DNA from: Escherichia phage ST0
DNA length: 64,000 nt
Strand: one strand, 5' to 3'
Sequence record: MF044457
Shown here: one piece after another, positions 1-64,000 of the stretch
Layout of the letters: each line of letters begins with the position of its first letter
Position numbering within the stretch: position 1 is the stretch's first letter
Program-made: the position numbers and the translations under genes
Notes under the pieces: model-generated
Told to the model about the DNA's origin: nothing
The model's input: the letters and a program-made list of their open reading frames with translations, nothing else
Database searches by the model: none

Positions 1-113
1 ACTACACTGTTCTCCTTGAGAAGACATTTATTAAACCACTTGAAGGATTCACATCAGCAGCGAAACTCGATTACGAGAAGAAAGCATCTCTGTTCGATAT
101 GTTCGATTTTTGA
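1..113 (+). CDS. 43: 3' end of DNA polymerase (gene 43), partial
   Basis: Frame ending TGA at 111-113 translates ...KPLEGFTSAAKLDYEKKASLFDMFDF*; the tail matches the sliding-clamp-binding C-terminal peptide I recall for RB69 polymerase. Position upstream of the 42/uvsX block fits T4 synteny. Confidence 0.6.
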   Translation, partial: YTVLLEKTFIKPLEGFTSAAKLDYEKKASLFDMFDF

Positions 114-153
114 TATAATGACATGGACGGTAAACTAATTAAATGAGAGAAAT

Positions 154-789
154 ATGAAAACTACTCCTATTACTATCGCTATTGACGCAATCATAAAACA
201 AGCTTCTTCTTTGGCCGCTATGGCCAAAGTAATTAGTCAAAACCCTGCTCGTTATAATGCTATTCTAGAAACTCTTCGACGCCCAGGACTTAGTAATTAT
301 GAAAGCCGAGTAATTATTACAGGTGTTGGTAAGAATGCTAATATTGCAACTAAAGCTTCTGAGACATTTGCTTCACTCGGTATCCCGAGTATGTACTTGA
401 ACACCGGGCATTATTCTCACGGTGATGCAGGATTCATTGCGCCTAATGATGTGTTGATTCATATTAGTCGTTCTGGTAAAACTGAAGAAATGATAGGCGT
501 GGCTAAGCATCTTAAAATGATTCGTCCGAACGTCAAACAGATTCTGTTGCATTGTAACCCAGACATTCCACAAGAAAATGAAGCCCTTTTTGATTACTCT
601 TTCTGTACAGGCATCGCAGTAGAGGTTGATGAGAATTCTCTGGCTCCGACCATGTCCACTACATTGTTGTTAGCGCTTATCGATACTTTTGCTATCAACC
701 TTTCGTCTGAGCGTGGATTTACCTCTAATGACTTCCTTAAGTTCCACCCTGGTGGTGCACTAGGTGCCATGTTACGAGGCGAACAATGA
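154..789 (+). CDS. SIS-domain sugar-phosphate isomerase, KdsD/GutQ-like arabinose-5-phosphate isomerase without CBS domains
   Basis: ORF track 211 aa. Motifs typical of the KdsD/KpsF SIS domain: GVGKNANIATK, SHGDAGFI, ISRSGKT, APTMSTT, FHPGGALG. RBS GAGAG upstream. Confidence 0.8.
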   Translation: MKTTPITIAIDAIIKQASSLAAMAKVISQNPARYNAILETLRRPGLSNYESRVIITGVGKNANIATKASETFASLGIPSMYLNTGHYSHGDAGFIAPNDVLIHISRSGKTEEMIGVAKHLKMIRPNVKQILLHCNPDIPQENEALFDYSFCTGIAVEVDENSLAPTMSTTLLLALIDTFAINLSSERGFTSNDFLKFHPGGALGAMLRGEQ

Positions 790-929
790 AAGCAATAACA
801 ATAGGACTTTTACTATTGATGCTTATCATGACTATCTACTGGAGCTTAACGGCTCCGGTAATGATTCCGACTCTTATAATCGGATGGATTATGATTGGAC
901 TACAAGCAAAGTATGAATGCTTTAACTAG
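786..929 (+). CDS. small hydrophobic protein, 47 aa, below ORF-track size cutoff
   Basis: ATG at 786 overlaps the stop of the preceding gene (ATGA). Translation MKAITIGLLLLMLIMTIYWSLTAPVMIPTLIIGWIMIGLQAKYECFN is almost entirely hydrophobic. Confidence 0.35.
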   Translation: MKAITIGLLLLMLIMTIYWSLTAPVMIPTLIIGWIMIGLQAKYECFN

Positions 930-970
930 AATAGTGTACAATACTCCTACTTACCAATGAGGACCACAAT

Positions 971-2656
971 ATGAAAAAAGCTGTTATTCTTGGTGCTGGA
1001 CTGGCAACTCGTTTGTATCCAATAACGCATCATATTCCTAAGGTGCTTGTTAACTATAAACAAGACACTATTCTGAGCAATTTGTATACAATTTATTCTG
1101 ACCTTGGTGCAGACGAAATTATTGTAGTAGTTCATTCAAAATTTGCTGAAACTGTTCGAGCTTATTGTGAGCAAGAAGGGTTCAATGTGACTATTCGTAC
1201 AGTTGATGAAGCATATGGTTCTGCTTATGCTCTTGCTAAATTGCACAAAGATTTAGACGGCCATAATGTAATTGTTAACTGGTGTGATATTATTCCCGAT
1301 TTTGGTTCATGGTCTTGGAATGTTAACGCAATCTATGTTAAGGGTGACGAATGTCGATATAATTTCGACGGTGAAAATATCACTAACGTAGGTTCAACAG
1401 GTGGTAATGTTGTAGGAATTTATCAGTTCAAAGACTGGGAATTCTATATGGGTTCTACTGATGAGGAAATTCATGAATACTGCAAAGGACGTGATTTCGT
1501 AGAATTCCTTTACGGCAGCGCATTCAATAAATCAGAGCTTATGAATCTAATTGATTTAGGTGATATGCCTAAACTTGAAAAAGCTCATGAAGTTCGTGAA
1601 CTTAATCGTAGTTTTAATGCAGTTGAAATCGGTGAAGAAACTGTAACTAAATTCGCATTAACCGAACAGGGCCGAGCTCTTCAGAAAGATGAGATTTCAT
1701 GGTATCTTAAAGTGAAATCAGATTCAGTTCCTCAGTTAGTTTCTGTTAATGAAAATAACTTTGAAATGGAACGCATTAAAGGTAAGCCAGCATTTGAATA
1801 TATTAAATCCAAATCGAGTCTTGCTCGTCCACAAATTGTTGATGCAATTTTAGATGCACTGAAATTCAGCACAGACACTTATTTTGTAAGTCCTGAAACT
1901 GTTCGCCGTGATTTCACTAAAGAGTTCTATACGAAAGTTATTGATCGTTGTGAAAGTATTCAACCATTGATTGATTCATTCGGTAAAATCACACATGTGA
2001 ACTACACTAAGATTGGACGTCTGAAGCCAATGTTGAAACAAGCTTTAGAACACCTTATTCGTTATCATAACCGTTCTCAGGGACAGTACTCTGTTATTCA
2101 TGGTGACCCGAACTTCAGTAATACTATGATTACTGATAATGGTGAAGTCAAGTTTATCGACCCTCGTGGATATTTTGGTGAAACCAAGATTTACGGGCCA
2201 AAATTGTATGATGAAGCTAAAGTGCTTTATGCTGTTTCAGGTTATGATGAATTCAACGCTAATCCGACCTGGGGGCAATTTACTATTGATGAAACAACTT
2301 GTAATGTGACTATTAACATCAATCCATTAGTTTACAAATATGGAAAGATGAGTTCGTTTAACGAGTATCATCATTTGGCAGTTGCAATTATCTGGATTGC
2401 ATTAGGCGGTTATTTCAAGAATAATCCACTTAAAGCGGTAGCCGCATATTATAAAGGTATGGAACTTCTGACTAAGCAATTACGCAACATGGGCCGTGTA
2501 CTTCAGGACGGCTCTATTAGTTATGACGTAGCAGAACCTGTAACGGCTACTCTGATTACAAAAAATCCTGGTAAATGGGTACTAACTGATAAAGAAACTG
2601 GTGTTTCCTATCGTCCAATCGGTGGCGATATCACTCATCAATGGGAACGAATCTAA
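971..2656 (+). CDS. bifunctional sugar-1-phosphate nucleotidyltransferase (N-terminal) / sugar kinase of the choline-kinase/APH fold (C-terminal)
   Basis: ORF track 561 aa. N-terminus ILGAGLATRL is the G-x-G-x-R loop of LicC/RmlA-type nucleotidyltransferases. C-terminal half has HGDPNFSNTMI and FIDPRG, resembling the catalytic loop and DFG-like motif of LicA/APH kinases. RBS GAGGA. Confidence 0.8.
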   Translation: MKKAVILGAGLATRLYPITHHIPKVLVNYKQDTILSNLYTIYSDLGADEIIVVVHSKFAETVRAYCEQEGFNVTIRTVDEAYGSAYALAKLHKDLDGHNVIVNWCDIIPDFGSWSWNVNAIYVKGDECRYNFDGENITNVGSTGGNVVGIYQFKDWEFYMGSTDEEIHEYCKGRDFVEFLYGSAFNKSELMNLIDLGDMPKLEKAHEVRELNRSFNAVEIGEETVTKFALTEQGRALQKDEISWYLKVKSDSVPQLVSVNENNFEMERIKGKPAFEYIKSKSSLARPQIVDAILDALKFSTDTYFVSPETVRRDFTKEFYTKVIDRCESIQPLIDSFGKITHVNYTKIGRLKPMLKQALEHLIRYHNRSQGQYSVIHGDPNFSNTMITDNGEVKFIDPRGYFGETKIYGPKLYDEAKVLYAVSGYDEFNANPTWGQFTIDETTCNVTININPLVYKYGKMSSFNEYHHLAVAIIWIALGGYFKNNPLKAVAAYYKGMELLTKQLRNMGRVLQDGSISYDVAEPVTATLITKNPGKWVLTDKETGVSYRPIGGDITHQWERI

Positions 2657-3042
2657 TGCACCGTGTAGAAAACATGCTTAATCTTTGTTTTGATGTCGAT
2701 GATTGTATAACAGAGTGGAATAACAATCGTGATTACGTGAACTTCAAACCAGACGTCGAAATGGTGTCTGCCATTAATGCCCTGTATGATGCAGGGCATA
2801 CCATAACGCTTTACACTGCTCGCGGTATGAAGTCAGTAGGCCCTGGTCGTATAGCAATTGACATTCTCCCAAGTCTGATTCAGAACTTGGCAAACATTGG
2901 ATTGAAGTACCATAATTTGCTAACACATAAACCAGTATATGATTGGATTATCGACGACAAAGCTATGCGTCCTGACGAATTCAAAGCTCTTATGAATAAA
3001 GGCGAATTCGAAACATTTAAATCATATAAACCGAATCTATAA
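2656..3042 (+). CDS. HAD-superfamily phosphatase-like protein
   Basis: ORF track 2641..3042; start moved to ATG at 2656 overlapping the upstream stop (TAATG). Motif I-like FDVDDC near the N-terminus, T in LYTAR, K in THKP, IIDDK motif IV-like. Confidence 0.6.
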   Translation: MHRVENMLNLCFDVDDCITEWNNNRDYVNFKPDVEMVSAINALYDAGHTITLYTARGMKSVGPGRIAIDILPSLIQNLANIGLKYHNLLTHKPVYDWIIDDKAMRPDEFKALMNKGEFETFKSYKPNL

Positions 3043-3096
3043 TAATTTAAGTAAGACCTGCAAAAACCATCGCAACAATTAACGCGAGATGCAAAA

Positions 3097-4257
3097 ATGA
3101 ATACCTTTAAAATCGGAACGAATTTTGATTTAGCTCTTCTTGATAAAATCGTAGAGCTCAATAAAACTTATCCTAATAGCTTGATAAACGAAGTATACGG
3201 CTCTACAAGAGAAATGGCTTTTGTAGCAGCCAGACCTGATTTTAGGCTTCCTGACGTTGACAAAAAGATGTTAGAAGATTACGTTAAACGTTGTAACGAA
3301 TTAGGTATTTGCTTTAACTATACACTCAACACGATAAATCCTGGTTCAAAAAGAGAACTAGTTGAGTGGAAGAAGAAAGCTATTCAGGATTATGTTCAGT
3401 ATCTTTGGTCAATAGGCGTATGGCGTATTACTATCGCTAACCCTGTTGTTATGGAAATTGTTCGTGAAGTCAATAAAGACATTGAGATTGAAGTTTCAAC
3501 AATTCTACATGTCGATGCTGTAACTCAAATCAAATACTTGCATGACCAATATAATATCAAAAAGGTCTGCTGCGGAATTCATAAGAACCGTTCAGTTTCT
3601 TTCCTGAAGCGTGCAGCAGAGTTTTGTAATAAGAACAATATAATATTTGAAGTTCTTGTAAATGAGTTCTGTTCTAATGCTGGTAAAGGGTATACAACAC
3701 ATTGTAGTTATCGTGACTCTTGCTATATTTTCCATAGCACCGATGTTACAGTAGATGATGCCAAATCTTTAAATGGATATCCAATGCAACATTGTATTAA
3801 AGCTCGTGATACAGATCCATTTAACTGGTTGAGAACTCGTTTTGTTCGTCCTCAAGATTTGAAACTTTATAATGATATTGGTATCACTCAATTCAAAGTT
3901 TCAGGACGTACAGGTAGCACAGACTACATTTTGAAAGTTCTTGAAGCTTATGCTTCTGAAAAGTTTGAAGGTAATTTGTTGGAATTGTGGAAGCCTTTAG
4001 AGACCATTTTCACTCTTGAAAATGAGACTGAGTTTTCACATACGGTAAATATTGAAACCTCTTTGTTAGATGGCTTTTTAGAAAAAAGGTGGTTCAGACA
4101 TCCAGATTTCGATTGTGCTAATGAAATCTGCGGGACGACGTGTACATATTGTGAAAGATATTATAAACGTCAATTATCTAAAAACGGGTTAGCAGAAAAC
4201 TCTATATCTATTATTGATATAACTAACTCTGATGACGCTTTGAGGTACCCGGAATGA
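3097..4257 (+). CDS. Cys-rich protein with U32-family-like signature, function unknown
   Basis: ORF track 386 aa. EVLVNEFCSNAGKGYTTHCSYRDSC resembles the U32 family signature (E-x-F-x2-G-x-x-C...C-x-x-S); C-terminal CANEICGTTCTYC cluster. Confidence 0.55.
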   Translation: MNTFKIGTNFDLALLDKIVELNKTYPNSLINEVYGSTREMAFVAARPDFRLPDVDKKMLEDYVKRCNELGICFNYTLNTINPGSKRELVEWKKKAIQDYVQYLWSIGVWRITIANPVVMEIVREVNKDIEIEVSTILHVDAVTQIKYLHDQYNIKKVCCGIHKNRSVSFLKRAAEFCNKNNIIFEVLVNEFCSNAGKGYTTHCSYRDSCYIFHSTDVTVDDAKSLNGYPMQHCIKARDTDPFNWLRTRFVRPQDLKLYNDIGITQFKVSGRTGSTDYILKVLEAYASEKFEGNLLELWKPLETIFTLENETEFSHTVNIETSLLDGFLEKRWFRHPDFDCANEICGTTCTYCERYYKRQLSKNGLAENSISIIDITNSDDALRYPE

Positions 4258-4397
4258 TTTCTAGAAAAACTTTTAACCACCAACTTAACGAAGAGATTTT
4301 GACTATGAAAATTAACAGCAACGAACAAATTCTTAAAAAGGCCCTAATGGGCCTGTTTGAAACTAAAGCGGCTAAAGTGATTAAAGAACCTGTTTAA
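4254..4397 (+). CDS. small ORF, 47 aa, below ORF-track cutoff
   Basis: ATG overlaps the stop of the preceding gene (ATGA); translation MISRKTFNHQLNEEILTMKINSNEQILKKALMGLFETKAAKVIKEPV. Confidence 0.25.
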   Translation: MISRKTFNHQLNEEILTMKINSNEQILKKALMGLFETKAAKVIKEPV

Positions 4398-4535
4398 TTG
4401 GAATACTACGCTGATGCATTTCTTCATAGTGTTCTTGGAAGTATCGATGCTGAAGCTTTACGTTATATCAACATTGTCAAGAAATTCAAATAAGCTTTAC
4501 GAATTGAGTATATAATAAATTGTATTGAGGTAAAC

Positions 4536-5252
4536 ATGGGAAAACATAACACAATGAAATATATCAAAGCCGCAGATTTTCAAACCGCATTTAAAGCAGT
4601 CAATCGTGAAATTTTAGAAAACCCGGAATTCGTAACTGATTCTCGTATTGGACGTTGTAATGAAATTGGGTCTATGACAGTAGTTGTTGACACTCCGTCA
4701 TCATTCAAAATGACTGACCCACGTATTAACCGCATCTCTTATGAATATGCCGAAGACTTCTGGAAGTTTATGATTTCTGGTGGTACCAACGCAGAAGAAG
4801 CGTTTAAGGCATATCCTAATGTCGCTAAATTTATTTCTAAACCAAAATCAGATGTTTTGCCGGCGAACTTCAACACTTTCTATGGTCCTCGCATTGTGGC
4901 CCAATTACCAGCTCTTCTAAAAGAACTTAAAGAGAAGCCTAACTCTCGAAGAGTTGTGTTCCAAATTCTAGAAAGTTCTGATCAGGCTTTGCTTGATTCG
5001 GACGAAACACTTGAATATCCATGTACTGACTCAGTGACTTATTATATTCGCGATGGTAAGCTTTATACCCACTGTCATATGCGTTCTCAGAACTGTGCTG
5101 TTGTTATGCAGTTGGATTTTTATCTCCAAGGAAAATTACTTCATTATATCGCTAACGAATGTGGTGTAGAAGTTGGTGATTATACTCATACCATGGTAAG
5201 TGCCCATGTGTTTGAACGTGATTTTGATTATGTTAAAGGATTCCTTGACTAA
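4536..5252 (+). CDS. 42: thymidylate-synthase-fold pyrimidine hydroxymethylase, gene 42 (dCMP hydroxymethylase) position
   Basis: ORF track 238 aa. NSRRVVFQI, YPCTDSVTYYIRDGK and HMRSQNCAV parallel the SRR, catalytic Cys and MRSND regions I recall for T4 gp42, but overall divergent. RBS GAGGT. Confidence 0.7.
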   Translation: MGKHNTMKYIKAADFQTAFKAVNREILENPEFVTDSRIGRCNEIGSMTVVVDTPSSFKMTDPRINRISYEYAEDFWKFMISGGTNAEEAFKAYPNVAKFISKPKSDVLPANFNTFYGPRIVAQLPALLKELKEKPNSRRVVFQILESSDQALLDSDETLEYPCTDSVTYYIRDGKLYTHCHMRSQNCAVVMQLDFYLQGKLLHYIANECGVEVGDYTHTMVSAHVFERDFDYVKGFLD

Positions 5253-6151
5253 TGGCTATTTTCCGCGTACCTATCTTGAGTATGCGGTCTTATGAAACTG
5301 GACAGTATGCTATCCTTAAGGATGGCAACTTCCAACTTCATTTGCACCGTGCTAATCCGGGTGATGTGATTACATATCCACGTAATGCATCTGATATTAA
5401 AGAATGTGAACGTCTTTTCCCAGAATTTAAGTTTGTTCCATTATGGTATAAAGATAACGCGTATAACACTCGTAAATATTTCTGGTCTGAAAATGAATTT
5501 GTGGTTGATTCATTAATTGCTTATTATGATTGTGATTTTCTAATCACAGATATCACTGGATACGACGGCGCTTTTGACGTAGAATTCAATTTCAATATCA
5601 CTGCAGACCCTAATAAACCACGTTTTTATATTGACGAATTCTTAAAAACCGATATGTTGTCGGTTAATCGTTCACTTCAAACTACCGTGTTGAATAAACG
5701 TCAAAAGGAAGTGCTGGTTAACGCTGGTGCAGATGGTAATAAGATTATCGTAACGCAGAAAGTTATACGTCCTTCCATCATGCAGCGTCTTGTAGGTGAT
5801 TTGGCTCCTATTCATCTAGATGGTATTTTTCATCCATTTCGAATTAGTGACCCGTGCTATCGTTTTGAACAAGTGGTTGAATGTGCAATTCAATTAGGCC
5901 AACCGCTTTATATAACCGATCCAAATAATAGCTTCGACAGAAATAAGTATCCTGAAGAAGCGCTGATTCGAATTTTTAAACCAACTAAAACTGAGTACTA
6001 TCAAATTCTTAAAGGACGGCCGAAGATTCAATATTTCGAAAATCCTGAAGAAGTATTCCATCCAGGTCTTGGTGAGTTCATCTACTTTAATGCTTTAATT
6101 TCTTCACCGTATAATATACCTAAATACGAAGATGTCGTAATCGAGGAATAA
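5252..6151 (+). CDS. hypothetical protein at the beta-glucosyltransferase locus
   Basis: ORF track 299 aa; start overlaps the stop of the hydroxymethylase gene by 1 nt. No motif recognised. Confidence 0.5.
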   Translation: MAIFRVPILSMRSYETGQYAILKDGNFQLHLHRANPGDVITYPRNASDIKECERLFPEFKFVPLWYKDNAYNTRKYFWSENEFVVDSLIAYYDCDFLITDITGYDGAFDVEFNFNITADPNKPRFYIDEFLKTDMLSVNRSLQTTVLNKRQKEVLVNAGADGNKIIVTQKVIRPSIMQRLVGDLAPIHLDGIFHPFRISDPCYRFEQVVECAIQLGQPLYITDPNNSFDRNKYPEEALIRIFKPTKTEYYQILKGRPKIQYFENPEEVFHPGLGEFIYFNALISSPYNIPKYEDVVIEE

Positions 6152-6152
6152 A

Positions 6153-6701
6153 ATGGCTAAAATTATTTTAGTAGATGGCCCAGATAATGCTGGTAAAACA
6201 ACTTTCATTAATGACATAATGGAAATTAGTGAAAGATATGTAAAGATTGATTTCCCTAAACGAACAGTTGATGGACGTTTCGATGTTAAGTCTCGAAATG
6301 AAGTTGGCTGTTTCGAAACGATGTTGAATTATTTAGACCCTACTAAGATTTATCTGTTAGACCGTGGATATATTAGTAACTGGGTTTATGGACGTATTCG
6401 ACAAGATGCGGACTCGGTTCTTGACGTTTATGAACAGGATTATGTTCGTCTTTGCCAAAACCATGATGTGTTCACAATTATTTTAACACGTAACGAAATG
6501 ACTGAAAGTTTTGAAGACGATCTTATTACTTTGTCTTCATTCGGTTTTAATACAGTCATTTCATATTTTGAAGAGTTTGCAATTCATAACAAAATCCAAA
6601 CGTATCAATTACTTAATCATGACGGTGCTAACAAAGTTATAGGATTTAATGCAAGCGAACGTAATTATTTGATTACAGAAATTATCAAATGGGCTCGTTA
6701 A
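6153..6701 (+). CDS. P-loop NTPase, small nucleotide/sugar-kinase-like
   Basis: ORF track 182 aa; Walker A GPDNAGKTT at residues 9-17; starts 1 nt after the upstream stop. Confidence 0.6.
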   Translation: MAKIILVDGPDNAGKTTFINDIMEISERYVKIDFPKRTVDGRFDVKSRNEVGCFETMLNYLDPTKIYLLDRGYISNWVYGRIRQDADSVLDVYEQDYVRLCQNHDVFTIILTRNEMTESFEDDLITLSSFGFNTVISYFEEFAIHNKIQTYQLLNHDGANKVIGFNASERNYLITEIIKWAR

Positions 6702-6800
6702 GAGCCTGTTTAAAGTTTTAAATGCTGTATAACCCTTAGTATATAATCGTCTTATCTTTTAAACATGAGTAAAATATAATGATGCCTATGGAAAAATACA

Positions 6801-7973
6801 ATGTCTGATTTAAAATCTCGTCTGATTAAAGCTTCTACTTCTAAAATGACTGCAGACTTGACTAAGTCTAAGCTGTTTAATAATCGTGATGAAGTCCCTA
6901 CTCGTATTCCGATGTTGAATATTGCATTAGGTGGTGCACTGAATGCCGGGTTGCAATCAGGCTTAACTATTTTTGCTGCTCCTTCTAAACACTTTAAAAC
7001 GTTGTTTGGACTGACCATGGTTGCAGCATATATGAAGAAATATAAAGATGCAATCTGTTTGTTCTATGATTCAGAATTTGGTGCTTCAGAATCTTATTTT
7101 CGTTCAATGGGTGTTGATTTAGACCGTGTAGTTCATACTCCGATTCAATCTGTCGAACAACTTAAAGTTGATATGACTAATCAGCTTGACGCTATTGAAC
7201 GCGGTGATAAAGTTATTATCTTTATCGATTCAATCGGTAATACTGCATCTAAGAAAGAAACTGAAGATGCATTGAACGAGAAAGTTGTAGGTGATATGTC
7301 TCGTGCTAAGGCACTTAAATCTCTGTTCCGCATTGTGACTCCTTATCTGACTATTAAAGATATTCCATGTGTTGCAATCAACCATACAGCAATGGAAATC
7401 GGTGGATTGTATCCTAAAGAGATTATGGGTGGTGGTACAGGTATTCTTTACTCTGCTAACACTGTATTCTTTATCTCTAAACGTCAGGTTAAAGAAGGTA
7501 CAGAATTGACCGGTTATGACTTCACGTTGAAAGCAGAAAAATCTCGCACCGTTAAAGAAAAATCTACTTTCCCAATCACGGTTAATTTTGATGGCGGTAT
7601 TGACCCATTCAGTGGCTTGTTAGAAATGGCAACTGAAATTGGTTTTGTGGTTAAGCCTAAAGCTGGGTGGTATGCTCGTGAATTTCTTGACGAAGAAACA
7701 GGTGAAATGATTCGTGAAGAAAAATCATGGCGTGCTAAAGCTACTGATTGTGTAGAATTCTGGGGGCCGTTGTTTAAACACAAACCTTTCCGAGATGCAA
7801 TTGAAACTAAATATAAACTAGGTGCTATCTCTTCTATTAAAGAAGTTGATGACGCTGTTAACGACCTTATTAATTGCAAAGCAACAACTAAAGTTCCGGT
7901 TAAAACTTCTGATGCTCCGTCTGCAGCAGATATAGAAAACGACCTTGACGAAATGGAAGATTTCGATGAATAA
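6801..7973 (+). CDS. uvsX: UvsX RecA-like recombinase
   Basis: 390 aa; near-collinear with T4 UvsX as I recall it (MSDLKSRLIKASTSK..., GWYAREFLDEETGEMIREEKSWRAK). Confidence 0.95.
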   Translation: MSDLKSRLIKASTSKMTADLTKSKLFNNRDEVPTRIPMLNIALGGALNAGLQSGLTIFAAPSKHFKTLFGLTMVAAYMKKYKDAICLFYDSEFGASESYFRSMGVDLDRVVHTPIQSVEQLKVDMTNQLDAIERGDKVIIFIDSIGNTASKKETEDALNEKVVGDMSRAKALKSLFRIVTPYLTIKDIPCVAINHTAMEIGGLYPKEIMGGGTGILYSANTVFFISKRQVKEGTELTGYDFTLKAEKSRTVKEKSTFPITVNFDGGIDPFSGLLEMATEIGFVVKPKAGWYAREFLDEETGEMIREEKSWRAKATDCVEFWGPLFKHKPFRDAIETKYKLGAISSIKEVDDAVNDLINCKATTKVPVKTSDAPSAADIENDLDEMEDFDE

Positions 7974-8307
7974 TCTTGATGATTTAAATCTAGAAATCGT
8001 TGATGAATCCCCTTCTTCGGAAGGGGAAGACATTCGCAAAGAACGAGTGTTTAATGAATCTCTTAAAATTATCCGTTCAGCAATGGAAAATGTCATTCAA
8101 GAGATTCTGATTACACTTGAAGATGGTTCTCATCATATAGTCTATATTACAAAACTAGACTGGGTTGATGGTAAAATCGTAATGGACTTTGCAGTTCTTG
8201 ACCAGGACAGAAAAGCAGAACTTGCACCGCATGTTGAAAAATGTGTTACAATGCAAGTACAACAAGCTTTTAATGAACGGACCAAGAAAAAATTTAAATT
8301 CTTTTAA
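7966..8307 (+). CDS. 40: gp40-like head assembly protein
   Basis: ORF track 7945..8307; start moved to ATG at 7966 overlapping the uvsX stop. Position between uvsX and 41 as in T4. Confidence 0.55.
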   Translation: MNNLDDLNLEIVDESPSSEGEDIRKERVFNESLKIIRSAMENVIQEILITLEDGSHHIVYITKLDWVDGKIVMDFAVLDQDRKAELAPHVEKCVTMQVQQAFNERTKKKFKFF

Positions 8308-8316
8308 GGAGTTATC

Positions 8317-9759
8317 GTGGTAGAAATTATTTTGTCTCATCTAGTATATGACCAGGCTTATTTTTCTAAGGTCTGGCCTTATATGGATTCTGAGTATTTT
8401 GAGCGTGGACCGGCAAAAAATGTCTTTAAAATTATAAAGAGCCACGTTAACGAATATAATGCAATGCCGTCTATCAATGCATTAAAGGTGGCTTTAGATA
8501 ACAGTTCTTTAACTGAAGCCGAATATAAAGGAACTTCAGATCTAATTGAAAAATTGGCTGATACTCCTGAAGACCACGAATGGTTGGTTAAAGAAACTGA
8601 GAAATATGTCCAGCAAAAAGCGATGTATAACGCTACGTCTAAAATCATTGAGATTCAGTCTAATGCTGAACTACCTCCAGAACAACGTAACAAGAAAATG
8701 CCTGACGTAGGAGCTATTCCTGATATTATGCGTCAAGCACTTTCAATTTCGTTTGATAGTTATGTTGGACACGACTGGATGGAAGACTATGAAGCACGCT
8801 GGCTTTCTTATCTAAACAAAGCACGTAAGGTCCCGTTCAAATTAAACATTCTGAATAAAATCACTAAAGGTGGTGCTGAAACCGGTACACTGAATGTTTT
8901 AATGGCTGGTGTTAACGTCGGTAAATCTTTAGGCCTTTGTTCACTTGCTGCGGATTATCTTCAAACAGGTCATAATGTTCTTTATATTTCCATGGAAATG
9001 GCTGAAGAAGTTTGTGCTAAGCGTATAGATGCAAACATGCTTGACGTATCACTCGATGATATTGATGATGGTAACGTATCTTATGCTGAATATAAAGCCA
9101 AGATGGAAAAATGGCGTTCAAAATCCACATTAGGACGTTTAGTAGTTAAACAGTATCCTACTGGTGGAGCTAATGCTAATACATTCCGTGCATTGCTTAA
9201 TGAATTGAAACTCAAGAAGAACTTTGTGCCATCTGTAATCATGGTTGATTACTTAGGTATTTGTGGGTCTTGTCGTATCAGAGTTTACACTGAAAATAGT
9301 TACACATTAGTTAAAGCTATCGCAGAAGAACTTCGTGCATTAGCAGTAGAATCTGAAACAGTTCTATGGACTGCAGCTCAAGTAGGACGTGCAGCATGGG
9401 ATGCTTCGGATATGAACATGAGTGATATTGCAGAATCAGCAGGTTTACCAGCAACGGCAGATTTCATGTTGGCCGTAATTGAAACCGAAGAACTTGCACA
9501 AGCTGAACAACAACTTATCAAACAAATCAAATCACGATACGGCGATAAGAATAAGTGGAATAAATTCCTGATGGGTGTACGTAAAGGCAACCAAAAATGG
9601 ATTGAGATTGAGCAAGAAGGCATGAACACATCTAACACAGTAAATGAAAACGCAGGTGCCCAGATGCGTCAGGCAGAGGTGAATCGTACGGAACGCGTAG
9701 GTAAAGCCAAAGCAACACGTGCTGACCTAGATAGCTTAGCCAATGAGTTAAAATTTTAA
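8317..9759 (+). CDS. 41: gp41 replicative DNA helicase (DnaB-like)
   Basis: 480 aa with GTG start; MVEIILSHLVYDQAYFSKVWPYMDSEYFE and Walker A GVNVGKS match T4 gp41. Confidence 0.95.
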   Translation: MVEIILSHLVYDQAYFSKVWPYMDSEYFERGPAKNVFKIIKSHVNEYNAMPSINALKVALDNSSLTEAEYKGTSDLIEKLADTPEDHEWLVKETEKYVQQKAMYNATSKIIEIQSNAELPPEQRNKKMPDVGAIPDIMRQALSISFDSYVGHDWMEDYEARWLSYLNKARKVPFKLNILNKITKGGAETGTLNVLMAGVNVGKSLGLCSLAADYLQTGHNVLYISMEMAEEVCAKRIDANMLDVSLDDIDDGNVSYAEYKAKMEKWRSKSTLGRLVVKQYPTGGANANTFRALLNELKLKKNFVPSVIMVDYLGICGSCRIRVYTENSYTLVKAIAEELRALAVESETVLWTAAQVGRAAWDASDMNMSDIAESAGLPATADFMLAVIETEELAQAEQQLIKQIKSRYGDKNKWNKFLMGVRKGNQKWIEIEQEGMNTSNTVNENAGAQMRQAEVNRTERVGKAKATRADLDSLANELKF

Positions 9760-9765
9760 TAAAAA

Positions 9766-9781
9766 GGAGACTTCGGTCTCC
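9766..9781 (+). terminator. UUCG-tetraloop hairpin terminator after gene 41
   Basis: GGAGAC-TTCG-GTCTCC followed by TTTCGGGG. Confidence 0.6.
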
Positions 9782-9847
9782 TTTCGGGGTTTACATCTTC
9801 CTCTAGGCATGATATGATGTACTTACACAAACCAAGAGGAAAACACT

Positions 9848-10222
9848 ATGAATATGTCTCAAGCAATTTTTACTGCAATCACCGAAAACACAACTGTTGA
9901 AGTAGTTTCTCCGCCGGCAACCTACGTTATTCTTGCTCCTAAAACTATTGTATCTCGTATGGAAAACATGGGCAAACGTATCGTACAAATTGTTGGAGCC
10001 GGAAATCAAAAACTTGATTATCTGCGAACCATCAAAGCTTATGAACATTTCCAACTCGAAAAAGGTTCTCCTATCCAGGTAGAACTCGTAAATGGTGATA
10101 TCGTTCGAGCAATGTTCCATCATTTCTATGCATTGAATGACCCATCTAAAGCGGTTCGTTTAATTGCATATGACGCAAACCAAAACGAAATCAACGCAGA
10201 TATATCTAAATTACATTTTTAA
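9848..10222 (+). CDS. hypothetical early protein
   Basis: ORF track 124 aa; RBS AGAGGA upstream. Confidence 0.5.
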   Translation: MNMSQAIFTAITENTTVEVVSPPATYVILAPKTIVSRMENMGKRIVQIVGAGNQKLDYLRTIKAYEHFQLEKGSPIQVELVNGDIVRAMFHHFYALNDPSKAVRLIAYDANQNEINADISKLHF

Positions 10223-10223
10223 G

Positions 10224-10252
10224 TTTACTTCTCCAGTAGTTGTGTTATTATA
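10224..10252 (+). promoter_or_regulatory. early promoter (GTTTAC -35, TATTAT -10)
   Basis: GTTTAC, 17 bp spacer, TATTAT, then AGACCTATCA extension. Confidence 0.55.
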
Positions 10253-10277
10253 GACCTATCAACTACCGGAGAACAAA

Positions 10278-10595
10278 ATGAAAACCATCGATTGTAAAGC
10301 AGAATTTAAGATTTTTTATCACGGTTCAAGTAGTTCAGCTAACATCGAAAACATGCTTTGTCCTCCTGAGGAAACAGGAGTTCTGTCTGAAACTGGACGT
10401 AAGAAAAACTTGGATCGTGTATTCTTTACTGAAGATATCGGTTTAGCAAAGATTTATGCAGGACGAGCAGCACGCTCTTATGGAGGTGAACCACGTCTCT
10501 ATCGAGTAATTTCTCCGGTAGACGTAGTTCAAATGAATAATACTAAAGGTGCTACAGTTTATCACGCTGAATGGGCATTTTGCGAGGAAATATGA
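10278..10595 (+). CDS. hypothetical early protein
   Basis: ORF track 105 aa; RBS GGAGAA. Confidence 0.5.
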   Translation: MKTIDCKAEFKIFYHGSSSSANIENMLCPPEETGVLSETGRKKNLDRVFFTEDIGLAKIYAGRAARSYGGEPRLYRVISPVDVVQMNNTKGATVYHAEWAFCEEI

Positions 10596-10783
10596 GCAAA
10601 TTAACTAAAGTTACTTTTATTGGCTGGTTTAAAAGCGGTGAGATGTTCACTAAAGATATCATGTTATCAGGTGATCGCGAAGAAATCGAGTGGGTTACGG
10701 TACAACTTGCTGAAGTGAACAACGCATTAGTTAAAGCATTTGTTAATGACGAGAAAGTTTTTGAAGCTGATTTCAGAGGATAA
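10592..10783 (+). CDS. hypothetical small protein
   Basis: Start moved to ATG at 10592 overlapping the upstream stop (ATGA). Confidence 0.4.
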   Translation: MSKLTKVTFIGWFKSGEMFTKDIMLSGDREEIEWVTVQLAEVNNALVKAFVNDEKVFEADFRG

Positions 10784-10784
10784 T

Positions 10785-10997
10785 ATGTATTCAACTGTGT
10801 TTAAACCATCAACATACGAATTTGCATCAACTACACAATGGAAAGCTCTTATTCTGGAAGGATGGGAACTAATGATGGACTGTGAAGCATCTGAAAAGTT
10901 TCCACACGGCAAAGTGGACTTCGTTAAATTTGCTGTACGTCCGACTAAACGACAGATTCGTCAAGAAAAACGCAAATTTCGCAAAAGTTTAAAATAA
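10785..10997 (+). CDS. hypothetical small basic protein
   Basis: Start moved to ATG at 10785, 2 nt after the upstream stop. Confidence 0.4.
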   Translation: MYSTVFKPSTYEFASTTQWKALILEGWELMMDCEASEKFPHGKVDFVKFAVRPTKRQIRQEKRKFRKSLK

Positions 10998-11000
10998 CTG

Positions 11001-11030
11001 TTTACAAGCACCACATACTGTGTTACTATC
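11001..11030 (+). promoter_or_regulatory. early promoter
   Basis: GTTTAC, about 18 bp, TACTAT. Confidence 0.5.
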
Positions 11031-11057
11031 TTTTTATCAACTACAGAGGAAATTAAA

Positions 11058-11426
11058 ATGAAAAAATTAATCGCTTTAACAATGATATTTGGATTAACCG
11101 GATGTGGTGCCCATGGCTTTATCCCTAATAACGTTGGCCAACTGATTTACAATCCGAATGTTAAACAGTATGACCAACCTAAAGTTGAAGTGGAAGACCC
11201 GGTTACTGTAGGTAATCGAATGGTTCAAGCTGATGCCCATGCTCAACGTTATCGTGACTCTGATACTGTAGCATTGCCAAAAGAACAACGCGTTAAAGAA
11301 CATTGTCTACAGGCTACTGAAATCGCATTCATTCGCTATGTTGAAACAACCGGTAAAGAGCCCACCCAGAAACAAATCGCAAATAACTACGTCCAGTGTA
11401 TTGAACGTTTAAACAAATTTAACTAA
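11058..11426 (+). CDS. putative lipoprotein
   Basis: 122 aa; signal peptide MKKLIALTMIFGLTGC with lipobox LTGC. Confidence 0.6.
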   Translation: MKKLIALTMIFGLTGCGAHGFIPNNVGQLIYNPNVKQYDQPKVEVEDPVTVGNRMVQADAHAQRYRDSDTVALPKEQRVKEHCLQATEIAFIRYVETTGKEPTQKQIANNYVQCIERLNKFN

Positions 11427-11429
11427 TTG

Positions 11430-11459
11430 GTTTACACCAAAGTTAAAATAAGATATTAT
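11430..11459 (+). promoter_or_regulatory. early promoter
   Basis: GTTTAC, about 18 bp, TATTAT. Confidence 0.5.
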
Positions 11460-11487
11460 AAACATAACAAATCAAGAGGAAATTAAC

Positions 11488-11736
11488 ATGGAATTATTCG
11501 TAGCTAGTTCAGTAGCGGTTTTAATCGCAGGTATTGGTTCAATCATCATTTACATGTTGCCTTGGGTAATCGCACTTATTCGTGGCACAAAAAGCACAAC
11601 AGCAATCTTCTTTGTATCTTTACTCTTTAACTGGACGATGGTTGGTTGGATTGGAACTTTAATTTGGTCTATCGTTGCCGAAAAGAAATCTGCTCAGCAG
11701 CCTCAACAAGTAATTATTATTCGCGAAAAAGAATAA
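11488..11736 (+). CDS. small integral membrane protein (two predicted TM helices)
   Basis: 82 aa; two long hydrophobic segments; RBS AGAGGA. Confidence 0.6.
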   Translation: MELFVASSVAVLIAGIGSIIIYMLPWVIALIRGTKSTTAIFFVSLLFNWTMVGWIGTLIWSIVAEKKSAQQPQQVIIIREKE

Positions 11737-11740
11737 ACTT

Positions 11741-11770
11741 GTTTACATTATAGATGGACTATAGTATAGT
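11741..11770 (+). promoter_or_regulatory. early promoter
   Basis: GTTTAC, about 18 bp, TATAGT, then TAGTCCTATCA extension. Confidence 0.55.
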
Positions 11771-11799
11771 AGTCCTATCAAATCAACTAAGGAGTTAAA

Positions 11800-12093
11800 A
11801 TGAAAAAGTTATCATTGGCAGCAATCTTACTCGCAGTATCATGTGCACCAGCTCCAGTTACGGCAGGTTATGATAAAGACCTCTGTGAGTGGTCAATGAC
11901 TGCAAATCAAGAAGATGTTGAACAACAAATCTTCTCTGATATCATGAACATCACTAAACGAGACCGTCCTAATATGGTTAATAAAGTTGTTGAACAACTT
12001 AAGTCTGGCGGTATCATGCAGTACAATTATGTTTTGTATTGTGACCCTAATTTCGATAACAAAGATATCGTAACCGAAATCACAGGTGAATAA
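11800..12093 (+). CDS. secreted periplasmic protein, possibly spackle (Sp)-like
   Basis: 97 aa with N-terminal signal peptide MKKLSLAAILLAVSCAPAPVTA; size and signal peptide match T4 Sp (97 aa precursor). Sequence match is from vague recall only. Confidence 0.55.
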   Translation: MKKLSLAAILLAVSCAPAPVTAGYDKDLCEWSMTANQEDVEQQIFSDIMNITKRDRPNMVNKVVEQLKSGGIMQYNYVLYCDPNFDNKDIVTEITGE

Positions 12094-12094
12094 T

Positions 12095-12745
12095 ATGATT
12101 TATTACATGCACAAAAACGCGCCATTTAAATATGGTAAATTTCCTAATGCACAATGTTATAATATAACGCCGAACGAAAATAATAACGGATACCATATTG
12201 GTGTAATTTTTGTAATTGTTAAAGATAACGAAATCGTTGCCTGGGCAGATTTTAAAGGTACAACGTATGATGTTAATCCGGTGCCTTTCACATATTACAA
12301 TATAATGGATTTGGCATATGATTATAATTGGTTTAATCATGACGCGTTGGCTCATATTGAAGGTGTAGGATTTGACATCTCTTATTCTAGCTATTCATTA
12401 TGTCCTATGAGCCGAGCTCACGGTAAAGATGCATCATATCTTTCATTTCGGAAACGCGTAAACTTCAAACGTAGTACAGAGTATGTTGGTGGTCTCTTTG
12501 TTAAAGATAATAAAATAACCCGTATTAGTTATCCTTTAAGTGTAGGTCAAAAAGATGTTGATGTTGATTTAGACTTAACCGAAAATAACATTAATCGTAT
12601 TGCTTCTGTATATTTTGATATCGATGAAAAAATTGTAGTGTGTGGATACGAATTACCACCTGAAGAAAAGGCTGAAGCAATCGAAGTCGAATTAGAAATT
12701 TCTGTTGATGACCAAATATTTAATGCATTTATGAATCGAGGTTAA
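12095..12745 (+). CDS. hypothetical protein
   Basis: ORF track 12086..12745 (GTG); start moved to ATG at 12095 just after the upstream stop. Confidence 0.5.
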   Translation: MIYYMHKNAPFKYGKFPNAQCYNITPNENNNGYHIGVIFVIVKDNEIVAWADFKGTTYDVNPVPFTYYNIMDLAYDYNWFNHDALAHIEGVGFDISYSSYSLCPMSRAHGKDASYLSFRKRVNFKRSTEYVGGLFVKDNKITRISYPLSVGQKDVDVDLDLTENNINRIASVYFDIDEKIVVCGYELPPEEKAEAIEVELEISVDDQIFNAFMNRG

Positions 12746-12746
12746 A

Positions 12747-12944
12747 ATGACTACTGCAATTTGCACTGGTTCTAAAATTAGTGTTTTTACAAGTTTTGAA
12801 GATTATGAAGTTGTTTCAAAACACCAATACCATATTAGCGTAAAAGCTAATGACGGTGTAATTTGGAATATTCCACAGTATGAAGGCACTACGTATGAAG
12901 TCACAGATATAAATGGTGACAAAGCAATCTTTGTAATTGATTAA
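12747..12944 (+). CDS. hypothetical small protein
   Basis: ORF track 65 aa; starts 2 nt after the upstream stop. Confidence 0.4.
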   Translation: MTTAICTGSKISVFTSFEDYEVVSKHQYHISVKANDGVIWNIPQYEGTTYEVTDINGDKAIFVID

Positions 12945-12963
12945 ATATACTCAGGAGGTACCT

Positions 12964-13431
12964 ATGGGTATTATTAACACTGCAATAGATTCTGTTTATG
13001 CATATAAGTTTATTCGACTAATGCAAAAACCTTTTACCGAATGGAAAGCATACGAAGCCAAAATCATCGATGAACGTGGAAGTGTTCTTAAACGTCCTTC
13101 TACTCCCGAAGAAAAAGCGGCTTATACACCTTTTCATGCTTCAGTTCGTTCAATGAAGCGAATGATGAGCACTGTTCCAGGTCTTAATGGAATGGCCTCA
13201 ATGATGTCTGCCTGGAGTGCTGTAGCTTCACGCTATAACATTACGGAAGAACAACAGAAAGAAATATTTAAAGAACTCCCTTTATTTGAGGATATGGTTG
13301 CTGGTGATTCAGGTGGCAGCTCTCAAGCTATTGCATCAGGAACAACTACAGGTGCAGTCGTAAATAAAGGTCCAGAACAAATTCCTTCCAAGAAAAGAAA
13401 GCGAATTAAAGTAAATATTAATAAGTTGTGA
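12964..13431 (+). CDS. hypothetical protein
   Basis: ORF track 12937..13431; start moved to ATG at 12964 preceded by AGGAGG. Confidence 0.5.
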   Translation: MGIINTAIDSVYAYKFIRLMQKPFTEWKAYEAKIIDERGSVLKRPSTPEEKAAYTPFHASVRSMKRMMSTVPGLNGMASMMSAWSAVASRYNITEEQQKEIFKELPLFEDMVAGDSGGSSQAIASGTTTGAVVNKGPEQIPSKKRKRIKVNINKL

Positions 13432-13470
13432 TATGATGGCCTTATTAATTTAAGGCCTCTGGAGAATACT

Positions 13471-14493
13471 ATGGCTGAATGGATAGATAATGAATTTGCT
13501 TATCGTGCGTTTTCTCACCTACCTCGTTTTAGACAAATCAATAATTCAAGCACATTTAAATTAACATTTCGTTGTCCAGTTTGTGGCGACTCCCAGACAG
13601 ATGCAATGAAAGCTCGCGGATGGTATTACGGCGGTACTCCTGGTAATGTACATTGCTATAATTGTCAATACCACAATACAATTTCCGGATACTTAAAAGA
13701 ATATGACGAAGAGCTTTATCGCGAATATCTAATGGAAGTTCGTAAAGAAAAAGCTAGAATGGAACCAAAGATTGAAAAGGTTCCTGAAACTAAGCCGGAG
13801 CCAGAGAAAAAGACTATAAATTCTTTGCCGTCTTGTTCTCGTCTGGACAAGCTGCCTGAAGAGCATCCTATTGTGAAATATGTTAAGTCTCGATGCATTC
13901 CTAAAGAATCATGGAACAGATTATGGTTCACATTAGAATGGCCTAAATTGGTCAACAAGATTCAACCTGGTACGTATAAGAAAGAGATTCCCGAACCACG
14001 TTTAGTGATTCCTATTTTTAATAAAGACGGGAAGGCTGAGTCATTCCAAGGACGTGCACTTCGTAAAGATGCTCCTCAGAAATATATCACTATTAAAGCG
14101 TTTGAGTCTGCAACAAAAATTTATGGTGTTGAACGTGTTAAGGAAGGAGACGTCTGGGTAATGGAAGGCCCTATTGATAGTTTATTCATACCCAATGCAA
14201 TCGCTATTACAGGCGGCTCAATAGATTTAGATGTAGTACCATTTAAAGAACGTCGGGTATGGGTAATGGATAATGAACCTAGGCATCCGGATACTATAGC
14301 TCGCATGAAGCGATTAGTTGATGCAGGCGAACGTGTCATGTTCTGGGACCGAGCTCCGTGGAGATCAAAGGATGTGAATGATATGGTAATGAAAGAAAAT
14401 GCAACACCACAAGAAATTTTAGAATATATGAAACAGAATATTTCAAGTGGGTTGCATGCTAAAATGAGATTATCTCGTTATTCTAAGATTTAA
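13471..14493 (+). CDS. 61: gp61 DNA primase
   Basis: 340 aa; zinc ribbon CPVCGD...CYNCQY and near-identity with remembered T4 gp61 (FKLTFRCPVCGDSQTD, RVWVMDNEPRHPDTIARMKRLVDAGERVMFWD). Confidence 0.95.
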   Translation: MAEWIDNEFAYRAFSHLPRFRQINNSSTFKLTFRCPVCGDSQTDAMKARGWYYGGTPGNVHCYNCQYHNTISGYLKEYDEELYREYLMEVRKEKARMEPKIEKVPETKPEPEKKTINSLPSCSRLDKLPEEHPIVKYVKSRCIPKESWNRLWFTLEWPKLVNKIQPGTYKKEIPEPRLVIPIFNKDGKAESFQGRALRKDAPQKYITIKAFESATKIYGVERVKEGDVWVMEGPIDSLFIPNAIAITGGSIDLDVVPFKERRVWVMDNEPRHPDTIARMKRLVDAGERVMFWDRAPWRSKDVNDMVMKENATPQEILEYMKQNISSGLHAKMRLSRYSKI

Positions 14494-14687
14494 ACAAGCC
14501 CTATAATAGCAAATGCCAAATCAACTACAGTATCCAATGGAACAGAAGGAACCATAACACCATGGGCAACTAACAATGGCGCAATCCCGAAGTTCCATGA
14601 AATAATGCCACCTACAACTATTGCGGCGATAGCAGTTTTCTTTTTATTGCCTTTAATAGCGTTGATTAACGATGGAAGTTTAAACAT
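14490..14687 (-). CDS. small hydrophobic membrane protein encoded antisense to the surrounding early genes
   Basis: 65 aa; strong RBS AAGGAGA 5 nt upstream of ATG on the minus strand; two hydrophobic stretches. Confidence 0.5.
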   Translation of the reverse strand: MFKLPSLINAIKGNKKKTAIAAIVVGGIISWNFGIAPLLVAHGVMVPSVPLDTVVDLAFAIIGLV

Positions 14688-14775
14688 AATATCTCCTTAG
14701 TTACCTATTATTTATTACGCTTTATAAAATTAATGTTAGAATTAACTCTCTTATACTGAATTGAAAGGAAAAATA

Positions 14776-15297
14776 ATGGCACACTTTAACGAATGTTCAC
14801 AACTTATTTCTGGTGTTGATAAAGCAGAAGAAGCTTATTTTAATGCTCTGATTCACGAAGATAAAGACCCACTGCAGGTAATGCTTGATATGCAGAAATC
14901 TTTACAGGTTCGTCTGGCAAATGACAAGCCTGAACATAACAAACATCCTGATGAATTGGCCACTGCTGGTGATGTTGTTGATTGGCTGCGTAATCAGAAA
15001 GATTATATTGATGATGAATTCCGTGAACTGCTGACTTCACTTGGTGGTATGAGCAATGGTGAAAAAGCCGCTAGCTCTGTATGGAAACCGTGGAAGGCGC
15101 AACACGCTGAATATCGAAATCGTCGTATCGATGAACTGTCTCCTGAAGACCAGCTTGAAATTAAATTCGAGATGATTGATATTCTACATTTCGTTCTAAA
15201 TATGTTCCAAGGTCTAGGACTTTCTGCTGAAGAAATCTTCAAACTGTATTACCTGAAAAACCAACACAACTTTGAACGCCAGGATAATGGTTACTAA
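14776..15297 (+). CDS. 56: gp56 dCTP pyrophosphatase (MazG-like dCTPase/dUTPase)
   Basis: ORF track starts at a TTG at 14761; ATG at 14776 gives MAHFNECSQLI... matching the remembered T4 gp56 N-terminus; RELLTSLGGMSNGEK and EIKFEMIDILHFVLNMF conserved. Confidence 0.85.
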   Translation: MAHFNECSQLISGVDKAEEAYFNALIHEDKDPLQVMLDMQKSLQVRLANDKPEHNKHPDELATAGDVVDWLRNQKDYIDDEFRELLTSLGGMSNGEKAASSVWKPWKAQHAEYRNRRIDELSPEDQLEIKFEMIDILHFVLNMFQGLGLSAEEIFKLYYLKNQHNFERQDNGY

Positions 15298-15303
15298 TTA
15301 AGT

Positions 15304-15311
15304 TATAAATA
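15304..15311 (+). promoter_or_regulatory. late promoter TATAAATA upstream of soc
   Basis: Exact TATAAATA about 30 nt upstream of the soc start. Confidence 0.6.
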
Positions 15312-15342
15312 CACCTGTAATTAAACAACAAAGGAGTTAATT

Positions 15343-15579
15343 ATGGGTGGTTATGTAAACATCAAAACCTTTACGCATCCTGCTGGTGAAGGTAAAGAAG
15401 TTAAAGGTATGGAAGTTTCTGTGCCGTTTGAGATTTATTCAAACGAACATCGGATTGCAGATTCTCATTACCAAATCTTTCCATCAGAAAAGGCAGCATA
15501 TTCTACTGTAGTTTCTGATGCAGCTGATTGGAAAACTAAGAACGCTGCAATGTTTACGCCTACAGCAGTAAGTGGTTAA
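15343..15579 (+). CDS. soc: Soc small outer capsid protein
   Basis: 78 aa; GYVNIKTF...HYQIFPSEKAAYSTV matches remembered T4 Soc. Confidence 0.9.
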   Translation: MGGYVNIKTFTHPAGEGKEVKGMEVSVPFEIYSNEHRIADSHYQIFPSEKAAYSTVVSDAADWKTKNAAMFTPTAVSG

Positions 15580-15588
15580 ATAATTTAA

Positions 15589-15615
15589 GGAATCCTTCGG
15601 GATTCCTTTTTTTTT
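15589..15615 (+). terminator. UUCG-tetraloop terminator after soc
   Basis: GGAATCC-TTCG-GGATTCC followed by nine T. Confidence 0.8.
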
Positions 15616-15624
15616 GTTTCTACA

Positions 15625-15654
15625 GTTTACAACCACTAAAAACTGTGTTAAGAT
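15625..15654 (+). promoter_or_regulatory. early promoter
   Basis: GTTTAC (duplicated GTTTACAGTTTAC), about 18 bp, TAAGAT. Confidence 0.45.
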
Positions 15655-15682
15655 ATTCTTACTTACTCAAGAGGAGAACAAT

Positions 15683-15910
15683 ATGTTAAATCGTTGGATT
15701 AAACCTAATAACACATTAGGTGCTTTGATTGCTCAAGAAGTTTCGTTGAAATACGGTCTTGGATATTACGATGATGTAGTCGTACACTCATTCATGATGG
15801 ACGGCGAAGACGTCAAATTTAATGCCGAAATCCGTTGGGATGACGGTGGTGTCCGTTTTGTTCGAGGAACAATTAATGCTTACGATGCTGAAGAAGTTGT
15901 TTGCTGTTAA
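15683..15910 (+). CDS. hypothetical small protein
   Basis: Start moved to ATG at 15683 after RBS GAGGAGAA; the ORF-track start lies inside the terminator/promoter. Confidence 0.4.
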   Translation: MLNRWIKPNNTLGALIAQEVSLKYGLGYYDDVVVHSFMMDGEDVKFNAEIRWDDGGVRFVRGTINAYDAEEVVCC

Positions 15911-15923
15911 ACCAGGCGAAGGT

Positions 15924-16124
15924 ATGATGCCTATTCCTGATACACACGAAAAAAGTTGGGAATATATCGGTGACGGAATGATGGAAGAAGTTGTTCGTCC
16001 AAAAACAAAACAGGTTAATGCTTCAAGCTCTTCCGATTATAATCATTCATACGTATCGTCTTGGCCTGGTGATTCCGGGTCAAGTTATTCTGATTGTGGT
16101 TCAAGCTCAGGGAGCTGCGAATGA
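15924..16124 (+). CDS. hypothetical small protein with Ser/Gly-rich C-terminus
   Basis: Start moved to ATG at 15924 after RBS GAAGG. Confidence 0.35.
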   Translation: MMPIPDTHEKSWEYIGDGMMEEVVRPKTKQVNASSSSDYNHSYVSSWPGDSGSSYSDCGSSSGSCE

Positions 16125-16300
16125 ACAAGATAGTTAAATGGTTTAAAAGCTGGGACGATGGTGTCGGTCCAGAAGATTGGCTGGATGTTCTTGAAGAGAA
16201 TATGGCTAAAGAATTCCAGAAACACGAAGAGAAGCTCATCGAAGATGAAGGCGAACGTATTGTAAAACTTTATATGGGTGAACCATCGAGGAAATTATAA
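16121..16300 (+). CDS. hypothetical small protein
   Basis: Start ATG at 16121 overlaps the upstream stop (ATGA). Confidence 0.35.
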   Translation: MNKIVKWFKSWDDGVGPEDWLDVLEENMAKEFQKHEEKLIEDEGERIVKLYMGEPSRKL

Positions 16301-16764
16301 TGGATGCTATGTTATTTAAAATGTATTTGCTTGAAGCCAAGTCGTTTAAACATATACCAGTAGAAGATAAGACTCCACTAGAAATAGCTATTCTCATTAA
16401 CAAAAGTCTAAATAATCCGCAATATATCGTAGAAGAATTCTGCAAATTGCAGATTCCTAAAGGTTACAAAATTCGTGTAGAGCGAGTTGGAGCTATTACT
16501 CATTCTAAAAATTCTCCGTTTAGTCTTGAAGAAGGCATAAAGGACTTAGGTTATGAATCTACGGAAAATGCAATTTATGTGAATCCTGAAAAGCGTTTAG
16601 ACTTGTTTGAAAAGCGAGACCATAAGTATTTTGCCAAAAAATACTTTATTACATCATTAGCAGATTTAATCCATTTGCAACGAGCTATTTGGAAATTTTT
16701 TAAGACAAAAGGTGTAGCGCTAGAAACATTCTCCGAACCTGCTAGTTTTTATCTCGGTGAATAA
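16300..16764 (+). CDS. hypothetical protein
   Basis: ORF track 154 aa. Confidence 0.5.
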   Translation: MDAMLFKMYLLEAKSFKHIPVEDKTPLEIAILINKSLNNPQYIVEEFCKLQIPKGYKIRVERVGAITHSKNSPFSLEEGIKDLGYESTENAIYVNPEKRLDLFEKRDHKYFAKKYFITSLADLIHLQRAIWKFFKTKGVALETFSEPASFYLGE

Positions 16765-16945
16765 TATGGACTTGATGAGTATGTTTGATGAGCCTGAAGT
16801 TGAGGCTCCTAAAGTGCATCGTAGTGAACTTGTTGATGAACTAGATAGTATTATACAACGTCACGGCTTTAGTTTACCTGTTGAAGCCCTGAAAGACCTT
16901 GCCTCTTATTATGACGACCCTCCACCATGGAGTCCTTGGAAATGA
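16757..16945 (+). CDS. hypothetical small protein
   Basis: ORF track 62 aa; overlaps the upstream gene end. Confidence 0.4.
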   Translation: MNNMDLMSMFDEPEVEAPKVHRSELVDELDSIIQRHGFSLPVEALKDLASYYDDPPPWSPWK

Positions 16946-17105
16946 AAGAGAAATTTAAAGAGAAATTCTTACTAGAAATCAAGGAAAAAGACTTTGAGAC
17001 ATGGTATCGAATGGTGAAAGGGTTGGCATTGCTTTTTAAAGCATCCTTATTCATGTTAGAACAACCTGGACCTGATGGACCTTTAGTAGGAAAGCTTAAA
17101 AAGTA

Positions 17106-17134
17106 GTTTACATTCCCTCCTCTCGTGTTATGAT
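17106..17134 (+). promoter_or_regulatory. early promoter
   Basis: GTTTAC, 17 bp, TATGAT. Confidence 0.5.
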
Positions 17135-17161
17135 AGGCTTATCTTTAAATGGAGGTCTATC

Positions 17162-17743
17162 ATGACATGTCAATCTGAACTTCAAGAACGCGAATACCTA
17201 ACAAATCTGATTGATAGCAAATTCACCAACCAAGAACAAAACATTCTCTGGGCTTGCACCGATTCTAAGGAAGACCCGGATTTCCACTATGAATTAGACC
17301 ATCTTGTTCGTAAGCATATGACTTCTACAGTACCAGTAGAACTCTACCGTGGTGTAACTCCAGAAGAAGTAGAACGTCTTTCCCTTCTTTCTGTTGGATG
17401 TCATTGGTCTCCTGGACGAGTAACATCGTTCACAACTGATTTCAGTACAGCTCGTCAATTCTCCGGGAGCTGGGAATATCAGACGTACACTATTCTTAGT
17501 CTCAGGAATGCTCCATTCATTTTTGATTACTACCAAAACATGGTTAACATTGTACTTGCCGGAAAGAATCCTAAGCATGTTATGGAAGAAACTCGTATCG
17601 ATGTCCTAGATATGATTGAATCTGAACAAGAGTATATGGTCTCAGGTATCTCTAGATTTGAGATTGTGGAAATTGAAGACTTAGAATATGACCCTTTATC
17701 TCGGTTATACAAAATCATTCATTTGAAAATGTTGAATTTTTAG
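17162..17743 (+). CDS. ADP-ribosyltransferase, ModA/ModB family (R-S-E type)
   Basis: 193 aa; ELYRGV (Arg), VTSFTTDFSTARQF (S-x-S/T region), ESEQEYMVSG (catalytic E-x-E-like). Confidence 0.75.
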   Translation: MTCQSELQEREYLTNLIDSKFTNQEQNILWACTDSKEDPDFHYELDHLVRKHMTSTVPVELYRGVTPEEVERLSLLSVGCHWSPGRVTSFTTDFSTARQFSGSWEYQTYTILSLRNAPFIFDYYQNMVNIVLAGKNPKHVMEETRIDVLDMIESEQEYMVSGISRFEIVEIEDLEYDPLSRLYKIIHLKMLNF

Positions 17744-17772
17744 TGTACAAACTCTACCGACGATGATACTAT
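17743..17772 (+). promoter_or_regulatory. early promoter
   Basis: GTGTAC, about 18 bp, TACTAT. Confidence 0.45.
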
Positions 17773-17800
17773 ACTTTTATCAACCACAGGAGAAACCTAA

Positions 17801-18409
17801 ATGTTTATGCCGTGTAATGAATGTGAAATTGAGGAAATGGTTCGACGTGCTCAATGCCCAGACTATCAGGATATGCTTCAGTACAAAATCGATGAGCAAT
17901 TCAGTGACATTGAACAAAGTGTACTATGGCAGTGTATGGAAAACAAGCCAGACAGCATCCAACAAGATTTAAGTGCAATTGTTCGTAGAAATTGGTCTTC
18001 TTCAGTTCCTGAGACAATGTATCGTGGAATCTCTAAGAAAACTATGGCCACACTCGATGATAAAGGCGTTGGTAGTATTATTAAATTTGACAGAGTAATG
18101 AGCTTCAGCCCAGTGTTCAGTGTAGCACGTAACTTCGCTTCATATAATTTTTATGGAACATTTAATATGTTCTGCATCAAAGATGTACCATTTGCTTTCA
18201 ACTTCCGTGAACATATGCTTAATATGATTCTGGCTGCACCGTCTTGTGAGTTCAATGGAGCTTTCCCTGAAGCGACAAGACGGTCTAATGCTAGACTTAT
18301 ATCTGACGAATGTGAATTTATGCTCCCTATAGGGACTACACTGCGTGTAGATTCTATTATTCAAGATGGACGTTATACAATCTGGAATCTGTCTATTGTC
18401 GGTTACTGA
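17801..18409 (+). CDS. ADP-ribosyltransferase, ModA/ModB family (second paralog)
   Basis: 202 aa; TMYRGIS, VMSFSPVFSVARNF, SDECEFMLP follow the same R / S-x-S / E-x-E layout. Confidence 0.75.
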   Translation: MFMPCNECEIEEMVRRAQCPDYQDMLQYKIDEQFSDIEQSVLWQCMENKPDSIQQDLSAIVRRNWSSSVPETMYRGISKKTMATLDDKGVGSIIKFDRVMSFSPVFSVARNFASYNFYGTFNMFCIKDVPFAFNFREHMLNMILAAPSCEFNGAFPEATRRSNARLISDECEFMLPIGTTLRVDSIIQDGRYTIWNLSIVGY

Positions 18410-18483
18410 CTGGATTGGAATAACCGGATGGAACTCAGAACCATTATAACACATAAAAAATTAAAGCATTTTATGAAAAAAGA

Positions 18484-18512
18484 GTGTACACTACCTGAGG
18501 GCATGATATTAT
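18484..18512 (+). promoter_or_regulatory. early promoter
   Basis: GTGTAC, 17 bp, TATTAT, then AGACCTATCA. Confidence 0.5.
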
Positions 18513-18561
18513 AGACCTATCAGCTAAATGACCTAACGTCCGTAAGACAGAGGAAAATATT

Positions 18562-19308
18562 ATGTTATCAAATAATAAAATTAACAAAATCAATCGTCGT
18601 CTTGACCACACCAGAGCTTCTGCGAAGAGACGCTCTAAGGATTTTAACTTAGACTTTAATTACCTTAAAAACATTCTTGATCAAAAGGTCTGCGCTTACT
18701 CAGGTGAATCTTTCAATAACTCTGTTGAAGGTGAGAAATTATCCTTAGAACGTTTTAATAATGATATAGGCTACATTAAAGGTAATGTTATCCCAGTTAA
18801 GAAAAAATATAACACGGCTCGTTCTGATTTAACATTAGAAGAACTTATTGAGAAACGTGACGCTGTTGCAAGACGTATCGCTAATCCTTCTGCCCGTAAA
18901 GTAGAGAAACTTAATCTCGACGAGAAGAAATGGGCCCAAATTAAAAAGGTTTATGGTACTATTTTAAAAATCCGAGCAAAACGTGAAAATCGTGTTAAGC
19001 ATATGGCGAACATGATGAAAAATCAACCTTTATCTAACGAATCTAAACTTAGAATTGTTGCTTTGAAAGCACGCATTAATGGCTCACATCAAGCAGAAGG
19101 CCATGAACTTACTAAACTCAACGTTCTTCTTAAAGGCTCTGACTGGAAAACTAAAACTAAATTAACTGACGCTGAATCGCTTTTCGATACATATGATAAA
19201 GTTATCCAAGGTCTGCAACGTTTTGAAAAGATCGGTTTCATTGGTAAATTAAAATTGAAACGTGGCTTACCACTTAGCGCATCATTATTCCAACTGATTA
19301 AAGGTTAA
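18562..19308 (+). CDS. basic protein at the srd position
   Basis: 248 aa, Lys/Arg-rich; position between the mod genes and dda matches T4 srd; no sequence recall. Confidence 0.45.
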   Translation: MLSNNKINKINRRLDHTRASAKRRSKDFNLDFNYLKNILDQKVCAYSGESFNNSVEGEKLSLERFNNDIGYIKGNVIPVKKKYNTARSDLTLEELIEKRDAVARRIANPSARKVEKLNLDEKKWAQIKKVYGTILKIRAKRENRVKHMANMMKNQPLSNESKLRIVALKARINGSHQAEGHELTKLNVLLKGSDWKTKTKLTDAESLFDTYDKVIQGLQRFEKIGFIGKLKLKRGLPLSASLFQLIKG

Positions 19309-19310
19309 TT

Positions 19311-19622
19311 ATGGTTTATGTATATGCAATAGTTTATCGAGATATGGAAGGATTTACTGTCCCGGTTCCACTTGATGAGCATTGTCCTGCGGTATTTTTT
19401 AGAAAGGATATTGCAGATAAAGTTTTCGATACTCTGAAAACACAGTATAAAACAGATTTAAAAATGGGAGTTCTAAGAATGGTCGAAACTCCGCGTAAGT
19501 TCTGGTTTAATAAGCTTGAAATGAAACACGTTAAACTAGATGCGGAGACGCAAAAATTGTATCAACGAATCCTGGATACAGGCCGTATTGTTAGTATTCC
19601 AATTGCAGGGACTTTACGATGA
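19311..19622 (+). CDS. hypothetical protein (dda.1 position)
   Basis: ORF track 103 aa; overlaps the dda start. Confidence 0.45.
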   Translation: MVYVYAIVYRDMEGFTVPVPLDEHCPAVFFRKDIADKVFDTLKTQYKTDLKMGVLRMVETPRKFWFNKLEMKHVKLDAETQKLYQRILDTGRIVSIPIAGTLR

Positions 19623-20932
19623 CATTTGATGATTTGACTGAAGGCCAGAAAAACGCCTTCAACGTTGTTATGAACGCTATTAAAGAAAAGAAACATCACG
19701 TAACTATTAATGGGCCTGCTGGTACAGGTAAAACAACCCTTACTAGATTCATCGTTGAAGCCCTTATTTCTTCTGGAGAATCAGGTATTATTTTAGCAGC
19801 CCCTACACATGCCGCTAAAAAGGTTCTAAGCAAACTTGCTGGTCAAGAAGCATCGACTATTCATAGCATTCTTAAAATCAACCCAACTACATACGAAGAA
19901 AACGTATTGTTTGAACAGAAAAAGGTTCCAGACTTAGCCTTGTGCCGTGTACTGTTATTTGATGAAGCGTCAATGTGCGACCGCTCTCTGTTTAAAATAA
20001 TGTTAGCTAGTATCCCTAAATGGTGTACAGTAATTGGAATCGGCGACCGATGCCAGATTCGTCCGGTAGACCCAGGCGAATCAACTGCGTATCTAAGTCC
20101 TTTCTTCACTCACAAAGACTTCGTGCAATGCAACCTTACAGAAGTTAAACGTAGCAATGCACCAATTATTGATGTTGCTACTGATATTCGTAATGGCAAA
20201 TGGATTTACGATAAAGTAGTTGATGGACATGGTGTTCACGGATATACAGACCTTAAATCGTATATGATGAACTATTTTAACGTCGTTAAAACTCCTGAAG
20301 ACCTTTTCGAAAATCGAATGATGGCATTCACAAATAAGTCGGTGGACAAGTTAAATTCAATTATTCGCCGAAAACTTCTTGAAACAGAAAAACCATTTAT
20401 TAAAGACGAAGTCATTGTTCTACAGGAGCCATTTACTAAGACATATAAGCTAGATGGTAAAAATATGACCGAAATGCTTTTCAATAACGGCCAATTCGTT
20501 CGTATTCGAGATGCTGTAGAAACGTCTACATTCGTTAAAGCACGTGGTGTTTCAGGCGAATATATGATACGATACTGGAATCTTACAGTAGAAACATATG
20601 GGGATGATGAAGAATACATCCGCGAAGATATAAAGGTTATTTCTTCCGAAGAAGAGCTTTATAAATTCAATTTGTTTTTGGCTAAGACCGCAGAAACATA
20701 CAAATTTTGGAATAAAGGTGGTAAAGCTCCATGGAGCGAATTCTGGGATGCTAAACGTATGTTCACTAAGGTGAAGGCACTACCAGTATCAACCTTCCAT
20801 AAGGCCCAGGGTATGTCTGTTGACACGGCCTTTGTTTATACACCGTGTATCCATTATGCCGATTCAGAATTAGCTAAACAGTTATTGTATGTCGGCACAA
20901 CTCGTGGTCGGTTTGACGTCCATTTTATTTGA
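19619..20932 (+). CDS. dda: Dda SF1 DNA helicase
   Basis: 437 aa; MTFDDLTEGQKNAFN..., Walker A GPAGTGKTT, and C-terminal region match remembered T4 Dda. Confidence 0.95.
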   Translation: MTFDDLTEGQKNAFNVVMNAIKEKKHHVTINGPAGTGKTTLTRFIVEALISSGESGIILAAPTHAAKKVLSKLAGQEASTIHSILKINPTTYEENVLFEQKKVPDLALCRVLLFDEASMCDRSLFKIMLASIPKWCTVIGIGDRCQIRPVDPGESTAYLSPFFTHKDFVQCNLTEVKRSNAPIIDVATDIRNGKWIYDKVVDGHGVHGYTDLKSYMMNYFNVVKTPEDLFENRMMAFTNKSVDKLNSIIRRKLLETEKPFIKDEVIVLQEPFTKTYKLDGKNMTEMLFNNGQFVRIRDAVETSTFVKARGVSGEYMIRYWNLTVETYGDDEEYIREDIKVISSEEELYKFNLFLAKTAETYKFWNKGGKAPWSEFWDAKRMFTKVKALPVSTFHKAQGMSVDTAFVYTPCIHYADSELAKQLLYVGTTRGRFDVHFI

Positions 20933-20943
20933 GAGAGAAAATT

Positions 20944-21621
20944 ATGAGCACTGATGTTATTATAGATTTTGAAACATTCGGCAATACATCAAAAGCGGCT
21001 GTTATTGACCTTGCGGTTATTGCATATAATTCCGACCCTGAAGTTGTTGAATCATTTGAAGAACTTGTTCAACGAGGTAAGCGAATTAAATTTAATTTGG
21101 CTTCTCAGAAAGGGAAGCGAGTTTTTGCTAAATCCACTATGAAATGGTGGAAAGAACAATCGGCTGAAGCACGTAAAAACTTGGCTCCGTCTGAAGACGA
21201 TGTCACTACGCTTGAAGGCATTAAAATCTTTTTAGACTATTGCCGAGCTAATAAAGTTGACCAATGGAAATCACAGATGTGGTGCCGTGGTATGAGCTTT
21301 GACTTCCCGATCTTGGTCGATTTGATTCGTGACCTCTATCGTGATGAAGGTGTTCTTGAACCAGATATTGATACTGATAAATTAGAACCGGTTAAATTCT
21401 GGGCTCAGCGCGATATTCGTACTGCAATCGAAGCTTACTCGTTGACACGAGGATTAAGTATGTGTCCATTACCGATGGGTACGCTAAAAGGATTCGTTGC
21501 CCATGATAGTATTCATGATTGTGCTAAAGATATTTTGATGTTAAAATATGCTCAGCGTTATGCGCTTGGTCTTGAAGATGTCCCTGAGAATCCTGATCCG
21601 TTAAGTGTAAAACAGCGATAA
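20944..21621 (+). CDS. dexA: DexA exonuclease A (DEDD 3'-5' exonuclease)
   Basis: ORF track 20929..21621; ATG at 20944 gives MSTDVIIDFETFGN..., resembling the remembered T4 DexA start. Confidence 0.8.
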   Translation: MSTDVIIDFETFGNTSKAAVIDLAVIAYNSDPEVVESFEELVQRGKRIKFNLASQKGKRVFAKSTMKWWKEQSAEARKNLAPSEDDVTTLEGIKIFLDYCRANKVDQWKSQMWCRGMSFDFPILVDLIRDLYRDEGVLEPDIDTDKLEPVKFWAQRDIRTAIEAYSLTRGLSMCPLPMGTLKGFVAHDSIHDCAKDILMLKYAQRYALGLEDVPENPDPLSVKQR

Positions 21622-21626
21622 AACCA

Positions 21627-21656
21627 GTTTACAACCAAGGACGGTTGGAGTATAAT
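21627..21656 (+). promoter_or_regulatory. early promoter
   Basis: GTTTAC, about 18 bp, TATAAT. Confidence 0.55.
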
Positions 21657-21686
21657 CTTTCTATCTTAACCAAACAGGAAAACATT

Positions 21687-22181
21687 ATGAATATCAATAC
21701 TACGGCTACTTACATCCTGAAAGACGAAAAACAAATCAACTGGTACGGTGCTTCAGTGCGAGCTTATGAAAAGTTTTGTGAAATTTTAGGCGCCACTCAA
21801 GGTAATAGTTTCACTATTGTTAACTTCATTAAACAAGCTGAAGGCCCTTGGTTATTCTTAGAAATTAAAAATTCATATGGTACAATTTCTACTACCGCCC
21901 TTCCAAGCACCGACTTTGAACTCTTGATTGAAGAAGCACCTGTTAAAGATGGTCTCCACTTTGATATGGATATCGTTTGTATGTACGGTACTCTGATTAA
22001 GCCTATTGAGCCTACTGATTTATTGTGTAAATATGTTTCAATTCGACGCCCATTCGCTGGTCCAGTAAATGGATGGGTAACTGACCAATGGATTGAAGAT
22101 GGTGTTGAACTTCTGAACGTTGTTCATGCAGGTGATTTTAGTGTAGTTCCGCGTAGTGCTGTGGTTAATATCCTTAATTAA
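21687..22181 (+). CDS. hypothetical protein, tandem paralog family member 1
   Basis: ORF-track TTG start lies inside the promoter; ATG at 21687. C-terminus GWVTDQWIEDGVELLNVVHAGDFSVVP is shared with the next two genes. Confidence 0.5.
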   Translation: MNINTTATYILKDEKQINWYGASVRAYEKFCEILGATQGNSFTIVNFIKQAEGPWLFLEIKNSYGTISTTALPSTDFELLIEEAPVKDGLHFDMDIVCMYGTLIKPIEPTDLLCKYVSIRRPFAGPVNGWVTDQWIEDGVELLNVVHAGDFSVVPRSAVVNILN

Positions 22182-22183
22182 TG

Positions 22184-22213
22184 TTGTACATCCAAGGATG
22201 GATGGAGTATAGT
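22184..22213 (+). promoter_or_regulatory. early promoter
   Basis: TTGTAC, about 18 bp, TATAGT. Confidence 0.45.
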
Positions 22214-22243
22214 GAATTCAATTTAAACAAAGAGAGAGAAATT

Positions 22244-22774
22244 ATGATTACTATTGGTGAAATCCTTCGTGTATCTCCTGCTTCTCGTTCTAAAGCTGCA
22301 GGTCGTCTGGTTGAAGTAGCAGGGCTTCGTACTAACGGCATGGGACGTGTTAAAGAAGTTAAAGTTCGAATCATGCCCAGTTTTGGCGGACAAGATGCCC
22401 AGTATGCTTACGTAAGTCCTAAATTCCTGGAAAAACATATACGAGTCCAATTTGCTTCAAGCGAAGAAGTTGCACCTGCACACTTTGCTTCTGTTGAAGA
22501 AGTTGAATCACGTGATGGATACGTATGTGAATCCGCTGAGCCTAATGTACAGTTCAAATGGGCCCTTTGCAAAGGCGTTGAATTTATAACCGATAAAGAA
22601 TTTGATTACATCGACGAATACGGTTATCCAAGCACAACTGATATCATGTGTGGCTTCATTAGTGACCAATGGGTTGAAGATGGTGAAAAGCTATACAATA
22701 TCGTATTCTTAGGTGACTTCCGAGTTGTTAAAGAATCTGAAATCACTCGCTATGCTTCTCCTCGTAAAGCTTAA
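22244..22774 (+). CDS. hypothetical protein, tandem paralog family member 2
   Basis: Start at ATG 22244 (MITIGEILRVSPASRSKAAGRLVEV); C-terminus GFISDQWVEDGEKLYNIVFLGDFRVV. Confidence 0.5.
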   Translation: MITIGEILRVSPASRSKAAGRLVEVAGLRTNGMGRVKEVKVRIMPSFGGQDAQYAYVSPKFLEKHIRVQFASSEEVAPAHFASVEEVESRDGYVCESAEPNVQFKWALCKGVEFITDKEFDYIDEYGYPSTTDIMCGFISDQWVEDGEKLYNIVFLGDFRVVKESEITRYASPRKA

Positions 22775-22783
22775 GGAATTATT

Positions 22784-23203
22784 ATGAATATTGTAAATCT
22801 CTCTACTGGTGATTACGTATATGTATCTGTTGCTTCTCGCTCTAAAGTTGCCGGGAAGTTGGTTGAAGTTCTTTATGTGAGTGATCCGGTTTTTGGACGT
22901 AACGAAGTTAAAGTTCGTGACGCCGATGGTAACATTGGTTATGTTAAAAGCCAATTCATTGAACCAGAAGAACGTGCGTTCAAATGGAAACTGTGCAGGT
23001 CTGTTTTAGTTGTAAAAGACCATGAATTTACTATTGCTTCTGCAACTGACGGGTCTCCATGGACAACGAATCAAGTTGCTGGTTTTATTTCGGACCGTTG
23101 GGTAGAAGATGGTGTTAAGCTTTATAACATCGTTTTCGCTGGACAGTTCATGGTAGTTCCTGAGTTCCAAATCAAAAAATATTGTCCAGCATCTTTTGCA
23201 TAA
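22784..23203 (+). CDS. hypothetical protein, tandem paralog family member 3
   Basis: 139 aa; N-terminus VSVASRSKVAGKLVEV and C-terminus GFISDRWVEDGVKLYNIVFAGQFMVV. Confidence 0.5.
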   Translation: MNIVNLSTGDYVYVSVASRSKVAGKLVEVLYVSDPVFGRNEVKVRDADGNIGYVKSQFIEPEERAFKWKLCRSVLVVKDHEFTIASATDGSPWTTNQVAGFISDRWVEDGVKLYNIVFAGQFMVVPEFQIKKYCPASFA

Positions 23204-23207
23204 AGTT

Positions 23208-23236
23208 GTTTACTTCTCCTCCGGTTTTGATATTAT
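23208..23236 (+). promoter_or_regulatory. early promoter
   Basis: GTTTAC, 17 bp, TATTAT. Confidence 0.55.
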
Positions 23237-23262
23237 AACCATATCAACCAGAGGAGAATAAT

Positions 23263-23787
23263 ATGTTAGTTTACCGCGTAGAACGTAGTTTTTGTACTCA
23301 ACGTGAATCATTACCAGGAATTGCTATCAAAGACGGTAAAGCCGTCAGAATTTGGGAAACCTCTTGGAATAAAGAACCTCGTTCGCCATACGGTTGGTCG
23401 GGCACCGACAACTCTGAAGAAACATGGGAGTTCCTTGATAAACATGGAATAATCTCAGGTAACTTCTACCATCACGGCGACAACTACAATGTCCCTAATC
23501 GTCCTACAGTAAATGAAGACAAACTCCTTGAACAAAATATCTTAAGATACTATAGAATTGAGCACACATTTGAATTGAGTGAAGATTGGGCTCAAGGGTT
23601 CTATTTTGGATTTGAAAGTGTTGACGCGGTTTATGCATGGTTTGATGACCAGGTGGATGTTGAACTCTTGAAAGCTAAAGGATACTACATCGCGGTCTAT
23701 GAAGCACCTGATTTCATCCTCGGAAGTTGTCAATTAATGTTTAGACGTTCATTGGCAGAACAAGTTGATTTTATTTTGCTAAAATGA
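23263..23787 (+). CDS. hypothetical protein
   Basis: ORF track 174 aa; RBS AGAGGAGAA. Confidence 0.5.
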   Translation: MLVYRVERSFCTQRESLPGIAIKDGKAVRIWETSWNKEPRSPYGWSGTDNSEETWEFLDKHGIISGNFYHHGDNYNVPNRPTVNEDKLLEQNILRYYRIEHTFELSEDWAQGFYFGFESVDAVYAWFDDQVDVELLKAKGYYIAVYEAPDFILGSCQLMFRRSLAEQVDFILLK

Positions 23788-23844
23788 TGTACAACAACTA
23801 TGGTCTATGATACTATAGACCTATCAAAACAAGAGGAGAATATT

Positions 23845-24072
23845 ATGAAACGTCAAATCATTAAAAACGTAACTACAGATTCAAACATCGATGAGTTTGA
23901 AGATGTTCTGTTTAATCCTGATTTAGTTGTTGTACAGAAAAACTGGACCGAATTTTTATGCTACACCGAAGTGGTTTACGTTTACGAAAAACTCGGTGAT
24001 GAAATGCCTATCTATGGTATCTTCCGTGAAATCACTGAAAATGGTACAACTTATTGGAAGGAAACTTACTAA
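23845..24072 (+). CDS. hypothetical small protein
   Basis: ORF-track ATG lies in the promoter -10 region; start moved to ATG at 23845 after AGAGGAGAA. Confidence 0.4.
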
Positions 24073-24482
24073 TGGCTAATAAATTCCGCGTTAACTCATG
24101 GTACCAATTTATAGATAAACGTGCCCAAGAAGAGTTTATTAAAGACCACACTGATAATGGGATTTATGCACGACGTCTTGGCATGGAACCATTTAAAGTA
24201 TTAGATGTTGACCATCTTGGACGTCCTACTAAAATTGTGACATCTACCGGCACGGTTGGATACGCAACAGGCGGTGATATCCTTGATGAAAACTTTATCT
24301 GGCTCTCCACGAATGAAGCAGAGTTTTTTGATGAAGTGGGAAATCCATATCAAGCGTCCGAAGAGCAAGATTCTGATGAACTTGACGAATTGTCTGAATT
24401 TCCGGTGATGACGATTACTATCGAAAATAACGACCAGGCATGGTCTTTGTATCAAATGTTGAAAGCACATTTTAAGGAATAA
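24072..24482 (+). CDS. hypothetical acidic protein
   Basis: Start moved to ATG at 24072 ([10 protein letters not shown]...), overlapping the upstream stop. Confidence 0.45.
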
Positions 24483-24484
24483 TA

Positions 24485-24664
24485 ATGCCATTATACGACT
24501 ATAAATGTCAATCTGAAGATTGTGGCCATGAATATGAAAAAATTAAAAGAATTTCTGAACGAGAAAACGATGTTTGCCCTGAATGTCATCGTCTGTCTAC
24601 TCGTCGGGTTTCTGCTCCTAAACATGTGAACGGTGGTTTTTACGACTTACTTAAGAAGGGTTAA
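24485..24664 (+). CDS. FmdB-family-like zinc-ribbon protein, 59 aa, missed by the ORF track
   Basis: Translation MPLYDYKCQSEDCGHEYEKIKRISERENDVCPECHRLSTRRVSAPK... has two CxxC pairs and the MP-x-Y-x-Y-x-C N-terminus typical of FmdB zinc ribbons. Confidence 0.5.
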   Translation: MPLYDYKCQSEDCGHEYEKIKRISERENDVCPECHRLSTRRVSAPKHVNGGFYDLLKKG

Positions 24665-24666
24665 TT

Positions 24667-25092
24667 ATGGCTTTTAAAGGTTTTGAAGTTGGTAAGAAAT
24701 ATCGTATTATCAAAGGACAGGAAGATAATTTCTTGAGAATTCTTAATACGACTGGTAAACGTCTTAATACTAATCTGCATACTACTTTATTGTCCAAAGA
24801 TTTTATTGTGGAAGAGATGATTGGTTACGGCGTTTCGGTGATTGCTGTAGAAGCCGTAGGCGATTATGGCCGAACTATTCATAGTATGCAAGGTGATATT
24901 CTGCTTTATGGTGCAGAATTTAAATTCTTTGAAGAAGTTCCGGAACCAGATACAGCTGTCGATTTCAAAAAAGGCTCTATAGAATTTGTTGATGGTTCGG
25001 TGATCGTATCAGGCGATGTGGTCATTACAGTTAAAAGTGAACAAGGGCGTTTGGCTGCAATTGATGCACTTCAGAAAATTAAATTTAAATAA
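24667..25092 (+). CDS. hypothetical protein
   Basis: ORF track 141 aa; followed directly by a terminator. Confidence 0.5.
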   Translation: MAFKGFEVGKKYRIIKGQEDNFLRILNTTGKRLNTNLHTTLLSKDFIVEEMIGYGVSVIAVEAVGDYGRTIHSMQGDILLYGAEFKFFEEVPEPDTAVDFKKGSIEFVDGSVIVSGDVVITVKSEQGRLAAIDALQKIKFK

Positions 25093-25109
25093 GGGCTTCG
25101 GCCCTTTTT
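25093..25109 (+). terminator. UUCG-tetraloop terminator
   Basis: GGGC-TTCG-GCCC followed by TTTTT. Confidence 0.75.
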
Positions 25110-25133
25110 GCTTTAGATTTCGGATGATAGAAT
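25107..25133 (+). promoter_or_regulatory. middle (MotA-dependent) promoter upstream of gene 39
   Basis: MotA-box-like TTTGCTTTA about 12 bp upstream of a TAGAAT -10; no -35 GTTTAC. Confidence 0.45.
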
Positions 25134-25155
25134 ACCTTCATAACGAGGAGACAAC

Positions 25156-26973
25156 ATGATTAAAAATGAAATTAAGGTATTGTCAGATGTAGAACATATT
25201 AAGAAACGCAGTGGCATGTATATTGGTTCTTCGGCCAAAGAAGCCCACGAGCGTTTTTTGTTTGGTAAATATCAACAAGTTGAATATGTTCCTGGTCTGG
25301 TTAAATTAATCGATGAGATTATTGACAACTCGGTTGATGAAGCTATTCGTACATCATTTAAGTTTGCAAATAAAATCGATGTGCAAATTAAAAATAATCA
25401 AGTTTCGGTGGAAGATAACGGACGTGGTATTCCTCAAGCAATGGTCACCGACCAAAATGGTGAACAGATTCCAGGTCCTGTAGCTGCCTGGACTATTCCA
25501 AAGGCCGGTGGTAACTTTGGTGATGACTCTGAACGTAAGACCGGTGGTATGAACGGCGTCGGGAGTAGTTTAACTAATATCTTCTCTACGTTGTTTACAG
25601 GCATAACGTCAGATGGCGAAAATGAAATCACTGTTAACTGTTCAAACGGGATGGAAAACAAATCATGGTCTTCTAAGAAATCTAAAGGTAAAGGCACTAA
25701 AGTAATCTTCACTCCTGATTTCTCTTCATTTGAAGAGCATAATTTATCTCAAATTTATTTAGATATTACTTTAGACCGACTTCAAACGTTGGCAGTCGTT
25801 TATCCTGATATCAAGTTCACATTTAATGGTAAAAAGGTTGACGGTAATTTTAAACGATTTGCTAAACAATTTGGCGAAGATAACATCATTCAAGAAAATG
25901 ATAAAGTCTCTATAGCATTCACAACATCACCAGACGGCTTCCGTCATTTAACTTATGTGAATAACATCCATACTAAAAATGGTGGTCATCATGTTGAATG
26001 TGTAATGGATGATATCTGCGAACATCTTTTGCCCGGCATTAAAAAGAAATATAAGGGTATTGAAGTCACTAAAGCTCGTGTTAAAGAATGTCTCACAATG
26101 TTGATGTTTATTAGAGACATGAGCAACATGCGTTTTGATTCTCAGACTAAAGAACGTTTAACGTCAACGTATGGTGATATTCGTAATCATATCCAATTAG
26201 ATGCTAAGAAAATTGCTCAGGCACTTCTTAAAAACGAAGCCTTGATTATGCCTATTGTTGAAGCAGCATTAGCTCGTAAATTGGCAGCAGAAAAGGCTGC
26301 AGAAACTAAAGCAGCTAAAAAGGCAACTAAAGCTAAGGTTCATAAGCATATTAAAGCTAACCAATGTGGTAAAGATGCAGATACGACATTGTTTTTAACA
26401 GAAGGTGATTCGGCAATTGGTTATCTCATTGATGTTCGTGACCGTGAACTACACGGTGGATTCCCATTACGTGGTAAGGTGATGAATAGCTGGGGTATGA
26501 CATATGCTGATATGATGAAGAACAAAGAGCTCTTTGATATCTGTGCTATCACAGGTCTTATTCTTGGTGAAAAGGCAGAGAATACGAACTATCGTAATAT
26601 TGCAATTATGACCGATGCCGATCATGACGGTCTTGGAAGTATTTATCCGGCTTTGCTTGCTTTCTTTAGTAATTGGCCTGAATTGTTTGAACAAGGACGT
26701 ATTCGCTTTGTTAAAACGCCTGTAATTATTGCACAAATTGGCAAAACTCAAAAATGGTTTTATACTGTAGCTGAGTATGAAGAAGCTAAAGATACACTAC
26801 CTAAGCATAGTATTCGATACATCAAGGGATTAGGCTCCCTTGAAAAGTCAGAATATCGTGAAATGATTCAGAACCCTGTGTACGACGTAGTTAAACTTCC
26901 TGAAAATTGGAAAGAACTCTTTGAAATGTTGTTGGGTGATGATTCAGAACTTCGTAAAGAATGGATGTCCTAA
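25156..26973 (+). CDS. 39: DNA topoisomerase II large subunit, genes 39 and 60 fused in one ORF
   Basis: 605 aa; N-terminal GHKL ATPase (LSDVEHIKKRSGMYIGS, IDNSVDEA); C-terminal 130 aa match remembered T4 gp60 (IAIMTDADHDGLGSIYP...KLPENWKELFEMLLGD). Confidence 0.95.
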   Translation: MIKNEIKVLSDVEHIKKRSGMYIGSSAKEAHERFLFGKYQQVEYVPGLVKLIDEIIDNSVDEAIRTSFKFANKIDVQIKNNQVSVEDNGRGIPQAMVTDQNGEQIPGPVAAWTIPKAGGNFGDDSERKTGGMNGVGSSLTNIFSTLFTGITSDGENEITVNCSNGMENKSWSSKKSKGKGTKVIFTPDFSSFEEHNLSQIYLDITLDRLQTLAVVYPDIKFTFNGKKVDGNFKRFAKQFGEDNIIQENDKVSIAFTTSPDGFRHLTYVNNIHTKNGGHHVECVMDDICEHLLPGIKKKYKGIEVTKARVKECLTMLMFIRDMSNMRFDSQTKERLTSTYGDIRNHIQLDAKKIAQALLKNEALIMPIVEAALARKLAAEKAAETKAAKKATKAKVHKHIKANQCGKDADTTLFLTEGDSAIGYLIDVRDRELHGGFPLRGKVMNSWGMTYADMMKNKELFDICAITGLILGEKAENTNYRNIAIMTDADHDGLGSIYPALLAFFSNWPELFEQGRIRFVKTPVIIAQIGKTQKWFYTVAEYEEAKDTLPKHSIRYIKGLGSLEKSEYREMIQNPVYDVVKLPENWKELFEMLLGDDSELRKEWMS

Positions 26974-26988
26974 GCTCCTTCTGGAGCT
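26973..26988 (+). terminator. hairpin after gene 39/60
   Basis: AGCTCC-TTCT-GGAGCT followed by TTCATTTTAATTTT. Confidence 0.5.
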
Positions 26989-27015
26989 TCATTTTAATTT
27001 TAATAAGGCTTAATT

Positions 27016-28116
27016 ATGAAAGTTATGTTTATCCCATCTCGTGCAGTCCCATTTAATCCTGACCGTGTACAAGGTGGCCTTGAAGCAGTACATTTAAATG
27101 TGTTGAAATATCTTGTGTCCATCGGTGCTGATATTGATTATATCGGCTTTGATAATGACACGTTTGGTGACTGGAAAGTTACACACCATCCTGTTGGTCA
27201 TCTGACTAAATTCAGTCTAGGTATGAGTTATACTATGGCTCGTAAGATTGTTGAACTAGCCGACATCCATGAATACGATTTTGTTGTTACTATGGAACCG
27301 ACTAAACTAACCGTTCAGGCAATTAAAGACGCAGGTCTCTCTAAAGTTCATAAGAATTTTATGGCAACACCATTTGAACCGGTATCTCGTGGCATTGTTC
27401 AAATTTGGGACCAGACTATTCAAATTCATAAGAATGGTGGTAAGAGTTATGCTCCTACTAAAGCCTTCCGTGAATTTGAACGTAAATATTGCCATATGAC
27501 TTCAGCTCTGACTGACAAAATTGATTATGATTATTGGCGAGCAAATCCGTTGTTTGAAGCCGAAGATTATCCGGTTATTTGTTTGAATGAGAAACCTGAA
27601 GTTCTTCCAGCGACTGATCTGATTATTAGTGCACAACGTTATGACACTAAAATGCGTCGTACTGATGTTGCTCTTGAAGCAATTAAAGCACTAGGCGAAA
27701 ATGGTATTGGTTATTGTCCTAGTAAATGGGCACCACCAGCTAAATATCCTGTTATTATTGATGCTCCACACAGTGAAATCATGGAACGTCTTAAAACAGC
27801 TAAAGCACTTATTAATACGTGTCCTGACACAGGTACGGTAGAGAATAGTTCTATTGAAGCCATCTCTAAAGGTGTCCCTGTAATCCAGTTAGCTTTTAAG
27901 GATTATCCTCATGCGACATTCGAATACGACCCAGATACTGTGCGTGTCGAAATTGATTCCTCTACTCCTAAGAAAGAAGTAGTTGCGCTTTACACAAAAG
28001 CTGTATTAGAATTCACTGACACATACGAAGCTCGAGTTAAACGTGCTGAAGCAGTATGGAAGAAGTATAATCGAGATGCAGTTGTTGCGATGTGGGATAA
28101 AATCTTCACAGCGTAA
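27016..28116 (+). CDS. GT-B-fold glycosyltransferase-like protein (candidate DNA hmC glycosyltransferase)
   Basis: 366 aa; C-terminal ENSSIEAISKGVPVI resembles the E-x-x-x-x-EA...G-x-PVI donor-binding motif of GT4-type GT-B enzymes. Lies between 39/60 and rIIA. Confidence 0.65.
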   Translation: MKVMFIPSRAVPFNPDRVQGGLEAVHLNVLKYLVSIGADIDYIGFDNDTFGDWKVTHHPVGHLTKFSLGMSYTMARKIVELADIHEYDFVVTMEPTKLTVQAIKDAGLSKVHKNFMATPFEPVSRGIVQIWDQTIQIHKNGGKSYAPTKAFREFERKYCHMTSALTDKIDYDYWRANPLFEAEDYPVICLNEKPEVLPATDLIISAQRYDTKMRRTDVALEAIKALGENGIGYCPSKWAPPAKYPVIIDAPHSEIMERLKTAKALINTCPDTGTVENSSIEAISKGVPVIQLAFKDYPHATFEYDPDTVRVEIDSSTPKKEVVALYTKAVLEFTDTYEARVKRAEAVWKKYNRDAVVAMWDKIFTA

Positions 28117-28208
28117 ATCCTGAATAGCCTGAGGCACTATTACACATAAGATGATAAATTATATGGTCTTTAGTAATAGTGCCCTAGGAATCTACTGAAG
28201 AGAATATT

Positions 28209-28409
28209 ATGAGAACATATAACGTGGACTTGGACCTTTTTGATAAAGCGGTGCTCCGGGAATTCCGGCTTATCCAAAGATTTTTTGATATCGAATCAGC
28301 TGAAGCCTTTAAAGAACGCTTTAAGGAAATTCGATATAAAATACAAACCGATACAGCTACTAAAGAAGAACTTCTTGAAGTAGCAGAAATTTTTAAACGT
28401 AACTTGTGA
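28209..28409 (+). CDS. hypothetical small protein (rIIA.1 position)
   Basis: ORF track 66 aa. Confidence 0.4.
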   Translation: MRTYNVDLDLFDKAVLREFRLIQRFFDIESAEAFKERFKEIRYKIQTDTATKEELLEVAEIFKRNL

Positions 28410-28421
28410 TGAGAGAAAAAT

Positions 28422-30635
28422 ATGATTATTGAAACGGCTAAAGAAACGATTATTGGTTCAGGCGGTAAGAGCACAGCATTTACTATTCAAGGCAATAGCA
28501 AAGTTTATAAGATTTTGTCTAATGACCTTTATACAAACAAAGAATTGGCTTGTGTACGTGAATTAATCACAAACTGTATCGATGGCCAAATTCTTAATGG
28601 TTGCACTGATAAGTTTATTGTTCAGGCTCCAGGTCGTTTAGACCCACGTTTTGTAGTTCGTGATTTTGGACCTGGTATGAGTGATTTCACTATTCGTGGT
28701 AATGACGAAGAGCCAGGAATTTATAACTCATATTTTGCTTCAACTAAAACATCGAGTAACGATTTCATTGGTGGATTCGGACTCGGCTCTAAAGCTCCAT
28801 TAGCATATACTGATACGTTTAACCTTACGTCTTATCATAATGGTGAAGTTCGTGGTTACGTAATCTACCAAGATGACACAGGTCCACAGATTAAGCCGAC
28901 CTTTGTAGATAAGATGGGTCCTGATGACCGTACGGGTGTAGAAGTAGTTGTACCGGTTAACCCGGAAGATTTTGAAAAGTTTGCATCCGAAATTGCATAT
29001 GTTATGCGTCCTCTAGGTGATATTGCAGAAGTTCGTGGTGTTAAAGATATTAAATACTTCCCAGAATTTGATGATGTATATTTGGCCAAGGAAGCTCCAT
29101 GGGGTGAACGTGGTAATATCATGGCTGTTTATGGCGGTATTGTATATCCAATCGGAAGTGTTATTAAAGAACAAACATGGATGATGACACGATGCACTAC
29201 AGCTTATATTAAATTCCCAATGGGTGAACTAGATGTTGCTCCGTCTCGCGAAGCATTGTCATTTGATAAACGTACAGTAGCAAATATCCATAAACGCGTT
29301 GCAGAAATCGATGCTAAATTGTTCGCTGAAGATTCTAAGAAATGGATTGATTGTAAATACCCACGACATGTGTTCCGCGAAATTGATTCTCTTGGCTATA
29401 CCGCTCGTAAATACATGGAAAAGGCCGGGTCTAATATTGAATCACTGAAATACTCTAAAGAACAACTAACCTATTCTGAGTTGTACAAACGTTTTAAAAT
29501 GGGACCTGAGTGGTGTAATCTTGGTGTCGTATACGATATCGTTGAATCCCCTCGTCTTCGTCGTATTCGTGAAAGTGGTAGCTCATCATCAACCATTTCA
29601 ATTAACAGCCTGATTGGCATTAACATTAAAAACGTTGAAATTGTTATTGACGATGTTAAGGGACGCGTTCCATTAATGCGAGCTCTTAATTCAATTGAAA
29701 TGTCTAAAGACGAGGTTAAATTATCCGGTAAAGTTCCACGCGGTTTTGGTAAAAGCGTACTATTCGTTGACCCTACAGACGAAGATGCAATGAAACTTCT
29801 GGAACGCCTTAAAGTTATCTTTGATGGCGACAACATTAACATATACAAGACTTCAGAGCTTTTACAAATCGTTAAGCCATGGATTGAAGTCAGGAAACGG
29901 ACTAATGAGCCTCGTCCTAAATCCCCGAGTGCTCATCGATTCTTTAAGAATGAAAACGATGTTTGGGTATCAGAAGACCTCTTTATTCCGGCAAGTGAAG
30001 CAGATGAAATCCAAGGTTATGCTATAGTTCGTAATCGTTCTAATGCTGAATGTCTTGACGCAGATAAAGGTTGGTTGAACTATGACTCCAATTTCTTGAC
30101 CCGTATTGCTGATTTGTCAGGTATTAAAGAGTTCACTGTAGTTCGTCCACAGATTGCTAAGAAAGTTCGTAAACTTGGTGAAGTAGAATGCTTGTTCGAA
30201 AAATCAATTAATGACTATATTACGCTAATTGATAAAGTGGATTATGATGAGTATGTATCACCAAGTCGTAGAGCACAGCCTTATTTGAATCATATTACTC
30301 GTAACGAAGAGCTTAACTTCCTTAGTAAGTATTTTAGCTCTAAGAACAAAGAAATCAGTAAAGACTTTGCAAAACTCTCAACAGTAAATAATCGTTGGGG
30401 ATGGAATCGATTCGCAGGTGCTACTAATACAGACCTGAATAAGAAGTTAGAATTGTGTGCTAAAATTTTCGATAAGCTTAAAGATAATGCTTACGATAAT
30501 GATGATAAAATGGTTATTGAATTCGAAACCAATTATCATATTGTGTCAGAATACATGGGACGACGTGGTACTCTTTCCAAAGAACAGGTCGCTCAAATCG
30601 TTAAATTCATGAAGGCCGTGGAAGCGGCCAAATAA
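28422..30635 (+). CDS. rIIA: rIIA protein
   Basis: 737 aa; N-terminus MIIETAKETIIGSGGKS... and GHKL-like ELITNCIDG match remembered T4 rIIA. Confidence 0.9.
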   Translation: MIIETAKETIIGSGGKSTAFTIQGNSKVYKILSNDLYTNKELACVRELITNCIDGQILNGCTDKFIVQAPGRLDPRFVVRDFGPGMSDFTIRGNDEEPGIYNSYFASTKTSSNDFIGGFGLGSKAPLAYTDTFNLTSYHNGEVRGYVIYQDDTGPQIKPTFVDKMGPDDRTGVEVVVPVNPEDFEKFASEIAYVMRPLGDIAEVRGVKDIKYFPEFDDVYLAKEAPWGERGNIMAVYGGIVYPIGSVIKEQTWMMTRCTTAYIKFPMGELDVAPSREALSFDKRTVANIHKRVAEIDAKLFAEDSKKWIDCKYPRHVFREIDSLGYTARKYMEKAGSNIESLKYSKEQLTYSELYKRFKMGPEWCNLGVVYDIVESPRLRRIRESGSSSSTISINSLIGINIKNVEIVIDDVKGRVPLMRALNSIEMSKDEVKLSGKVPRGFGKSVLFVDPTDEDAMKLLERLKVIFDGDNINIYKTSELLQIVKPWIEVRKRTNEPRPKSPSAHRFFKNENDVWVSEDLFIPASEADEIQGYAIVRNRSNAECLDADKGWLNYDSNFLTRIADLSGIKEFTVVRPQIAKKVRKLGEVECLFEKSINDYITLIDKVDYDEYVSPSRRAQPYLNHITRNEELNFLSKYFSSKNKEISKDFAKLSTVNNRWGWNRFAGATNTDLNKKLELCAKIFDKLKDNAYDNDDKMVIEFETNYHIVSEYMGRRGTLSKEQVAQIVKFMKAVEAAK

Positions 30636-30644
30636 GGAAACATT

Positions 30645-31592
30645 ATGTACAATATTAAATGCTTGTCCCAAGAAGAACAGTTAGAAGCTTATGGCCTGGT
30701 TGAATCAGGCAAATGGACTCGTAAAGAAATTGCCGATTACTTCGACATTTCAACAGATACTCTTCGTAAGATTGTTAAGAATTTTAAAGCAGAAGGCGTT
30801 GTCCCTGAAGCAAACGATGCCTCTTATGTAATCGAAGAAGTTCCAGAAAATGATGAACCTATTATCGGCGGACATCGTCCTGAAATCGTATGGAACGCGT
30901 CATCTAAATTTATTTCAATTATTGAAGGACGCGTAGCATACAATGCGACTCCATCAAGTCATGCAAATTTTGAAGAAATTAAAGCTAATCTGGTCGCAGG
31001 AAACCTTAATAAAGCTGTCGAACTTATTAACATCAAGAAAGCTATTAGTAAGTTTGTTGACGGTAATGTTGTTATTGAAGGTGGTAGTTTATTTTATCAA
31101 GGTATAGAGATTCGTTCTGGTCTGGTTAATCGTATTATTGATTCTATGGAAAAAGGCGAAGACTTTAAATTCTATCTACCGTTCCTTGAAAACCTGTTAG
31201 AAAACCCAAGCGAAAAAGCTGTACAACGTTTATTCGACTTCTTGGTTGCAAATGATATTGAAATCACTGAAGATGGGCATTTCTACGCGTGGAAAGTAGT
31301 TCGTAAAGATTATTTAGATTGCTATAGCGGTACATTTGATAACTCACCAGGTAAAGTTGTTTCAATGCCTCGTACTCGTGTTAACGATGATGATACACAA
31401 ACCTGCTCCCGTGGTCTACATGTTTGCGCTAAATCGTATATTCGTTACTTTGGTTCTAGCTCAGATAAAGTTGTTAAGGTTAAAGTTCATCCACGTGATG
31501 TTGTGTCCATCCCAGTTGACTATGGCGATGCTAAGATGCGTACTTGTCGTTATGAAGTAATTTCAGACGTTACTGAATTATTTGCAGAATAA
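30645..31592 (+). CDS. rIIB: rIIB protein
   Basis: 315 aa; MYNIKCL..., FLENLLENPS, DFLVANDIEITEDG, KMRTCRYEVI match remembered T4 rIIB. Confidence 0.9.
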   Translation: MYNIKCLSQEEQLEAYGLVESGKWTRKEIADYFDISTDTLRKIVKNFKAEGVVPEANDASYVIEEVPENDEPIIGGHRPEIVWNASSKFISIIEGRVAYNATPSSHANFEEIKANLVAGNLNKAVELINIKKAISKFVDGNVVIEGGSLFYQGIEIRSGLVNRIIDSMEKGEDFKFYLPFLENLLENPSEKAVQRLFDFLVANDIEITEDGHFYAWKVVRKDYLDCYSGTFDNSPGKVVSMPRTRVNDDDTQTCSRGLHVCAKSYIRYFGSSSDKVVKVKVHPRDVVSIPVDYGDAKMRTCRYEVISDVTELFAE

Positions 31593-31597
31593 TAATT

Positions 31598-31620
31598 GGG
31601 GACTTCGGTCCCCTTTTTTT
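31598..31620 (+). terminator. UUCG-tetraloop terminator after rIIB
   Basis: GGGGAC-TTCG-GTCCCC followed by seven T. Confidence 0.8.
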
Positions 31621-31634
31621 CTTTAGGGGTAATT

Positions 31635-31922
31635 ATGATTCATCCATTTGACGTATCAGAATCCAAAATTGCTAATCTTCGTGGTCATCATAAGTGTAAA
31701 TCAGTTTATTGTGCTAAATTGGTAAAACATCCTGGCGATGCACACTATGGTTGGTTAGAATGCGACGAAGTTGTTATTGAAATCCCACCGGTAGATGCAG
31801 AATATCTTGAAGAAGGTGACCGCATTTATTTTGGCGAACTACACATCAGAGGTATCTATGGTAAAGACGAACTTGGGACTGTTGAGACTGAAGAATCTTC
31901 CGACATTTATCCTGTCGAATGA
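31635..31922 (+). CDS. hypothetical protein
   Basis: ORF-track start overlaps the terminator; start moved to ATG at 31635. Confidence 0.4.
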   Translation: MIHPFDVSESKIANLRGHHKCKSVYCAKLVKHPGDAHYGWLECDEVVIEIPPVDAEYLEEGDRIYFGELHIRGIYGKDELGTVETEESSDIYPVE

Positions 31923-31938
31923 GTTTTTGACTAGTGAA

Positions 31939-32415
31939 ATGAAGGTGAAGATTGCTGACACTGCTCGGTATTCCCTGAGCCAAAATCCTGACCAAAACAA
32001 AGAAGATGTAGTTCGACGTTGTAAGGTTGCGGTCTTTGCAGAGTATGTAGTAGCAAATTGGCTAGACGGATATGTTAATAAAGGTATTGAAGACGTAGAA
32101 GACCCGTACACGTATGCATGGGACGTGTTAGCCCATCCCAAGTATTGTGGAATTCGTGTAGAAGTCAAGACACACCAGATAGATTCTAAATGGATTTCTG
32201 TTACCACAGGATACAGTGGTGATTATCCAGGTGGCAACGGAATCAACATAGGGCCCTTCTTGAACCATCGAGTCGCAGATTGCATTATTATATTAGATGT
32301 CAAAGAAACCTCACCTGACGTCTTCTCTTATTCTATAAAGTTCGTGGGAGACCATGAAGACCTAAAGAAAATCGTCCGCAAGAGCAACTACAACGGGTGG
32401 TATCTTCAACTTTAA
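31939..32415 (+). CDS. hypothetical protein (denB position by synteny only)
   Basis: ORF track 31795..32415 overlaps the previous gene in another frame; in-frame ATG at 31939 gives a 158 aa product. Confidence 0.4.
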   Translation: MKVKIADTARYSLSQNPDQNKEDVVRRCKVAVFAEYVVANWLDGYVNKGIEDVEDPYTYAWDVLAHPKYCGIRVEVKTHQIDSKWISVTTGYSGDYPGGNGINIGPFLNHRVADCIIILDVKETSPDVFSYSIKFVGDHEDLKKIVRKSNYNGWYLQL

Positions 32416-32427
32416 TTTCATAAAAGT

Positions 32428-32457
32428 GTTTACAACTAAGTAGGACTATGATATAGT
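32428..32457 (+). promoter_or_regulatory. early promoter with inverted repeat around the -10
   Basis: GTTTAC, about 18 bp, TATAGT; TAGGACTA and TAGTCCTA flank the -10. Confidence 0.55.
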
Positions 32458-32483
32458 AGTCCTATCTAAAAGAGGATAACATC

Positions 32484-32747
32484 ATGAAATTTAAATTTTT
32501 CTACGCAAAACATAAAGTAACAGGCGAATTTGTTTCAATGTACAACACTGCAGATGACGAAGGGATGATTTATACCCATTTGGGTCTATCTCATTGGGAC
32601 TCAGACGTGCCTTATATGTCATCTGAAGCCGAAATAACTCGTCTGGTTAATGGACATATGAACGACCATTTTAGTGTTATTCTTTCTAAAGACCTTAAAG
32701 AGGTTATCAACAAAGGATATATGGAACTCGCGGAAGTTGAGATATGA
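32484..32747 (+). CDS. hypothetical protein
   Basis: ORF track 87 aa; RBS AGAGGA. Confidence 0.45.
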   Translation: MKFKFFYAKHKVTGEFVSMYNTADDEGMIYTHLGLSHWDSDVPYMSSEAEITRLVNGHMNDHFSVILSKDLKEVINKGYMELAEVEI

Positions 32748-32939
32748 GCTCTAAAATGTGGATCGGAATATGGTTGCTTAGTATCCCTATGATTTGTATA
32801 GTATTTTCAATTGTATTGAGGTACTTATGAAAAATGCACTTATTATTGTACTAAGAACAATTTGTGATACGGGTTTTTACATCGCATGTTCGTTCACTGG
32901 ATCATGGTTGGCTTTAACATATTTTAATGTAATTTAATT

Positions 32940-32969
32940 GTTTACAACAAGGTAGGATTATGGTATAGT
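32940..32969 (+). promoter_or_regulatory. early promoter
   Basis: GTTTAC, about 18 bp, TATAGT, then TAGTCCTAC. Confidence 0.55.
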
Positions 32970-32997
32970 AGTCCTACTGAAACATGAGGAACACAAA

Positions 32998-33198
32998 ATG
33001 GCTAAGCTTTTTAAAGATGTTGAAATTGGTGAAAAATTTGTTCTGAATAATGGTCAGCAGCTTATTCGTGTAGCTTCTATCGCCGGACAAACTCATAACT
33101 GTATCGCCCCAACGTGTTGGACTCGATTCTTTATTGAAGATGACACTGAATGTTTAACTGTTGAAGAGCTTTTTGAACGTTCTGATATAGCCGAATAA
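32998..33198 (+). CDS. hypothetical small protein
   Basis: ORF track 66 aa; RBS GAGGAA. Confidence 0.45.
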   Translation: MAKLFKDVEIGEKFVLNNGQQLIRVASIAGQTHNCIAPTCWTRFFIEDDTECLTVEELFERSDIAE

Positions 33199-33200
33199 AA

Positions 33201-33230
33201 TTGTACAAACTCTTGAGAGCAGAGTATAAT
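33201..33230 (+). promoter_or_regulatory. early promoter with -10 inside a GAGAGC/GCTCTC inverted repeat
   Basis: TTGTAC, about 18 bp, TATAAT. Confidence 0.55.
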
Positions 33231-33274
33231 GCTCTCATGGATTACAAAAACATTAATCAATTGAGGAAATTAGC

Positions 33275-33721
33275 ATGTCCAAATATTTAACTCGTAAAGA
33301 CCTTCTGGCAGTTGGCGGTGAAGTTGTTGCAGTAGTTCGTAATGGCGAATACGGTTCTGAAGTTTCTAAAGAGTTTCGTTCTCGTGAAGGTTTTTACTTC
33401 TTTGTTAAAGGTTCATCTGACTGGCGTCAAGTTGCAGCACGATTCTTTGTAGGACGTCAACGTTCTAAACAAGGGTTGGATGCAATTCTTTCTCACATTC
33501 GTCAAGGCCGTTCGCAACTAGCCCGTACTATGGGCACTAACAATATTGAATATGATGTAATCTTTGTTGCAGCTAAGAACATGAAACCCCTGACTACTGG
33601 TTATGGTAAAGGACAATTGGCTCTGGCATTCACTCGCAATCATACATCAGAATATCAAACACTCACTGAAATGAACCGTCTTCTGGCAGATAATTTCAAA
33701 TTCGTTCTGCAGAGTTACTAA
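33275..33721 (+). CDS. ndd: Ndd nucleoid disruption protein
   Basis: 148 aa; QRSKQG...[34 protein letters not shown] and C-terminal ADNFKFVLQ match remembered T4 Ndd. Confidence 0.8.
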
Positions 33722-33728
33722 TTTATAC

Positions 33729-33760
33729 GGGCCTATTAAGTTAGGCCTTTAATTTATTTT
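33729..33760 (+). terminator. hairpin plus T-rich tract after ndd
   Basis: GGCCT-attaagtt-AGGCC followed by TTTAATTTATTTTT. Confidence 0.5.
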
Positions 33761-34064
33761 TGAGGTAATTAAAATGGTAGCATGGATTATTGCATTGCTG
33801 TGTTGGTCGTTTTTATTCGTTAACACTTTAGTTACAGGCGAAACAACAGTATTTCAACAGGCTGTGTCACAAGGTACCTTAGCGGTCTTAGCTCTTCTTA
33901 ACGTATTAAAAGGCGAGCAATGATTAAGAAAATCTTAGCAGGAGCCTTCGGGCTCTTGTTTTTGCTTACGGTTCTGTACTACGGTGTGATGTTTGGGCTA
34001 ATCCAAGTAGTGCTTTTCATTTCAGATGTTATAATGGTTATTCGTTCATTAATATGGTGAAAAT

Positions 34065-35390
34065 ATGCAATTGAATTCTCGTAATCTAAAAAGTATTATT
34101 GATAACGAAGCCTTAGCATATGCGATGTACACCGTTGAAAACCGTGCAATCCCAAACATGATTGATGGATTTAAGCCGGTTCAACGTTTTGTGGTTCATC
34201 GTGCGTTAGATTTGGCTCGTGGTAATAAAGAAAAATTTCATAAACTTGCGTCAATTGCAGGAGGTGTTGCAGATTTAGGTTATCATCATGGCGAATCTTC
34301 TGCACAAGATGCAGGTGCATTGATGGCTAACACATGGAACAACAACTATCCGTTGTTAGATGGCCAAGGCAACTTTGGTTCTAGAACAGTCCAAAAAGCT
34401 GCAGCATCTCGTTATATTTTTGCTCGTGTAAGTAAAAATTTCTATAACGTATATAAAGATACTGAATATGCTCCAGCTCATGAAGATAAAGAACACATTC
34501 CGCCAAAATTCTATCTTCCTATTATTCCGACAGTTCTTTTGAATGGCGTCTCCGGTATTGCAACCGGTTACGCAACAAATATTCTGCCTCATAGTTTTAA
34601 ATCAGTCAAAAAGGCTGTATTACAAGCTCTTCAAGGTAAAAATGTCACTAAGCCAAAAGTTGAATTCCCGGAATTCCGTGGTGAAGTACATGAAGTTGAT
34701 GGGCGTTATGAGATTCACGGAACATATAAGTTCACATCTCGCACTCAAATGCAGATAACTGAAATCCCATATAAATTCGACCGTGAAACGTATGTGAGTA
34801 AGGTTCTTGACCCGTTGGAAGACAAAGGTCTAATCTCATGGGAAGATGATTGTGGTGAACACGGCTTTGGGTTTAAGGTGAAGTTCCGTAAAGAGTACTC
34901 GCTTCCTGATGATGAAGAGCTACGTCATGAAAAAATCATGAAAGATTTTAGTCTCATCGAACGTCGTTCACAAAACATCACAGTGATTAATGAAAAGGGT
35001 AAATTAGCAGTCTACGATAACGTAGTGGACTTAATCAAAGATTTTGTTGAAGTCCGTAAGACTTACGTTCAGAAACGTATTGACAACAAAATCCTTGAAT
35101 CTGAAAAAGCGTTTAAACTTGCTTTTGCTAAGGCACACTTCATCAAAAAAGTTATTACAGGTGAAATTGTGATTCAGGGCAAGACTCGTAAAGCTTTGAC
35201 TGAAGAGCTAGCACAAATCGAAATGTATAAAGAACATGTCGATAAACTGGTAGGTCTTAACATCTTCCATATCACTTCCGACGAAGCACGTAAACTGGCA
35301 GAAGAAGCTAAAGCTAAGAAAGAAGAAAATGAGTATTGGAAGTCTACCGATGTTGTGACAGAGTACACTAAAGACTTGGAGGCACTTTGA
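34065..35390 (+). CDS. 52: DNA topoisomerase II medium subunit gp52
   Basis: 441 aa; MQLNSRNLKSIIDNEALAYAMYTVENRAIPNMIDGFKPVQR... matches the GyrA-like N-terminus of T4 gp52. Confidence 0.95.
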   Translation: MQLNSRNLKSIIDNEALAYAMYTVENRAIPNMIDGFKPVQRFVVHRALDLARGNKEKFHKLASIAGGVADLGYHHGESSAQDAGALMANTWNNNYPLLDGQGNFGSRTVQKAAASRYIFARVSKNFYNVYKDTEYAPAHEDKEHIPPKFYLPIIPTVLLNGVSGIATGYATNILPHSFKSVKKAVLQALQGKNVTKPKVEFPEFRGEVHEVDGRYEIHGTYKFTSRTQMQITEIPYKFDRETYVSKVLDPLEDKGLISWEDDCGEHGFGFKVKFRKEYSLPDDEELRHEKIMKDFSLIERRSQNITVINEKGKLAVYDNVVDLIKDFVEVRKTYVQKRIDNKILESEKAFKLAFAKAHFIKKVITGEIVIQGKTRKALTEELAQIEMYKEHVDKLVGLNIFHITSDEARKLAEEAKAKKEENEYWKSTDVVTEYTKDLEAL

Positions 35391-35466
35391 GTGCCCTAGC
35401 CTTAGGATTTCTCGGTGCAATAGCTGCACTAGTGATTTGGCTGTATTGGTTGGACAAACATGATTA

Positions 35467-35486
35467 GGGAGCTTCGGCTCCCTTTT
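35467..35486 (+). terminator. UUCG-tetraloop terminator after gene 52
   Basis: GGGAGC-TTCG-GCTCCC followed by TTTT. Confidence 0.75.
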
Positions 35487-35507
35487 GTGCATTTTTCTCG
35501 CAAAACA

Positions 35508-35536
35508 GTTTACATGTGCTTCAAACATGATATTAT
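35508..35536 (+). promoter_or_regulatory. early promoter
   Basis: GTTTAC, 17 bp, TATTAT, then AGACCTATCAAAACAAA. Confidence 0.55.
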
Positions 35537-35575
35537 AGACCTATCAAAACAAAACAACCAAATTGGAGAAATAAA

Positions 35576-35791
35576 ATGTCTAAAATGAAATTAACCCAAA
35601 ACACAACTACTCGTTTTGGTAAAGTTAAACCTGGTATGAATGCTCCCCGTAAAGCACTTGTTGAAGAATTAAATTTCTTAGAAGTTGAAATCAATTCTTT
35701 AGTGGTTCGCGGTTCAAATGGTCATCATTTAGAAAAGCTTCGTTCTAAAAAGGCAAAACTTATTGGCCTTATTAAAGAAATGAGTTTGTAA
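35576..35791 (+). CDS. hypothetical small basic protein
   Basis: ORF track 71 aa; leader and first codons near-identical to those of motA. Confidence 0.45.
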   Translation: MSKMKLTQNTTTRFGKVKPGMNAPRKALVEELNFLEVEINSLVVRGSNGHHLEKLRSKKAKLIGLIKEMSL

Positions 35792-35827
35792 ATTTTACCA
35801 GGGCTTTTGAAAAAGAGCCCAAAATAA

Positions 35828-35856
35828 AGTTTACTTTTGCTTCAAACATGATATTA
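35828..35856 (+). promoter_or_regulatory. early promoter of motA
   Basis: GTTTAC, 17 bp, TATTAT. Confidence 0.55.
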
Positions 35857-35894
35857 TAGACCTATCAAAACAAATACTAATTTGGAGAAATAAA

Positions 35895-36527
35895 ATGTCT
35901 AAAGTTACTTACATCATCAAAGCTTCTGAAAACGCTCTGAATGAAAAAACTGCTGCAATAATGGTTTATATCATTAAGAACAACTTCACCACTGCTGCCA
36001 ATGTCCGTGAAGCTCTGGAAGCGGAATACAATGCATCGGTTGTTAACTCTAACATTGGTGTATTGATTAAGAAAGGTTTAGTCGAAAAATCTGGTGATGG
36101 ACTTATAGCAACAGGCGAAGCAATGGATATTATCCAAAAAGCTGCAGACCTCTTTGCCCAAGAAAATGCTCCAGAACTTCTTCAGAAACGTAACACTAGA
36201 AAAGCACGTGGAGTTACTCCTGAAATGCATGAATTAGCAAACTTTGTTTTTGAAAATATTAAAGATAAAGTTGAAGTTAAAGAAATTGGTGAAAACCGTA
36301 GTAACTTGGAAGTTCGATTTGCAAAACGAGTTCTAGGTATTCGTCAGATCGAAATTCGTCGAAATGGTTCTCTTAGAATCTTTGCATACAACATGTCAGA
36401 AACCGAATCAAAGCTGTTTACTTCTCTTGAAAATGATGTTAAGATTAAGATCGGTGGTAAATATACTTACATTGACTTCCCTAATGTGTCCAAAGAAATC
36501 ATTACCCTTGTAACTAACGTACTGTGA
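35895..36527 (+). CDS. motA: MotA middle-transcription activator
   Basis: 210 aa; MSKVTYIIKAS...NSNIGVLIKKGLVEKSGDGLI...QENAPELL matches remembered T4 MotA. Confidence 0.9.
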   Translation: MSKVTYIIKASENALNEKTAAIMVYIIKNNFTTAANVREALEAEYNASVVNSNIGVLIKKGLVEKSGDGLIATGEAMDIIQKAADLFAQENAPELLQKRNTRKARGVTPEMHELANFVFENIKDKVEVKEIGENRSNLEVRFAKRVLGIRQIEIRRNGSLRIFAYNMSETESKLFTSLENDVKIKIGGKYTYIDFPNVSKEIITLVTNVL

Positions 36528-36537
36528 GGAATACATA

Positions 36538-36882
36538 ATGAATAAGCTGAATATTATTAACGAACTTCGTAAATGTGCAGAACCTACTCAGGAAGGATGG
36601 GATATTTGGTACCACGGGGCTTATCTTGGAACTATAGTTAAAGTTAAAGCTGGGTTATATTTAATTATTCGCGAAAATTCTGAATTCCCTAATGGAGTAG
36701 CTCCTGGCGGTATACGTAAAAACTTTATGGCAGCGATCAGTTCATTTGTTGATGCCGCTTACGAAATCTATAAAGAAGATTATAAAGAATATCAGCAGTC
36801 ACAACCGGTTATTCGTTCGATTGGTGTAAATAAACAAGCACAAAAATCTATTTGGCAACGTATTAAGGAATGGTTTAAATGA
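36538..36882 (+). CDS. hypothetical protein
   Basis: ORF track 114 aa. Confidence 0.45.
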
Positions 36883-37340
36883 AATCATTTAAAGAACGTT
36901 TAGAGCTATTAGATTTGGCCTTGTCTCGTGAGACTCCTGAAAGTCTAGCAGAAAAATTCCAGTCCTACGGTTATAATTATTCTGCTGATGATATAATGAA
37001 TGAAGTTCCTGAAATCTGTTGGCAAACGTGCTATTGGAATAATGACCAAAAAGTTCAACGTGTTATAGTATGTGCAGCTAATAGGTTTAAATTGAAGAGT
37101 GGTGGAACTCTGGTTATTCCTGGAGTTCGTCATTACTCTAAAGATATGGCTGAAGTACTTGATATAGTTGGTCCTCAATTAGTCTCGCAACAAGTTTGTG
37201 GTGACGACCAAGGCTTTATCGACCAATACTCTAATTACTGGACTCGTGAAGAAGCAATGATTATTGCAACGTATGCTGGACAGGCACGTATTGAACGTGG
37301 CGGAAGTGAGAAAGAACTTTATTCAGAGGACCTTTATTAA
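36879..37340 (+). CDS. hypothetical protein
   Basis: ORF track 153 aa; ATGA overlap with upstream gene. Confidence 0.45.
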
Positions 37341-37621
37341 TGAATATTAAACAACTCCAGAAAGATGCTATTGAATCACGTATCCAAGATATCAAACGTC
37401 TTAATCATATGATGGAAGAAAACTATGGTATGTATGCTAATCAGCCTGGTTGGGACGCTTTAGACCATCCTTATTTGGTTAATTTATGTAAAGGTGATAC
37501 GTTAGCAATTATTCGTGATGGGTTAAAACCTTTCTTGCGTGACATGTATATTAAAATGAACGAAGAAATTATTAGCTCGTTGCAATATCAATTAAGGAAA
37601 TTAGATGATAAGAATAATTGA
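37340..37621 (+). CDS. hypothetical protein
   Basis: ORF track 93 aa. Confidence 0.4.
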   Translation: MNIKQLQKDAIESRIQDIKRLNHMMEENYGMYANQPGWDALDHPYLVNLCKGDTLAIIRDGLKPFLRDMYIKMNEEIISSLQYQLRKLDDKNN

Positions 37622-37823
37622 TTCTAAAGTAGATTATTTTAATTCTGTTAATGATAAGAATAAAGCTTTAATTCGCCACTTTATTACTGAGATGGGATAT
37701 ACTGACTCTAAAGATTTGAAAGAGCACATTATCGAATGTTCTGTGGCTAAAAAGTTTTCTTTTACCGATAAATGTTTAAATGAGGTTATAAATCATTATG
37801 AACAATCTTGTAGCAAAACATGA
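37605..37823 (+). CDS. hypothetical small protein
   Basis: ORF track 72 aa. Confidence 0.35.
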   Translation: MIRIIDSKVDYFNSVNDKNKALIRHFITEMGYTDSKDLKEHIIECSVAKKFSFTDKCLNEVINHYEQSCSKT

Positions 37824-37906
37824 TTTCAATAAGGCTTCCGTCCATAAGGACAAGAAGAAATCAGAACTTCAATCTAAACGTAAACAAAAACATAAGGGTA
37901 AAGACT

Positions 37907-38206
37907 ATGCTTACTAAAATCAAAGAAAATCCTGCCACTGAACTTGTTATTCGTTGTGAAGAACTTGCAGAGCTTTATCAGGTTAACCGAGAAGTATATC
38001 GTAGTGTTGTTGCAGATATGGCAGACGAAGTATGTTCTCGTATTCCTTTTAGTGTTGATTTCAATCACATGAAGCCTGGTGAAATCACTATCGTCTTTGG
38101 TTCTGACTATACTGAAGAACGGGCTCTTAATGCCCTAGAATATGAAATGTCATTCTTCGACATACAGGACTACATTGATAGTTATAAGGAACGATATGAG
38201 TCATAA
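37907..38206 (+). CDS. hypothetical acidic protein (arn position by synteny only)
   Basis: ORF track 37820..38206; start moved to ATG at 37907 after AAGGG. Confidence 0.4.
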   Translation: MLTKIKENPATELVIRCEELAELYQVNREVYRSVVADMADEVCSRIPFSVDFNHMKPGEITIVFGSDYTEERALNALEYEMSFFDIQDYIDSYKERYES

Positions 38207-38340
38207 TCTTCAGAACGTAGTAGAGGCCGAACGTGAGCGTGAGGCTTTAGTCTATAATGAACTATTAGTTCAGTTCTTGGCCTTACACTCGTACGAACAG
38301 GAAGACTATACCAATTACGTTAAAAGCGTAGAAAAAGCCG

Positions 38341-38370
38341 TTTACAATCAACACTGATATTGGTACTATA
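38341..38370 (+). promoter_or_regulatory. early promoter of asiA
   Basis: GTTTAC, about 18 bp, TACTAT. Confidence 0.5.
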
Positions 38371-38403
38371 TCCATATCAACTAAGTGGAATGAATAAAAC
38401 GTT

Positions 38404-38676
38404 ATGAATAAAGACATTGAAATCGTACGTGAAATTATTACTATTGCTTCTATTTTGATTAAATTCTCTAGGGAAGATATTGTTGAAGACCGAGCAAGTT
38501 TCATCGGATTCTTGAATGAGATTGGAATTAAAAAAGATGGTCGGCAGCTAAATCAGAATTCGTTTAGAAAACTAATTACAAATTTAACTGCCGAAGAAAA
38601 GAAAACACTGATTAGTGAATTCAATGAAGGTTTTGAAAATATTTATCGTCATTTAGCGATGTATTCTAACAACTAA
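38404..38676 (+). CDS. asiA: AsiA anti-sigma-70 factor
   Basis: 90 aa; MNKDIEIVREIITIASILIKFSREDIVE...NQNSFRK matches remembered T4 AsiA. Confidence 0.9.
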   Translation: MNKDIEIVREIITIASILIKFSREDIVEDRASFIGFLNEIGIKKDGRQLNQNSFRKLITNLTAEEKKTLISEFNEGFENIYRHLAMYSNN

Positions 38677-39336
38677 TTATTTAGCCCTTCCTAGTATTCG
38701 GACCGCTTGGTTGCATATAGCCGCTAAGCGGTCTTCCTCAAGTATATTACTCCCCTTATACCAATACATCGTCACAGTTCCGGCATAGATGTTATCCAAA
38801 TTAAAGTATGGACAACTATACATATAAGAAAGTTCGGCAGTCTTAGATTTTGTAGGCAAAAATGCAAATTCTGATTTAGATGAGAAATGACGGCCACTTA
38901 AATGAATTATATATTCATTGGCCGTTTTATCCACCGGGAATCCGCCAAGGGACTTTTCAGAAATTGTGCTAGGTAGTTTGCCTTCATAAGCTATAAGGTC
39001 GACGAAATAATTTAAGTTTTTAGGTCTGAAAGAATACACAGCACTAAAATCCGCACCAGATGAGATATGAACTATTTGCAGTTGTTCTAGAGCCGCAGAT
39101 TCAAAACGTAAAGCTCGTTCTTTTTGGATTATTTCAGTATAAGTATCATACTTAGCTCTTACATAATAATCCAGCAAAATACTTCCTTTGTACCATATTA
39201 GTGCCATTAGGAACAAAAGAATAATTACCGCTACTCGGGACATTAAAACCTTTCCAGTAGCGTTATCTTTGAAAATACGATCTAGCAACCCAAATAGAAT
39301 ATCACTAAGTGAAAATGATACTTTTGGTGTTGCCAT
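38677..39336 (-). CDS. t: holin T
   Basis: 219 aa; MATPKVSFSLSDILFGLLDRIFKDNATGKVL...AVYSFRPKNLNYFVDLIAYEGKLPSTISEKSLGG matches remembered T4 holin. Confidence 0.92.
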   Translation of the reverse strand: MATPKVSFSLSDILFGLLDRIFKDNATGKVLMSRVAVIILLFLMALIWYKGSILLDYYVRAKYDTYTEIIQKERALRFESAALEQLQIVHISSGADFSAVYSFRPKNLNYFVDLIAYEGKLPSTISEKSLGGFPVDKTANEYIIHLSGRHFSSKSEFAFLPTKSKTAELSYMYSCPYFNLDNIYAGTVTMYWYKGSNILEEDRLAAICNQAVRILGRAK

Positions 39337-39345
39337 AATACCTCC

Positions 39346-39897
39346 TTACTTAAAGATATTTATAATCGCTTTGACAATAGATTTGTTTTCAAGGTCAGGG
39401 AATTTAGGGAATTCACCGCCAAGATGTTCATGCTTTTCTAAAAGGGCAAAGAATTTTTTGAGCTCTTTATATTTTCGTTTTTCTTCTCTATTAGCAACCT
39501 CTGCGTCAATAAGAGAATTTAAAACACTGAATAATTTATAGAGTTCATGAATTTTCTTATCACGTTGAACTACGCGTTTATATGCTTCATCTTCCTTCCA
39601 CCCGTCGCCGGTCCAAATGTCAAATTCACCAGGTTCTTCTGTAGTAACATTTTGAAGAGCACCTGGTGTGTCAATAACAATTTTTTGCTTATCATAAGTC
39701 CATACTGTTTTTCCACGATGGTCTTCAACATATACCCATTCTTGCTCGCGTTCGTCAAATATAACAGCATAGCCTTCTTTAGGGTCTAAAGGTTTTTTTG
39801 GTGTCGAATGAGCCGGAAATCCTACGCCTTTTAATGGTTTATAATTTTCTTCTTTGTAAAATTCTTTAGTGTCAAAATAATAGTGATAGAGTTTCAT
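39346..39897 (-). CDS. 38: gp38 distal tail fibre assembly chaperone (T4 type)
   Basis: 183 aa; MKLYHYYFDTKEFYKEENYKP...FALLEKHEHLGGEFP matches remembered T4 gp38. Confidence 0.92.
   Translation of the reverse strand: MKLYHYYFDTKEFYKEENYKPLKGVGFPAHSTPKKPLDPKEGYAVIFDEREQEWVYVEDHRGKTVWTYDKQKIVIDTPGALQNVTTEEPGEFDIWTGDGWKEDEAYKRVVQRDKKIHELYKLFSVLNSLIDAEVANREEKRKYKELKKFFALLEKHEHLGGEFPKFPDLENKSIVKAIINIFK
39357..39364 (-). promoter_or_regulatory. late promoter TATAAATA for holin t
   Basis: Minus strand reads TATAAATA, then AAGGAGGT RBS and ATG of t. Confidence 0.6.
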
Positions 39898-39906
39898 ATT
39901 ATAAAA

Positions 39907-39920
39907 GGGACAGAAGTCCC
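39907..39920 (-). promoter_or_regulatory. hairpin between Shine-Dalgarno and start codon of gene 38
   Basis: Minus strand: GGAG right after the gene 37 stop, then GGGAC-TTCT-GTCCC, then TTTTATAT-ATG. Confidence 0.55.
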
Positions 39921-39926
39921 TTCTCC

Positions 39927-42900
39927 TTATGCTAAACGAACGATATAGTTAAAAGCAACGTTTTTAACTGTGTTTTCTGTATTACCTGTACTATTTACAG
40001 TGATAGTATGACCGTGCGAACCAATAGCTACTGAATGAGTGTGAGCGCCAATACCTACGGTGTGAGTATGAGCGCCAATACCTACCGTATGCGCATGGTT
40101 GCCTGTGGTGCTAGTAGTACCAGACCAACTATGGGTGTGGGCACCATCATTTGATGTTTTACCGACCTTAGTTGCTAAAGTCGAACCAGTGATACCTGAG
40201 TTAAGTTTAGCGTATGCGTTTGCACTTATCGTAGTAACCCCGTCTCTAAACAAATCGTCTGCCCATGCAGCAGTGACCTGTGGACCTGAACGCGTGTGTT
40301 GGTGAGCACCAGCGGAACTAGTATTACCACTCACTGTATGGCTATGGTTGCCAGTGGTATTACTGGTCTTAGTACCATAATCAAAGCTTGAAGTCGTTTT
40401 GCTACCGTAATCAAAACTTGACGTATTTTTAGTACCCAAATCTGTGTTTGATGCACTTGCACTATGGCTATGTGACTTAACACCGTCTGCTTCTGTACTT
40501 AATACAGCACGACCAGATGGTTTACCCTTGATAGTTTGACCACGCATATCAGGCAGAGTGCCGGAAGGATACACTGCAGCTAACTTAGGATACAAGCCAG
40601 CATCAAATGTTTGACCTTCCATTATGGCATAGCCTTCAGGAGGTGTATCAGTAGGCCAAGGAATCGGAGCACCAATCGGGTAACTCGAGACAATATCCGT
40701 CTTAAGGTTATTTATTGTGGTATTCAAGTTAGCAAAATTACCAGAACCACCAGTGATATTACCATCAGTACCAATACGAACATTACCAGCGCCTAATTTA
40801 CCAGGAGAATAAAAATCACCGTTTTTATTAAATTCCCATCCAAGATCCTTTATAACAGCACCAGTAGAAACGCCGTCACCACCTTCGTGATAATGAACTC
40901 TAAAGTTACCACCATTAATTAAAGTACCAATAGAATAGCAACTATTATTTTGAACGTATCTTTGTTTCACAATAGGAACATAAGTGCTTGTATCGGTTCT
41001 ATCTATATTCATGTAGAACGGAGCACGAACGTTTTCATTATTTTGTGAAGCAAAAGAACCAGCTCCAGCAGGTCGTGCAGTATCAGTACATTCAGCGTCG
41101 ATATATGCCGATTGTCCTAATTGCATACGGTAATTAGGAGAAATGCGACTATGGCTAGTTATAACAACAAGTTTATTATCATTATCAACGGTCACCATAT
41201 TACCGCCAGCACCGTCATCACCTAACGTAACAGAATGGCGCATTTGAACCATACCATTATTAAGACTAATACTTAGTGGACGGAGATTACTTATTCCACC
41301 ACTTTCACCTGCATCTTTAAGTGTAGGTATAATATGCAAAGACGCTTCAGAACGACGGAAAATAGCTCCATATTCAGCATTGTAAATACGGAAAGCATCT
41401 GCGGTATTACCGATTTTAACTTGACCGGTAATAGAACCGCCACCGGATAAAACAAGCCCGTTATCCATAGTAACTTGTCCGGATAATGCACTTAATCCAT
41501 TAACTCTAAGACTTCCATCGGTGATAATGCTCCCTCTAGCATTAACTTGTCCATTGAACTGGGTTACAACAGGTCCCACAGTTTCTGAATCGGTTGGAGC
41601 TATGCGCTGAGAATAAAAATAATATCCCTGCCCGTCAGCTACTTCAAAAACTGTTTCACGAGTACGATCGCCGGATGCGTTAAATGAATTACCCCATGCT
41701 TTAACAGTTACGTAGCTTTTATTCTGCCCAGCACGAGTACCACCTTCCCACAAAATTTGCTTAGTGCCATCAACTGTAGTAGTTGGAGCGAATGTTAGCC
41801 CGGCAGTAGAATTATTAGCTGCTAAATATACACCATTATATATTGAAAGCTGCTTAGTGGATGTAATACCGCCATCAGCATAAAACATCACATTATTTGC
41901 ACCGGTTACCAATTTCAAAATACCCGGGTTAATTTCCATACCTTGTTGGGTATTGATATTCATCTGACCTGTACCACGGAAATAATGGGAAAATTTACCG
42001 CCAGAATTATATCCAATGTGGGTTTGACCATCACCTGCATTGTTTGTATCAGCCTGGGTTTGAACCGATAAAAGCGCGGCGTTGGTTCCAGGCATTGTCC
42101 AGGTTCCGCCTTGGTCTTCTGAGCGTCCAAATAATGCTTTACGAGTACTACGGAAACTATCAGGAGTAATAGAAGCAACAGAATTCCAATTACCTACTAA
42201 ATCATAAACGCCTTGCTTAATATATTTTAAACCAGTTGCAGCATCGCCCAAAGCAATATATCTTTCTCCCATTGGAGTAGGAGAGCCATAGTTGTTAGTA
42301 TTTTCGTCAGCAGTAATTGTGCCAATAGCAAGTGAACGACGTAATACCATTGCGCCATCATTACGAAGACCCATTAATTTAGTAGTAAGTGTATTTCCGG
42401 TCCACCAAGAAATTTCATCGTTCTTACCAGTTTGAGCTGAAGCGATTTCATGGTAAATAGTTCCGCCTGATTTAGCTCGAACTTTACGAAGATAGTTTAT
42501 ACCATTTTCTTCACCTGTTCCAGGATAAACATATTGAACTAATGATTGTGAATCATATTGTCCGAATGCCTTTGTATCTAAAATAATATTTTTAGTATTA
42601 ATCTGAGGTGAAGTAATATTTCCGAGAGCTGCAATATTTCCAGATGTAGTTATACTACCTCCTGATACTGCTAAACCTCCGCCGTCAACAGTAAATCCGC
42701 CGTCGCGTCGAAACGTCCAATATTTCGAATCGCCAGATTCATTGATATAATGAATCTTCAACGAACCTTCAGAAACTAAAGTACCTAATGAAAAAGTTCC
42801 ATCTTTAAAGCGTTGTTTAATTATAGGATTATATTCCGAAGTAGCGGTTGATGCGGAAATATCCATGAAAATAGGGGCTTTTGCCGTGTGTTGACCTGCC

Positions 42901-43199
42901 CAAGAACCAACTCCGGTGGCCTTATAAGCAAATTCGATATATCCACCAGATGCAACATTTTGTGAGCCTATTAAATTAAATGTACCTGTCTGAGTATAGT
43001 TACCTACGTGAGTTACATTACCGTTAATATCGCCGCCTTTAGCAAAGCCTAGGCTAATAATATTACCGAGGTCATCTTTAGTAAAAAGAGTTCGATCTTT
43101 TAAGTTTATCGCTAATTCGCCTTCGGCTAATTGTGCTGCAGTAGGATTAACTCCTGCCACTTTGCTTCTTTTAAATTGTATCTGTTTTAATGTAGCCAT
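39927..43199 (-). CDS. 37: gp37 long tail fibre distal subunit
   Basis: 1090 aa; N-terminus [13 protein letters not shown]...; C-terminal His-x-His repeats ([34 protein letters not shown]). Confidence 0.95.
39995..40100 (-). repeat. tandem nucleotide repeats encoding the His-x-His units of gp37
   Basis: GTGTGAGCGCCAATACCTACGGT and GTATGAGCGCCAATACCTACCGT are adjacent near-identical copies. Confidence 0.6.
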
Positions 43200-43207
43200 A
43201 AGTCCTC

Positions 43208-43873
43208 TTAATAATAGCCGAAATCTTGAACAGAATCTTTAATTACAATCTGGTCGAAACGAGGAACATGATTAGCCTCAGACGCCGGATTCTGTGAGAA
43301 AAAGTTTGGTGCTGTTAAAGTACCAGCCATGGTATCGCCAGAACGCAATACACGGGAATTTGCGTTATCTGTAACAATATTTATTCGTCCATCAACGTAA
43401 TCTTTTCTTGTGAGATCATTTGCTGCAACCGGAGCAGTCATATCGCTTCTTACTTGTCCTGAAGCAGATACAACGCCTTTTGTACTAATATCGCCATTAC
43501 GTGTGTTAATTACAACAGTTCGAGCTGCTGAACCTTGCGATGATTTAAAACCAATACCATTCCACGAAACAATATCGATATTTGCTACAGCAAAAGTAGC
43601 ATTATCACCGTTACCTGGATAAACGCCGCATGGGTTTGTGTTGTTTACAGCATACGGAACTTGAACGCCACCGTTAAATGTTACCTTTGATGCATACGTA
43701 CCACCATTAGCTTTAGAAACGAAATCATTATCAGCCGCTTGTGGTTTATTATATTCTGAATAGAGTTTAAACGTTTTATACAGGACGTCATCACCTGCTG
43801 GCATTAAAGGGAAATTACCTTGATGCCATATGACAGCACCGCCAGTTGTACTACCAGCTTTTAAATCGGCCAT
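43208..43873 (-). CDS. 36: gp36 tail fibre hinge connector
   Basis: 221 aa; position and length as T4 gp36. Confidence 0.9.
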
Positions 43874-43897
43874 AGTTGTCTCCTTATATGTATACCA

Positions 43898-43905
43898 TAT
43901 TTATA
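43898..43905 (-). promoter_or_regulatory. late promoter TATAAATA for gene 36
   Basis: Minus strand reads TATAAATA about 25 nt upstream of the gene 36 ATG. Confidence 0.55.
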
Positions 43906-43912
43906 CAAAAAT

Positions 43913-43930
43913 GGGAGACCGAAGTCTCCC
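43913..43930 (-). terminator. UUCG-type hairpin between genes 35 and 36
   Basis: Minus strand GGGAGAC-TTCG-GTCTCCC followed by ATTTTTG. Confidence 0.5.
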
Positions 43931-43935
43931 TAAAT

Positions 43936-45063
43936 TTATTCCGATGCTTCTTTAAATTCTTGTCCAAATACCTTACCAGTATCAGTTGAAGATTGAGTAG
44001 GTAATGTCATTATGTCTGGGGCACTTAAAGATTCTGAAACATAATTTACACGAATACCATTTATACCAAACTCGGCAGGTTTTGAAACGCTTCCATTACA
44101 TGATACTTCAGTGAATATAACGTTTCTTAATCCACCTTGCCCGACTGGAGCTGTACGATAACAATAAATCGTGAACCCGTCAGCACCAGCAGGAATTTCT
44201 ACGTAGTCTTCATATATCTTCCATTCACCTGCGGCCCCATCAAAGTTTGTATCTTTAAATGAAATAGGTGAAGTAGAAGGAGATTTAAAGAAACGAATAG
44301 AAAGTCGTGTCGTCCCTTGTGCTAACAAATCAGCATCGGCCATTAGTTGGAATTTCATATAAAGGAAATCTCCAGGCTTCAATTTATACCCAGCGAGAGG
44401 TGTAATAAGGGATGTTGTAGGCATCCTTTTAATTTCATTATTAGTACCTCCAACAGCAGATAAAAATGTGTCTGTCGATTCGTACGTACGACTAGGGAAG
44501 CCGGTAGCACCAATATCATCGATCGTGTCGTACACAACATCAAGTGGTGTACTATAGTCGGTTGAAGTTTTCTTATTACTATACTTAATATGCTCTAGTG
44601 CTATAGCATTCTTACCAGAAATATAAAATGCTGAATAAGAAATGTCCACTATATTTAAAACTTGTTGAGCTAATGGAATAACAGAACTCCCAGCTTTAGT
44701 AAACCACGCAAGAACTTCTGGCGGAAAGTTTGTTTTAGCGTTAGTAACAAGAGCAAATATAAAATTAGAAGCGTATGTGTCCATGTAAGTAACAAATGCA
44801 CTTGACGTGGCGTCGTTTTCAGTAGAGAAATTATATGACTTAGATTCAACTACTGCACCTGTTGTAGGATTTATTACACGAACGTTTAATCCAACAGAAA
44901 AAACCTGGGACCCAAGTGGATTATCTTGGAACTTAATATAAGCAGGAGATGTTGATAGCGGGCAAGAGCCCGCTATGCTTAATTTAAATCGTACTGAATT
45001 GCTTTCCGATAAAAATGGCGTTTGGACGTATCCTTGTCCGAACTTAGCCATAAATTTTTCCAT
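43936..45063 (-). CDS. 35: gp35 tail fibre hinge protein
   Basis: 375 aa; position and length as T4 gp35. Confidence 0.9.
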   Translation of the reverse strand: MEKFMAKFGQGYVQTPFLSESNSVRFKLSIAGSCPLSTSPAYIKFQDNPLGSQVFSVGLNVRVINPTTGAVVESKSYNFSTENDATSSAFVTYMDTYASNFIFALVTNAKTNFPPEVLAWFTKAGSSVIPLAQQVLNIVDISYSAFYISGKNAIALEHIKYSNKKTSTDYSTPLDVVYDTIDDIGATGFPSRTYESTDTFLSAVGGTNNEIKRMPTTSLITPLAGYKLKPGDFLYMKFQLMADADLLAQGTTRLSIRFFKSPSTSPISFKDTNFDGAAGEWKIYEDYVEIPAGADGFTIYCYRTAPVGQGGLRNVIFTEVSCNGSVSKPAEFGINGIRVNYVSESLSAPDIMTLPTQSSTDTGKVFGQEFKEASE

Positions 45064-45071
45064 AATACCTC

Positions 45072-48000
45072 TTATTCAATCCACTCAAATTTAACAGTTT
45101 TATTCACAGGGTCTGGAATAATGCGAACATTACCAATCCTTAAGAAATCCCTTATTGTCAAGTTTCCGATTGTTGCATTATCAGAAGGTAAAGCGCCAAT
45201 ATCAGAAGGTTGAGGAGGGTTTCCGCCATCAAATACCTGAACAAAACTCGACCAAGAATTTTTAGTTTTCTGCCATGTACGTGTCCAACGGGTTGTACGT
45301 GCTTCTGGAGTTGTTGGATAAGTAATCCAATCTTGGTAAAGTGAATCAAGTGTATTACCAAACTGAGTCAATGTACCAGGAGATTTAACTTCTTCGCCAC
45401 GTTCTAAGTATGGAAGCCCAGTCACTTCATTAGTTTTTTCAACCATTTTAAAATAACCCGGGAATTGGTTATAAGTAGCTGAATCATTAATGTCAATTGA
45501 CCAGAATCCTACAGTATCAGATGTCGGTGCACGGGTGTATAAATCAGCGGTTTTAGTGCCCTGAGAACGAATTCTCGAGTTAACAGTTAAACCACCTGAA
45601 TTTATAGTAGCACCTTTGGCAATGATTAAGCTTTCACCAACCGTTACTTGGCCGGATGCATTATTAATAGCTAAAGGACGTAATCCATTAAATCCGCCAG
45701 TCTGATCACCTGATGCAGTAAGCATAAAATAGGTATTAGCAGCATCATTACGAATAAAGAATCCGTAATTACCACTAATTGCTCTGAATGCGTTTGCACT
45801 ATAGGTTATAAATTCACCCTGTGCTGTCACCGAACGTCCAAATGTTGCCGCACCATTAGCATTCAATGTTCCGGATGCATTAACATTAATCGGCCGAACT
45901 GTACCGTTGATGCTGAAAGTAATATTACCAAGGTTATCCCGTTGTGAATAAAAGTGGTTAGATGTTTCATCACCAACTTCAAATATCGTAGCACGAGATG
46001 TATCAGAACCGCCGGCGAATTGGTTACCCCATACACGGATATTCATCGCCTGAGCAGGGTTGTTTCCAGTTTGTGGACCTTTTTCAAATATTAAGCGAGT
46101 TGAAGCACCTGTATTAGAAATAGTTAATGTACTATTAGCAGATACCGAACCACCAAACGTAGCCGTACTAGATGATACAAGAGGGGCACTCAGATTCGTT
46201 TGTTGGGTTAAGGTTAGTGAACCATTAACCGTCTGTGCAATGTCCCTACGAATGAACTGAGATGAATCTAGGCCATCTAATAAATTTGCGTCAGCAGCTT
46301 TTGCTTTTAATGGCAAGTAATTTGCCAATACACGGTTTAATTCATACGGTGATACTGCATAGCTATTTTTCTCGTATAGCTCTAAGTTTTGTGTAGAACC
46401 GACTGTATCATTACCAACGAATGTAATAGAACCGGATGAAGTTTTAACGAATCCGCGAATTGCTGTAGTAGCAGCCCATGTTGGTTCGTTCTGGACAATC
46501 CATTTTAAATTCTTAGGAGATACAGCAGTGTTCGCTGACGTTCCAGTCACAGTTTCAGCCTGAGTAGCAACCTTGATTACACCTTCAGACGTTTCAGTGG
46601 ACTTAGTCCCTAAAAGCTTTTTAGGAGTAATAAGAACATCATCTAAAGTTCCTGCATTAGATTCTGCCTGGGTCGCTACGCGAAGTGTACCACGTTGTGT
46701 TTCATTTGCTTTAGAAATATCAAGAGTATAATGGTTCCACAAGGTTCCTTCTTCAATAAGTCCGGAATCAGAATTAACACTGGTACGGTCAGAAGAATCA
46801 AAATGAGTTTTAATTTTCAGTGGAGTCGAGATACGAGTATCATCAGTTCCAGTATCAAATTCAACTTGCGTAGCAATTTCGGCTATGCCGGATAATCCTT
46901 CCGTCGCTCTCCTATCATTTAACGTCTTAGGCGTTACTGCACGTGTATAATCAGTCCCAGCATTAGTTTCTGCTTGCGTAGCAATTTCAATTAAACCAAT
47001 ACGTCCATCAGTAGAAGTTTTCTTATGTAGTGTTTCAGGAGTTACTACAGCATGAGAGTATCCAGACTGAGATTGTCCAGCAATTACTTCACTATCAATA
47101 GCTAAAATTACTGCACCTTGTTGGGCGTAAGTTGCTTTATATTGGTCAAGGGCTTTAGGAGAAATAGTTAAATTATTTACGGTTTTATTATAAACGTTAG
47201 TGCCTGCGGCCCCACGAGTTTCAGCAGGAGTAGCAGAAGTAGTTGATACATATTTAACTATACCCGATAGTGTTTCGGAACCCTGACGTGCCTGTAATTT
47301 CTTAGGTGTAATAATCGTTGTGTCATCAAGACCAGCATCGGTTTCAGTCTGAGTAGCAATTTCAGCAAGACCGCGACGAGTTTCAGTTGCTGTACGCTCA
47401 TTTAGTTTTTTAGGCGTAACAATAGTATCGTCCACAAATGATGCTGTGGAATTCTGGTTAACTTGTGCTGTTGTAGCAATTTTAGCGATACCACGTCGAG
47501 CTTCAGTTGCTGTACGATTTGCCAATGTTTCCGGAGTAATAGCAACTTCTTTAGCCGGAGTATTCTCTAAATCAACATTTGCTTGCGCTTGAGTAGCAAG
47601 AGCAATAACACCTAAACGAGCTCGTGTAGCATCAGTTCCAGCATCAACACGTTCTACAGTTGGGACGTTTTGTTGAACAACCCAATAACGTGTACCAGCA
47701 ACGGTGTCTTCGATATACGATAATTCTAATACAGGAACATATGAAGTAGTGCCATTGAATTCTAGTTCAGTAACAGAGACCCATTGAGCATCAGGTGGAT
47801 ATTCAGAACGTTTAGGGAACTGAAGCAACGCAACAGAAGAAGCAATTGTATCACCTTCGGCAGCTTTAATTTTTACGGTTTGGCCTTTACGCATGTAGTT
47901 CATTGAAATTTTAACAGTGTCACCACTCAAAATTCCAGTAGGCAGCGTAAGATTAATAGTTCCGGTTGTAGCGTTATTTGTGCCAAAAATAAGAACTTCT

Positions 48001-48947
48001 TCATTTGGACGAATATTTGAATCAGCACGGATAATACGAAGACGCGATTTCTGGTCGCCTTCCCATATACGCCATAAACTATTTGAAGCATCAAAAACAA
48101 AAAACGCGTCAGAGTCATTTCTGCCTTCGGCAATATGAGTCCCGACTTCACCAATAGACGTTGTATCATCAAATGTTTTAACAATTGTATGATACAGTGG
48201 GTTTAATTTATCTAAATCGACTAGGGTGATTATATCACCATTGTTAGCATTACGTGGAAGTGTAATGTTGATTGGTGCTGCACTAGTAAAACGACGAACG
48301 ATAAAATCATTTGCTTGTGCTTGATATGGTGTCGCAGGTGTAACAGTGATTGATTCTTTACCGTAATCAATGATATACATCTGCCACAAACGATTACTAA
48401 ACACAAACAATAGTTGTGAACGTGGACGCGTCATTAAAACTGTACGAACTTGTTCACCTCTAAAGTTTAAAATACTCTGCACAGACGCGTTAATCTGTAC
48501 TTTAACTGTCCCGGTTCTTCCACCAATATCAGCCAAAACAACAGTATCACCATCAACCGGCGCATTTGGCAACGTGAAAACCATATCATTGCCGGCCCCA
48601 GTGTTAACCGAAATAGAATCACCTGAAGAAAGTTGATAAGTCCCAGAAGAGACAGTTATCCATTGTGCATCGGTACGAACTGCACGCCATTGTAAAAGGT
48701 TAAATGCCCCGGAAGGAGACACGATATCATTTATTGCTTGATATAAACGGTTGTCATAAAGAACAACAAATCCTTTGTTATATCCACGCGTAGAATCATA
48801 TACTTGAACGGTGTTTTCTTGTACCAGGAAGTCAACGTTTACGCCATCAGTACCTACTGTACGGTCGGCTAATGCTACGTTAACAATCTTGTCGCCACCG
48901 GCGTCCAGACCGTCTTCGGCTCTGAACTTACGTTTGATGTCGGCCAT
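45072..48947 (-). CDS. 34: gp34 long tail fibre proximal subunit
   Basis: 1291 aa; N-terminus MADIKRKFRAEDGLDAGGDKIVNVALADRTV...; internal repeats of the TPKKL type. Confidence 0.95.
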   Translation of the reverse strand: MADIKRKFRAEDGLDAGGDKIVNVALADRTVGTDGVNVDFLVQENTVQVYDSTRGYNKGFVVLYDNRLYQAINDIVSPSGAFNLLQWRAVRTDAQWITVSSGTYQLSSGDSISVNTGAGNDMVFTLPNAPVDGDTVVLADIGGRTGTVKVQINASVQSILNFRGEQVRTVLMTRPRSQLLFVFSNRLWQMYIIDYGKESITVTPATPYQAQANDFIVRRFTSAAPINITLPRNANNGDIITLVDLDKLNPLYHTIVKTFDDTTSIGEVGTHIAEGRNDSDAFFVFDASNSLWRIWEGDQKSRLRIIRADSNIRPNEEVLIFGTNNATTGTINLTLPTGILSGDTVKISMNYMRKGQTVKIKAAEGDTIASSVALLQFPKRSEYPPDAQWVSVTELEFNGTTSYVPVLELSYIEDTVAGTRYWVVQQNVPTVERVDAGTDATRARLGVIALATQAQANVDLENTPAKEVAITPETLANRTATEARRGIAKIATTAQVNQNSTASFVDDTIVTPKKLNERTATETRRGLAEIATQTETDAGLDDTTIITPKKLQARQGSETLSGIVKYVSTTSATPAETRGAAGTNVYNKTVNNLTISPKALDQYKATYAQQGAVILAIDSEVIAGQSQSGYSHAVVTPETLHKKTSTDGRIGLIEIATQAETNAGTDYTRAVTPKTLNDRRATEGLSGIAEIATQVEFDTGTDDTRISTPLKIKTHFDSSDRTSVNSDSGLIEEGTLWNHYTLDISKANETQRGTLRVATQAESNAGTLDDVLITPKKLLGTKSTETSEGVIKVATQAETVTGTSANTAVSPKNLKWIVQNEPTWAATTAIRGFVKTSSGSITFVGNDTVGSTQNLELYEKNSYAVSPYELNRVLANYLPLKAKAADANLLDGLDSSQFIRRDIAQTVNGSLTLTQQTNLSAPLVSSSTATFGGSVSANSTLTISNTGASTRLIFEKGPQTGNNPAQAMNIRVWGNQFAGGSDTSRATIFEVGDETSNHFYSQRDNLGNITFSINGTVRPINVNASGTLNANGAATFGRSVTAQGEFITYSANAFRAISGNYGFFIRNDAANTYFMLTASGDQTGGFNGLRPLAINNASGQVTVGESLIIAKGATINSGGLTVNSRIRSQGTKTADLYTRAPTSDTVGFWSIDINDSATYNQFPGYFKMVEKTNEVTGLPYLERGEEVKSPGTLTQFGNTLDSLYQDWITYPTTPEARTTRWTRTWQKTKNSWSSFVQVFDGGNPPQPSDIGALPSDNATIGNLTIRDFLRIGNVRIIPDPVNKTVKFEWIE

Positions 48948-48977
48948 TCGTTTTTCCTTTATTGTTTCAATAATACT

Positions 48978-48985
48978 TATTTATA
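48978..48985 (-). promoter_or_regulatory. late promoter TATAAATA for gene 34
   Basis: Minus strand reads GGTATAAATAAG about 30 nt upstream of the gene 34 ATG. Confidence 0.6.
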
Positions 48986-49050
48986 CCAGTTTACGCTTTC
49001 AAATGAGTATGTTACTATAGATAAGTTGACTAACTGAACAAGAGGTTCAT

Positions 49051-49968
49051 ATGGATTTAGAAATGATGTTGGATGAAGATTACAAAGAAGGTATTGCACT
49101 TGCCGACTTTAGTAACATTGCATTAGCAGCCGCATTAAACAACTTTGAAGACGGTGATAAAATTACTGTTCCGATGGTTCGTCATGTAATCTTGAATTCA
49201 ATTCGTAAAAACGTAGTGATGTTCCGTAAGCAAGGCTATACAAAATTTGTATTGTGTATGGATAATGCTACTTCAGGTTATTGGCGTCGTGACTTTGCTT
49301 ACTATTACAAGAAAAATCGTAAAACCGATCGTGAAGCTTCAAAGTGGGATTGGGAAGGATATTTTACTGCGCTCCGTCAAGTTGTTGATGAGATTAAGAA
49401 ATACATGCCATACGTTGTAATGGATATTGACAAGTATGAAGCGGATGACCATATCGGTGTATTAACTAAATATTTGTCATTAGCTGGACATAAGGTATGT
49501 ATTGTTGCATCAGATGGTGACTTTACACAATTACACAAATATCCTAACGTTAAACAGTGGTCGCCACCACAGAAAAAATGGGTTAAAATTAAGAACGGTT
49601 CTGCTGAAATTGATTGCATGACTAAAATTCTTAAAGGTGACCGTAAAGACGGCGTTGCATCTGTTCGAGTTCGTGGCGACTTCTGGTTTACCAGAGTTGA
49701 TGGTGAACGAACTCCGAGCATGAAAACAACGATTATTGAAGCAATTGCCAATGACCGTTCTCAAGCTGAAGTATTATTAAGTGCGGAAGAATATAAACGG
49801 TATCAAGAAAATTTGGTTCTTATTGATTTTGATTATATCCCTGATAATATTGCTTCAACCATTATAGAGTATTATAACTCATATAAACCACAACCTAAAG
49901 GCAAGATTTATTCATACTTTGTAAAATCTGGACTTTCTAAATTAACAAGTGTAATTAATGAATTCTGA
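49051..49968 (+). CDS. rnh: RNase H (5'-3' exonuclease, FEN family)
   Basis: 305 aa; MDLEMMLDEDYKEG...GYWRRDFAYYYKKNR...DKYEADDHIGVL match remembered T4 RNase H. Confidence 0.95.
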   Translation: MDLEMMLDEDYKEGIALADFSNIALAAALNNFEDGDKITVPMVRHVILNSIRKNVVMFRKQGYTKFVLCMDNATSGYWRRDFAYYYKKNRKTDREASKWDWEGYFTALRQVVDEIKKYMPYVVMDIDKYEADDHIGVLTKYLSLAGHKVCIVASDGDFTQLHKYPNVKQWSPPQKKWVKIKNGSAEIDCMTKILKGDRKDGVASVRVRGDFWFTRVDGERTPSMKTTIIEAIANDRSQAEVLLSAEEYKRYQENLVLIDFDYIPDNIASTIIEYYNSYKPQPKGKIYSYFVKSGLSKLTSVINEF

Positions 49969-49975
49969 GGTAAAC

Positions 49976-50245
49976 ATGGCTAAGAAAGAAGCAGTTGAAT
50001 TTAATCAAGATGTGCATGGTGAAGAACTGGCTAAACTAGTCAAGGAAGCTTCCGATAACAAACTTAAAATTTCTGGTTATAATGAACTGATTAAAGACAT
50101 TCGTACTCGTGCTAAAGAAGAGCTTGGCGTCGATGGAAAAATGTTTAATCGTTTGTTAGCTCTTTATCATAAAGACGCTCGTGATCAATTTGAAGCTGAA
50201 AACGAAGAGGTAGTCGAGCTTTATGACACAGTTTTCACTAAGTGA
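49976..50245 (+). CDS. dsbA: DsbA double-stranded DNA-binding late transcription factor
   Basis: ORF track 49958..50245; ATG at 49976 gives MAKKEAVEFNQDVHGEELAKLVKEASDNKLKISGYNELIKDIR... matching remembered T4 DsbA. Confidence 0.85.
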   Translation: MAKKEAVEFNQDVHGEELAKLVKEASDNKLKISGYNELIKDIRTRAKEELGVDGKMFNRLLALYHKDARDQFEAENEEVVELYDTVFTK

Positions 50246-50561
50246 TATTAAACCGGTTGATGAGGCCGGTTTATCTGAACAAGAATTAGCAGTAAAACAC
50301 GATAAAGATGATATCGCTAAATTACTTGACCGACAAGAAAACGGATTCATTATCGAATCCATGGTTGAACGATTTGGTATGTCTTATTTAGAAGCAACAA
50401 CTGCTTTCTTGGAAGAAAATTCTATTCCAGAAACACAATTTGCTAAATTTATTCCTACAGGAATTGTTGAAAAAATTACAAGCGAAGCAATTGACGAAAA
50501 CATGCTTCGCCCATCAGTTGCTCGTGGTGAAAAAACTAATACGTTAGATTTCTTATTATGA
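50223..50561 (+). CDS. 33: gp33 late transcription co-activator
   Basis: 112 aa, same length and position as T4 gp33; partial sequence recall only. Confidence 0.7.
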   Translation: MTQFSLSDIKPVDEAGLSEQELAVKHDKDDIAKLLDRQENGFIIESMVERFGMSYLEATTAFLEENSIPETQFAKFIPTGIVEKITSEAIDENMLRPSVARGEKTNTLDFLL

Positions 50562-51211
50562 TTAAAATACGCATGCCTCCTGACGGAGAACGTTATATTA
50601 ACGGAAAATCGGTATACAAACTATACTTGATGTGCAAACAACATTTTAATGGTCGGTATGACGTAATCAAATATAACTGGTGCATGCGTGTTTCGGATAA
50701 TGCGTATCAAAAACGCCGAGATAAATATTTCTTTGAAAAGCTAGCAGAGAAATATAAATTGAAGGAACTCACCTTGATATTCATCAGTAACTTAGTTGCT
50801 AACCAAGATGCATGGATTGGTGAGATATCAGACGCTGATGCATTAGTTTTCTATAGGGAATATATTGGACGTCTCAAACAAGCCAAGGAGACGTTTGCTG
50901 AAGATGTACGTAACATCTACTATTTCAGTAAGAAAGTTGAAGTTAGCGCGCTTCAAGAGATATTTGATTATAATAACAACGTTCAGTCGAGCTACATATT
51001 CAAATTGCTACAAAGCAATATAATTTCATTTGAGACTTTCTTATTGTTGGACTCATTTTTGAATATTATAGATAAGCACGACGAACTTACTGACAATTTA
51101 GTCTGGCAAAATTATTCTACCAAATTAAAGGCATATCGAAAAATACTTCAAATCGATGGAAATGCTGCTAAGAAATTGTTCATAGAAACAATCAAATCAT
51201 GTAGGTATTAA
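50558..51211 (+). CDS. 59: gp59 helicase loader
   Basis: 217 aa; MIKIRMPPDGERYINGKSVYKLYLMCKQHFNGRYDVIKYNWCMRVSD... matches remembered T4 gp59. Confidence 0.92.
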   Translation: MIKIRMPPDGERYINGKSVYKLYLMCKQHFNGRYDVIKYNWCMRVSDNAYQKRRDKYFFEKLAEKYKLKELTLIFISNLVANQDAWIGEISDADALVFYREYIGRLKQAKETFAEDVRNIYYFSKKVEVSALQEIFDYNNNVQSSYIFKLLQSNIISFETFLLLDSFLNIIDKHDELTDNLVWQNYSTKLKAYRKILQIDGNAAKKLFIETIKSCRY

Positions 51212-51240
51212 GCTTTATTTCTTGTGTGTTAAAATTACTT

Positions 51241-51248
51241 TATAAATA
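51241..51248 (+). promoter_or_regulatory. late-type promoter TATAAATA upstream of gene 32
   Basis: Exact TATAAATA about 85 nt upstream of the gene 32 ATG. Confidence 0.4.
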
Positions 51249-51333
51249 AATCATACCAGCTACGAGGTATAAGTGTCGTAGCAACCAACTGTAAGTAAAT
51301 AAATTAAATAATCTAAATAAAAGGTAATAATCC

Positions 51334-52236
51334 ATGTTTAAACGTAAATCTACTGCTGACCTCGCTGCTCAAATGGCTAAACTGAATGGTAACAAAGGTT
51401 TCTCTTCAGAAGATAAAGGCGAATGGAAGCTGAAGCTAGATGCATCCGGTAATGGTCAAGCGGTAATTCGTTTCTTGCCAGCAAAAACTGATGATGCACT
51501 ACCATTTGCAATTCTTGTTAACCACGGTTTCAAGAAAAATGGTAAATGGTATATTGAAAATTGCTCTTCTACACATGGTGATTACGACTCTTGTCCTGTA
51601 TGTCAGTACATTAGTAAAAATGACCTGTACAATACCAACAAAGCTGAATATTCTCAACTGAAACGTAAAACTTCTTATTGGGCTAATATTCTGGTTGTTA
51701 AAGACCCTCAAGCTCCAGATAACGAAGGTAAAGTATTTAAATATCGTTTCGGTAAAAAGATTTGGGACAAAATCAATGCAATGATTGCAGTTGATACCGA
51801 AATGGGTGAAACTCCAGTTGATGTTACTTGTCCGTTTGAAGGTGCTAACTTCGTTCTGAAAGCTAAGCAGGTTTCTGGTTTTAGCAACTATGACGAATCT
51901 AAATTCTTGGGTCAATCTGAAATTCCTCGTATTAATGATGAAGCATTCCAGAAAGAACTATATGACCAGATGGTAGACCTTACCACTTTGACGGCTAAAG
52001 ACCAGTTCAAATCCTTTGAAAAATTAAATGAATCTTTCGCTAAGGTTCTTGGTACTGCCGCTCTTGGTGGTGCAGCAGCCGCAGCAGCTTCTGTTGCAGA
52101 TAAAGTTGCTTCTGACCTTGACGATTTTGATAAAGACATGGAAGCCTTTAGTTCTGCAAAAACTGAAGATGACTTCATGAGCTCTACCTCATCCTCTGAT
52201 GATGGTGACCTCGATGACCTGTTAGCCGGTCTATAA
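51334..52236 (+). CDS. 32: gp32 single-stranded DNA-binding protein
   Basis: 300 aa; [36 protein letters not shown]...[12 protein letters not shown] matches remembered T4 gp32; acidic C-terminal tail. Confidence 0.95.
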
Positions 52237-52242
52237 TAAATC

Positions 52243-52264
52243 GGGAGACTTCGGTCTCCCTTTT
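52243..52264 (+). terminator. UUCG-tetraloop terminator after gene 32
   Basis: GGGAGAC-TTCG-GTCTCCC followed by TTTT. Confidence 0.8.
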
Positions 52265-52291
52265 GAGTATCTGTAAATTGCCAAAAAAGAT

Positions 52292-52320
52292 GTTTACTTC
52301 TTCCCTAGATGTGATATTAT
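52292..52320 (+). promoter_or_regulatory. early promoter
   Basis: GTTTAC, 17 bp, TATTAT, then AGTCCTATCA. Confidence 0.55.
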
Positions 52321-52349
52321 AGTCCTATCAACAACATGAGGAAATCAAA

Positions 52350-52754
52350 ATGGAAATCGGAAAATCTTATATCATTAACCCTTTGTTTAAAGACGACTTT
52401 GTTCAAGAAGCACCACACAATAACGCTAAGATGTTAAAATTGATTGAACTCCACGGGCCTAGTTTTGTTGTAAACGGAATGGAACCTGATTATGACGGCG
52501 ATACGCCAAACGTAGTAAGTGTAACTATGGAAGATGGTACTGTATGTTCTGCCGGTGGTGAAATTGAAACTTATTTTGAGATTTATCCTGACGAGTTCAA
52601 ATACTTTATTGAGTACTTTACTGAGGTAACTTTAGAAAAGCCTCAACCTACTAACGAAGGTATAACTTTAGGTGTAACAAAAATCCATTGTATCGTAGAT
52701 GAAACCAACGTCGACGAAATCATCAAACTTTTGCAAAAAACTTTTAAAAAGTAG
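52350..52754 (+). CDS. hypothetical protein
   Basis: ORF track 134 aa; RBS GAGGAAA. Confidence 0.45.
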   Translation: MEIGKSYIINPLFKDDFVQEAPHNNAKMLKLIELHGPSFVVNGMEPDYDGDTPNVVSVTMEDGTVCSAGGEIETYFEIYPDEFKYFIEYFTEVTLEKPQPTNEGITLGVTKIHCIVDETNVDEIIKLLQKTFKK

Positions 52755-52783
52755 TGTACAATCAGATAGGGTTATGTTATAGT
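52755..52783 (+). promoter_or_regulatory. early promoter with GATAGGG/CCCTATC inverted repeat around the -10
   Basis: GTGTAC, 17 bp, TATAGT. Confidence 0.5.
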
Positions 52784-52818
52784 AGCCCTATCAAATCAAA
52801 AGTGAAGCGGAGAATAAA

Positions 52819-53067
52819 ATGAGATTGCAACGCCAGAGCATCAAAGATTCGGAAGTTAGAGGTAAATGGTACTTCAACATCGTCGGTAAAGACGCTGAAC
52901 TCCTTGAACAAGCTGAAGAAGCTTTACGAGAAATGGGTTGGAACGAAGAATGTGATGGATGTCCACTCTACGAAGATGGTGAAAGTGCAGGATTCTGGAT
53001 TTATCATTCTGACGTCGATCAGTTTAAAGCTGATTGGAAAGTTGTTAAGAAAAATCTGAGGAAATAA
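52819..53067 (+). CDS. hypothetical small protein
   Basis: ORF track 82 aa. Confidence 0.4.
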   Translation: MRLQRQSIKDSEVRGKWYFNIVGKDAELLEQAEEALREMGWNEECDGCPLYEDGESAGFWIYHSDVDQFKADWKVVKKNLRK

Positions 53068-53069
53068 TT

Positions 53070-53318
53070 ATGAATGTTGTTGTTGAATACTCTCAAGGCG
53101 CTGATGTCGGATATGAAGTTTATACTTCAGTTAATTTAGACCATCCGGATTTGGCCGAATTCATTGGCGACGCATTTGATTTGTCTGGGCGATACACAAC
53201 AAAACCTCGCGTTTGTGTTATAACATTTGACCCGACCGACGGCTGTCAAATCCAGACTGATTTGGTTTCTTCTAAATCACAAATCCAAAAAGTTATTAAA
53301 GGACTTAAAAATGCTTAA
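53070..53318 (+). CDS. hypothetical small protein
   Basis: ORF track 82 aa. Confidence 0.4.
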   Translation: MNVVVEYSQGADVGYEVYTSVNLDHPDLAEFIGDAFDLSGRYTTKPRVCVITFDPTDGCQIQTDLVSSKSQIQKVIKGLKNA

Positions 53319-53898
53319 ATTAGTATTCGCATGTGCTCCGACTAAAACAGTTGATGATAAGCTGGAATATGCTTTTGGATTAGGTGATATGCTTCCATGG
53401 AAGCATATCAAACAAGATATGAGTAACTTTGTTGCTCGCACTAAAAACACTGTAATGGTTATGGGTGCTAAGACTTTTGCATCATTACCTCGTCTACTCC
53501 CAGACCGTACTCATGTGGTTGTCACTGATATGGCCAGAAAACTGCCTAGGACTAAAACTGATGAACTTGCACGGTTCTATATCACCCAATCTGAATTTAT
53601 TACCTTGGTAACAGGTGGTGAAATTAACCTGTTTAGCCATGCAACTGACGTACCGTTTAAACTTTCTACTGAACATGTTGATGTCTCGGTTATTGGTGGT
53701 CCTGCTTTATTAAAACAAGCACTGCCTTATGCCGATGAAATCGTGATGACTAAAATCATTAAGAAATGTCGTGTTAATTCCGATGTTCAACTTGATAAAG
53801 ATTTCGTCCAAGATATTATGCTTCAACGTTCTATGGTAGAATCTCATTACTACAGAATCGATGAACTCACCGAAATTACTGAGAGCGTTTATAAATGA
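53311..53898 (+). CDS. frd: Frd dihydrofolate reductase
   Basis: ORF track 53227..53898; ATG at 53311 (overlapping the upstream stop) gives MLKLVFACAPTKTVDDKLEYAFGLGDMLPW..., close to remembered T4 Frd; C-terminus ...ITESVYK. Confidence 0.9.
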   Translation: MLKLVFACAPTKTVDDKLEYAFGLGDMLPWKHIKQDMSNFVARTKNTVMVMGAKTFASLPRLLPDRTHVVVTDMARKLPRTKTDELARFYITQSEFITLVTGGEINLFSHATDVPFKLSTEHVDVSVIGGPALLKQALPYADEIVMTKIIKKCRVNSDVQLDKDFVQDIMLQRSMVESHYYRIDELTEITESVYK

Positions 53899-54755
53899 AA
53901 CAATACCAATACCTGATTAAAGATATCTTAGAAAATGGCTACGAAACAGACGACCGTACAGGTACCGGCACTATTGCCCTGTTCGGAACTAAATTGCGAT
54001 GGGATCTGACTAAAGGATTCCCTGCGGTAACAACTAAGAAATTAGCATGGAAAGCTTGTATTGCCGAGTTACTGTGGTTCATGTCTGGTTCTACCAATGT
54101 TAATGATTTGCGTATTCGTACTCATGGTAGTCTTATTCAAGGTAAAACTATTTGGGACGACAACTATGAAAATCAGGCAAAAGACCTTGGGTATCATAGC
54201 GGCGAACTTGGTCCTATTTATGGTAAGCAATGGCGTGATTTTGGTGGTGTAGACCAATTAGTTGAAACAATCGACCGTATTAAAAAATTACCAACTGATC
54301 GTCGTCAAATTGTTTCTGCCTGGAATCCAGCTGAAATAAATCAAATGGCTCTTCCTCCTTGCCATATGTTCTATCAGTTCAATGTGCGTAATGGTCATCT
54401 TGATTTACAATGGTATCAACGCAGTGTAGATGTTTTCTTGGGTCTGCCGTTCAACATTGCCTCGTACGCTGCCTTGACGCATATTGTAGCGAAGATGTGT
54501 AACCTTATCCCAGGTGATTTAGTGTTCTCAGGCGGCAACACGCATATCTACAGCAATCATGTAGAACAATGCAAAGAAGTTCTTCGTCGTGAACCTAAAG
54601 AGTTATGTTCTCTTGAAATTAATTGGCCTAGTAATTTTGAGAATTGGCCTACAAAAATCCAAATGGACTGGGTTACTGGAACGATGACATATTCTGATTT
54701 CGTTCTTAAAAATTACGAATCACATCCAGCTATCAAAGCTAAAATGGCGGTATAA
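53895..54755 (+). CDS. td: Td thymidylate synthase, uninterrupted
   Basis: 286 aa in one frame; MKQYQYLIKDILENGYETDDRTGTGTIALFG and catalytic PPCHMFYQFNV match T4 Td. Confidence 0.95.
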   Translation: MKQYQYLIKDILENGYETDDRTGTGTIALFGTKLRWDLTKGFPAVTTKKLAWKACIAELLWFMSGSTNVNDLRIRTHGSLIQGKTIWDDNYENQAKDLGYHSGELGPIYGKQWRDFGGVDQLVETIDRIKKLPTDRRQIVSAWNPAEINQMALPPCHMFYQFNVRNGHLDLQWYQRSVDVFLGLPFNIASYAALTHIVAKMCNLIPGDLVFSGGNTHIYSNHVEQCKEVLRREPKELCSLEINWPSNFENWPTKIQMDWVTGTMTYSDFVLKNYESHPAIKAKMAV

Positions 54756-54756
54756 A

Positions 54757-55011
54757 ATGATTTTACGTTTTATTAATTCATATGGCACCACAATTTTTGA
54801 AATGAAAAATCCTACCGAACTGGATATCCCTTCACCGAATAGTGAAATCACAGTTAAAGGTGAACGATTCATTTGCTATTCACATGAACGAATTTATGAC
54901 TATCGTGAATTTTGTGGTGGTTACGGTATAGAAAAAGAACCGTTGGTTTATTTCGATATCACAGTCTTGACACCTAAAGAATACGAAGAAATTATTGCTG
55001 AGGATAATTAA
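54757..55011 (+). CDS. hypothetical small protein
   Basis: ORF track 84 aa. Confidence 0.4.
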   Translation: MILRFINSYGTTIFEMKNPTELDIPSPNSEITVKGERFICYSHERIYDYREFCGGYGIEKEPLVYFDITVLTPKEYEEIIAEDN

Positions 55012-55098
55012 CGCTTCAGTTTAAAAGTGTATAATAAATTAACGGGATAAATACTATCCCGTTTGGAGTAATGTCTATCAACCTATACTGAGGACTAT

Positions 55099-57354
55099 AT
55101 GCAAGTAACTAAGAGCAGTGGTGTATCCCAAAATTTTGATGCACAGAAAATTATTCAAGTCTTAACTTGGCAATGTGAAGGAACACAAATTGACCCATAT
55201 GAATTGTACGAAGAAATTAAGACCCATCTTGTTGACGGGATGAGCACCAAAGATATCCAGAAGATTTGTATTAAAGTTGCAGCTAACTCGATTTCTGTCG
55301 AAGAACCTGATTATCAGTATGTCGCCGCCAAAGGGCTAATGTTTGCACTCCGTAAAGATGTATACGGACAGTTTGAACCGCCTGCTTTTATCGACCATAT
55401 TTCTTATTGTGTTAATGAAGGCAAATACGACCCTGAGTTGTTGTCTAGATATTCTGCAGAAGAAATCATTTATCTTGATTCTCAGATTAAACATGAGCGA
55501 GATTTTGACCTGACTTATGCTGGTGCTATGCAGCTTAAAGAAAAATATCTAGTTAAAGATAAAACAACTGGGAAGATTTATGAAACTCCCCAGTTTGCTA
55601 TCATGGCTATTGGCATGGCCTTACATCAAGACGAAACTCATGACCGTTTGAAACATATTATTCGTTTTTATGATGCCGTTTCTACTCATCAAGTTTCATT
55701 GCCTACCCCAATTATGGCAGGTGCTCGTACTCCGACTCGCCAGTTCTCTAGTTGTGTAGTTATTGAAGCAGGTGATTCGTTAAAATCTATTAACAAAACT
55801 TCAGCATCAATTATTGAATATATTTCTAAACGAGCTGGTATCGGTATCAACGTTGGTATGCTTCGTGCAGAAGGTTCTAAGATCGGTATGGGTGAAGTTC
55901 GACATACAGGTGTTATTCCATTCTGGAAACATTTCCAAACTGCAGTAAAATCTTGTTCTCAAGGTGGTATTCGTGGTGGTGCTGCTACAGCGTATTATCC
56001 GATGTGGCACTTAGAAGTAGAGAACCTATTAGTTCTGAAAAATAACAAAGGCGTGGATGAAAACCGTATTCGACATATGGACTACGGAATTCAGATTAAT
56101 GACCTTATGATGGAACGCCTTGGTAAAAATGATTATATTACTTTATTTAGCCCTCACGAAATGTCAGGCGAACTATACTACTCGTTCTTTGAAGATCAAG
56201 ATAAATTCCGTGAGCTTTATGAGAAAGCTGAAAAAGACCCGACAATCAGAAAGAAAAGAATCAAAGCACTAGAACTCTTTGAATTGTTCATGACTGAACG
56301 TTCTGGCACTGCTCGAATTTATCCACAATTCGTTGATAACACGAATAACTACACTCCGTTTATTCGCGAAAAAGCTCCAATTCGTCAGAGTAACTTATGT
56401 TGTGAAATCGCTATTCCGACTAATGACGTGAATGGTCCTGATGCTGAAATTGGTTTATGCACATTATCTGCTTTTGTATTAGATAAATTTGATTGGCAAG
56501 ACCAAGATAAAATTAATGAACTTGCTGAAGTACAAGTACGTGCACTTGATAACCTGTTAGACTATCAAGATTATCCGGTTCCAGAAGCTTTAAAAGCTAA
56601 AAAGCGACGTAACTTGGGTATTGGTGTTACGAACTATGCCGCATGGTTAGCTTCTAACTTTGCTTCATATGAAGACGCTAACGATTTGACTCATGAATTG
56701 TTTGAGAGATTGCAATATGGCCTTATCAAAGCTTCAATCAAACTCGCCAAAGAAAAAGGACCTTGTGAGTATTATTCAGACACTAAATGGTCTAGAGGCG
56801 AATTACCTATCGACTGGTACAATAAAAAGATTGACCAAATCGCAGCCCCGAACTACGTCTGTGACTGGGAAGAACTTCGAGCTGAACTCAAAGAACATGG
56901 AATTCGTAACTCAACGTTGTCTGCACTCATGCCTTGTGAGTCAAGCAGTCAAGTATCGAACTCTACAAACGGTATCGAACCTCCGCGCGGTCCAGTAAGT
57001 ATTAAAGAATCTAAAGAAGGCAACTTCCGTCAGGTTGTTCCTAATATAGAACATAACATGGGTCTTTATGACTACGCGTGGAAACTTGCTAAGAAAGGTA
57101 ATAAACCTTATTTGACCCAAGTTGCTATCATGTTGAAATGGGTGTGCCAATCTGCTTCTGCTAATACTTACTATGACCCTGCAGTATTTGAGAAAGGTAA
57201 AGTGCCAATGTCAGTAATGCTTGACGATCTGCTTTACTTCTGGTACTTTGGCGGAAAAAACCTCTACTATCATAACACTCGTGATGGGTCAGGTACAGAT
57301 GACTATGAATTAGAAACACCTAAAGCTGAAGATTGTTCTGCTTGTAAGCTTTAA
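55099..57354 (+). CDS. nrdA: NrdA ribonucleotide reductase class Ia large subunit
   Basis: 751 aa; active-site region SNLCCEIAIP, C-terminal Cys pair CSACKL; ATP-cone N-terminus. Confidence 0.95.
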   Translation: MQVTKSSGVSQNFDAQKIIQVLTWQCEGTQIDPYELYEEIKTHLVDGMSTKDIQKICIKVAANSISVEEPDYQYVAAKGLMFALRKDVYGQFEPPAFIDHISYCVNEGKYDPELLSRYSAEEIIYLDSQIKHERDFDLTYAGAMQLKEKYLVKDKTTGKIYETPQFAIMAIGMALHQDETHDRLKHIIRFYDAVSTHQVSLPTPIMAGARTPTRQFSSCVVIEAGDSLKSINKTSASIIEYISKRAGIGINVGMLRAEGSKIGMGEVRHTGVIPFWKHFQTAVKSCSQGGIRGGAATAYYPMWHLEVENLLVLKNNKGVDENRIRHMDYGIQINDLMMERLGKNDYITLFSPHEMSGELYYSFFEDQDKFRELYEKAEKDPTIRKKRIKALELFELFMTERSGTARIYPQFVDNTNNYTPFIREKAPIRQSNLCCEIAIPTNDVNGPDAEIGLCTLSAFVLDKFDWQDQDKINELAEVQVRALDNLLDYQDYPVPEALKAKKRRNLGIGVTNYAAWLASNFASYEDANDLTHELFERLQYGLIKASIKLAKEKGPCEYYSDTKWSRGELPIDWYNKKIDQIAAPNYVCDWEELRAELKEHGIRNSTLSALMPCESSSQVSNSTNGIEPPRGPVSIKESKEGNFRQVVPNIEHNMGLYDYAWKLAKKGNKPYLTQVAIMLKWVCQSASANTYYDPAVFEKGKVPMSVMLDDLLYFWYFGGKNLYYHNTRDGSGTDDYELETPKAEDCSACKL

Positions 57355-57407
57355 GACTTTTTATTATAATTTACTCATGGATGAGTTAAACTAAGTGAGA
57401 AAATATA

Positions 57408-58586
57408 ATGAGTACAGTTTTTAACACACAACAAGTCGATGTTTTGAATGAACCGATGTTCTTTGGTTCTGGTCTTGGTATTGCGCGTTATGATATTCAA
57501 CGCCATAAAGTTTTTGAAGATTTGACCGAAAAGCAATTATCATTTTTTTGGCGCCCAGAAGAGGTAAACTTGATGTTGGACTCTGCGCAGTTCAATAAGC
57601 TTCCTCAGTTCCAACAGGACATCTTTACAAACAATCTTAAGTATCAATCATTATTAGATTCTATCCAAGGCAGGGCCCCGTCTGCGGTACTTATGGCACT
57701 GATTTCTGACCCTTCATTAGATACATGGGTTGCAACATGGACATTCAGTGAAACTATTCACTCTCGTTCGTATACTCATATTATGCGAAATCTTTATACT
57801 GATCCATCCAAAGTATTTGATGAGATTGTATTAGACGAAGCAATCATGAAACGAGCTGAATCAATAGGTAAATATTACGATGATGTTCTGGTTAAAACTC
57901 GTTATTGGGAAAACGCTAAAGCTGATATCGAATACCAAAAAGAAATTAATGCAGACGAAGACGTTATTGAAGATGCTATTGAGCATGAGACATATTGGAA
58001 GCGTGAGCTAATGAAATCTCTTTATCTCTGTTTGCATGTTATCAACGCCTTAGAAGCTATTCGTTTTTACGTATCATTTGCATGTACCTTTAACTTCCAT
58101 AAAAACATGGAAATTATGGAAGGTAATGCAAAGATTATGAAGTTCATTGCTCGTGACGAACAACTCCACCTCAAGGGTACTCAGTACATTATCCGTCAAC
58201 TTCAATCTGGTACTGATGGTGATGAGTGGGTTCAAATTGCTAAAGAATGTGAACAGGAAGCAGTTGACATTTTTATGGAAGTAAATAGACAAGAGAAGGA
58301 ATGGGCTGCACATCTCTTTAAAGACGGTACATGCCCAGGTATCAATACACAGAGTATGTGTGCTTTTGTTGATTACTTGACTGTGTCTCGTATGAAACAG
58401 TGTGGTTTGCCATGTCCAATTACTGATGCTCCTACAAAGCATCCGTATCCTTGGATTCGTGAATATCTGAACTCTGATTTAGTTCAAGCAGCTCCTCAGG
58501 AAGTTGAAATCAGTTCTTATCTTGTCGCACAAATTGATAATGATGTAGACCAAAATGTAATCAATTCATACAAAAAATATTTCTAA
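57408..58586 (+). CDS. nrdB: NrdB ribonucleotide reductase small subunit, uninterrupted
   Basis: 392 aa continuous ORF; di-iron ligand regions (TFSETIHSRSY, FIARDEQLHL). Confidence 0.95.
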   Translation: MSTVFNTQQVDVLNEPMFFGSGLGIARYDIQRHKVFEDLTEKQLSFFWRPEEVNLMLDSAQFNKLPQFQQDIFTNNLKYQSLLDSIQGRAPSAVLMALISDPSLDTWVATWTFSETIHSRSYTHIMRNLYTDPSKVFDEIVLDEAIMKRAESIGKYYDDVLVKTRYWENAKADIEYQKEINADEDVIEDAIEHETYWKRELMKSLYLCLHVINALEAIRFYVSFACTFNFHKNMEIMEGNAKIMKFIARDEQLHLKGTQYIIRQLQSGTDGDEWVQIAKECEQEAVDIFMEVNRQEKEWAAHLFKDGTCPGINTQSMCAFVDYLTVSRMKQCGLPCPITDAPTKHPYPWIREYLNSDLVQAAPQEVEISSYLVAQIDNDVDQNVINSYKKYF

Positions 58587-58589
58587 GGA

Positions 58590-58603
58590 CGGGACTTCGG
58601 TCC
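58590..58603 (+). terminator. UUCG-tetraloop hairpin after nrdB
   Basis: GGGAC-TTCG-GTCCC; weak T tract. Confidence 0.5.
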
Positions 58604-58612
58604 CACTTTATT

Positions 58613-59023
58613 ATGAAAGATATTGCCGCCGAATATTCCTTTATTAAATATACAGAATTGGAGCTATTAGAAGATGCAACAATTAAAACAGTTGATGTCC
58701 CTAATAAGAAAAATGTCATATACGCTATTGCTATAGATGACGAACTTGTGTATATTGGTAAAACCAAGAATTTAAAGAAACGCATTAACTATTATCGAAC
58801 AGCCATAAATCGAAAAGACCAGACTTCAGATTCAAGAAAATCTCTTATGATTTTGGATGCCTTAATGCAAGGCAAAAAGGTTGAATTCTGGGCCCGCCAA
58901 TGTTTTGACCTTTCAGTCACCAACGAACTTGGTTCAATGACCATCGCAACAATGGACCTTGAAGAACCGCTTTTTATCAAAAAGTTCAACCCGCCTTGGA
59001 ATATCCAACATAAGAAAAAGTAG
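58613..59023 (+). CDS. denA: DenA endonuclease II (GIY-YIG family)
   Basis: 136 aa; IYAIAIDDELVYIGKTKNLKKRINYYRT carries the GIY-YIG core; C-terminus LFIKKFNPPWNIQHKKK matches remembered T4 EndoII. Confidence 0.85.
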   Translation: MKDIAAEYSFIKYTELELLEDATIKTVDVPNKKNVIYAIAIDDELVYIGKTKNLKKRINYYRTAINRKDQTSDSRKSLMILDALMQGKKVEFWARQCFDLSVTNELGSMTIATMDLEEPLFIKKFNPPWNIQHKKK

Positions 59024-59052
59024 TTTACATACCACAAGGATTGTGGTACAAT
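59023..59052 (+). promoter_or_regulatory. early promoter of rnlA
   Basis: GTTTAC, about 18 bp, TACAAT. Confidence 0.5.
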
Positions 59053-59070
59053 TTAAAAAAAACTAACTGA

Positions 59071-60204
<1,134 letters not shown>

Positions 60205-60206
60205 TG

Positions 60207-60236
60207 GTTTACAAACACCAAGGATGGTGTTACTAT
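60207..60236 (+). promoter_or_regulatory. early promoter
   Basis: GTTTAC, about 18 bp, TACTAT; lies inside the ORF-track start of the next gene. Confidence 0.5.
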
Positions 60237-60266
60237 GGCTTTTATCAACATCACGAGGAGAAAATT

Positions 60267-60767
60267 ATGAATATGCAATTGATTACTAACGATATGGTTG
60301 TGGCAGCATTTGGTGATTCTTCAGATGGAATCAGGGTCTTTAAGAAAGGACGTCCAGTTGGTTATCTTACTGACCTACGTGTTACACTGGCCAAAAATCT
60401 TAAAAAGAAAGTAAAACAAAAAGAGTATTCCACCCGATACGCTGAAGAGAAACGCGAAGCGATGCCGGAAGCAGTTAATGCTATGGTAGAATTTCTTCAA
60501 AACAATTTGTCTAAATACGACGCTAACGTGTTCATTAATATTAGTCAACCAAATGTACATATCGCAGGTATAAAATTCTACATTATTTGCGACCCTCTTA
60601 CCGACAAATTCAACCGCCTCGGAATTTCAAGTCCGTATCATACAGCAGAAGAGTTGTGTGTATTGTTTGAATCGTACAAAATCCAGTGCGATGGTCCGAA
60701 AACCGTTCTTATCAATGGATTATCCCGAGATGAAATCATTGAGATTATTAAAACATGCTTAAAGTAA
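60267..60767 (+). CDS. hypothetical protein at the alc position
   Basis: ORF track 60204..60767; start moved to ATG at 60267 after GAGGAG; 166 aa, same size and position as T4 Alc; no sequence recall. Confidence 0.45.
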   Translation: MNMQLITNDMVVAAFGDSSDGIRVFKKGRPVGYLTDLRVTLAKNLKKKVKQKEYSTRYAEEKREAMPEAVNAMVEFLQNNLSKYDANVFINISQPNVHIAGIKFYIICDPLTDKFNRLGISSPYHTAEELCVLFESYKIQCDGPKTVLINGLSRDEIIEIIKTCLK

Positions 60768-61111
60768 ATCCGATTTATACTATAGTAGCAGCTTTTGCTC
60801 TAGTTTCTACGGTAACAATAGTTGTCTTAAACAACAAAGTTGATTCGTTGAATACTGAATTAGCTTCTGTCAAAGAGACCGCTAAAAACAATGCTAAAGT
60901 ATTAGACGACTTCAAGGTTCAGTATCAGTCAATCGAAGAAATGACTTATAAGAACCGTGTTTTAGTTGACCAACTTAAGGCCGAAAATGAAAAGCTCCGT
61001 AAGGATTCGAAGAAGAAGAACGTGGTGGCGAGTAAGCCAGGATTGGTCGAAAAACAAATCAACAAGTCCTTCGATTCCTTTGCAGAAGACCTCAGGAAGC
61101 TCTCAGAATGA
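60755..61111 (+). CDS. i-spanin-like protein (N-terminal TM helix plus coiled coil)
   Basis: 118 aa; hydrophobic IYTIVAAFALVSTVTIVVL then charged helical region (ENEKLRKDSKKK). Confidence 0.6.
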   Translation: MLKVNPIYTIVAAFALVSTVTIVVLNNKVDSLNTELASVKETAKNNAKVLDDFKVQYQSIEEMTYKNRVLVDQLKAENEKLRKDSKKKNVVASKPGLVEKQINKSFDSFAEDLRKLSE

Positions 61112-61398
61112 TTAAATTAACCGCAGTTGTATTATTTATTGGCATTTTGGCCGGATGTGCCCAGGATGTGCCTTTAAGCCCTAAAGAAACTTTACATCCG
61201 CCATGGCCAGAATCTATTGTTGAATATAACCAGAAATGGCAAGTAAAGGTTATTGATGGTAATCCATGGGTTGGAATGCCATTTGAAGACTCTCAAGAAT
61301 TTCGTATCTGGTTAAACGACGTAAAAAGATATGTACATGACCAGAAGACTATGTTATGTTATTATCGTAGTGGTTTAAAAGAGGAAAAATGCCAATGA
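61108..61398 (+). CDS. o-spanin-like outer-membrane lipoprotein
   Basis: 96 aa; signal peptide with lipobox LAGC; start overlaps the upstream stop (ATGA); several Pro and two C-terminal Cys. Confidence 0.6.
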   Translation: MIKLTAVVLFIGILAGCAQDVPLSPKETLHPPWPESIVEYNQKWQVKVIDGNPWVGMPFEDSQEFRIWLNDVKRYVHDQKTMLCYYRSGLKEEKCQ

Positions 61399-61613
61399 CT
61401 AAAGAACAGCATGAATACATTAAAGGGCTTATCTATGAATCTGAAATGGCGGCCATGATTTACGGGCGACAGATTCAACGATTAGAATCTTTGCCTCCGA
61501 CTAATGACCGCTTGTTAGTTCAGTCTCGTGCTAATCTGAAAAATGAATATCAGAATAAGTGGGCGGTAGCGACTAAAGCTCTTCATGAGTATATTGAATC
61601 TTTAGTAAAATAG
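61389..61613 (+). CDS. hypothetical small protein
   Basis: ORF track 74 aa. Confidence 0.4.
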   Translation: MPMTKEQHEYIKGLIYESEMAAMIYGRQIQRLESLPPTNDRLLVQSRANLKNEYQNKWAVATKALHEYIESLVK

Positions 61614-61642
61614 TTTACAAACTCTCGGGAGCAGAGTATAAT
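61613..61642 (+). promoter_or_regulatory. early promoter, near-duplicate of the one at 33201
   Basis: GTTTAC, about 18 bp, TATAAT inside a GGAGC/GCTCC inverted repeat. Confidence 0.55.
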
Positions 61643-61670
61643 GCTCCTATGGATAATTGAGGAAATCTAA

Positions 61671-61969
61671 ATGAAAACAATACTAGAGAATTACGTCAAA
61701 CGGTCTGATGAGTATATTGATATCTGCCGTGGAATGTCACTTGCCAATTATGACAAAGATGCAGCAAAGGCACTAGATGAAGCAGGTAAAGCTCTTCGTA
61801 AAGCTGCTAAAGAAAAAGGGTTGGATTTGCAACAACTCAAAAGTCATATGATTAAATTTATTTCTTCAAACGTTAGAAGTAAGTCAATTAATAAAAACGT
61901 TGCTGAAATTAATAAAGACCGGCGCGAGCATAACATTCGTATTCTTGAAACTTTCTTAGGAATAAAATA

Positions 61970-61970
<1 letters not shown>
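61671..61970 (+). CDS. hypothetical protein
   Basis: ORF track 99 aa. Confidence 0.4.
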
Positions 61971-63056
<1,086 letters not shown>

Positions 63057-63057
<1 letters not shown>

Positions 63058-63248
63058 TGAAACGATTATATGAAGTGATTGAGGCCATCGAACAGCATAA
63101 AGAATATTTGTTTGTAGTATGGCCTTTAGTAAATGGACGGTTCGGTATTGATGTGCTGGACTATGAACATGAAGAATGGTTGGACGGCGGTATATTTGAT
63201 AACGTCGACCAGGCAATTGAATGGTTAAATGAAAACTATGTACGATAA
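63057..63248 (+). CDS. hypothetical small protein
   Basis: ORF track 63 aa. Confidence 0.35.
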
Positions 63249-63453
63249 ACATCATGAAATCGAAGATGAAGCATACAAAATGCTTCGTAAACTAGTGGGA
63301 CTTAATATGAGTCCTACATTAATCAACAAACTCGCAGGAATTCGTAATGATCTGAATACTCGTTACAAAGGTGAATATCATGTAGAGTTTGTTCCTGTAG
63401 GTGAACCGACCGAGCGATTTGTTGTTCGAGTTAAAGTAAATACTGTACACTGA
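63229..63453 (+). CDS. hypothetical small protein
   Basis: ORF track 74 aa. Confidence 0.35.
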   Translation: MKTMYDKHHEIEDEAYKMLRKLVGLNMSPTLINKLAGIRNDLNTRYKGEYHVEFVPVGEPTERFVVRVKVNTVH

Positions 63454-63460
63454 GGTAATT

Positions 63461-63736
63461 ATGTTCCCAACTTATTCTGAAATTGTAAAGGTAGTCTTCA
63501 GTCAGATTATTGCTAATAATATGTTTGAAGTGCTTGATAATGCAGCCGAACTCAGAGTTCATGCTCAACTAACTCATGTACTCAATGCTTTGCTCCCAGA
63601 CCAAGTAGATTCTATTGCTATTACTCTTCTCCCTGGGTCTGCACACGTCATAGTGGTATTTGATCTTGACGGCGATTTAGTTATCCAATGTGATATCAAT
63701 TTCGGTACACAAAAAATTGAATGCAAAGCAATTTAA
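63461..63736 (+). CDS. hypothetical protein
   Basis: ORF track 91 aa. Confidence 0.4.
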   Translation: MFPTYSEIVKVVFSQIIANNMFEVLDNAAELRVHAQLTHVLNALLPDQVDSIAITLLPGSAHVIVVFDLDGDLVIQCDINFGTQKIECKAI

Positions 63737-63739
63737 TGG

Positions 63740-63770
63740 GTTTACAACATGGTGGAGTTGTGATACTATA
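63740..63770 (+). promoter_or_regulatory. early promoter
   Basis: GTTTAC, 17-19 bp, GATACT/TACTAT. Confidence 0.45.
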
Positions 63771-63797
63771 ACTCTACCAACAAATGAGGAAATAGAA

Positions 63798-64000
63798 ATG
63801 CTAAGTGAAAACCCAATTACAGTACACGAATTTCAGATTAAAGTAAAAGAATTTGCTCAAGCACTCATCAATAAAGTGTCTGAACGTTTCCAAGATGCAA
63901 CATTACGAGTTATTCAAGAATCTCCACGTTCTTTTCTCATAATCGTTAATCCTAAAGATGGTGACCAAATTACTAATCTTAAATTAGGCAGTGATGGTCT
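63798..64000 (+). CDS. hypothetical protein, 5' part only (runs off window end)
   Basis: ATG at 63798 after AATGAGGAAATAGAA; open to the window end. Confidence 0.3.
   Translation, partial: MLSENPITVHEFQIKVKEFAQALINKVSERFQDATLRVIQESPRSFLIIVNPKDGDQITNLKLGSDG

Follow-up and report, generated by a model that had tools for sequence, protein, structure and literature searches.

The sequence analysed here (the window) is a stretch of 64,000 nucleotides from Escherichia phage ST0 (MF044457), which by megablast belongs to the genus Mosigvirus (RB69-like), with phage HX01 as the best match (98.7%). The original prediction placed a candidate DNA glycosyltransferase between gene 39/60 and rIIA, and an open reading frame encoding 366 amino acids from an ATG start is found exactly where it was claimed to be, with the topoisomerase gene upstream and an rIIA.1-like ORF and rIIA downstream. 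The features of this region are:

25156..26973: topoisomerase II large subunit (fused 39/60, as in RB69), 605 aa, upstream of the glycosyltransferase gene
26972..26989, plus strand: terminator-like hairpin that immediately follows the stop codon of 39/60, 27 nt before the glycosyltransferase ATG
27016..28116, plus strand: GT-B glycosyltransferase ORF, 366 aa, orthologue of RB69 ORF003c/gp3 and of the phage HY126 glycosyltransferase
28209..28409: rIIA.1-like ORF, 66 aa, downstream of the glycosyltransferase gene
28422..30635: rIIA, downstream of the rIIA.1-like ORF and followed further on by rIIB

The identical order is annotated in RB69 (rIIA, rIIA.1, RB69ORF003c, 39) and the gene order of Bas47/AlbertHofmann is also that of the ST0 window. 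In megablast 152 records matched a 2.1-kb query spanning the gene with a coverage of 80% or more. The corresponding place in T4 reads 39, mobA, 60.1, 60, rIIA.1, rIIA. Because T4 has nothing between 60 and rIIA.1 the gene at 27016..28116 is an insertion relative to T4, and the claim that it is extra with respect to that phage was correct. Judged by its conservation the reading frame is certainly coding, because orthologues with 95–99.5% identity are found in about 154 Mosigvirus records and homologues with about 43% identity in 55 Acinetobacter phage records. The hairpin in front of it coincides with a 'terminator' annotated at the corresponding place in phage PhAPEC2. Sigma-70-type sites were no more frequent than expected by chance (13 found, 14 expected), with none convincing near the gene, and no T4 late promoter (TATAAATA) was found near it. 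As no promoter consensus lies between the hairpin and the start codon, the gene is probably transcribed early or in the middle period by read-through together with gene 39, which would suit an enzyme that modifies DNA.

The enzyme encoded by this gene is already known. It is 98% identical to RB69 ORF003c/RB69p003 (359 of 366 residues), 99% identical to bas47_0105 of Bas47, annotated as 'putative hmC-arabinosyltransferase', and about 99% identical to the chain in PDB entries 9IQZ and 9IR0, i.e., the glycosyltransferase of phage HY126 in its apo form and with UDP, respectively, both released on 2025-07-16. The HY126 glycosyltransferase, RB69 gp3, the Aat of Bas46 and Bas47 and the ST0 protein are practically one protein (98–99% identity over all 366 residues); their genes share the place between 39 and rIIA.1 and are accompanied by the same pathway genes. 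Just 4–7 substitutions separate the ST0 protein from those of HY126, RB69 and Bas47, none of them at family-invariant positions, and D83 and A294 were found in the ST0 phage protein only. The HY126 enzyme is said to be described by He and colleagues in Nat Chem Biol in 2026, and the Bas46 and Bas47 proteins were reportedly named 'Aat' by Mahler and colleagues in Cell Host Microbe in 2025, as arabinose-5ara-hC transferases adding the second and third arabinose. ORF003c was put forward as the best RB69 arabinosyltransferase candidate by HMM and HHpred (Thomas et al., 2018), and RB69p003 has been called 'β-arabinosyltransferase 2' in a pathway whose authors assign RB69 gp3 its role expressly as a proposal (Lee et al., 2026; PMC13326640). 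The enzyme was proposed as the arabinosyltransferase in 2018, its orthologue was crystallised with UDP in 2025, and it has been placed in a published pathway.

An AlphaFold2 model of the ST0 protein, made from a 12-sequence alignment (pLDDT 91.2, pTM 0.87), has the two Rossmann-like α/β domains and the interdomain cleft of GT-B enzymes, and the suspicion of a glycosyltransferase fold is upheld in this respect. In Foldseek the model matched 9IR0 and 9IQZ with TM 0.95–0.97 at 99% identity, and the next-best matches (E about 1e-11) were the GT4-type GT-B enzymes tetrahydrobiopterin glucosyltransferase, PimA, BshA, MshA and WaaG. Because of these matches the protein is assigned as a GT-B nucleotide-sugar transferase whose orthologue binds UDP. 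It is only 11–15% identical to the bacterial retaining GT4-type enzymes PimA (2GEJ), BshA (3MBO/6N1X), MshA (3C4Q), sucrose-phosphate synthase (6KIH) and the BH4 glucosyltransferase (5ZER/9V0L). In contrast to these bacterial GT4-type enzymes its acceptor would be borne by DNA and its product linkage would, according to the literature, be β.

The relationship seen in the fold was not seen by family HMMs. The search for Glycos_transf_1/GT4 that had been suggested as a check gave no match, with no Pfam family at E ≤ 10, so that the protein is not recognised as CAZy GT4/Pfam Glycos_transf_1 (PF00534) by HMM. There were likewise no NCBIfam matches, and in PHROGs it matched phrog_8302 alone, a family of 'unknown function'. 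Pfam searches with 12 family members returned only GT4-conflict (PF20706), for two of the 12 (E=0.0028), and a family profile run against PDB sequences found the family's own crystal structure and no other glycosyltransferase. The original prediction had started from a C-terminal peptide, ENSSIEAISKGVPVI (residues 276–290, codons 27841..27885 on the plus strand), which was thought to resemble the donor-binding motif of GT4-like enzymes. This peptide falls within the most conserved block of the family, NTC..TGTVE..S.EA...G...Q, where N267, T268, C269, G273, T274, E276, S279, E281, A282, G286 and Q291 are invariant among 12 homologues down to 35% identity. The canonical motif in the C-terminal domain of GT4 enzymes is EX7E. 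This motif is not kept: the second Glu corresponds to E281 (in IEAIS), but the position of the first is occupied by the invariant G273, and the family carries an invariant E276-x4-E281 in place of EX7E. The GT4-like nature of the peptide is in other words supported by the fold (Foldseek) but not by HMMs (Pfam, NCBIfam and the PDB profile). A highly diverged glycosyltransferase, missed by every HMM, was nevertheless recognisable from sequence alone.

The sugar donor was suggested to be made by a cassette about 20 kb away that ends at 4257. The distance is right but the end is not; the real cassette spans 154..6701 and consists of the following genes:

154..789, plus strand: SIS-domain arabinose-5-phosphate isomerase (RB69 gp55-like; Pfam SIS), first donor-synthesis step (PMC13326640)
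971..2656, plus strand: bifunctional nucleotidyltransferase/kinase (AfhE-like, RB69 gp52:53; Pfam NTP_transferase and weak kinase-family matches)
2641..3042, plus strand: small phosphatase (AfhF-like, RB69 gp51), 62% identical to DLP2 043
3097..4257, plus strand: Peptidase-U32-like protein (RB69 gp50-like; Pfam Peptidase_U32), within the cassette
4536..5252, plus strand: thymidylate-synthase homologue, predicted 5-hydroxy-dCMP synthase (Pfam Thymidylat_synt; D169N and N177D)
5252..6151, plus strand: second GT-B-fold protein (RB69 gp46:47 orthologue), 299 aa, AF2 pLDDT 94
6153..6701, plus strand: nucleotide kinase (RB69 gp45-like), 46% identical to DLP2 046, last cassette gene before uvsX

The AfhE-like enzyme makes UDP-arabinofuranose according to PMC13326640 (citing He et al. 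2026), and the AfhF-like phosphatase, for which the window protein gave no Pfam match, converts Araf-1,5-P2 to Araf-1-P (PMC13326640). The Peptidase-U32-like protein has no counterpart in the cassette of Acinetobacter phage DLP2, as it had no BLAST match among the eleven proteins of the DLP2 locus comprising the cassette and its flanks. The RB69 gp45-like kinase is listed in Table 1 of PMC13326640, and DLP2 046 is annotated as 'putative thymidylate kinase'.

The acceptor was originally taken to be hmC, which is contradicted by the thymidylate-synthase homologue of the cassette and by the chemistry of related phage DNA. At the signature E. coli ThyA reads QRSCDVFLGLPFN, T4 gp42 MRSNDVVFGFRND and the window protein MRSQNCAVVMQLD; in the window protein ThyA positions 169 and 177 are occupied by N and D, respectively, and T4 gp42 keeps D169. 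The D169N substitution is the signature of 5-hydroxy-dCMP synthases, and this activity has been demonstrated for the RB69 orthologue (Lee et al., NAR 2026; PMC13326640). Near-identical structures of the ThyA homologue are found in the PDB (9iqc, 9ir2, 9iqu) and are numbered near the glycosyltransferase entries. In RB69 DNA, MS/MS and NMR identified α-D-Araf and β-D-Araf-(1→3)-α-D-Araf, ether-linked to 5-hydroxycytosine, with an α linkage for the first sugar and a β linkage for the second (PMC13326640). Arabinosyl-5-hydroxycytosine has been shown in both RB69 and NP DNA (PMC13326640, PMC13390438), and the Durham Collection paper reports a mono:di ratio of 1:4 for Mosigvirus NP and finds the earlier hmC assignment for RB69 erroneous. 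The base and linkage chemistry used here is that of the literature, where the base was revised to 5-hydroxycytosine in 2025–2026. Because the window ThyA homologue bears the 5-hydroxy-dCMP synthase signature and RB69 and NP DNA contain 5-hydroxycytosine derivatives, the acceptor base is not hmC. The enzyme at 27016..28116 is thus not a T4-type hmC glucosyltransferase, for which 5-hydroxymethylcytosine is the acceptor.

The GT-B-fold protein at 5252..6151 is encoded directly after the ThyA homologue, in a slot that is syntenic with T4 β-gt (the T4 order being 43, imm.1, imm, 42, β-gt, segA, uvsX, 40, 41). It has no Pfam match and no relative with a solved structure, and its model is matched in Foldseek (E about 1e-6) by UDP-GlcNAc 2-epimerases, MshA and other GT-B proteins. 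RB69 gp46:47 is the proposed initiating arabinosyltransferase (Lee et al., PMC13326640), and the product of 5252..6151 is a candidate for the first, base-proximal arabinosyltransferase. A recent duplication as the source of the two phage enzymes was rejected after a profile-profile comparison of their families (hhalign probability 0.5%), and because there is no kinship at the profile level they descend from separate GT-B lineages.

The two families are distributed very differently. The cassette enzyme family has matches in 347 phage records spread over many host genera, including Mosigvirus, Dhakavirus (CLBP2, and also JS98), phages of Klebsiella, Edwardsiella, Yersinia and Pectobacterium, Serratia phage LC53, Shewanella phage Thanatos-1 and phages of Proteus, Pseudomonas and Acinetobacter, and it forms more than 137 clusters in a wider protein database. 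The family of the 27016..28116 protein is present in 210 phage records (tblastn), all of them Mosigvirus or Acinetobacter T4-like phages. It is thus not a non-transferase conserved in glucosylating T-even phages, the alternative raised against the original prediction. A match labelled 'Tegunavirus' was rejected as a separate genus, the record being an Acinetobacter-phage-type genome with two copies. No match was found by tblastn in Thanatos or in Serratia, Yersinia and Klebsiella phages, and Serratia phages LC53 and 92A1 have the cassette only. When 1.84 billion representative proteins were searched exhaustively with HMMER there were 15 matches, 8 of them strong, and no large family of bacterial proteins to which an origin could be traced. 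The isolated phages with the family all belong to two groups that both carry the cassette, and in the ST0 window the gene co-occurs with the 5hodCMP synthase/UDP-arabinose cassette (154..6701).

The copy number of the family differs between the two groups, with one copy in Mosigvirus and two tandem copies in Acinetobacter T4-like phages, DLP3 and Maestro included. Thanatos, which has no copy, carries one pentose and a single ara-GT (PMC13326640); DNA of RB69, NP, Bas46 and Bas47, with one copy each, contains mono- plus di-arabinose; and DLP3 DNA, from a phage with two copies, contains up to three arabinoses. Maestro, also with two copies, is listed only as containing arabinosylated 5hodC. Copy number thus tracks the reported number of arabinoses in the handful of phages with known DNA chemistry on which this correlation rests, and by this comparison the enzyme at 27016..28116 probably makes the second rather than the first transfer. 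The opposite view would make it the only or the initial transferase, which places arabinose straight onto the modified cytosine, with the protein at 5252..6151 doing something else. This was the view of the original prediction and of the proposal for RB69 ORF003c (Thomas et al., 2018), and it agrees with the 'putative hmC-arabinosyltransferase' annotation in Bas47. It also agrees with the existence of a UDP-bound structure for this family and none for the cassette protein, whose best Foldseek matches include UDP-GlcNAc 2-epimerases, enzymes that are not transferases. It is nevertheless improbable: Thanatos-1 arabinosylates its DNA without any member of the family, LC53 and 92A1 make do with the cassette, the number of copies follows that of the extra sugars, the Acinetobacter paralogues act on arabinosylated and not on 5hoC DNA, and the cassette protein is universal among arabinosylating phages and occupies the slot of T4 β-gt. 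The enzyme at 27016..28116 is not 'the' transferase that it was first taken for, as another GT-B protein with 347 phage records, mono-arabinosylated Thanatos among them, is encoded within the cassette, and its own family is limited to phages whose DNA carries two or three arabinoses. The idea that donor synthesis is physically separated from transfer falls for the same reason, because the proposed first transferase (5252..6151) sits in the cassette.

The activity of the Acinetobacter paralogues on DNA is known from the literature. In vitro, DLP3 gp76 and gp77 jointly put one more arabinose, taken from UDP-Araf, on RB69 DNA that is already arabinosylated, and they are inactive on bare 5hoC DNA; singly they are inactive, and a third arabinose is made only with both (PMC13326640). 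These proteins (gp77/gp76, orthologues of DLP2 047/048 and called β-arabinosyltransferases 2/3) belong to the same family as the ST0 enzyme, with full-length homology at 41–43% identity (measured on the DLP2 orthologues) and the conserved block in common. On the other hand they are encoded in tandem inside the cassette after the kinase and build the third arabinose jointly, whereas the Mosigvirus gene is single and located 20 kb away. It is conceivable from this joint action, and from the inactivity of the individual enzymes on 5hoC DNA (PMC13326640), that the ST0 enzyme is an obligate heteromeric or strictly coupled partner of the cassette glycosyltransferase that contributes to both sugar additions. 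We find this very improbable, however, as the HY126 protein was crystallised alone and bound UDP, there is just one copy in Mosigvirus, where the gene lies apart from that of the cassette enzyme, as it does in metagenomic relatives, and mono-arabinosylating phages need the cassette enzyme alone.

Scarcely any likelihood is given to the reading that the acceptor of the enzyme is not DNA but, for instance, a protein, a small molecule or a glycan of the host envelope, and that it co-occurs with the cassette by chance. Its nearest structural relatives do act on lipids, thiol cofactors, sugars and LPS, its gene adjoins the membrane-related genes rIIA and rIIB, and distant metagenomic homologues are found among structural genes. 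Yet every isolate phage with the family carries the arabinosyl-5hoC cassette, the genes lie inside that cassette in Acinetobacter phages, and the paralogues have been shown to modify DNA.

Because of the phyletic pattern, the copy number and the biochemistry of the DLP3 paralogues, the enzyme is assigned to chain extension and not to the first transfer. The GT-B fold, the identity with a UDP-bound crystal structure, RB69 gp3 as the orthologue and the distribution among phages were all computed here, and the product of 27016..28116 is likely the chain-extending DNA arabinosyltransferase of the Mosigvirus arabinosyl-5-hydroxycytosine pathway. In this pathway dC would be replaced by 5-hydroxy-dC through the ThyA homologue (4536..5252), UDP-D-arabinofuranose would be supplied by the genes at 154..3042, and the cassette glycosyltransferase (5252..6151) would attach the first α-arabinofuranose to the 5-hydroxyl. 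The enzyme at 27016..28116 would then hold UDP-Araf in its interdomain cleft, flanked by the two Rossmann-like domains, and add a second arabinofuranose to the first, giving β-D-Araf-(1→3)-α-D-Araf-5-O-cytosine in DNA. That UDP-arabinofuranose may be its donor is supported indirectly, by analogy with the UDP in 9IR0 and the donor of the DLP3 paralogues. The second arabinose could thicken a sugar coat that blocks DNA-targeting host defences.

The enzyme has no kinship at the sequence level with T4 α-glucosyltransferase (GT72, 1XV5/1Y6F) or β-glucosyltransferase (GT63), and a profile-profile comparison with T4 β-GT gave a probability of 0.2% (hhalign). The T4 enzymes use UDP-glucose as donor and the hydroxymethyl group of hmC as acceptor, whereas here the donor would be UDP-arabinofuranose and the acceptor most likely a sugar hydroxyl on arabinosyl-5-hydroxycytosine. 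The β-α-glucosyltransferase of T2 and T6 extends glucose to gentiobiose. Functionally the ST0 enzyme would be closer to this enzyme than to the T4 glucosyltransferases.

The linkages raise a question of stereochemistry. All close structural relatives of the enzyme are retaining GT4-type enzymes, and as the first link is α and the second β, one phage enzyme must therefore depart from the stereochemical course expected from its fold. Either one of the two is an inverting enzyme in spite of a 'retaining-type' GT-B scaffold, or it relies on an unusual anomer of the donor. The replacement of EX7E by E276-x4-E281 could be the cause of the altered stereochemistry. It is tempting, if unlikely to be right, to regard the enzyme at 27016..28116 as the stereochemical outlier, which forms a β-(1→3) Araf link on a GT4-like scaffold while the first sugar, drawn from the same UDP-Araf pool, is α-linked, and which acts as a portable 'chain-length module'. 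If so, phages could gain or lose the gene and in this way tune the number of arabinoses on their DNA.

The location of the gene far from the cassette was originally explained by independent acquisition. This is possible, but it is not what the comparison with Acinetobacter phages demonstrates. In DLP2 the two homologues (047 and 048) are part of the cassette and immediately follow the kinase, where Mosigvirus has uvsX. Identity between window and DLP2 proteins is highest for the ThyA homologue (69%), followed by the phosphatase (62%), the isomerase (58%; DLP2 041, annotated as 'arabinose 5-phosphate isomerase'), helicase gp41 (58%) and the AfhE-like enzyme (56%; DLP2 042), and lower for the cassette glycosyltransferase and the kinase (46% each) and for the enzyme at 27016..28116 (43% and 41%). 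Its divergence resembles that of the other fast-evolving cassette genes and is compatible with inheritance along with the cassette and later relocation. The two paralogues of DLP2 share 57% identity and therefore arose by duplication once the Mosigvirus lineage had separated. Distant metagenomic homologues are found in two other contexts, one among structural genes (locus L003) and one next to a ligase and DsbA (L004). Because its surroundings differ between the Acinetobacter cassette, the rIIA side and these two loci, the gene is evidently portable. No compositional sign of recent horizontal acquisition was found, the 1-kb bin of the gene having a GC content of 0.39 compared to 0.33–0.43 across the window.

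The enzyme at 27016..28116 would help to set how much arabinose RB69-like phages put on their DNA. In a published report Bas46 with Aat deleted was susceptible to a plasmid-borne defence system. The arabinose coat decides which restriction, CRISPR and glycosylase defences a phage escapes or triggers, and this makes it relevant for phage therapy and for enzymatic tools for glyco-DNA.

The following features of the window lie in the arabinose cassette or near the glycosyltransferase gene:

3097..4257, peptidase-U32-like protein of 386 aa, in the middle of the cassette
5252..6151, intact 299-aa ORF of the cassette's own GT-B-fold protein
25156..26973, topoisomerase II large subunit, a single 605-aa protein (39/60 fusion)
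28117..28208, spacer of 92 nt that separates the glycosyltransferase gene from the rIIA.1-like ORF, examined by folding

The peptidase-U32-like protein, which is listed as a "sugar or heterocycle reductase" in Table 1 of the paper on the RB69 arabinosyl-5-hydroxycytosine pathway (PMC13326640), had no BLAST match among eleven proteins encoded by the cassette and flanking genes of Acinetobacter phage DLP2, although the DLP2 cassette has a counterpart for every other cassette gene of the window. The 278 bp that separate the U32-like gene from the ThyA homologue (4258..4535) contain no ORF of at least 80 aa. The GT-B-fold protein was not detected by any of the HMM libraries tried, and its ORF is unbroken in the window and in about 180 database members, whereas in the RB69 reference it is broken into gp46 and gp47; this fits the claim that the gp46/gp47 split is a sequencing error. 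In T4 the syntenic slot is occupied by β-gt.

The topoisomerase gene is a 39/60 fusion in RB69 as well. The divided arrangement of T4, which includes mobA, 60.1 and the translational bypass of gene 60, is lacking here. The spacer downstream of the glycosyltransferase gene is predicted to form a long, stable stem-loop (core stem GGCACUAUUA / UAAUAGUGCC; ΔG -30 kcal/mol, z = -4.2), and none of 200 shuffles folded equally well. The stem-loop may serve in processing or regulation, or may act as a terminator that lacks a T-run.

Relatives of the glycosyltransferase gene were found in the following records:

Shigella phage JK45 (MK962757.1), locus L006, 1794..2204, extra partial ORF of 136 aa (tandem partial duplication)
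Escherichia phage LH01 (PP434429.1), 2523..3619, orthologue in two pieces, annotated as two "hypothetical protein" CDSs
"Tegunavirus sp. BRC001" (OZ038340.1), 144099..145217, Acinetobacter-type enzyme with 92.5% identity to DLP2 047

Distant metagenomic homologues with 35-39% identity are present at L003 (8001..9140), among large structural genes and adjoining a DPBB_1-domain protein, and at L004 (3040..4224), on a T4-like contig downstream of DNA ligase and a DsbA-like gene. These dissimilar neighbourhoods suggest that the glycosyltransferase gene is mobile, travelling as a single-gene module. OZ038340.1 carries the Acinetobacter-type enzyme in two copies and looks like an Acinetobacter T4-like phage; its Tegunavirus label is therefore probably mistaken.

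In JK45 the partial ORF lies directly downstream of a full-length copy and is 99% identical to residues 237-366 of the glycosyltransferase, the putative UDP-binding C-terminal block. JK45 is classified as a Tequatrovirus, yet its glycosyltransferase region is of the Mosigvirus type. The LH01 orthologue spans one nucleotide less than 1098, and a frameshift is possible, either as a natural knock-out or as a sequencing error. Should it be a natural knock-out, the DNA of LH01 would be predicted to carry mono-arabinose only.

Follow-up and report, generated by a model that had tools for sequence, protein, structure and literature searches.

The DNA analysed here is a 64,000-nt window of Escherichia phage ST0 (MF044457), and its neighbouring genes around the feature of interest all lie on the + strand. 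They are gene 39, encoding a fused topoisomerase large subunit (gp60plus39, 25156-26973), a GT-B glycosyltransferase gene (27016-28116), rIIA.1 (66 aa, 28209-28409, with its ATG at 28209), rIIA (28422-30635) and rIIB (30645-31592). The glycosyltransferase is of the RB69ORF003c type, which has been proposed to be an hmC-arabinosyltransferase (PMC6024577); we call this putative arabinosyltransferase gene aat. Over 2.5 kb the locus shares 99% identity with Escherichia phage HX01 and 95-99% with about 160 other RB69-like phages (genus Mosigvirus), and by this identity the source phage is a Mosigvirus (RB69/HX01-like). Between aat and rIIA.1 lies an untranslated + strand spacer of 92 nt (28117-28208), which holds an entire hairpin and, beyond it, a purine-rich Shine-Dalgarno-like tract (GAAGAGAA; with the rIIA.1 ATG 28196-28211, the SD-like part being 28196-28203). 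A small ORF inside the spacer (ATG 28151 to TGA 28198, 15 codons) was rejected: it lacks a Shine-Dalgarno sequence, and its peptide would be altered by nearly every natural variant.

The first-pass annotation had placed a perfect 10-bp inverted repeat between the glycosyltransferase stop and the next start, and this placement within the spacer, before the rIIA.1 ATG, is right. Both arms are real and perfectly complementary, but their coordinates had been set 10 nt too far to the right: the left 10-mer (GGCACTATTA) occupies 28133-28142 rather than 28143-28152, and the right 10-mer (TAATAGTGCC) 28174-28183 rather than 28184-28193. The 31-nt AT-rich segment between them (28143-28173), with its TAAATTAT at 28155-28162, is also present as described, but instead of an open loop it forms a second helix with a pair probability of about 0.97. 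The perfect complementarity is really 11 bp, since C28143/G28173 also pair, and complementarity reaches 16-nt arms (28128-28143 and 28173-28188) that form 14 Watson-Crick pairs, one G.U and one A.C. The perfect repeat alone is not beyond chance in so AT-rich a window, since the counts with loops of 3-60 nt are close to those in dinucleotide shuffles: eight 10-bp repeats versus 4.6 +/- 2.1, and two 11-bp repeats versus 1.05 +/- 0.9. Unlike the 10/11-mer repeat alone, the whole fold is beyond chance.

The complete + strand structure is a bipartite hairpin of 61 nt (28128-28188). Its 16-bp lower stem is formed by a 5’ arm (CCTGAGGCACTATTAC, 28128-28143) and a 3’ arm (GTAATAGTGCCCTAGG, 28173-28188), which include the left and right 10-mers, respectively, and its only imperfections are the A28132.C28184 mismatch and the G28131.U28185 wobble. 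Above it, in both the MFE and the centroid structures, lies a 4x2 internal loop with ACAU on the 5’ side (28144-28147) and UA on the 3’ side (28171-28172). The interrupted 8-bp upper stem follows (5’ strand 28148-28156, 3’ strand 28162-28170), in which 28148-28152 pair with 28166-28170 and 28154-28156 with 28162-28164, while G28153 is left unpaired opposite G28165 (a G.G mismatch). The stem is capped by an apical pentaloop, AAUUA (GAUUA in most relatives), at 28157-28161. The hairpin starts 11 nt past the aat stop; 20 nt separate its end from the rIIA.1 AUG and 7 nt from the SD-like tract, and with these distances it fills the gap between the footprints of the terminating (aat) and initiating (rIIA.1) ribosomes.

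Folding, the check that the first-pass annotation had proposed, gives a stable structure. A 106-nt segment folds at -30.0 kcal/mol (z = -4.17), and none of 200 shuffles was equally stable. Among 12,786 sliding 70-nt segments the hairpin ranks third in stability and first among intergenic ones, with a GC content of only 36%. In a 332-nt context, the 10-bp core of the lower stem has pair probabilities of 0.90-1.00 and the upper stem a mean pair probability of 0.81-0.98 in all nine natural variants tested. The minus-strand RNA folds nearly as well (-28.7 kcal/mol, z = -4.16) and the segment also folds as single-stranded DNA (-11.7 kcal/mol, z = -3.5), so that folding by itself does not fix the acting strand or molecule. 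The two hairpins that are more stable lie in coding regions, at 5281-5350 and 18226-18295 (-29.5 and -28.5 kcal/mol per 70 nt), the latter with 17-nt arms at 18238-18254 and 18268-18284.

Constraint was measured in eight genomes chosen independently of the hairpin region. Only 2 of the 61 hairpin sites vary in this sample, compared with 94 of 367 third-codon positions of aat (Fisher p = 2e-5). Nucleotide diversity is 0.013 in the hairpin, 0.107 at aat third-codon positions and 0.009 at codon positions 1+2, so that the hairpin is about 8-fold less diverse than the neighbouring third-codon positions; in a sample deliberately enriched for spacer variants the values are 0.030 versus about 0.10. 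The 3’ flank (28189-28208) has no variable site among its 20, and the SD-like tract with the rIIA.1 ATG (28196-28211) is unchanged in all relatives examined. As measured by this sequence comparison, the hairpin segment is under strong purifying selection.

Among the natural variants, a single common polymorphism lies inside the hairpin, A/G at 28157 in the apical loop. Two transitions in SQ17 (28135 and 28156) each leave a G.U pair on the + strand RNA, and in the clade of AV109, AV114, AV115, AV116 and AV118 a CT>TC change at 28184-28185 renders all 16 lower-stem pairs Watson-Crick and takes the folding energy from -26.3 to -34.0 kcal/mol. Template switching at the quasi-palindrome, rather than selection, could also account for this double change. 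Variants that break pairs are all singletons, and three of the four affect the end of a helix or the weak apical helix; RB69 has an A.C mismatch within the core stem that would be G.U on the minus strand. In an alignment of the variants 94.3% of cells are paired, versus 29-50% in slid registers, although the structure was derived from those same sequences; for the upper stem the value is 98.9%. No pair is changed on both sides among the 11 distinct sequences, which at 98% mean identity are too similar for covariation to have power, and at such low divergence conservation of sequence is inseparable from conservation of structure. The pattern of variants is qualitatively compatible with selection for pairing.

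Two further observations concern these variants. Across Mosigvirus, the spacer haplotypes defined by 28126 (A/C, just upstream of the hairpin) and 28157 (A/G) are A-A, A-G and C-G; the fourth, C-A, was not seen among the sequences examined. Annotations in the AV clade start rIIA.1 10 codons earlier, at GTG 28179 (L025 1363-1593), because the CT>TC change removes an in-frame TAG at 28185-28187; the longer rIIA.1 is probably an annotation artefact.

The 92-nt spacer occurs in 153 phage records at 95.7-100% identity, all of them Mosigvirus-type and, a duplication in phage JK45 apart, with one copy per genome; the phage-record search found it in no other phage group. Scans of IMG/VR with the exact arms returned the orthologous site plus one chance match within a 716-aa ORF and nothing else, a metagenome scan yielded four further, near-identical copies, and no copy of the hairpin was found in 5,426 complete E. 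coli genomes. With a single copy in phages and none in E. coli, we rejected a repeat family, a REP/BIME, a MITE-like or a mobile element. Rfam 15 has no matching family, its snoRNA and S15-leader matches being at chance level (E = 1.6-8.5) and far under the gathering scores. Segment 1501-1531 of an unrelated phage, Phapecoctavirus AV125 (OR352955), matches the left arm and upper stem at 27/31 positions (CTGACGCACTTTTATATATAAGATGATAAAT). This match was also considered and rejected as a relative of the hairpin: it has E = 0.2, lies in an unrelated divergent intergenic context and has no partner arm, and is probably due to chance or to an AT-rich, promoter-like composition common to both sites.

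Other T4-like genera have no spacer at this place, since their rIIA.1 lies directly against the gp39/gp60 coding sequence or overlaps it. The hairpin is found only where aat is inserted between gene 39 and rIIA.1, and close homologues of aat are confined to Mosigvirus. By this distribution of spacer and gene, the hairpin is part of the downstream edge of the inserted aat segment. We rejected the idea that the hairpin travels with aat as such, because the next aat relatives, at 43% identity in Acinetobacter phages, have other gene neighbours and an ordinary C(UUCG)G hairpin behind them. Two rearrangements were seen nearby. In AV114 (OR352944, segment 1628-2425) and SQ17, a 798-bp HNH homing endonuclease gene lies between gp39 and the 42-nt spacer that precedes aat; this echoes mobA, which we take to occupy the same 39/rII locus in T4, which makes the 39/rII junction a hotspot for insertions. 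Shigella phage JK45 (MK962757, segment 1710-2212) carries a 503-bp tandem duplication, matching about 27719-28224 of the window, that copies the 3’ 400 bp of aat plus the complete hairpin spacer and fuses the first five rIIA.1 codons in frame to an aat fragment; the fusion is annotated as a hypothetical protein of 136 aa. The duplication may be a real product of illegitimate recombination or an assembly artefact.

The surrounding transcription signals indicate which RNAs would contain the hairpin. Upstream of gene 39 (25096-25140), a terminator (GGGCTTCGGCCC-TTTTT) is followed by a MotA box (TTTGCTTTA) and, after 12 nt, by TGaTAGAAT, a PmSL-like arrangement. Directly after the gene 39 stop, a 7-bp hairpin, AAGCTCC(TTCT)GGAGCTT (26972-26989), with a T-rich tail to 27000, resembles a weak terminator; the annotation of phage MM02 lists it as a putative terminator. 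We recognised no promoter for aat, so that aat would depend on read-through past this site. A strong terminator follows rIIB at about 31600. Given these surrounding terminators and promoters, the hairpin would be transcribed within a 39-aat-rIIA.1 read-through RNA. The literature searched contained no description of the hairpin, no RB69 transcript map and no RB69-like cleavage or transcript ends.

A candidate MotA-type promoter lies within rIIA.1 at 28314-28342, about 70 nt upstream of rIIA. It consists of GAACGCTTTA, with CGCTTTA at 28317-28323, and TATAAAAT 11-13 nt later (28335-28342), and, to judge from its position relative to what we take to be the T4 gene coordinates, it probably corresponds to PrIIA, a middle promoter of T4. 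The start site of T4 PrIIA is listed in PMC2988021. Since rIIA thus appears to have a promoter of its own, it would be independent of read-through past the hairpin, and the earlier suggestion that the structure regulates rIIA is too specific; the hairpin appears to concern the aat/rIIA.1 junction more directly.

The feature is an intercistronic stem-loop, a familiar kind of object, of which this individual example is previously undescribed. We tentatively favour, at slightly less than an even chance, the reading that it is a cis-acting RNA element in the 39-aat-rIIA.1-rIIA-rIIB message, serving as a processing site and/or a barrier to decay. The prereplicative polycistronic + strand mRNA would run from gene 39 through aat, rIIA.1 and rIIA to rIIB, and once transcribed, 28128-28188 would fold into the long irregular hairpin and act post-transcriptionally at the aat/rIIA.1 junction. 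A double-strand-specific nuclease may cut in the hairpin, whose geometry is like that of RNase III substrates, or else the hairpin may block 3’->5’ exonucleases; the aat message and the rIIA.1/rII message could then differ in stability. What the analysis shows is the structure itself, with its exceptional stability, position, single occurrence and strongly conserved sequence; we infer that the hairpin acts as RNA rather than as DNA, that a nuclease acts on it and that expression is affected. The processing or decay reading is favoured by the stability, robustness and placement of the structure, by its constraint and pattern of variants, and by the failure of the testable alternatives, namely promoter, intrinsic terminator, RBS sequestration, repeat family or mobile element, and Rfam family. 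Besides a terminator, the first-pass annotation had listed an RNase processing site and a protein-binding site; an RNA processing or stability site, or a protein-bound RNA, is plausible and fits the stability, placement and conservation of the hairpin.

Several known systems offer comparisons. The RNase III signals of T7 and T3 (for example R1.1) are intercistronic irregular hairpins in polycistronic early phage mRNA. Our hairpin is like them in occupying an untranslated gap of a polycistronic early mRNA and in having a lower and an upper helix, a small internal loop and about 24 bp in total: its 16 + 8 bp are stacked over a 4x2 internal loop, with pair probabilities of 0.8-1.0 in all variants. 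It is unlike them in that it has no sequence similarity to them and occurs as one site per genome rather than as a set, and a role for RNase III is suggested by resemblance. We know of no T4-type phage with a dependence on intergenic RNase III sites. The REP stem-loops that separate malE from malF are intercistronic mRNA stabilisers that act as barriers to 3’-exonucleases, and such stabiliser hairpins can give the upstream cistron a half-life different from that of the downstream one. Like them, the aat hairpin is a stable stem-loop just past a stop codon with no U-run; unlike them, it is larger, bipartite, present in one copy per genome and absent from E. coli.

Within T4-like phages, the PeSL (Arbiol et al. 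2010, PMC2839356; Comeau et al. 2014, PMC4122927) is a multi-copy unit in which a terminator stem-loop precedes a TTTACW-N17-TAYWAT promoter. The aat hairpin resembles PeSL and PmSL units as an intergenic stem-loop in the early region beside a gene that varies between genera, but it has neither a terminator-type stem nor a promoter and is single-copy. True PeSL-type units are numerous in the same window (for example 9760-9820, 15590-15660 and 52240-52330), and there is a PmSL at 25096-25140. The hairpins of T4 gene e, soc and I-TevI, which sequester the SD/AUG and contain an internal promoter (PMC3014915), are likewise RNA hairpins upstream of a gene in read-through early transcripts; ours differs in having no internal promoter and in ending 7 nt before the SD-like tract. 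Since its stem stops at 28188, before both the tract (28196-28203) and the AUG (28209), sequestration of the translation initiation region of the gene e/soc type was rejected. A replication origin was rejected as well: the account of origin positions in PMC3016281, which locates T4 oriA near soc, makes no mention of the rII/39 region.

Among the rival explanations, those that involve transcription signals can be set against the window’s own examples. The recognisable terminators of this phage are all short C(UUCG)G hairpins followed by T-runs, many of them combined with a promoter in a PeSL or PmSL unit. The first-pass annotation had offered a terminator as one possibility, but the spacer hairpin is no intrinsic terminator of this kind: its 16-bp stem, with 36% GC overall, surrounds a further 29 nt folded into a second helix, no U-run follows it (AAUCUACUGAAGAG on the + strand, CUAUUCAGGAUUUACG on the minus strand), and a terminator scan of 26800-29000 did not call it. 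A non-canonical pause or attenuator, by which the hairpin would slow or partly terminate RNA polymerase coming from aat and so reduce read-through into rIIA.1, would suit so stable a hairpin in the nascent RNA between two cistrons and would be tolerated by rIIA with its separate MotA-type promoter candidate; with no U-run in GCCCUAGGAAUCUACUG, the negative scan and a 61-nt bipartite shape that is not terminator-like, we give it only a slight chance. A promoter in the upper hairpin, sense or antisense, with the arms as operator, is very improbable. It would account for the -10-like TAAATTAT of the first-pass annotation, for an extended -10-like TGaTAAATT (28152-28160) and an ATTACA-17 nt-TATGGT (28139-28167) on the + strand, and for a perfect TATAAT on the minus strand (28163-28158). 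Against it, the minus-strand TATAAT has no acceptable -35, the common A/G polymorphism and the variants of MM02 and SQ17 hit the candidate -10 hexamers, and a generic sigma-70 scan found no promoter in the spacer. The window has 26 strong T4-type early promoters, T(T/G)TAC(A/T)-N16-17-(TGn)TAYWAT followed by a conserved leader. An nhmmer profile made from 25 promoters of this same window recovers its 25 plus one more promoter-like site (26 matches, all E <= 1.7e-4), but matches the spacer only at E = 87, covering the ribosome-binding part alone (28193-28214), so that the TAAATTAT does not hold up as part of a promoter. On the outcome of the profile we rejected an early promoter or PeSL. When the spacer was aligned by Smith-Waterman to every other intergenic region, with shuffled controls, the best match, the early-promoter cassette at 11737-11799, scored 27, below the shuffled 95th percentile of 28, and is not significant. 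The MotA box, (a/t)(a/t)(a/t)TGCTTtA at 12 +/- 1 bp upstream of TAnnnT (PMC2988021), has no GCTT core on either strand of 28117-28208, the best approximation being AGCCTGA with two core mismatches; the T4 late box TATAAATA is absent from both strands, and the closest sequence, GATAAATT, reads GATAGATT in most relatives.

The other rivals place the function in DNA or in a bound protein. The palindrome may be a DNA-level feature or scar that marks the downstream boundary of the aat cassette and has little or no RNA role, whether as a recombination joint, a template-switch quasi-palindrome or a double-stranded or cruciform protein site; we regard this as unlikely. It agrees with the restriction of the spacer to aat-carrying genomes and of close aat homologues to Mosigvirus, with an insertion-prone locus (the HNH gene of AV114 and SQ17, the 503-bp tandem duplication of JK45), with a structure that is nearly strand-symmetric and folds as DNA too, and with the AV-clade CT>TC change, which is exactly what hairpin-templated mutation would be expected to produce. 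However, a scar with no function would be expected to diverge about as fast as synonymous sites, whereas diversity in the hairpin is lower by a factor of roughly 8 (p = 2e-5), and neither a target-site duplication nor a second copy was found. As a protein site, it would have half-sites 41 bp apart centre to centre, a spacing atypical for dimeric DNA-binding proteins. Distinctly unlikely, in our estimate, is an RNA operator, at which a protein of the phage or the host would bind to repress or activate rIIA.1 translation. The distance of only 7 nt from hairpin to SD-like tract would suit such an arrangement, as would an upper part and 3’ flank conserved as much as the stem, but the low diversity of the loop is not significant (P = 0.12), there being only 13 unpaired nucleotides; the loop matches neither the RegA nor the gp32 site motif as we take these to be, no candidate binding protein is known, and rIIA.1 has no known function that needs such control. 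The layout would be similar to that of the T4/RB69 gp43 operator, likewise a hairpin upstream of an initiation codon, which however extends over the RBS and has a different loop, -UAAC- (PMC3014915). Very unlikely, in turn, is a more elaborate version, a dedicated and sequence-specific operator or processing switch in the RNA, acquired together with the aat cassette, to which a phage or host protein would bind and so set the output of the DNA-modification enzyme relative to that of the rIIA.1/rII membrane-protection genes.

What the hairpin means for the phage depends on which of these readings holds. RB69-like phages are isolated from the other T-even phages by their arabinosylation of hmC, and if the hairpin controls processing or decay, as we favour, it would show how a horizontally acquired DNA-modification gene came to fit an existing early operon while leaving rII expression undisturbed. 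The post-transcriptional control of the T4 family, in which such sites are poorly documented, would then also gain a site of the RNase III or decay-barrier type. A dedicated operator or switch acquired with aat would constitute a regulatory RNA-protein pair new to T4-type phages, and a functionless hairpin would be simply a well-conserved intergenic palindrome. In practical terms, the 61-nt segment needs care when Mosigvirus is engineered at the popular 39/rII locus.

Two other kinds of potential hairpin were seen at early promoters elsewhere in the window. A dyad-symmetric element (TAGGACTATGATATAGTAGTCCTA and variants) surrounds the -10 box of several of them, at 11742-11790, 32429-32470, 32941-32980 and 52755-52800; it would form a hairpin solely in read-through transcripts or in DNA, and we know of no such element in the T4 early-promoter consensus. 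At 10224-10275 and 23209-23262, in arrangements of the gene e/soc type, the segment between the -35 and -10 elements of an early promoter is complementary to the downstream Shine-Dalgarno sequence (for example TTCTCCTCCGGTT...AACCAGAGGAGAA), and the RBS would be sequestered in transcripts from upstream promoters and free in those from the proximal promoter.

Follow-up and report, generated by a model that had tools for sequence, protein, structure and literature searches.

The early promoters of Escherichia phage ST0 (sequence record MF044457), an RB69-like T4-type phage, are conserved past the -10 hexamer and form hairpins around it, and both features are real, specific to early promoters, and also present in T4 and RB49. 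They largely match the published 'promoter-early stem-loop' (PeSL) cassettes. We think it probable that the ST0 elements are T4-type early sigma-70 promoters organised as PeSL-type composite cassettes, in which an extended DNA consensus is combined with an RNA stem-loop layer.

The window, that is, the whole stretch of DNA analysed, spans 64,000 nucleotides (64 kb). A promoter pattern blind to downstream sequence, GT[TG]TAC-N17/18-TAnnnT, matched it at 28 sites, of which 23 are intergenic promoters on the + strand followed by a Shine-Dalgarno (SD) sequence and ATG; the remaining five matches, intragenic or on the minus strand, lack the post -10 motif. A 24th promoter, at site 23811, has ATGTAC as its -35. 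These elements have the hallmarks of T4-type early promoters, namely a GTTTAC-like -35, a spacer of 17-18 nt, a TG-extended TAnnnT, an A-rich -40/-42 region, and an intergenic position pointing toward an SD and ATG, and the genes behind them include orthologs of T4 sp, mrh.2, modB, srd, dexA, motA, rnh and alc. Among the 23 promoters, T at -15 and G at -14 are each found in 20, and A is enriched at -42 (13/23), -41 (15/23) and -40 (19/23).

With the -10 hexamer numbered -12 to -7, the logo of these blind-chosen promoters holds a further 8.5 bits at -6 to +8, with the consensus A G w C C T A(+1) T C A A, and so bears out the conservation past the -10 that the initial annotation had described. 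The discriminator is represented by A at -6 (17), G at -5 (12), C at -3 (16; 1.1 bit) and C at -2 (12), the start region by T at -1 (21; 1.19 bit) and A at +1 (21; 1.07 bit), and the transcribed part by T at +2 (16), C at +3 (16) and A at +5 (19), with solely A or C at +8 (n=23 throughout). A search for TATAATAGWCCTATCA with up to 3 mismatches found 10 matches, all on the + strand, where 1.69 were expected (0/100 shuffles reached 10). All ten sites listed in the initial annotation exist: nine were recovered by this search, and that at 32968 is the variant AGTCCTACTG; the tenth match, at 6742 (3 mismatches), had not been listed. Nine copies of CCTATCA lie on the + strand, eight of them exactly behind a -10. 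We placed +1 at the 7th nucleotide after the -10 because transcription starts there in 44 of 51 T4 middle promoters with mapped starts; by this analogy, the ST0 early promoters would start at an A seven bases after the -10.

Table 1. Parts of the focal promoter and further early promoters in the ST0 window (positions are those of the window).
Feature	Position	Strand	Details
UP-like A/T-rich tract, focal promoter	32406..32427	+	first base 9 nt ahead of the stop codon that ends the preceding ORF (31795-32415)
-35 hexamer GTTTAC, focal early promoter	32428..32433	+	
Hairpin left arm TAGGACTAT, within 18-nt spacer	32441..32449	+	pairing register i+j=1 from first -10 base
-10 hexamer TATAGT	32452..32457	+	TGA directly before (extended -10 TG)
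Hairpin right arm GTAGTCCTA	32456..32464	+	spans -10 end, discriminator and +1
Post -10 extension	32458..32471	+	discriminator AGTCCT (-6 to -1), putative start A 32464, initial transcribed ATCTAAAA
SD GAGGA 32472-32476, ATG 32484	32472..32486	+	87-aa ORF 32484-32747
Sister promoter; hairpin TAGGATTAT/GTAGTCCTA includes G·U pairs, then AGTCCTACTG	32940..32983	+	z -2.96; spacing matches RB69 Pe:165283
Promoter, 11-bp hairpin GATAGGGTTAT/GTAGCCCTATC around TATAGT	52754..52797	+	z -4.0
Promoter, hairpin GGTGGAGTT/AACTCTACC	63740..63783	+	z -3.57
Promoter, arms GGGAGC/GCTCCT	61613..61656	+	cassette like T4 motB promoter (GGGACC/GGTCCC), other gene downstream
Promoter, spacer TTCTCCAGTAGTTG pairs CAACTACCGGAGAA including SD	10223..10277	+	z -3.63
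dexA-type promoter, spacer TTCTCCTCCGGTT pairs AACCAGAGGAGAA (SD)	23208..23262	+	z -4.55
Promoter, anti-SD spacer TCTTCCTCT pairs AGAGGAA	9789..9847	+	
modB-type promoter, -10 and discriminator ATGATAGGC pair start-codon region GTCTATCAT	17106..17164	+	
sp (spackle) ortholog promoter, arms GATGGACTA/TAGTCCTATC, with AGTCCTATCA	11741..11784	+	
srd promoter, TATTAT AGACCTATCA	18484..18526	+	hairpin not significant
Promoter, -35 ATGTAC, TACTAT AGACCTATCA	23787..23830	+	7-bp stem in register i+j=1
First member of a near-identical cassette pair, TATTAT AGACCTATCAAAAC	35508..35550	+	33/35 masked positions identical
Second cassette, motA promoter	35829..35871	+	with 35508 flanks 71-aa ORF 35576-35791
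Promoter TATTAT AGTCCTATCAAC	52292..52334	+	
Promoter TACTAT CTTTTTATCAAC	11000..11043	+	TATCAAC core without AGWCC, no hairpin
Promoter TACTAT ACTTTTATCAAC	17743..17786	+	
Promoter TATAAT CTTTCTATCTTAACC	21627..21670	+	intra-spacer stem CCAAGGACGGTTGG
Promoter TACTAT ATCCATATCAAC	38340..38383	+	
Promoter, intra-spacer stem ACACCA/TGGTGT	60207..60250	+	TATCAAC offset one base
Promoter, intra-spacer stem CCACAA/TTGTGG	59023..59066	+	without TATCAA core
rnh promoter, weak motif, no hairpin (T4 ortholog likewise)	48989..49032	+	first + promoter after minus-strand block
Promoter TATTAT AAACATAACAAATC	11430..11473	+	+1 A, degenerate core, no hairpin
mrh.2-type promoter TAAGAT ATTCTTACTTAC	15625..15668	+	no hairpin

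The initial annotation had taken the extension to be foreign to T4 early promoters, a view that the T4 genome contradicts. The identical blind search gave 33 promoters there, with 5.7 bits over -6 to +8 and the sequence CTATCAAC (C at -2, T at -1 in 24, A at +1 in 26, T at +2 in 24, C at +3 in 20, then A A C), and with hairpins stronger than those in the ST0 window. The 51 T4 middle promoters with mapped starts hold 0.86 bit at -6 to +8. In RB49, for which we built the logo from published promoter coordinates, the pattern-derived set being noisy, the 17 early promoters have C-rich discriminators and CATCRAA, with C in 13-14 of 17 at three discriminator positions, A at +1 in 13 and T at +2 in 12. 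The core Y-1 A+1 T C A A is thus common to T4, ST0 and RB49 and absent from the MotA-dependent middle promoters, and is most likely part of what sets firing at a single A.

Parts of this consensus are not unprecedented. The T4 early consensus has been published (Liebig & Ruger 1989 and Miller et al. 2003, as cited in PMC2988021), PMC2988021 also speaks of 'additional regions of consensus' in these promoters, and C at -3 to -1 was noted in RB69, RB49 and 44RR (Nolan et al. 2006, PMC1524935). The ST0 promoters share with the published T4-type consensus the GTTTAC -35, the TG-extended -10, the A-rich -42 and the C preference at -3 to -1. The RB69 early promoter model of Nolan et al. comprises 51 nt and ends near the start site, so that the T C A A (A/C) part falls outside it (PMC1524935). 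In the accessible texts on the T4-type early consensus we found no discussion of the contrast with middle promoters or of spacer pairing, nor did literature searches, the two original T4 consensus papers aside, return an explicit account of the bases around +1 in T4.

We propose that in the DNA layer the consensus runs through the discriminator (A-6 G-5 w C-3 C-2) to T-1, a fixed A+1, and T C A A (A/C). The core most likely helps early promoters to fire at one defined A with the unmodified host polymerase, and would also leave each early mRNA with a 5' end that is unstructured and free of G; the AGWCC part appears to be more lineage- and cassette-specific. Strong coliphage promoters such as T7 A1 (...CC ATCGAG) and lambda PL (...C ATCAG) likewise start with a pyrimidine at -1 and A at +1, followed by T C. 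Those are single promoters, whereas the ST0 motif is a family-wide consensus, and neither of them is known to have a paired spacer.

The inverted repeats that the initial annotation had seen flanking the -10 were found as described: TAGGACTA (32441-32448) pairs with TAGTCCTA (32457-32464) at the focal promoter, and GATAGGGTTA with TAGCCCTATC at 52765-52792. Over the 23 promoters, the complementarity of each spacer to its own downstream sequence was -8.8 kcal/mol, compared with -6.7 kcal/mol when spacers were matched with the downstream sequences of other promoters (p<5e-5 by permutation), and the corresponding T4 values were -11.9 and -7.4 kcal/mol (p<5e-5); shuffles and cross controls rule out a chance origin. 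Individually significant hairpins occur at about one third of the window promoters (7/23 at z<-2, mean fold z -1.23). The mean fold z is -2.48 for T4 early promoters (18/33 below -2) and -0.19 for T4 middle promoters (4/54 below -2). The pairing register is heterogeneous, the commonest dyad axis lying between -12 and -11, and in roughly half of the promoters the hairpin is absent.

The stems covary. In a set of 22 distinct promoters of the form GTTTAC-N13-TATRN-TATAGTAG, drawn from the window, T4 and IMG/VR, paired cells made up 86.0% of the total, compared with 76.8% after shuffling (0/500), and the covariation score was 0.331 compared with 0.176 (0/500), relatedness being ignored in both. 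Both sides change in 7 of 11 stem pairs, and slid registers give 31-64% paired. Orthologous or near-identical cassettes keep the stem while their bases differ (GGGACC/GGTCCC, GGGGTC/GACCCC, GGGAGC/GCTCCT). Because the arms vary and covary, the inverted repeats are not a protein-binding palindrome; we reject a dimeric protein operator on the inverted repeat. The binding site for a factor suggested in the initial annotation is not supported for the repeats, and for the constant TATCAA core such a site has a low probability. Inside the stems, mismatches are G·U in 18 cases and A·C in 4 (relatedness ignored), an indication that the structure forms on the sense strand, probably as RNA, in read-through transcripts. 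The comparison of sense and antisense duplex energies, meant to separate RNA from DNA, gave a weak signal (p 0.17 with every promoter included, 0.024 with the strong stems alone).

At the focal promoter, the TATA of the -10 lies in the hairpin loop and its GT in the stem. Folded as RNA, this hairpin has -13.4 kcal/mol (z -2.75), and folded as DNA -5.1 kcal/mol (z -1.3, not significant). It leaves the SD unmasked, with an unpaired probability of 0.58 in read-through RNA and 0.57 in RNA started at the promoter itself. The hairpin is unlikely to be an intrinsic terminator of the classical kind because no U-tract follows it; a terminator scan made no + strand call there. By spacing, the focal promoter corresponds to RB69 Pe:165795, predicted in 2006 (Nolan et al.): the intervals of 512 and 261 nt are common to RB69 Pe:165795/Pe:165283/Pe:165022 and to 32428/32940/33201, a correspondence based on the spacing of published promoter positions. 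The search for loci related by the 87-aa downstream ORF returned only three near-identical loci, and an Srd-anchored scan and a degenerate promoter pattern scan were more useful. Elsewhere in the window, the 63740 promoter is similar to T4 Pe at 133307 (stem GGTAGAGTT/AGCTCTACC), both in the promoter sequence and at the beginning of the ORF that follows.

Some hairpins reach the SD. Complete SD masking was found at 14 of 55 promoters, compared with 10.7% in cross controls (p 0.0016), at a strict threshold; the excess fades at looser thresholds. Masking is kept between the window and T4 at dexA and modB despite sequence change, the T4 equivalent of the modB-type pairing being ATGATAGC/GCTATCAT, and at the 10223 promoter it is predicted solely in read-through RNA. 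Mean SD accessibility was 0.40 in read-through and 0.64 in primary transcripts (p 5e-6). With foreign upstream sequence it was 0.38, so that over all promoters there is no average effect of the own upstream sequence: the contrast between read-through and primary RNA vanishes against this control, and the complete-masking subset alone survives.

In the RNA layer that we propose, one third to one half of the promoters have a spacer complementary to the bases directly behind the -10. Because each promoter itself transcribes the right arm alone, the hairpin is possible in read-through transcripts only. In RNA reading through from an upstream early promoter it would mark and insulate the cistron boundary. 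At about one quarter of the promoters it may bury the SD or AUG of the next gene; at the others, including the focal one, it would be a local hairpin of 9-11 bp some 8 nt upstream of the SD, probably acting as an attenuator or as a processing or stability barrier.

Stem-loops overlapping the -10 are an established feature of PeSLs (Arbiol et al. 2010, PMC2839356), which have been studied in a terminator/attenuator assay and as mini-circles (PMC2839356; Comeau et al. 2014, PMC4122927). Like PeSLs, the ST0 cassettes combine an A/T-rich tract, a sigma-70-type -35 and -10, a stem-loop between the boxes or over the -10 (with G-T pairs), and then a small ORF with its SD and ATG; they too are repeated in early regions, and the ORFs they flank are gained and lost between close relatives. 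Unlike the GGGG...CCCC stems of RB49 and phi1, those of ST0 are A/T-rich, as in the TAGGACTA type, with GATAGGG and GGTGGAG as further types, and no U-tract follows them. Lineage-specific stem sequences were accepted by Comeau et al. 2014 (PMC4122927). The stem-loop of T4/PST was drawn upstream of the promoter (PMC4122927), whereas the significant ST0 and T4 stems enclose the -10. The PeSL papers (PMC2839356, PMC4122927) did not extend to RB69-like phages.

A second precedent is provided by T4 e, soc, 49 and I-TevI, where an RNA hairpin hides the ribosome-binding site in read-through transcripts and the promoter lies inside the hairpin (PMC3014915). About one quarter of the ST0 promoters (10223, 23208, 9789, 17106) may share this layout, with the 5' arm upstream of the internal start and the 3' arm over the SD or AUG, a structure open only when the transcript starts at the internal promoter. 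In T4 that internal promoter is late (or middle) and the outcome is a temporal delay, whereas in ST0 the internal promoter and the read-through are both early; the focal hairpin, unlike those of T4, does not touch the SD.

The early promoters of phage N4 also have inverted repeats, forming hairpins that the virion RNA polymerase recognises on extruded single-stranded DNA. In ST0, unlike N4, the -35 and -10 are of the ordinary sigma-70 type, the arms vary, and the evidence speaks for RNA. We regard as highly improbable a role of the repeats in double-stranded DNA, by cruciform or hairpin extrusion at the -12/-11 fork junction, whether for opening or as a target of recombination or nuclease. The position of the commonest dyad axis, where the transcription bubble begins, and the indel at the 35508/35829 cassette pair would fit such a role, as would the speculation of the PeSL authors on a DNA-binding recombination protein and the blocks they saw in sequencing reactions (PMC2839356). 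A cruciform, however, needs both strands, and G·T on the sense strand is A·C on the other, so the 18 to 4 bias counts against it, as do the marginal DNA fold of the focal stem, the widely varying registers, and long-range stems that reach the SD, which are sensible only for RNA. We see only a slender chance that the hairpins are intrinsic terminators or attenuators of the upstream gene, as proposed for PeSLs. The focal hairpin does lie about 25 nt past the upstream stop codon, and one RB49 PeSL stem-loop lowered lacZ expression as much as rrnB T1 (PMC2839356). Against this, the + strand stems lead into A/C-rich sequence of the ATCAAAAC type with no U-tract, by which we reject an intrinsic terminator; they are A/U-rich and just 9-11 bp long, and look different from the terminator-like hairpins called by the scan nearby, at 31598-31613 and 33937-33960, each with a GC-rich stem, a tetraloop and T5-7.

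For the conserved motif itself, descent without function beyond the -35 and -10, through copy-and-paste spread and gene conversion of a few cassettes, is unlikely. Several observations speak for descent. In clear sub-families a given variant of the -10 goes together with a given discriminator (TATTAT with AGACCTATCA, TATAGT with AG(T/C)CCTA), the 35508 and 35829 cassettes are near-identical, and some cassettes are common to T4 before unrelated genes. Among close relatives, moreover, the discriminator (-6 to -1) changes about as often as the spacer, and +1 to +8 about half as often (few events, one promoter dominant). Because the discriminator changes like the spacer, part of the AGWCC consensus may reflect shared cassette ancestry or spacer pairing instead of polymerase contact, and substitution rates among relatives do not demonstrate constraint on it. 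On the other side, the 16-mer TATTATAGACCTATCA is identical within a sub-family in which neither the spacers nor the flanks are related, the Y-1 A T C A A core is found again in RB49 despite another -35 and discriminator, middle promoters of the same genome lack the core, and stems are kept by two-sided changes with mismatches biased to G·U. The suggestion in the initial annotation of a transcript 5' leader element can hold for +1 to +8 alone, because -6 to -1 are not transcribed from the promoter itself. It is quite unlikely that +1 to +8 acts primarily as an RNA leader, an unstructured A/C-rich 5' end tuning ribosome loading or 5'-end-dependent decay, with the upstream half conserved only as a pairing partner: G is nearly absent from these positions, which are fixed at the very 5' end, and the core is conserved across three genera, but the SD lies anywhere between about 8 and more than 40 nt behind +1 and the strongest columns include the untranscribed -1 and -3. 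Very unlikely, too, is that -6 to +8 is an operator or determinant for a phage or host factor, such as an early shut-off agent or Alt/ModA-modified polymerase. The motif is specific to early promoters and found only in promoter context, at a position where repressors commonly act; its constant part, however, has neither dyad nor repeat, no candidate protein was identified, and the likeness of the core to the T7 A1 and lambda PL starts suggests optimisation for the polymerase itself. As for IHF, TATCAA fits solely the WATCAA half of the consensus, and we reject an IHF site (WATCAANNNNTTR) as the listed promoter sequences have no TTR four bases downstream. The shut-off mechanism of early promoters has been described as unknown (PMC2988021, PMC3014915), which would leave a place for an operator, but mutational work summarised by Hinton did not trace the Alt effect to any single position (PMC2988021).

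The composite-cassette reading, with its promoter and stem-loop layers, also bears on gene content. There are 24 cassette copies in the 64 kb, in intergenic spaces some 60-90 nt long. In a relative with 95% identity 35585-35819 is missing, and with it the 71-aa ORF between the 35508 and 35829 cassettes; the chimeric junction lies inside the repeated cassette. This indel with its chimeric junction is the signature of PeSLs. Other indels (10774-10976 and 17181-17618) lie near cassettes, with junctions outside any cassette. We postulate that the repeated cassettes serve as recombination substrates by which small ORFs are inserted or deleted, and a cassette-flanked ORF missing in a near-identical phage adds an example from the RB69 group to the PeSL gene-shuffling model.

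It is tempting to speculate further, as a long shot, that the early-only start element (Y-1 A T C A A with a C-rich discriminator) is a joint handle for shut-off 2-3 min post infection, and that the hairpins are a genome-wide 'transcript-origin' code and not a terminator. If so, the translation or stability of each early cistron would depend on the promoter where the RNA began.

Current views are not overturned by the ST0 early promoters. In genome annotation, a T4-type early promoter is usually no more than a -35 and a -10; some 14 further positions carry information equal to that of the -35, in the early class only and in three genera, and promoter models with these positions would find early promoters more cleanly. 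They also provide a defined sequence for two open problems, namely why early promoters prevail over those of the host and by what mechanism they are shut off. Finally, the covarying, G·U-tolerant stems indicate that read-through RNA folds differently from promoter-proximal RNA, a difference that matters for reading immediate-early versus delayed-early expression.

The initial annotation had reported AG(A/T)CCTATCA after many -10 hexamers, and conservation beyond the -10 is confirmed and can be put more strongly than in the annotation. With up to three mismatches allowed, the motif has 10 matches in the window, all on the + strand (expected 1.69; 0 of 100 shuffles reached 10). To avoid circularity, promoters were selected by GT[TG]TAC, a 17-18 nt gap and TAnnnT only, ignoring downstream sequence. 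This blind search returned 28 sites, of which 23 are intergenic, on the + strand and each followed by a Shine-Dalgarno (SD) sequence and ATG. Three intragenic sites and two on the minus strand make up the rest; these served as internal negatives and are without the post -10 motif. When the 23 promoters were aligned on the -10 hexamer (-12 to -7, with +1 the inferred start), the logo extended past the -10, whose post -10 columns match the -35 in information, with 8.5 bits in total at -6 to +8 (Table). For T at -1, arithmetic from the counts against a background of 0.30 gives a probability of about 1e-9. CCTATCA has nine copies on the + strand, eight of them directly behind a -10, and only two on the other strand; thus, the motif exists only as part of a promoter. 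Near 23815, a weaker -35 (ATGTAC) put the site outside the blind filter. The weakest match of the motif search, at 6720-6760, has TATAAT CGTCTTATCT with AATGCTGTA before it, roughly where a MotA box would lie, and is possibly a middle promoter.

Table. Promoter logo, stem arms and segmental differences; promoters are named by their start coordinate in the window.
Feature	Position	Strand	Sequence, counts or remark
Logo, 23 promoters	-6 to -2		-6 A 17/23; -5 G 12/23; -3 C 16/23 (1.1 bit); -2 C 12/23
Logo, 23 promoters	-1 and +1		-1 T 21/23 (1.19 bit); +1 A 21/23 (1.07 bit)
Logo, 23 promoters	+2 to +8		+2 T 16/23; +3 C 16/23; +5 A 19/23; +8 A or C only
Focal promoter 32428, left arm	32441-32448	+	TAGGACTA
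Focal promoter 32428, right arm	32457-32464	+	TAGTCCTA
SD/AUG-pairing arms	9789		
SD/AUG-pairing arms	10223		TTCTCCAGTAGTTG / CAACTACCGGAGAA
SD/AUG-pairing arms	17106		-10 and discriminator pair with AUG region
SD/AUG-pairing arms	23208		TTCTCCTCCGGTT / AACCAGAGGAGAA
motB-type stem, window	61613		GGGAGC/GCTCCT
motB-type stem, T4			GGGACC/GGTCCC
motB-type stem, IMG/VR phage with 74% identical Srd			GGGGTC/GACCCC
motB-type stem, another IMG/VR phage			GGGGCC/GGTCCC (one G·T)
Indel against close relative L008	10774-10976		203-bp segment extra in window; ends 23 nt before -35 at 11000
Indel against L008	17181-17618		438-bp segment extra in window; the bulk of a ModB-like ORF that has a promoter on either side
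Indel against L008	~22472-22528		55 bp
Indel against L008	~26965		795-bp insertion in L008, in gap between ORFs 25156-26973 and 27016-28116

The identical search of 128 kb of T4 gave 33 promoters with SD and ATG, and their consensus reads A/C at -3, C at -2 (19/33), T at -1 (24/33), A at +1 (26/33), T at +2 (24/33) and C at +3 (20/33), then A A C, with 5.7 bits in total. The annotation had doubted that the element belongs to the T4 early consensus; since these 33 promoters carry it, the post -10 element is part of the T4-type early promoter, and the window does not depart from T4. At 17 RB49 sites within 50 kb, located by the early promoter coordinates of Nolan et al. (PMC1524935), the sequence behind the -10 reads R C a C c C A T C r A A; three positions have C in 13-14 of 17, +1 has A in 13 and +2 has T in 12. 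Taken together, the three logos yield a core, Y-1 A+1 T C A A, common to three genera that differ in their -35 hexamer (GTTTAC versus TTGACA) and discriminator. As a control, we used T4 middle promoters with mapped start sites (Hinton review), 51 of which could be aligned on the -10. In 44 of these, the mapped start falls seven bases past the hexamer, which fixes the +1 numbering and agrees with T-1/A+1 at the seventh position. The same 14 positions (-6 to +8) hold only 0.86 bit in the middle promoters, and their mean fold z is -0.19 (n = 54, four below -2), versus -2.48 in the T4 early promoters (18/33 below -2). Both the logo and the folds are, therefore, features of the early class rather than a general property of sigma-70 -10 regions in these genomes. 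Five T4 early promoters (27056, 55360, 70672, 163649 and 167062) are near-identical along some 40 nt that span the -10 to the SD, TACTAT ACAACTATCAACTACTGATAC(G/A)GA...GGAGAAT, as repeated cassettes before different small genes.

Inverted repeats around the -10, the other feature noted initially, were also found. At the focal promoter (-35 at 32428-32433, -10 at 32452-32457), the two arms and one U·G pair form a 9-bp stem with the loop GAUAUA, which contains most of the -10; the region folds as RNA at -13.4 kcal/mol (z -2.75), and as DNA the stem is marginal (-5.1 kcal/mol, z -1.3). RNA fold z is -2.96 at 32940, -4.0 at 52754 and -3.57 at 63740, and lies below -2 in 7 of the 23 window promoters. 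Across the family, the -35 and spacer of each promoter were paired with the 32 nt downstream of its own -10 or of those of other promoters. Own pairs averaged -8.8 kcal/mol versus -6.7 for cross pairs in the window (0 of 20,000 permutations reached the observed value), and -11.9 versus -7.4 kcal/mol in T4 (p<5e-5). Of 56 promoters from the window and T4, 43 have a minimum-energy fold that encloses the -10 with at least five pairs; the commonest register, found in nine, has its dyad axis between -12 and -11, and others extend further downstream. RB49 stems also flank the -10, as in GGGAGTAG-TAAAAT-ACTCCC.

One reading in the annotation was that such an element could be a binding site for a phage or host factor. 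In orthologous or near-identical cassettes, the stem is kept and its bases are changed, as in the motB-type stems (Table) and at the sp promoter, where the window carries GATGGACTA/TAGTCCTATC and the 74% group has GGGATAAT/ATTATCCC or GGGATAATA/TATTATCCC; the sp promoter of T4 is without a stem. An IMG/VR pattern scan, in which only GTTTAC, inner TATRN and TATAGTAG were fixed, contributed to a set of 22 distinct 46-mers (IMG/VR, window and T4; about five probable chance matches were retained against bias). In the register i+j=1, counted from the first -10 base, 86.0% of cells are paired versus 76.8% in shuffles, and the covariation score is 0.331 versus 0.176 (0/500 for each); both sides have changed in 7 of 11 pairs, and slid registers pair 31-64%. 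Because the stems covary, the protein-site reading is rejected. The initial interpretation was partly right: the conservation and the inverted repeats are real, and neither the doubt about T4 nor a protein site on the repeats is upheld. The stems contain 18 G·U and only four A·C combinations (binomial p 0.004, relatedness ignored); as a sense-strand G·T is A·C on the opposite strand, this bias argues for a single-stranded structure of the sense strand and against a cruciform, and a sense versus antisense energy comparison is weakly supportive. RNA is the obvious candidate: early genes share one direction (+ strand, apart from a minus-strand block at ~38.6-48.9 kb), and upstream transcripts cross downstream promoters, in line with the described extension of early transcripts (PMC2988021). 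The inverted repeats are covarying stems that probably act in read-through RNA. The rnh promoter (48989), with no co-directional gene upstream, is without a hairpin in both the window phage and T4, a single case that fits this idea.

Because its left arm precedes +1, the hairpin can form only in read-through RNA. At some promoters it is the SD or start codon that serves as right arm (Table), and the orthologous dexA and modB promoters in T4 have the same SD/AUG pairing with different sequences. SD accessibility is predicted at 0.40 for read-through RNA versus 0.64 for primary transcripts; attaching foreign promoter sequences gave 0.38, and hence there is no specific mean effect. Complete masking is in excess (14/55 promoters versus 10.7% of cross combinations, p 0.0016), an excess that fades at looser thresholds. 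The focal promoter shows no SD masking (unpaired probability 0.58 in read-through and 0.57 in primary RNA); its hairpin stops some 8 nt short of the SD, with A-rich sequence after it, and differs from the nearby + strand terminator-like hairpins with T-runs at 31598-31613 and 33937-33960. The latter two have a GC-rich stem, a TTCG loop and then the T-run, a shape clearly unlike the promoter-enclosing hairpins, and the one at 31598-31613 overlaps the start of ORF 31596-31922. Another GC-rich, terminator-like stem, GAGACTTCGGTCTC then CTTTCGGG at 9765-9790, lies directly upstream of the -35 at 9789 and adjoins a promoter that also has an anti-SD spacer. The focal hairpin might act in attenuation, as a barrier to processing or decay, or in cistron insulation; the sole experimental anchor is an RB49 stem-loop of the promoter-early stem-loop (PeSL) cassette type, which lowered reporter expression (PMC2839356).

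PeSL cassettes consist of an A/T tract, a sigma-70 promoter, a stem-loop, and SD and ATG; they repeat between small ORFs and mediate ORF gain and loss (PMC2839356, PMC4122927). Their stem-loop lies between the boxes or overlaps the -10, with G-T pairs marked (PMC2839356), and the window cassettes share the published architecture. A 95-97% identical IMG/VR phage (L005) lacks 35585-35819, which comprises a 71-aa ORF (35576-35791) upstream of motA and one of the two near-identical cassettes that enclose it (35508-35550 and 35829-35871). The junction is chimeric, with upstream sequence and 5' UTR from copy 1 and the coding start (motA) from copy 2, and the presence or absence of the ORF looks like cassette-mediated insertion or deletion. 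Further indels separate the window from a close relative (Table). The adjacent ORFs 17162-17743 and 17801-18409 both match T4 ModB (38% and 32% identity) and have their own early promoter each; the close relative lacks most of the first. Promoter 61613-61656 resembles that of T4 motB (28/35 masked positions) with a different gene behind it, and 10223-10265 resembles that of T4 denV (29/35) with an unrelated gene behind it. Cassettes of this kind move independently of the genes behind them.

What, then, does the post -10 element do? E. coli polymerase prefers a pyrimidine-purine start, which T-1/A+1 fits, and sigma region 1.2 contacts the discriminator, which G at -5 fits. Together, these leave C-3 C-2 and T C A A unexplained, and middle promoters do without the whole element. 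The discriminator and the spacer have changed about equally often in close relatives, and +1 to +8 about half as often (few events), which splits the element into a constrained start core, common to three genera, and a lineage- and cassette-specific discriminator that in many cases is also the stem's right arm. Sub-families tie the -10 variant to the discriminator (TATTAT with AGACCTATCA; TATAGT with AGYCCTA), an imprint of cassette ancestry. Within one sub-family, however, an identical 16-mer stands amid unrelated spacers, which is difficult to account for unless selection or conversion of very short patches is at work. A joint proposal, in which the early-specific start element would be the handle for the shut-off of early promoters and the hairpins would tie expression to transcript origin, is a long shot. 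The srd 5' UTR (18527-18560) has CGTCCGTAAGA, kept in the window, T4 and a third lineage (near 9960 there) although the promoter and discriminator before srd differ among lineages; this stretch is a candidate for an RNA operator or a processing site.

Region 31000-36000 shares 99.2% identity with Escherichia phage HX01 and 97-99% with many RB69-like (Mosigvirus) phages; its annotated genes comprise rIIB, denB, ndd, topoisomerase subunit 52 and a transcription regulator. Early promoters of RB69 were predicted in 2006, namely Pe:165795 (top score, 58), Pe:165283 and Pe:165022 (PMC1524935), and their spacing of 512 and 261 nt is that of 32428, 32940 and 33201. The third, TGTACA-N17-TATAAT at 33202-33230 upstream of the ORF at 33275, was missed by our strict -35 filter and matches Pe:165022 by spacing. 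The 2006 model covered 51 nt and ended near the start site, with a preference for C at -3 to -1 stated in the text (PMC1524935), and 'additional regions of consensus' were mentioned for T4 early promoters (Hinton, 2010; PMC2988021). The +1 to +8 part may already have been described by Liebig & Ruger (1989) or Miller et al. (2003). Three findings may be unpublished so far: that the features are specific to early promoters when set against mapped middle ones, that the dyad has a fixed register, and that the stems are biased to G·U. The window promoters are a well-documented RB69-like case of the known PeSL-type early promoters.

Follow-up and report, generated by a model that had tools for sequence, protein, structure and literature searches.

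Two early promoter cassettes in an RB69-like phage

The window, the whole 64,000-nt stretch of DNA analyzed here, belongs to an RB69-like T-even phage (Mosigvirus) and is 100% identical with Escherichia phage 348Ecol098PP over the 2 kb tested. Two of its gene boundaries carry the same kind of cassette: copy A lies between a 66-aa ORF and ndd, and copy B between the pseT.1 homologue and a 99-aa ORF. Each cassette runs from AT-rich upstream bases through a −35 element (TTTACA or TGTACA), a 17-nt spacer, TATAAT and a short, A/U-rich, unstructured leader to GAGGAAA and ATG, and the distance from GAGGAAA to ATG is 5 nt in both. The first-pass annotation had described TATAAT as the loop of a short inverted repeat, and this arrangement is real in both copies: arms of 8 bp in A and 7 bp in B (six Watson–Crick pairs plus one G·U) bracket the −10 element, spacer bases at about −24 to −17 pair with bases at about −7 to +1, and an 8-nt loop holds most of TATAAT. 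The features of the two loci are as follows.

33196-33198: stop codon TAA of the 66-aa ORF, 5′ of copy A
33197..33274, + strand: copy A cassette, from the AT-rich bases after the 66-aa ORF stop to the base preceding the ndd ATG
33202..33207, + strand: copy A −35 element TGTACA, a variant of the T4-type TTTACA
33214..33237, + strand: copy A hairpin, TGAGAGCA (33214-33221), loop GAGTATAA, TGCTCTCA (33230-33237)
33225..33230, + strand: copy A −10 element TATAAT, after a 17-nt spacer
33263..33277, + strand: copy A Shine-Dalgarno GAGGAAA (33263-33269) and ndd start codon
33275-33277: ndd start codon, 3′ of copy A
61609..61670, + strand: copy B cassette, between pseT.1-homologue stop and 99-aa ORF ATG
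61611-61613: stop codon TAG of the pseT.1 homologue (74-aa ORF), 5′ of copy B
61614..61619, + strand: copy B −35 element TTTACA (with the G before it, GTTTAC)
61627..61648, + strand: copy B hairpin, GGGAGCA (61627-61633), loop GAGTATAA, TGCTCCT (61642-61648)
61637..61642, + strand: copy B −10 element TATAAT, after a 17-nt spacer
61659..61673, + strand: copy B Shine-Dalgarno GAGGAAA and start codon of the 99-aa ORF
61671: ATG of the 99-aa ORF (RB69ORF231c homologue), 3′ of copy B

Copies A and B are predicted T4-type sigma-70 early promoters with a leader and a ribosome-binding site. Both have T4-type −35 and −10 hexamers (TGTACA-17-TATAAT in A, TTTACA-17-TATAAT in B) at a spacing within 16–18 nt, and A+T makes up 70% (A) and 80% (B) of the 20 nt upstream, which end in AATAAAAT and GTAAAATAG, respectively. 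T4 early promoters (GTTTAC, about 17 nt, TATAAT, A-rich UP element) share these hexamers, this spacing and the upstream A-tract. Early promoters of RB69 were predicted in 2006 with an early-promoter HMM (Nolan et al., PMC1524935), and BLAST coordinates together with the RB69 sequence identify the orthologues of A and B on that list as Pe:165022 (score 18.2) and Pe:136687 (score 26.9), respectively (Nolan 2006, Additional file 3). The distances to neighboring predicted promoters (261 and 512 nt; 1406, 2590, and 2127 nt) are identical in RB69 and the window, the sequence of copy B is identical in RB69, and the RB69 order around it is pseT.1, copy B, RB69ORF231c, RB69ORF230c, pseT. The usual 7-nt distance puts the putative transcription starts at the A at 33237 in copy A and the A at 61649 in copy B. 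Passages of PMC1524935 and of a 2010 review of T4 prereplicative transcription retrieved by term search do not refer to hairpins or inverted repeats in connection with early promoters.

The near-identity of the two promoters over about 40 nt, claimed in the first-pass annotation, holds, and the sequences quoted there lie where it placed them. Positions 33197-33242 and 61609-61654 align without gaps at 39/46 bases (85%), and within them 33204-33242 and 61616-61654, likewise ungapped, agree at 35/39. Beyond a 16-nt indel, ATTGAGGAAAT precedes the ATG in both copies; this block represents a generic ribosome-binding motif of T-even phages, for which the window has 7 near-matches where 3.1 are expected. 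As a comparison set we used 26 + strand sites with a T4-type −35, a 16–18-nt spacer and a TAnnnT −10, followed by a ribosome site and ATG. Among their 325 pairs A/B ranks second, with a promoter-segment identity of 0.84 (median 0.58, 99th percentile 0.80) and an identity of 0.85 in the nonconsensus part, that is, the spacer plus 10 nt downstream (median 0.52). The only higher-scoring pair is the tandem 35509/35830, which is 93% identical. The likeness of A and B is not unique in the window, but it exceeds that of typical early promoter pairs, and the original observation therefore stands.

Chance, or convergence of two strong promoters on one consensus, is an exceedingly improbable source of this likeness. 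Such a reading can point to −35, −10 and A-rich upstream bases common to all T4-type early promoters and to a generic ribosome-site block, yet the rank and the high identity of A/B persist in the nonconsensus part. A 34-nt pattern allowing up to 3 mismatches matches the window only at A and B where shuffles predict 0 matches, and a 26-nt core is repeated at orthologous and paralogous loci of many genomes. Chance and convergence are already effectively refuted.

More broadly, the approximately 26 early promoters of the 64-kb window sort into several subfamilies of 50-nt similarity, as alike internally as the A/B one; copy A precedes ndd and copy B precedes ORFans. In the tandem mentioned above, the near-identical promoter, leader and start regions at 35502-35590 and 35823-35910 are 321 nt apart (promoter 93%) and the ORFs begin MSKI... 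and MSKV..., which looks like a recent promoter-plus-small-ORF duplication.

Covariation in the −10-bracketing stem

Copies A and B are members of a larger family. The first-pass annotation had presented a cassette duplicated at two loci; both copies are real, but a two-copy duplication does not describe them, as at least four copies of the A/B subfamily occur in OR062947.1, the closest reference genome. Two further copies there carry the 34-mer of copy A, one after frd.3 and one before the gp55.2 homologue, and the 34-mer is identical in three Mosigvirus copies. T4 has one family member, upstream of motB, at a site annotated in other Tequatrovirus records as a predicted early promoter. We scanned IMG/VR with the pattern ACAAACTCT-N7-AGAGTATAAT, in which the 5′ arm (7 Ns) and the 3′ arm beyond its first base are free and only the A–T closing pair of the stem is fixed. 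T-even contigs yielded 18 distinct family variants before at least nine different genes, and the same scan also picked up, at six loci, four unrelated sequence variants that lack arms. A separate, mis-spaced IMG/VR pattern (13 Ns where 12 were required) gave chance matches only, with stems of at most 4, and serves as an informal negative control. An Rfam scan of the whole window returned no family match.

Variation in the arms is compensated. Across the 18 variants, 98.6% of cells in the 8-bp stem are paired, compared with 35–55% when the 3′ partner is slid, and 4/8 stem pairs show two-sided change (for example, G-C/C-G/U-A at one position and G-C/A-U at others). The observed covariation was reached by 0/500 shuffles. 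These results indicate that selection maintains the inverted repeat around TATAAT. In VR7/VR26-like phages, too, the orthologous ndd cassette has different, compensated arms; set against the identical arms of the Mosigvirus copies, this suggests homogenization or recent spread, and the likeness of A and B would come from common descent with occasional homogenization.

The same arms bear on whether the dyad could be an operator at which a dimeric phage protein shuts off early promoters. Its symmetry centers on the −10 element, and the mechanism of T4 early promoter shut-off is incompletely understood (PMC3014915), which counts for such a role. However, recognition of half-sites predicts conservation rather than compensatory change, and the arms vary between copies of one genome yet stay complementary: VR26-like contigs show GGGGTC/GACCCC, GGGAGC/GTTCCC, and GGGGCC/GGTCCC, and other subfamilies have unrelated arms. 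We regard an operator as very unlikely.

Stems also occur at other early promoters. Of the 26 window promoters, 9 have a stem worth at least 7 pairs that joins the spacer to the 30 nt downstream, vs. 7.4% of controls in which the 5′ and 3′ parts of different promoters were cross-paired; in T4, stems of at least 8 pairs are found in 13/33 candidate promoters, vs. 4.2% in controls. Two geometries recur, one in which the arms bracket the −10 element, as in A and B, and one in which the spacer pairs with the gene's own Shine-Dalgarno sequence. A second subfamily (TAGGACTAT ... GTAGTCCTA), gathered with free arms and with a downstream ribosome site as the sole filter, shows two-sided changes at 6/11 pairs. 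Window promoters with stems around the −10 element include the following.

32429..32465, + strand: second-subfamily early promoter with a −10-bracketing hairpin, GTAGGACTAT with GTAGTCCTAT
32941..32978, + strand: second-subfamily early promoter 261 nt upstream of copy A, GGTAGGATTAT with GTAGTCCTACT
52755..52792, + strand: second-subfamily early promoter with compensated arms, GATAGGGTTAT with GTAGCCCTATC
63741..63779, + strand: early promoter with a 13-bp −10-bracketing hairpin, TGGTGGAGTTGTG with TATAACTCTACCA

Templated correction of quasi-palindromes, a strand-switch form of mutation, is classically known from T4 rII, and by this route paired changes would arise without selection. The stems could then have no function, being palindromes kept up by mutation, and the likeness of A and B would reflect descent of a neutral spacer. 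We consider this unlikely: the arms are position-specific (9/26 promoters in the window and 13–16/33 in T4, vs. 4–11% in controls), the G·T excess described below is strand-specific, and between genera no stretch is better conserved than the cassette, whose flanking genes differ.

Two separate observations concern other promoters. In the T4 record NC_000866, positions 133300-133313, inside Pe133295, carry a note that these 14 nt are the "inverted complement of previously reported sequence"; they lie within the −10-bracketing hairpin of Pe133295 (GGTAGAGTTGTG with TATAGCTCTACC). In the window, promoters with −35 positions 21628, 22185, 59024, and 60208 form a subfamily with a CCAAGGAYGG-type spacer and a small hairpin wholly inside it (for example, CCACAAGGATTGTGG and ACACCAAGGATGGTGT).

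Folding strand and the proposed read-through RNA

A transition in a stem leaves either G·T or A·C depending on the strand considered, so mismatches report which strand folds. The non-Watson–Crick cells of the 18 variants comprise 14 G·T and 2 A·C, the latter confined to the terminal pair; like the cells of the covariation counts, these are phylogenetically nonindependent, and by eye they represent at least eight separate G·T events. The 14:2 bias therefore points to folding of the + (sense) strand. That strand most likely folds as read-through RNA, and the tolerance of G·T is also compatible with a hairpin in the non-template DNA strand.

The first-pass annotation had proposed that the hairpin modulates promoter opening. 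At the DNA level, a cruciform or a non-template hairpin would expose TATAAT as single strand and tune open-complex formation. Consistent with this, two unrelated subfamilies have their −10 in the loop, sigma reads the non-template strand, which here is the sense strand, and DNA hairpins also tolerate G·T. Several features speak against it. Each G·T on the sense strand is an A·C on the opposite strand, which would therefore fold poorly, and the 14:2 bias thus counts against a cruciform formed by both strands. The bubble spans −11 to +2 and does not reach the 5′ arm at −24 to −17. Arms of 7–8 bp around an 8-nt loop extrude poorly as cruciforms. The T4 equivalent at ndd has a weak 5-bp hairpin and no promoter, and the class of promoters in which the spacer pairs with the ribosome site makes sense only in RNA. 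With stem mismatches that are G·T and almost never A·C and with an arm outside the bubble, we do not favor the proposal and judge a DNA-level role of the repeat improbable.

Folding predictions distinguish the two kinds of transcript. The RNA fold is −14.6 kcal/mol for copy A (z −3.8) and −12.2 kcal/mol for copy B, and the predicted read-through fold is dominated by the hairpin. The leaders of the promoters' own transcripts are predicted to lack structure (−3.3 and −0.9 kcal/mol, z above 0). Host sigma-70 RNA polymerase would start about 7 nt past TATAAT, on the final base of the 3′ arm; because of this position, the promoter's own transcript would lack the hairpin and its ribosome site would be open. 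RNA arriving from the upstream gene, by comparison, would carry the entire hairpin directly after that gene's stop codon. For copy A, the promoter at 32941..32978 is a likely source of such RNA. In read-through RNA the stem could form the boundary of the upstream unit, as an attenuator, a pause site or a 3′-end protector, and the evidence that selection on the sense strand has kept the stem agrees with an RNA structure by which the end of that unit is marked or insulated.

We considered more specific roles for the stem. Neither the A nor the B stem is followed by a T-run, and a terminator scan calls neither hairpin; it does call their neighbors, and the nearby intrinsic terminators differ in having UUCG loops and T-runs. 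We therefore consider classical intrinsic termination unlikely and reject it as the literal mechanism. An RNase E site directly after the hairpin was also rejected, since a match to RNase E consensus motifs, GGAUU, is present in copy A but in neither copy B nor T4 motB. Folding of read-through RNA of A or B gave no convincing masking of the ribosome site.

Gating of translation by a promoter placed inside a hairpin is known for T4 e, soc, 49, and I-TevI (PMC3014915). As in A and B, the promoter there lies in the 5′ part of an RNA structure, its own transcript lacks the 5′ arm, and read-through RNA folds. These are late promoters, however, and their 3′ arm masks the ribosome site, whereas in A and B the ribosome site lies outside the stem. 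Pairing between spacer and ribosome site does occur in a sister class of early promoters, in the window as well as in T4.

In that class, the spacer is complementary to the gene's own Shine-Dalgarno sequence, in the window at 9790-9860, 10224-10290, 17107-17170, 23209-23275, and 52293-52355 (for example, TCTCCAGTAGTTG with CAACTACCGGAGA and TTCTCCTC with GAGGAGAA). Similar pairing occurs in T4 upstream of regB (15 bp), ipII, ndd.4, and others. The ribosome site of these genes could be masked only in RNA coming from upstream. One tentative possibility, which we consider rather doubtful, is that −10-bracketing hairpins and this sister class together act as a selected regulatory layer that is general to T-even early genes. 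If so, the phage would treat promoter-started and read-through RNA differently, by insulation, by gated translation or by strictly immediate-early expression, and the hairpins would be more than recombination linkers or simple terminators.

Promoter-early stem-loops and proposed module exchange

Promoter-early stem-loops (PeSLs) have been proposed as recombination linkers in T4-like phages (Arbiol 2010, PMC2839356; Comeau 2014, PMC4122927). Their stem-loops commonly overlap the −10 box, G-T pairs were noted in them, and mini-circles were detected; one RB49 stem-loop proved to have terminator activity, and boundary roles such as attenuation were proposed (PMC2839356). The concept was later extended to T4/PST and KVP40/nt-1 (PMC4122927). 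Copies A and B resemble PeSLs in their AT-rich upstream bases, sigma-70-type early promoter, −10-overlapping stem-loop with G-T pairs, and 3′ Shine-Dalgarno and ATG, and the family, like PeSLs, has many copies per genome. PeSLs sit where close relatives differ by insertions, deletions or replacements; some family members other than A and B do so too, but within Mosigvirus this is not seen at A or B.

There are also differences. PeSLs were described in RB49/phi1, T4/PST, and KVP40/nt-1, whereas A and B come from an RB69-like phage. RB49 stems are poly-G/poly-C, unlike those of A and B. The T4/PST stem-loops were placed just upstream of the promoter, while the stems of A and B and those in the present T4 scan bracket the −10 element or pair with the ribosome site. 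The gene after copy A, ndd, has a known function and is not an ORFan. On balance A and B are a well-supported, largely ordinary example of the published PeSL class and not a new kind of element.

Breakpoints at family cassettes are seen among relatives. In one Mosigvirus-like contig (L030), the frd.3-side copy is preceded by an extra promoter and an 86-aa ORF, and the junction falls in the −35/ACAAAC bases that are shared. Another contig (L008) has a different N-terminal half in the downstream ORF, the replacement beginning at the ribosome site of the cassette. A third case (L034 vs. L006) lacks the downstream ORF exactly from ATG to ATG; a second cassette behind this indel was not found, and an ATG-to-ATG deletion needs none. 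Copy B and two ORFs sit between pseT.1 and pseT, which in T4 abut directly with no gap and without this two-ORF module. Between genera, homology at the ndd locus begins at the first base of the cassette.

The first-pass annotation had suggested that such repeats can drive recombination and module shuffling, and proposed that downstream gene content be compared in related phages. The published PeSL concept supports the general idea, and the breakpoints at family cassettes in relatives are in line with it. Both A and B are intact in about 150 Mosigvirus records, and no shuffling was seen at either in these genomes. A crossover between A and B would delete or duplicate about 28 kb, including gene 52, motA, and many other genes. 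The cassettes could serve as short conserved linkers through which promoter-plus-ORF modules are gained, lost and swapped between related phages.

We favor, as reasonably probable, the reading in which A and B belong to one PeSL-type subfamily whose stem acts in read-through RNA and whose members, alike by shared descent, are linkers for module exchange. The result places RB69-like phages in the published PeSL picture and adds to that picture an explicit subfamily that includes T4 motB, the covariation and strand-bias evidence for a stem around the −10, and a link to the sister class with pairing between spacer and ribosome site. It also bears on the gain and loss of small early genes in T-even genomes. 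The cassettes are relevant to phage engineering and annotation because, at 60–80 nt, they would be portable "promoter plus insulator plus ribosome site" units.

Three further observations concern neighboring or related regions. No promoter was found in the T4 ndd upstream region; there, at T4 166041-166100 (minus strand), a GGCCG/CGGCC hairpin is followed by a leader like that of copy A (TTGGAGTAGAAAATAA...GAGGAAATTAATATG), which may be a decayed cassette with its stem retained. Window positions 32500-59080 are not colinear with OR062947.1, which has 2321 extra bases there; an intron-associated endonuclease inserted in nrdB may account for part of them. Finally, 46833-47669 holds two imperfect direct-repeat families of 48 and 67 nt (60–81% identity, spacings of 108–375 nt), probably internally repetitive coding sequence.
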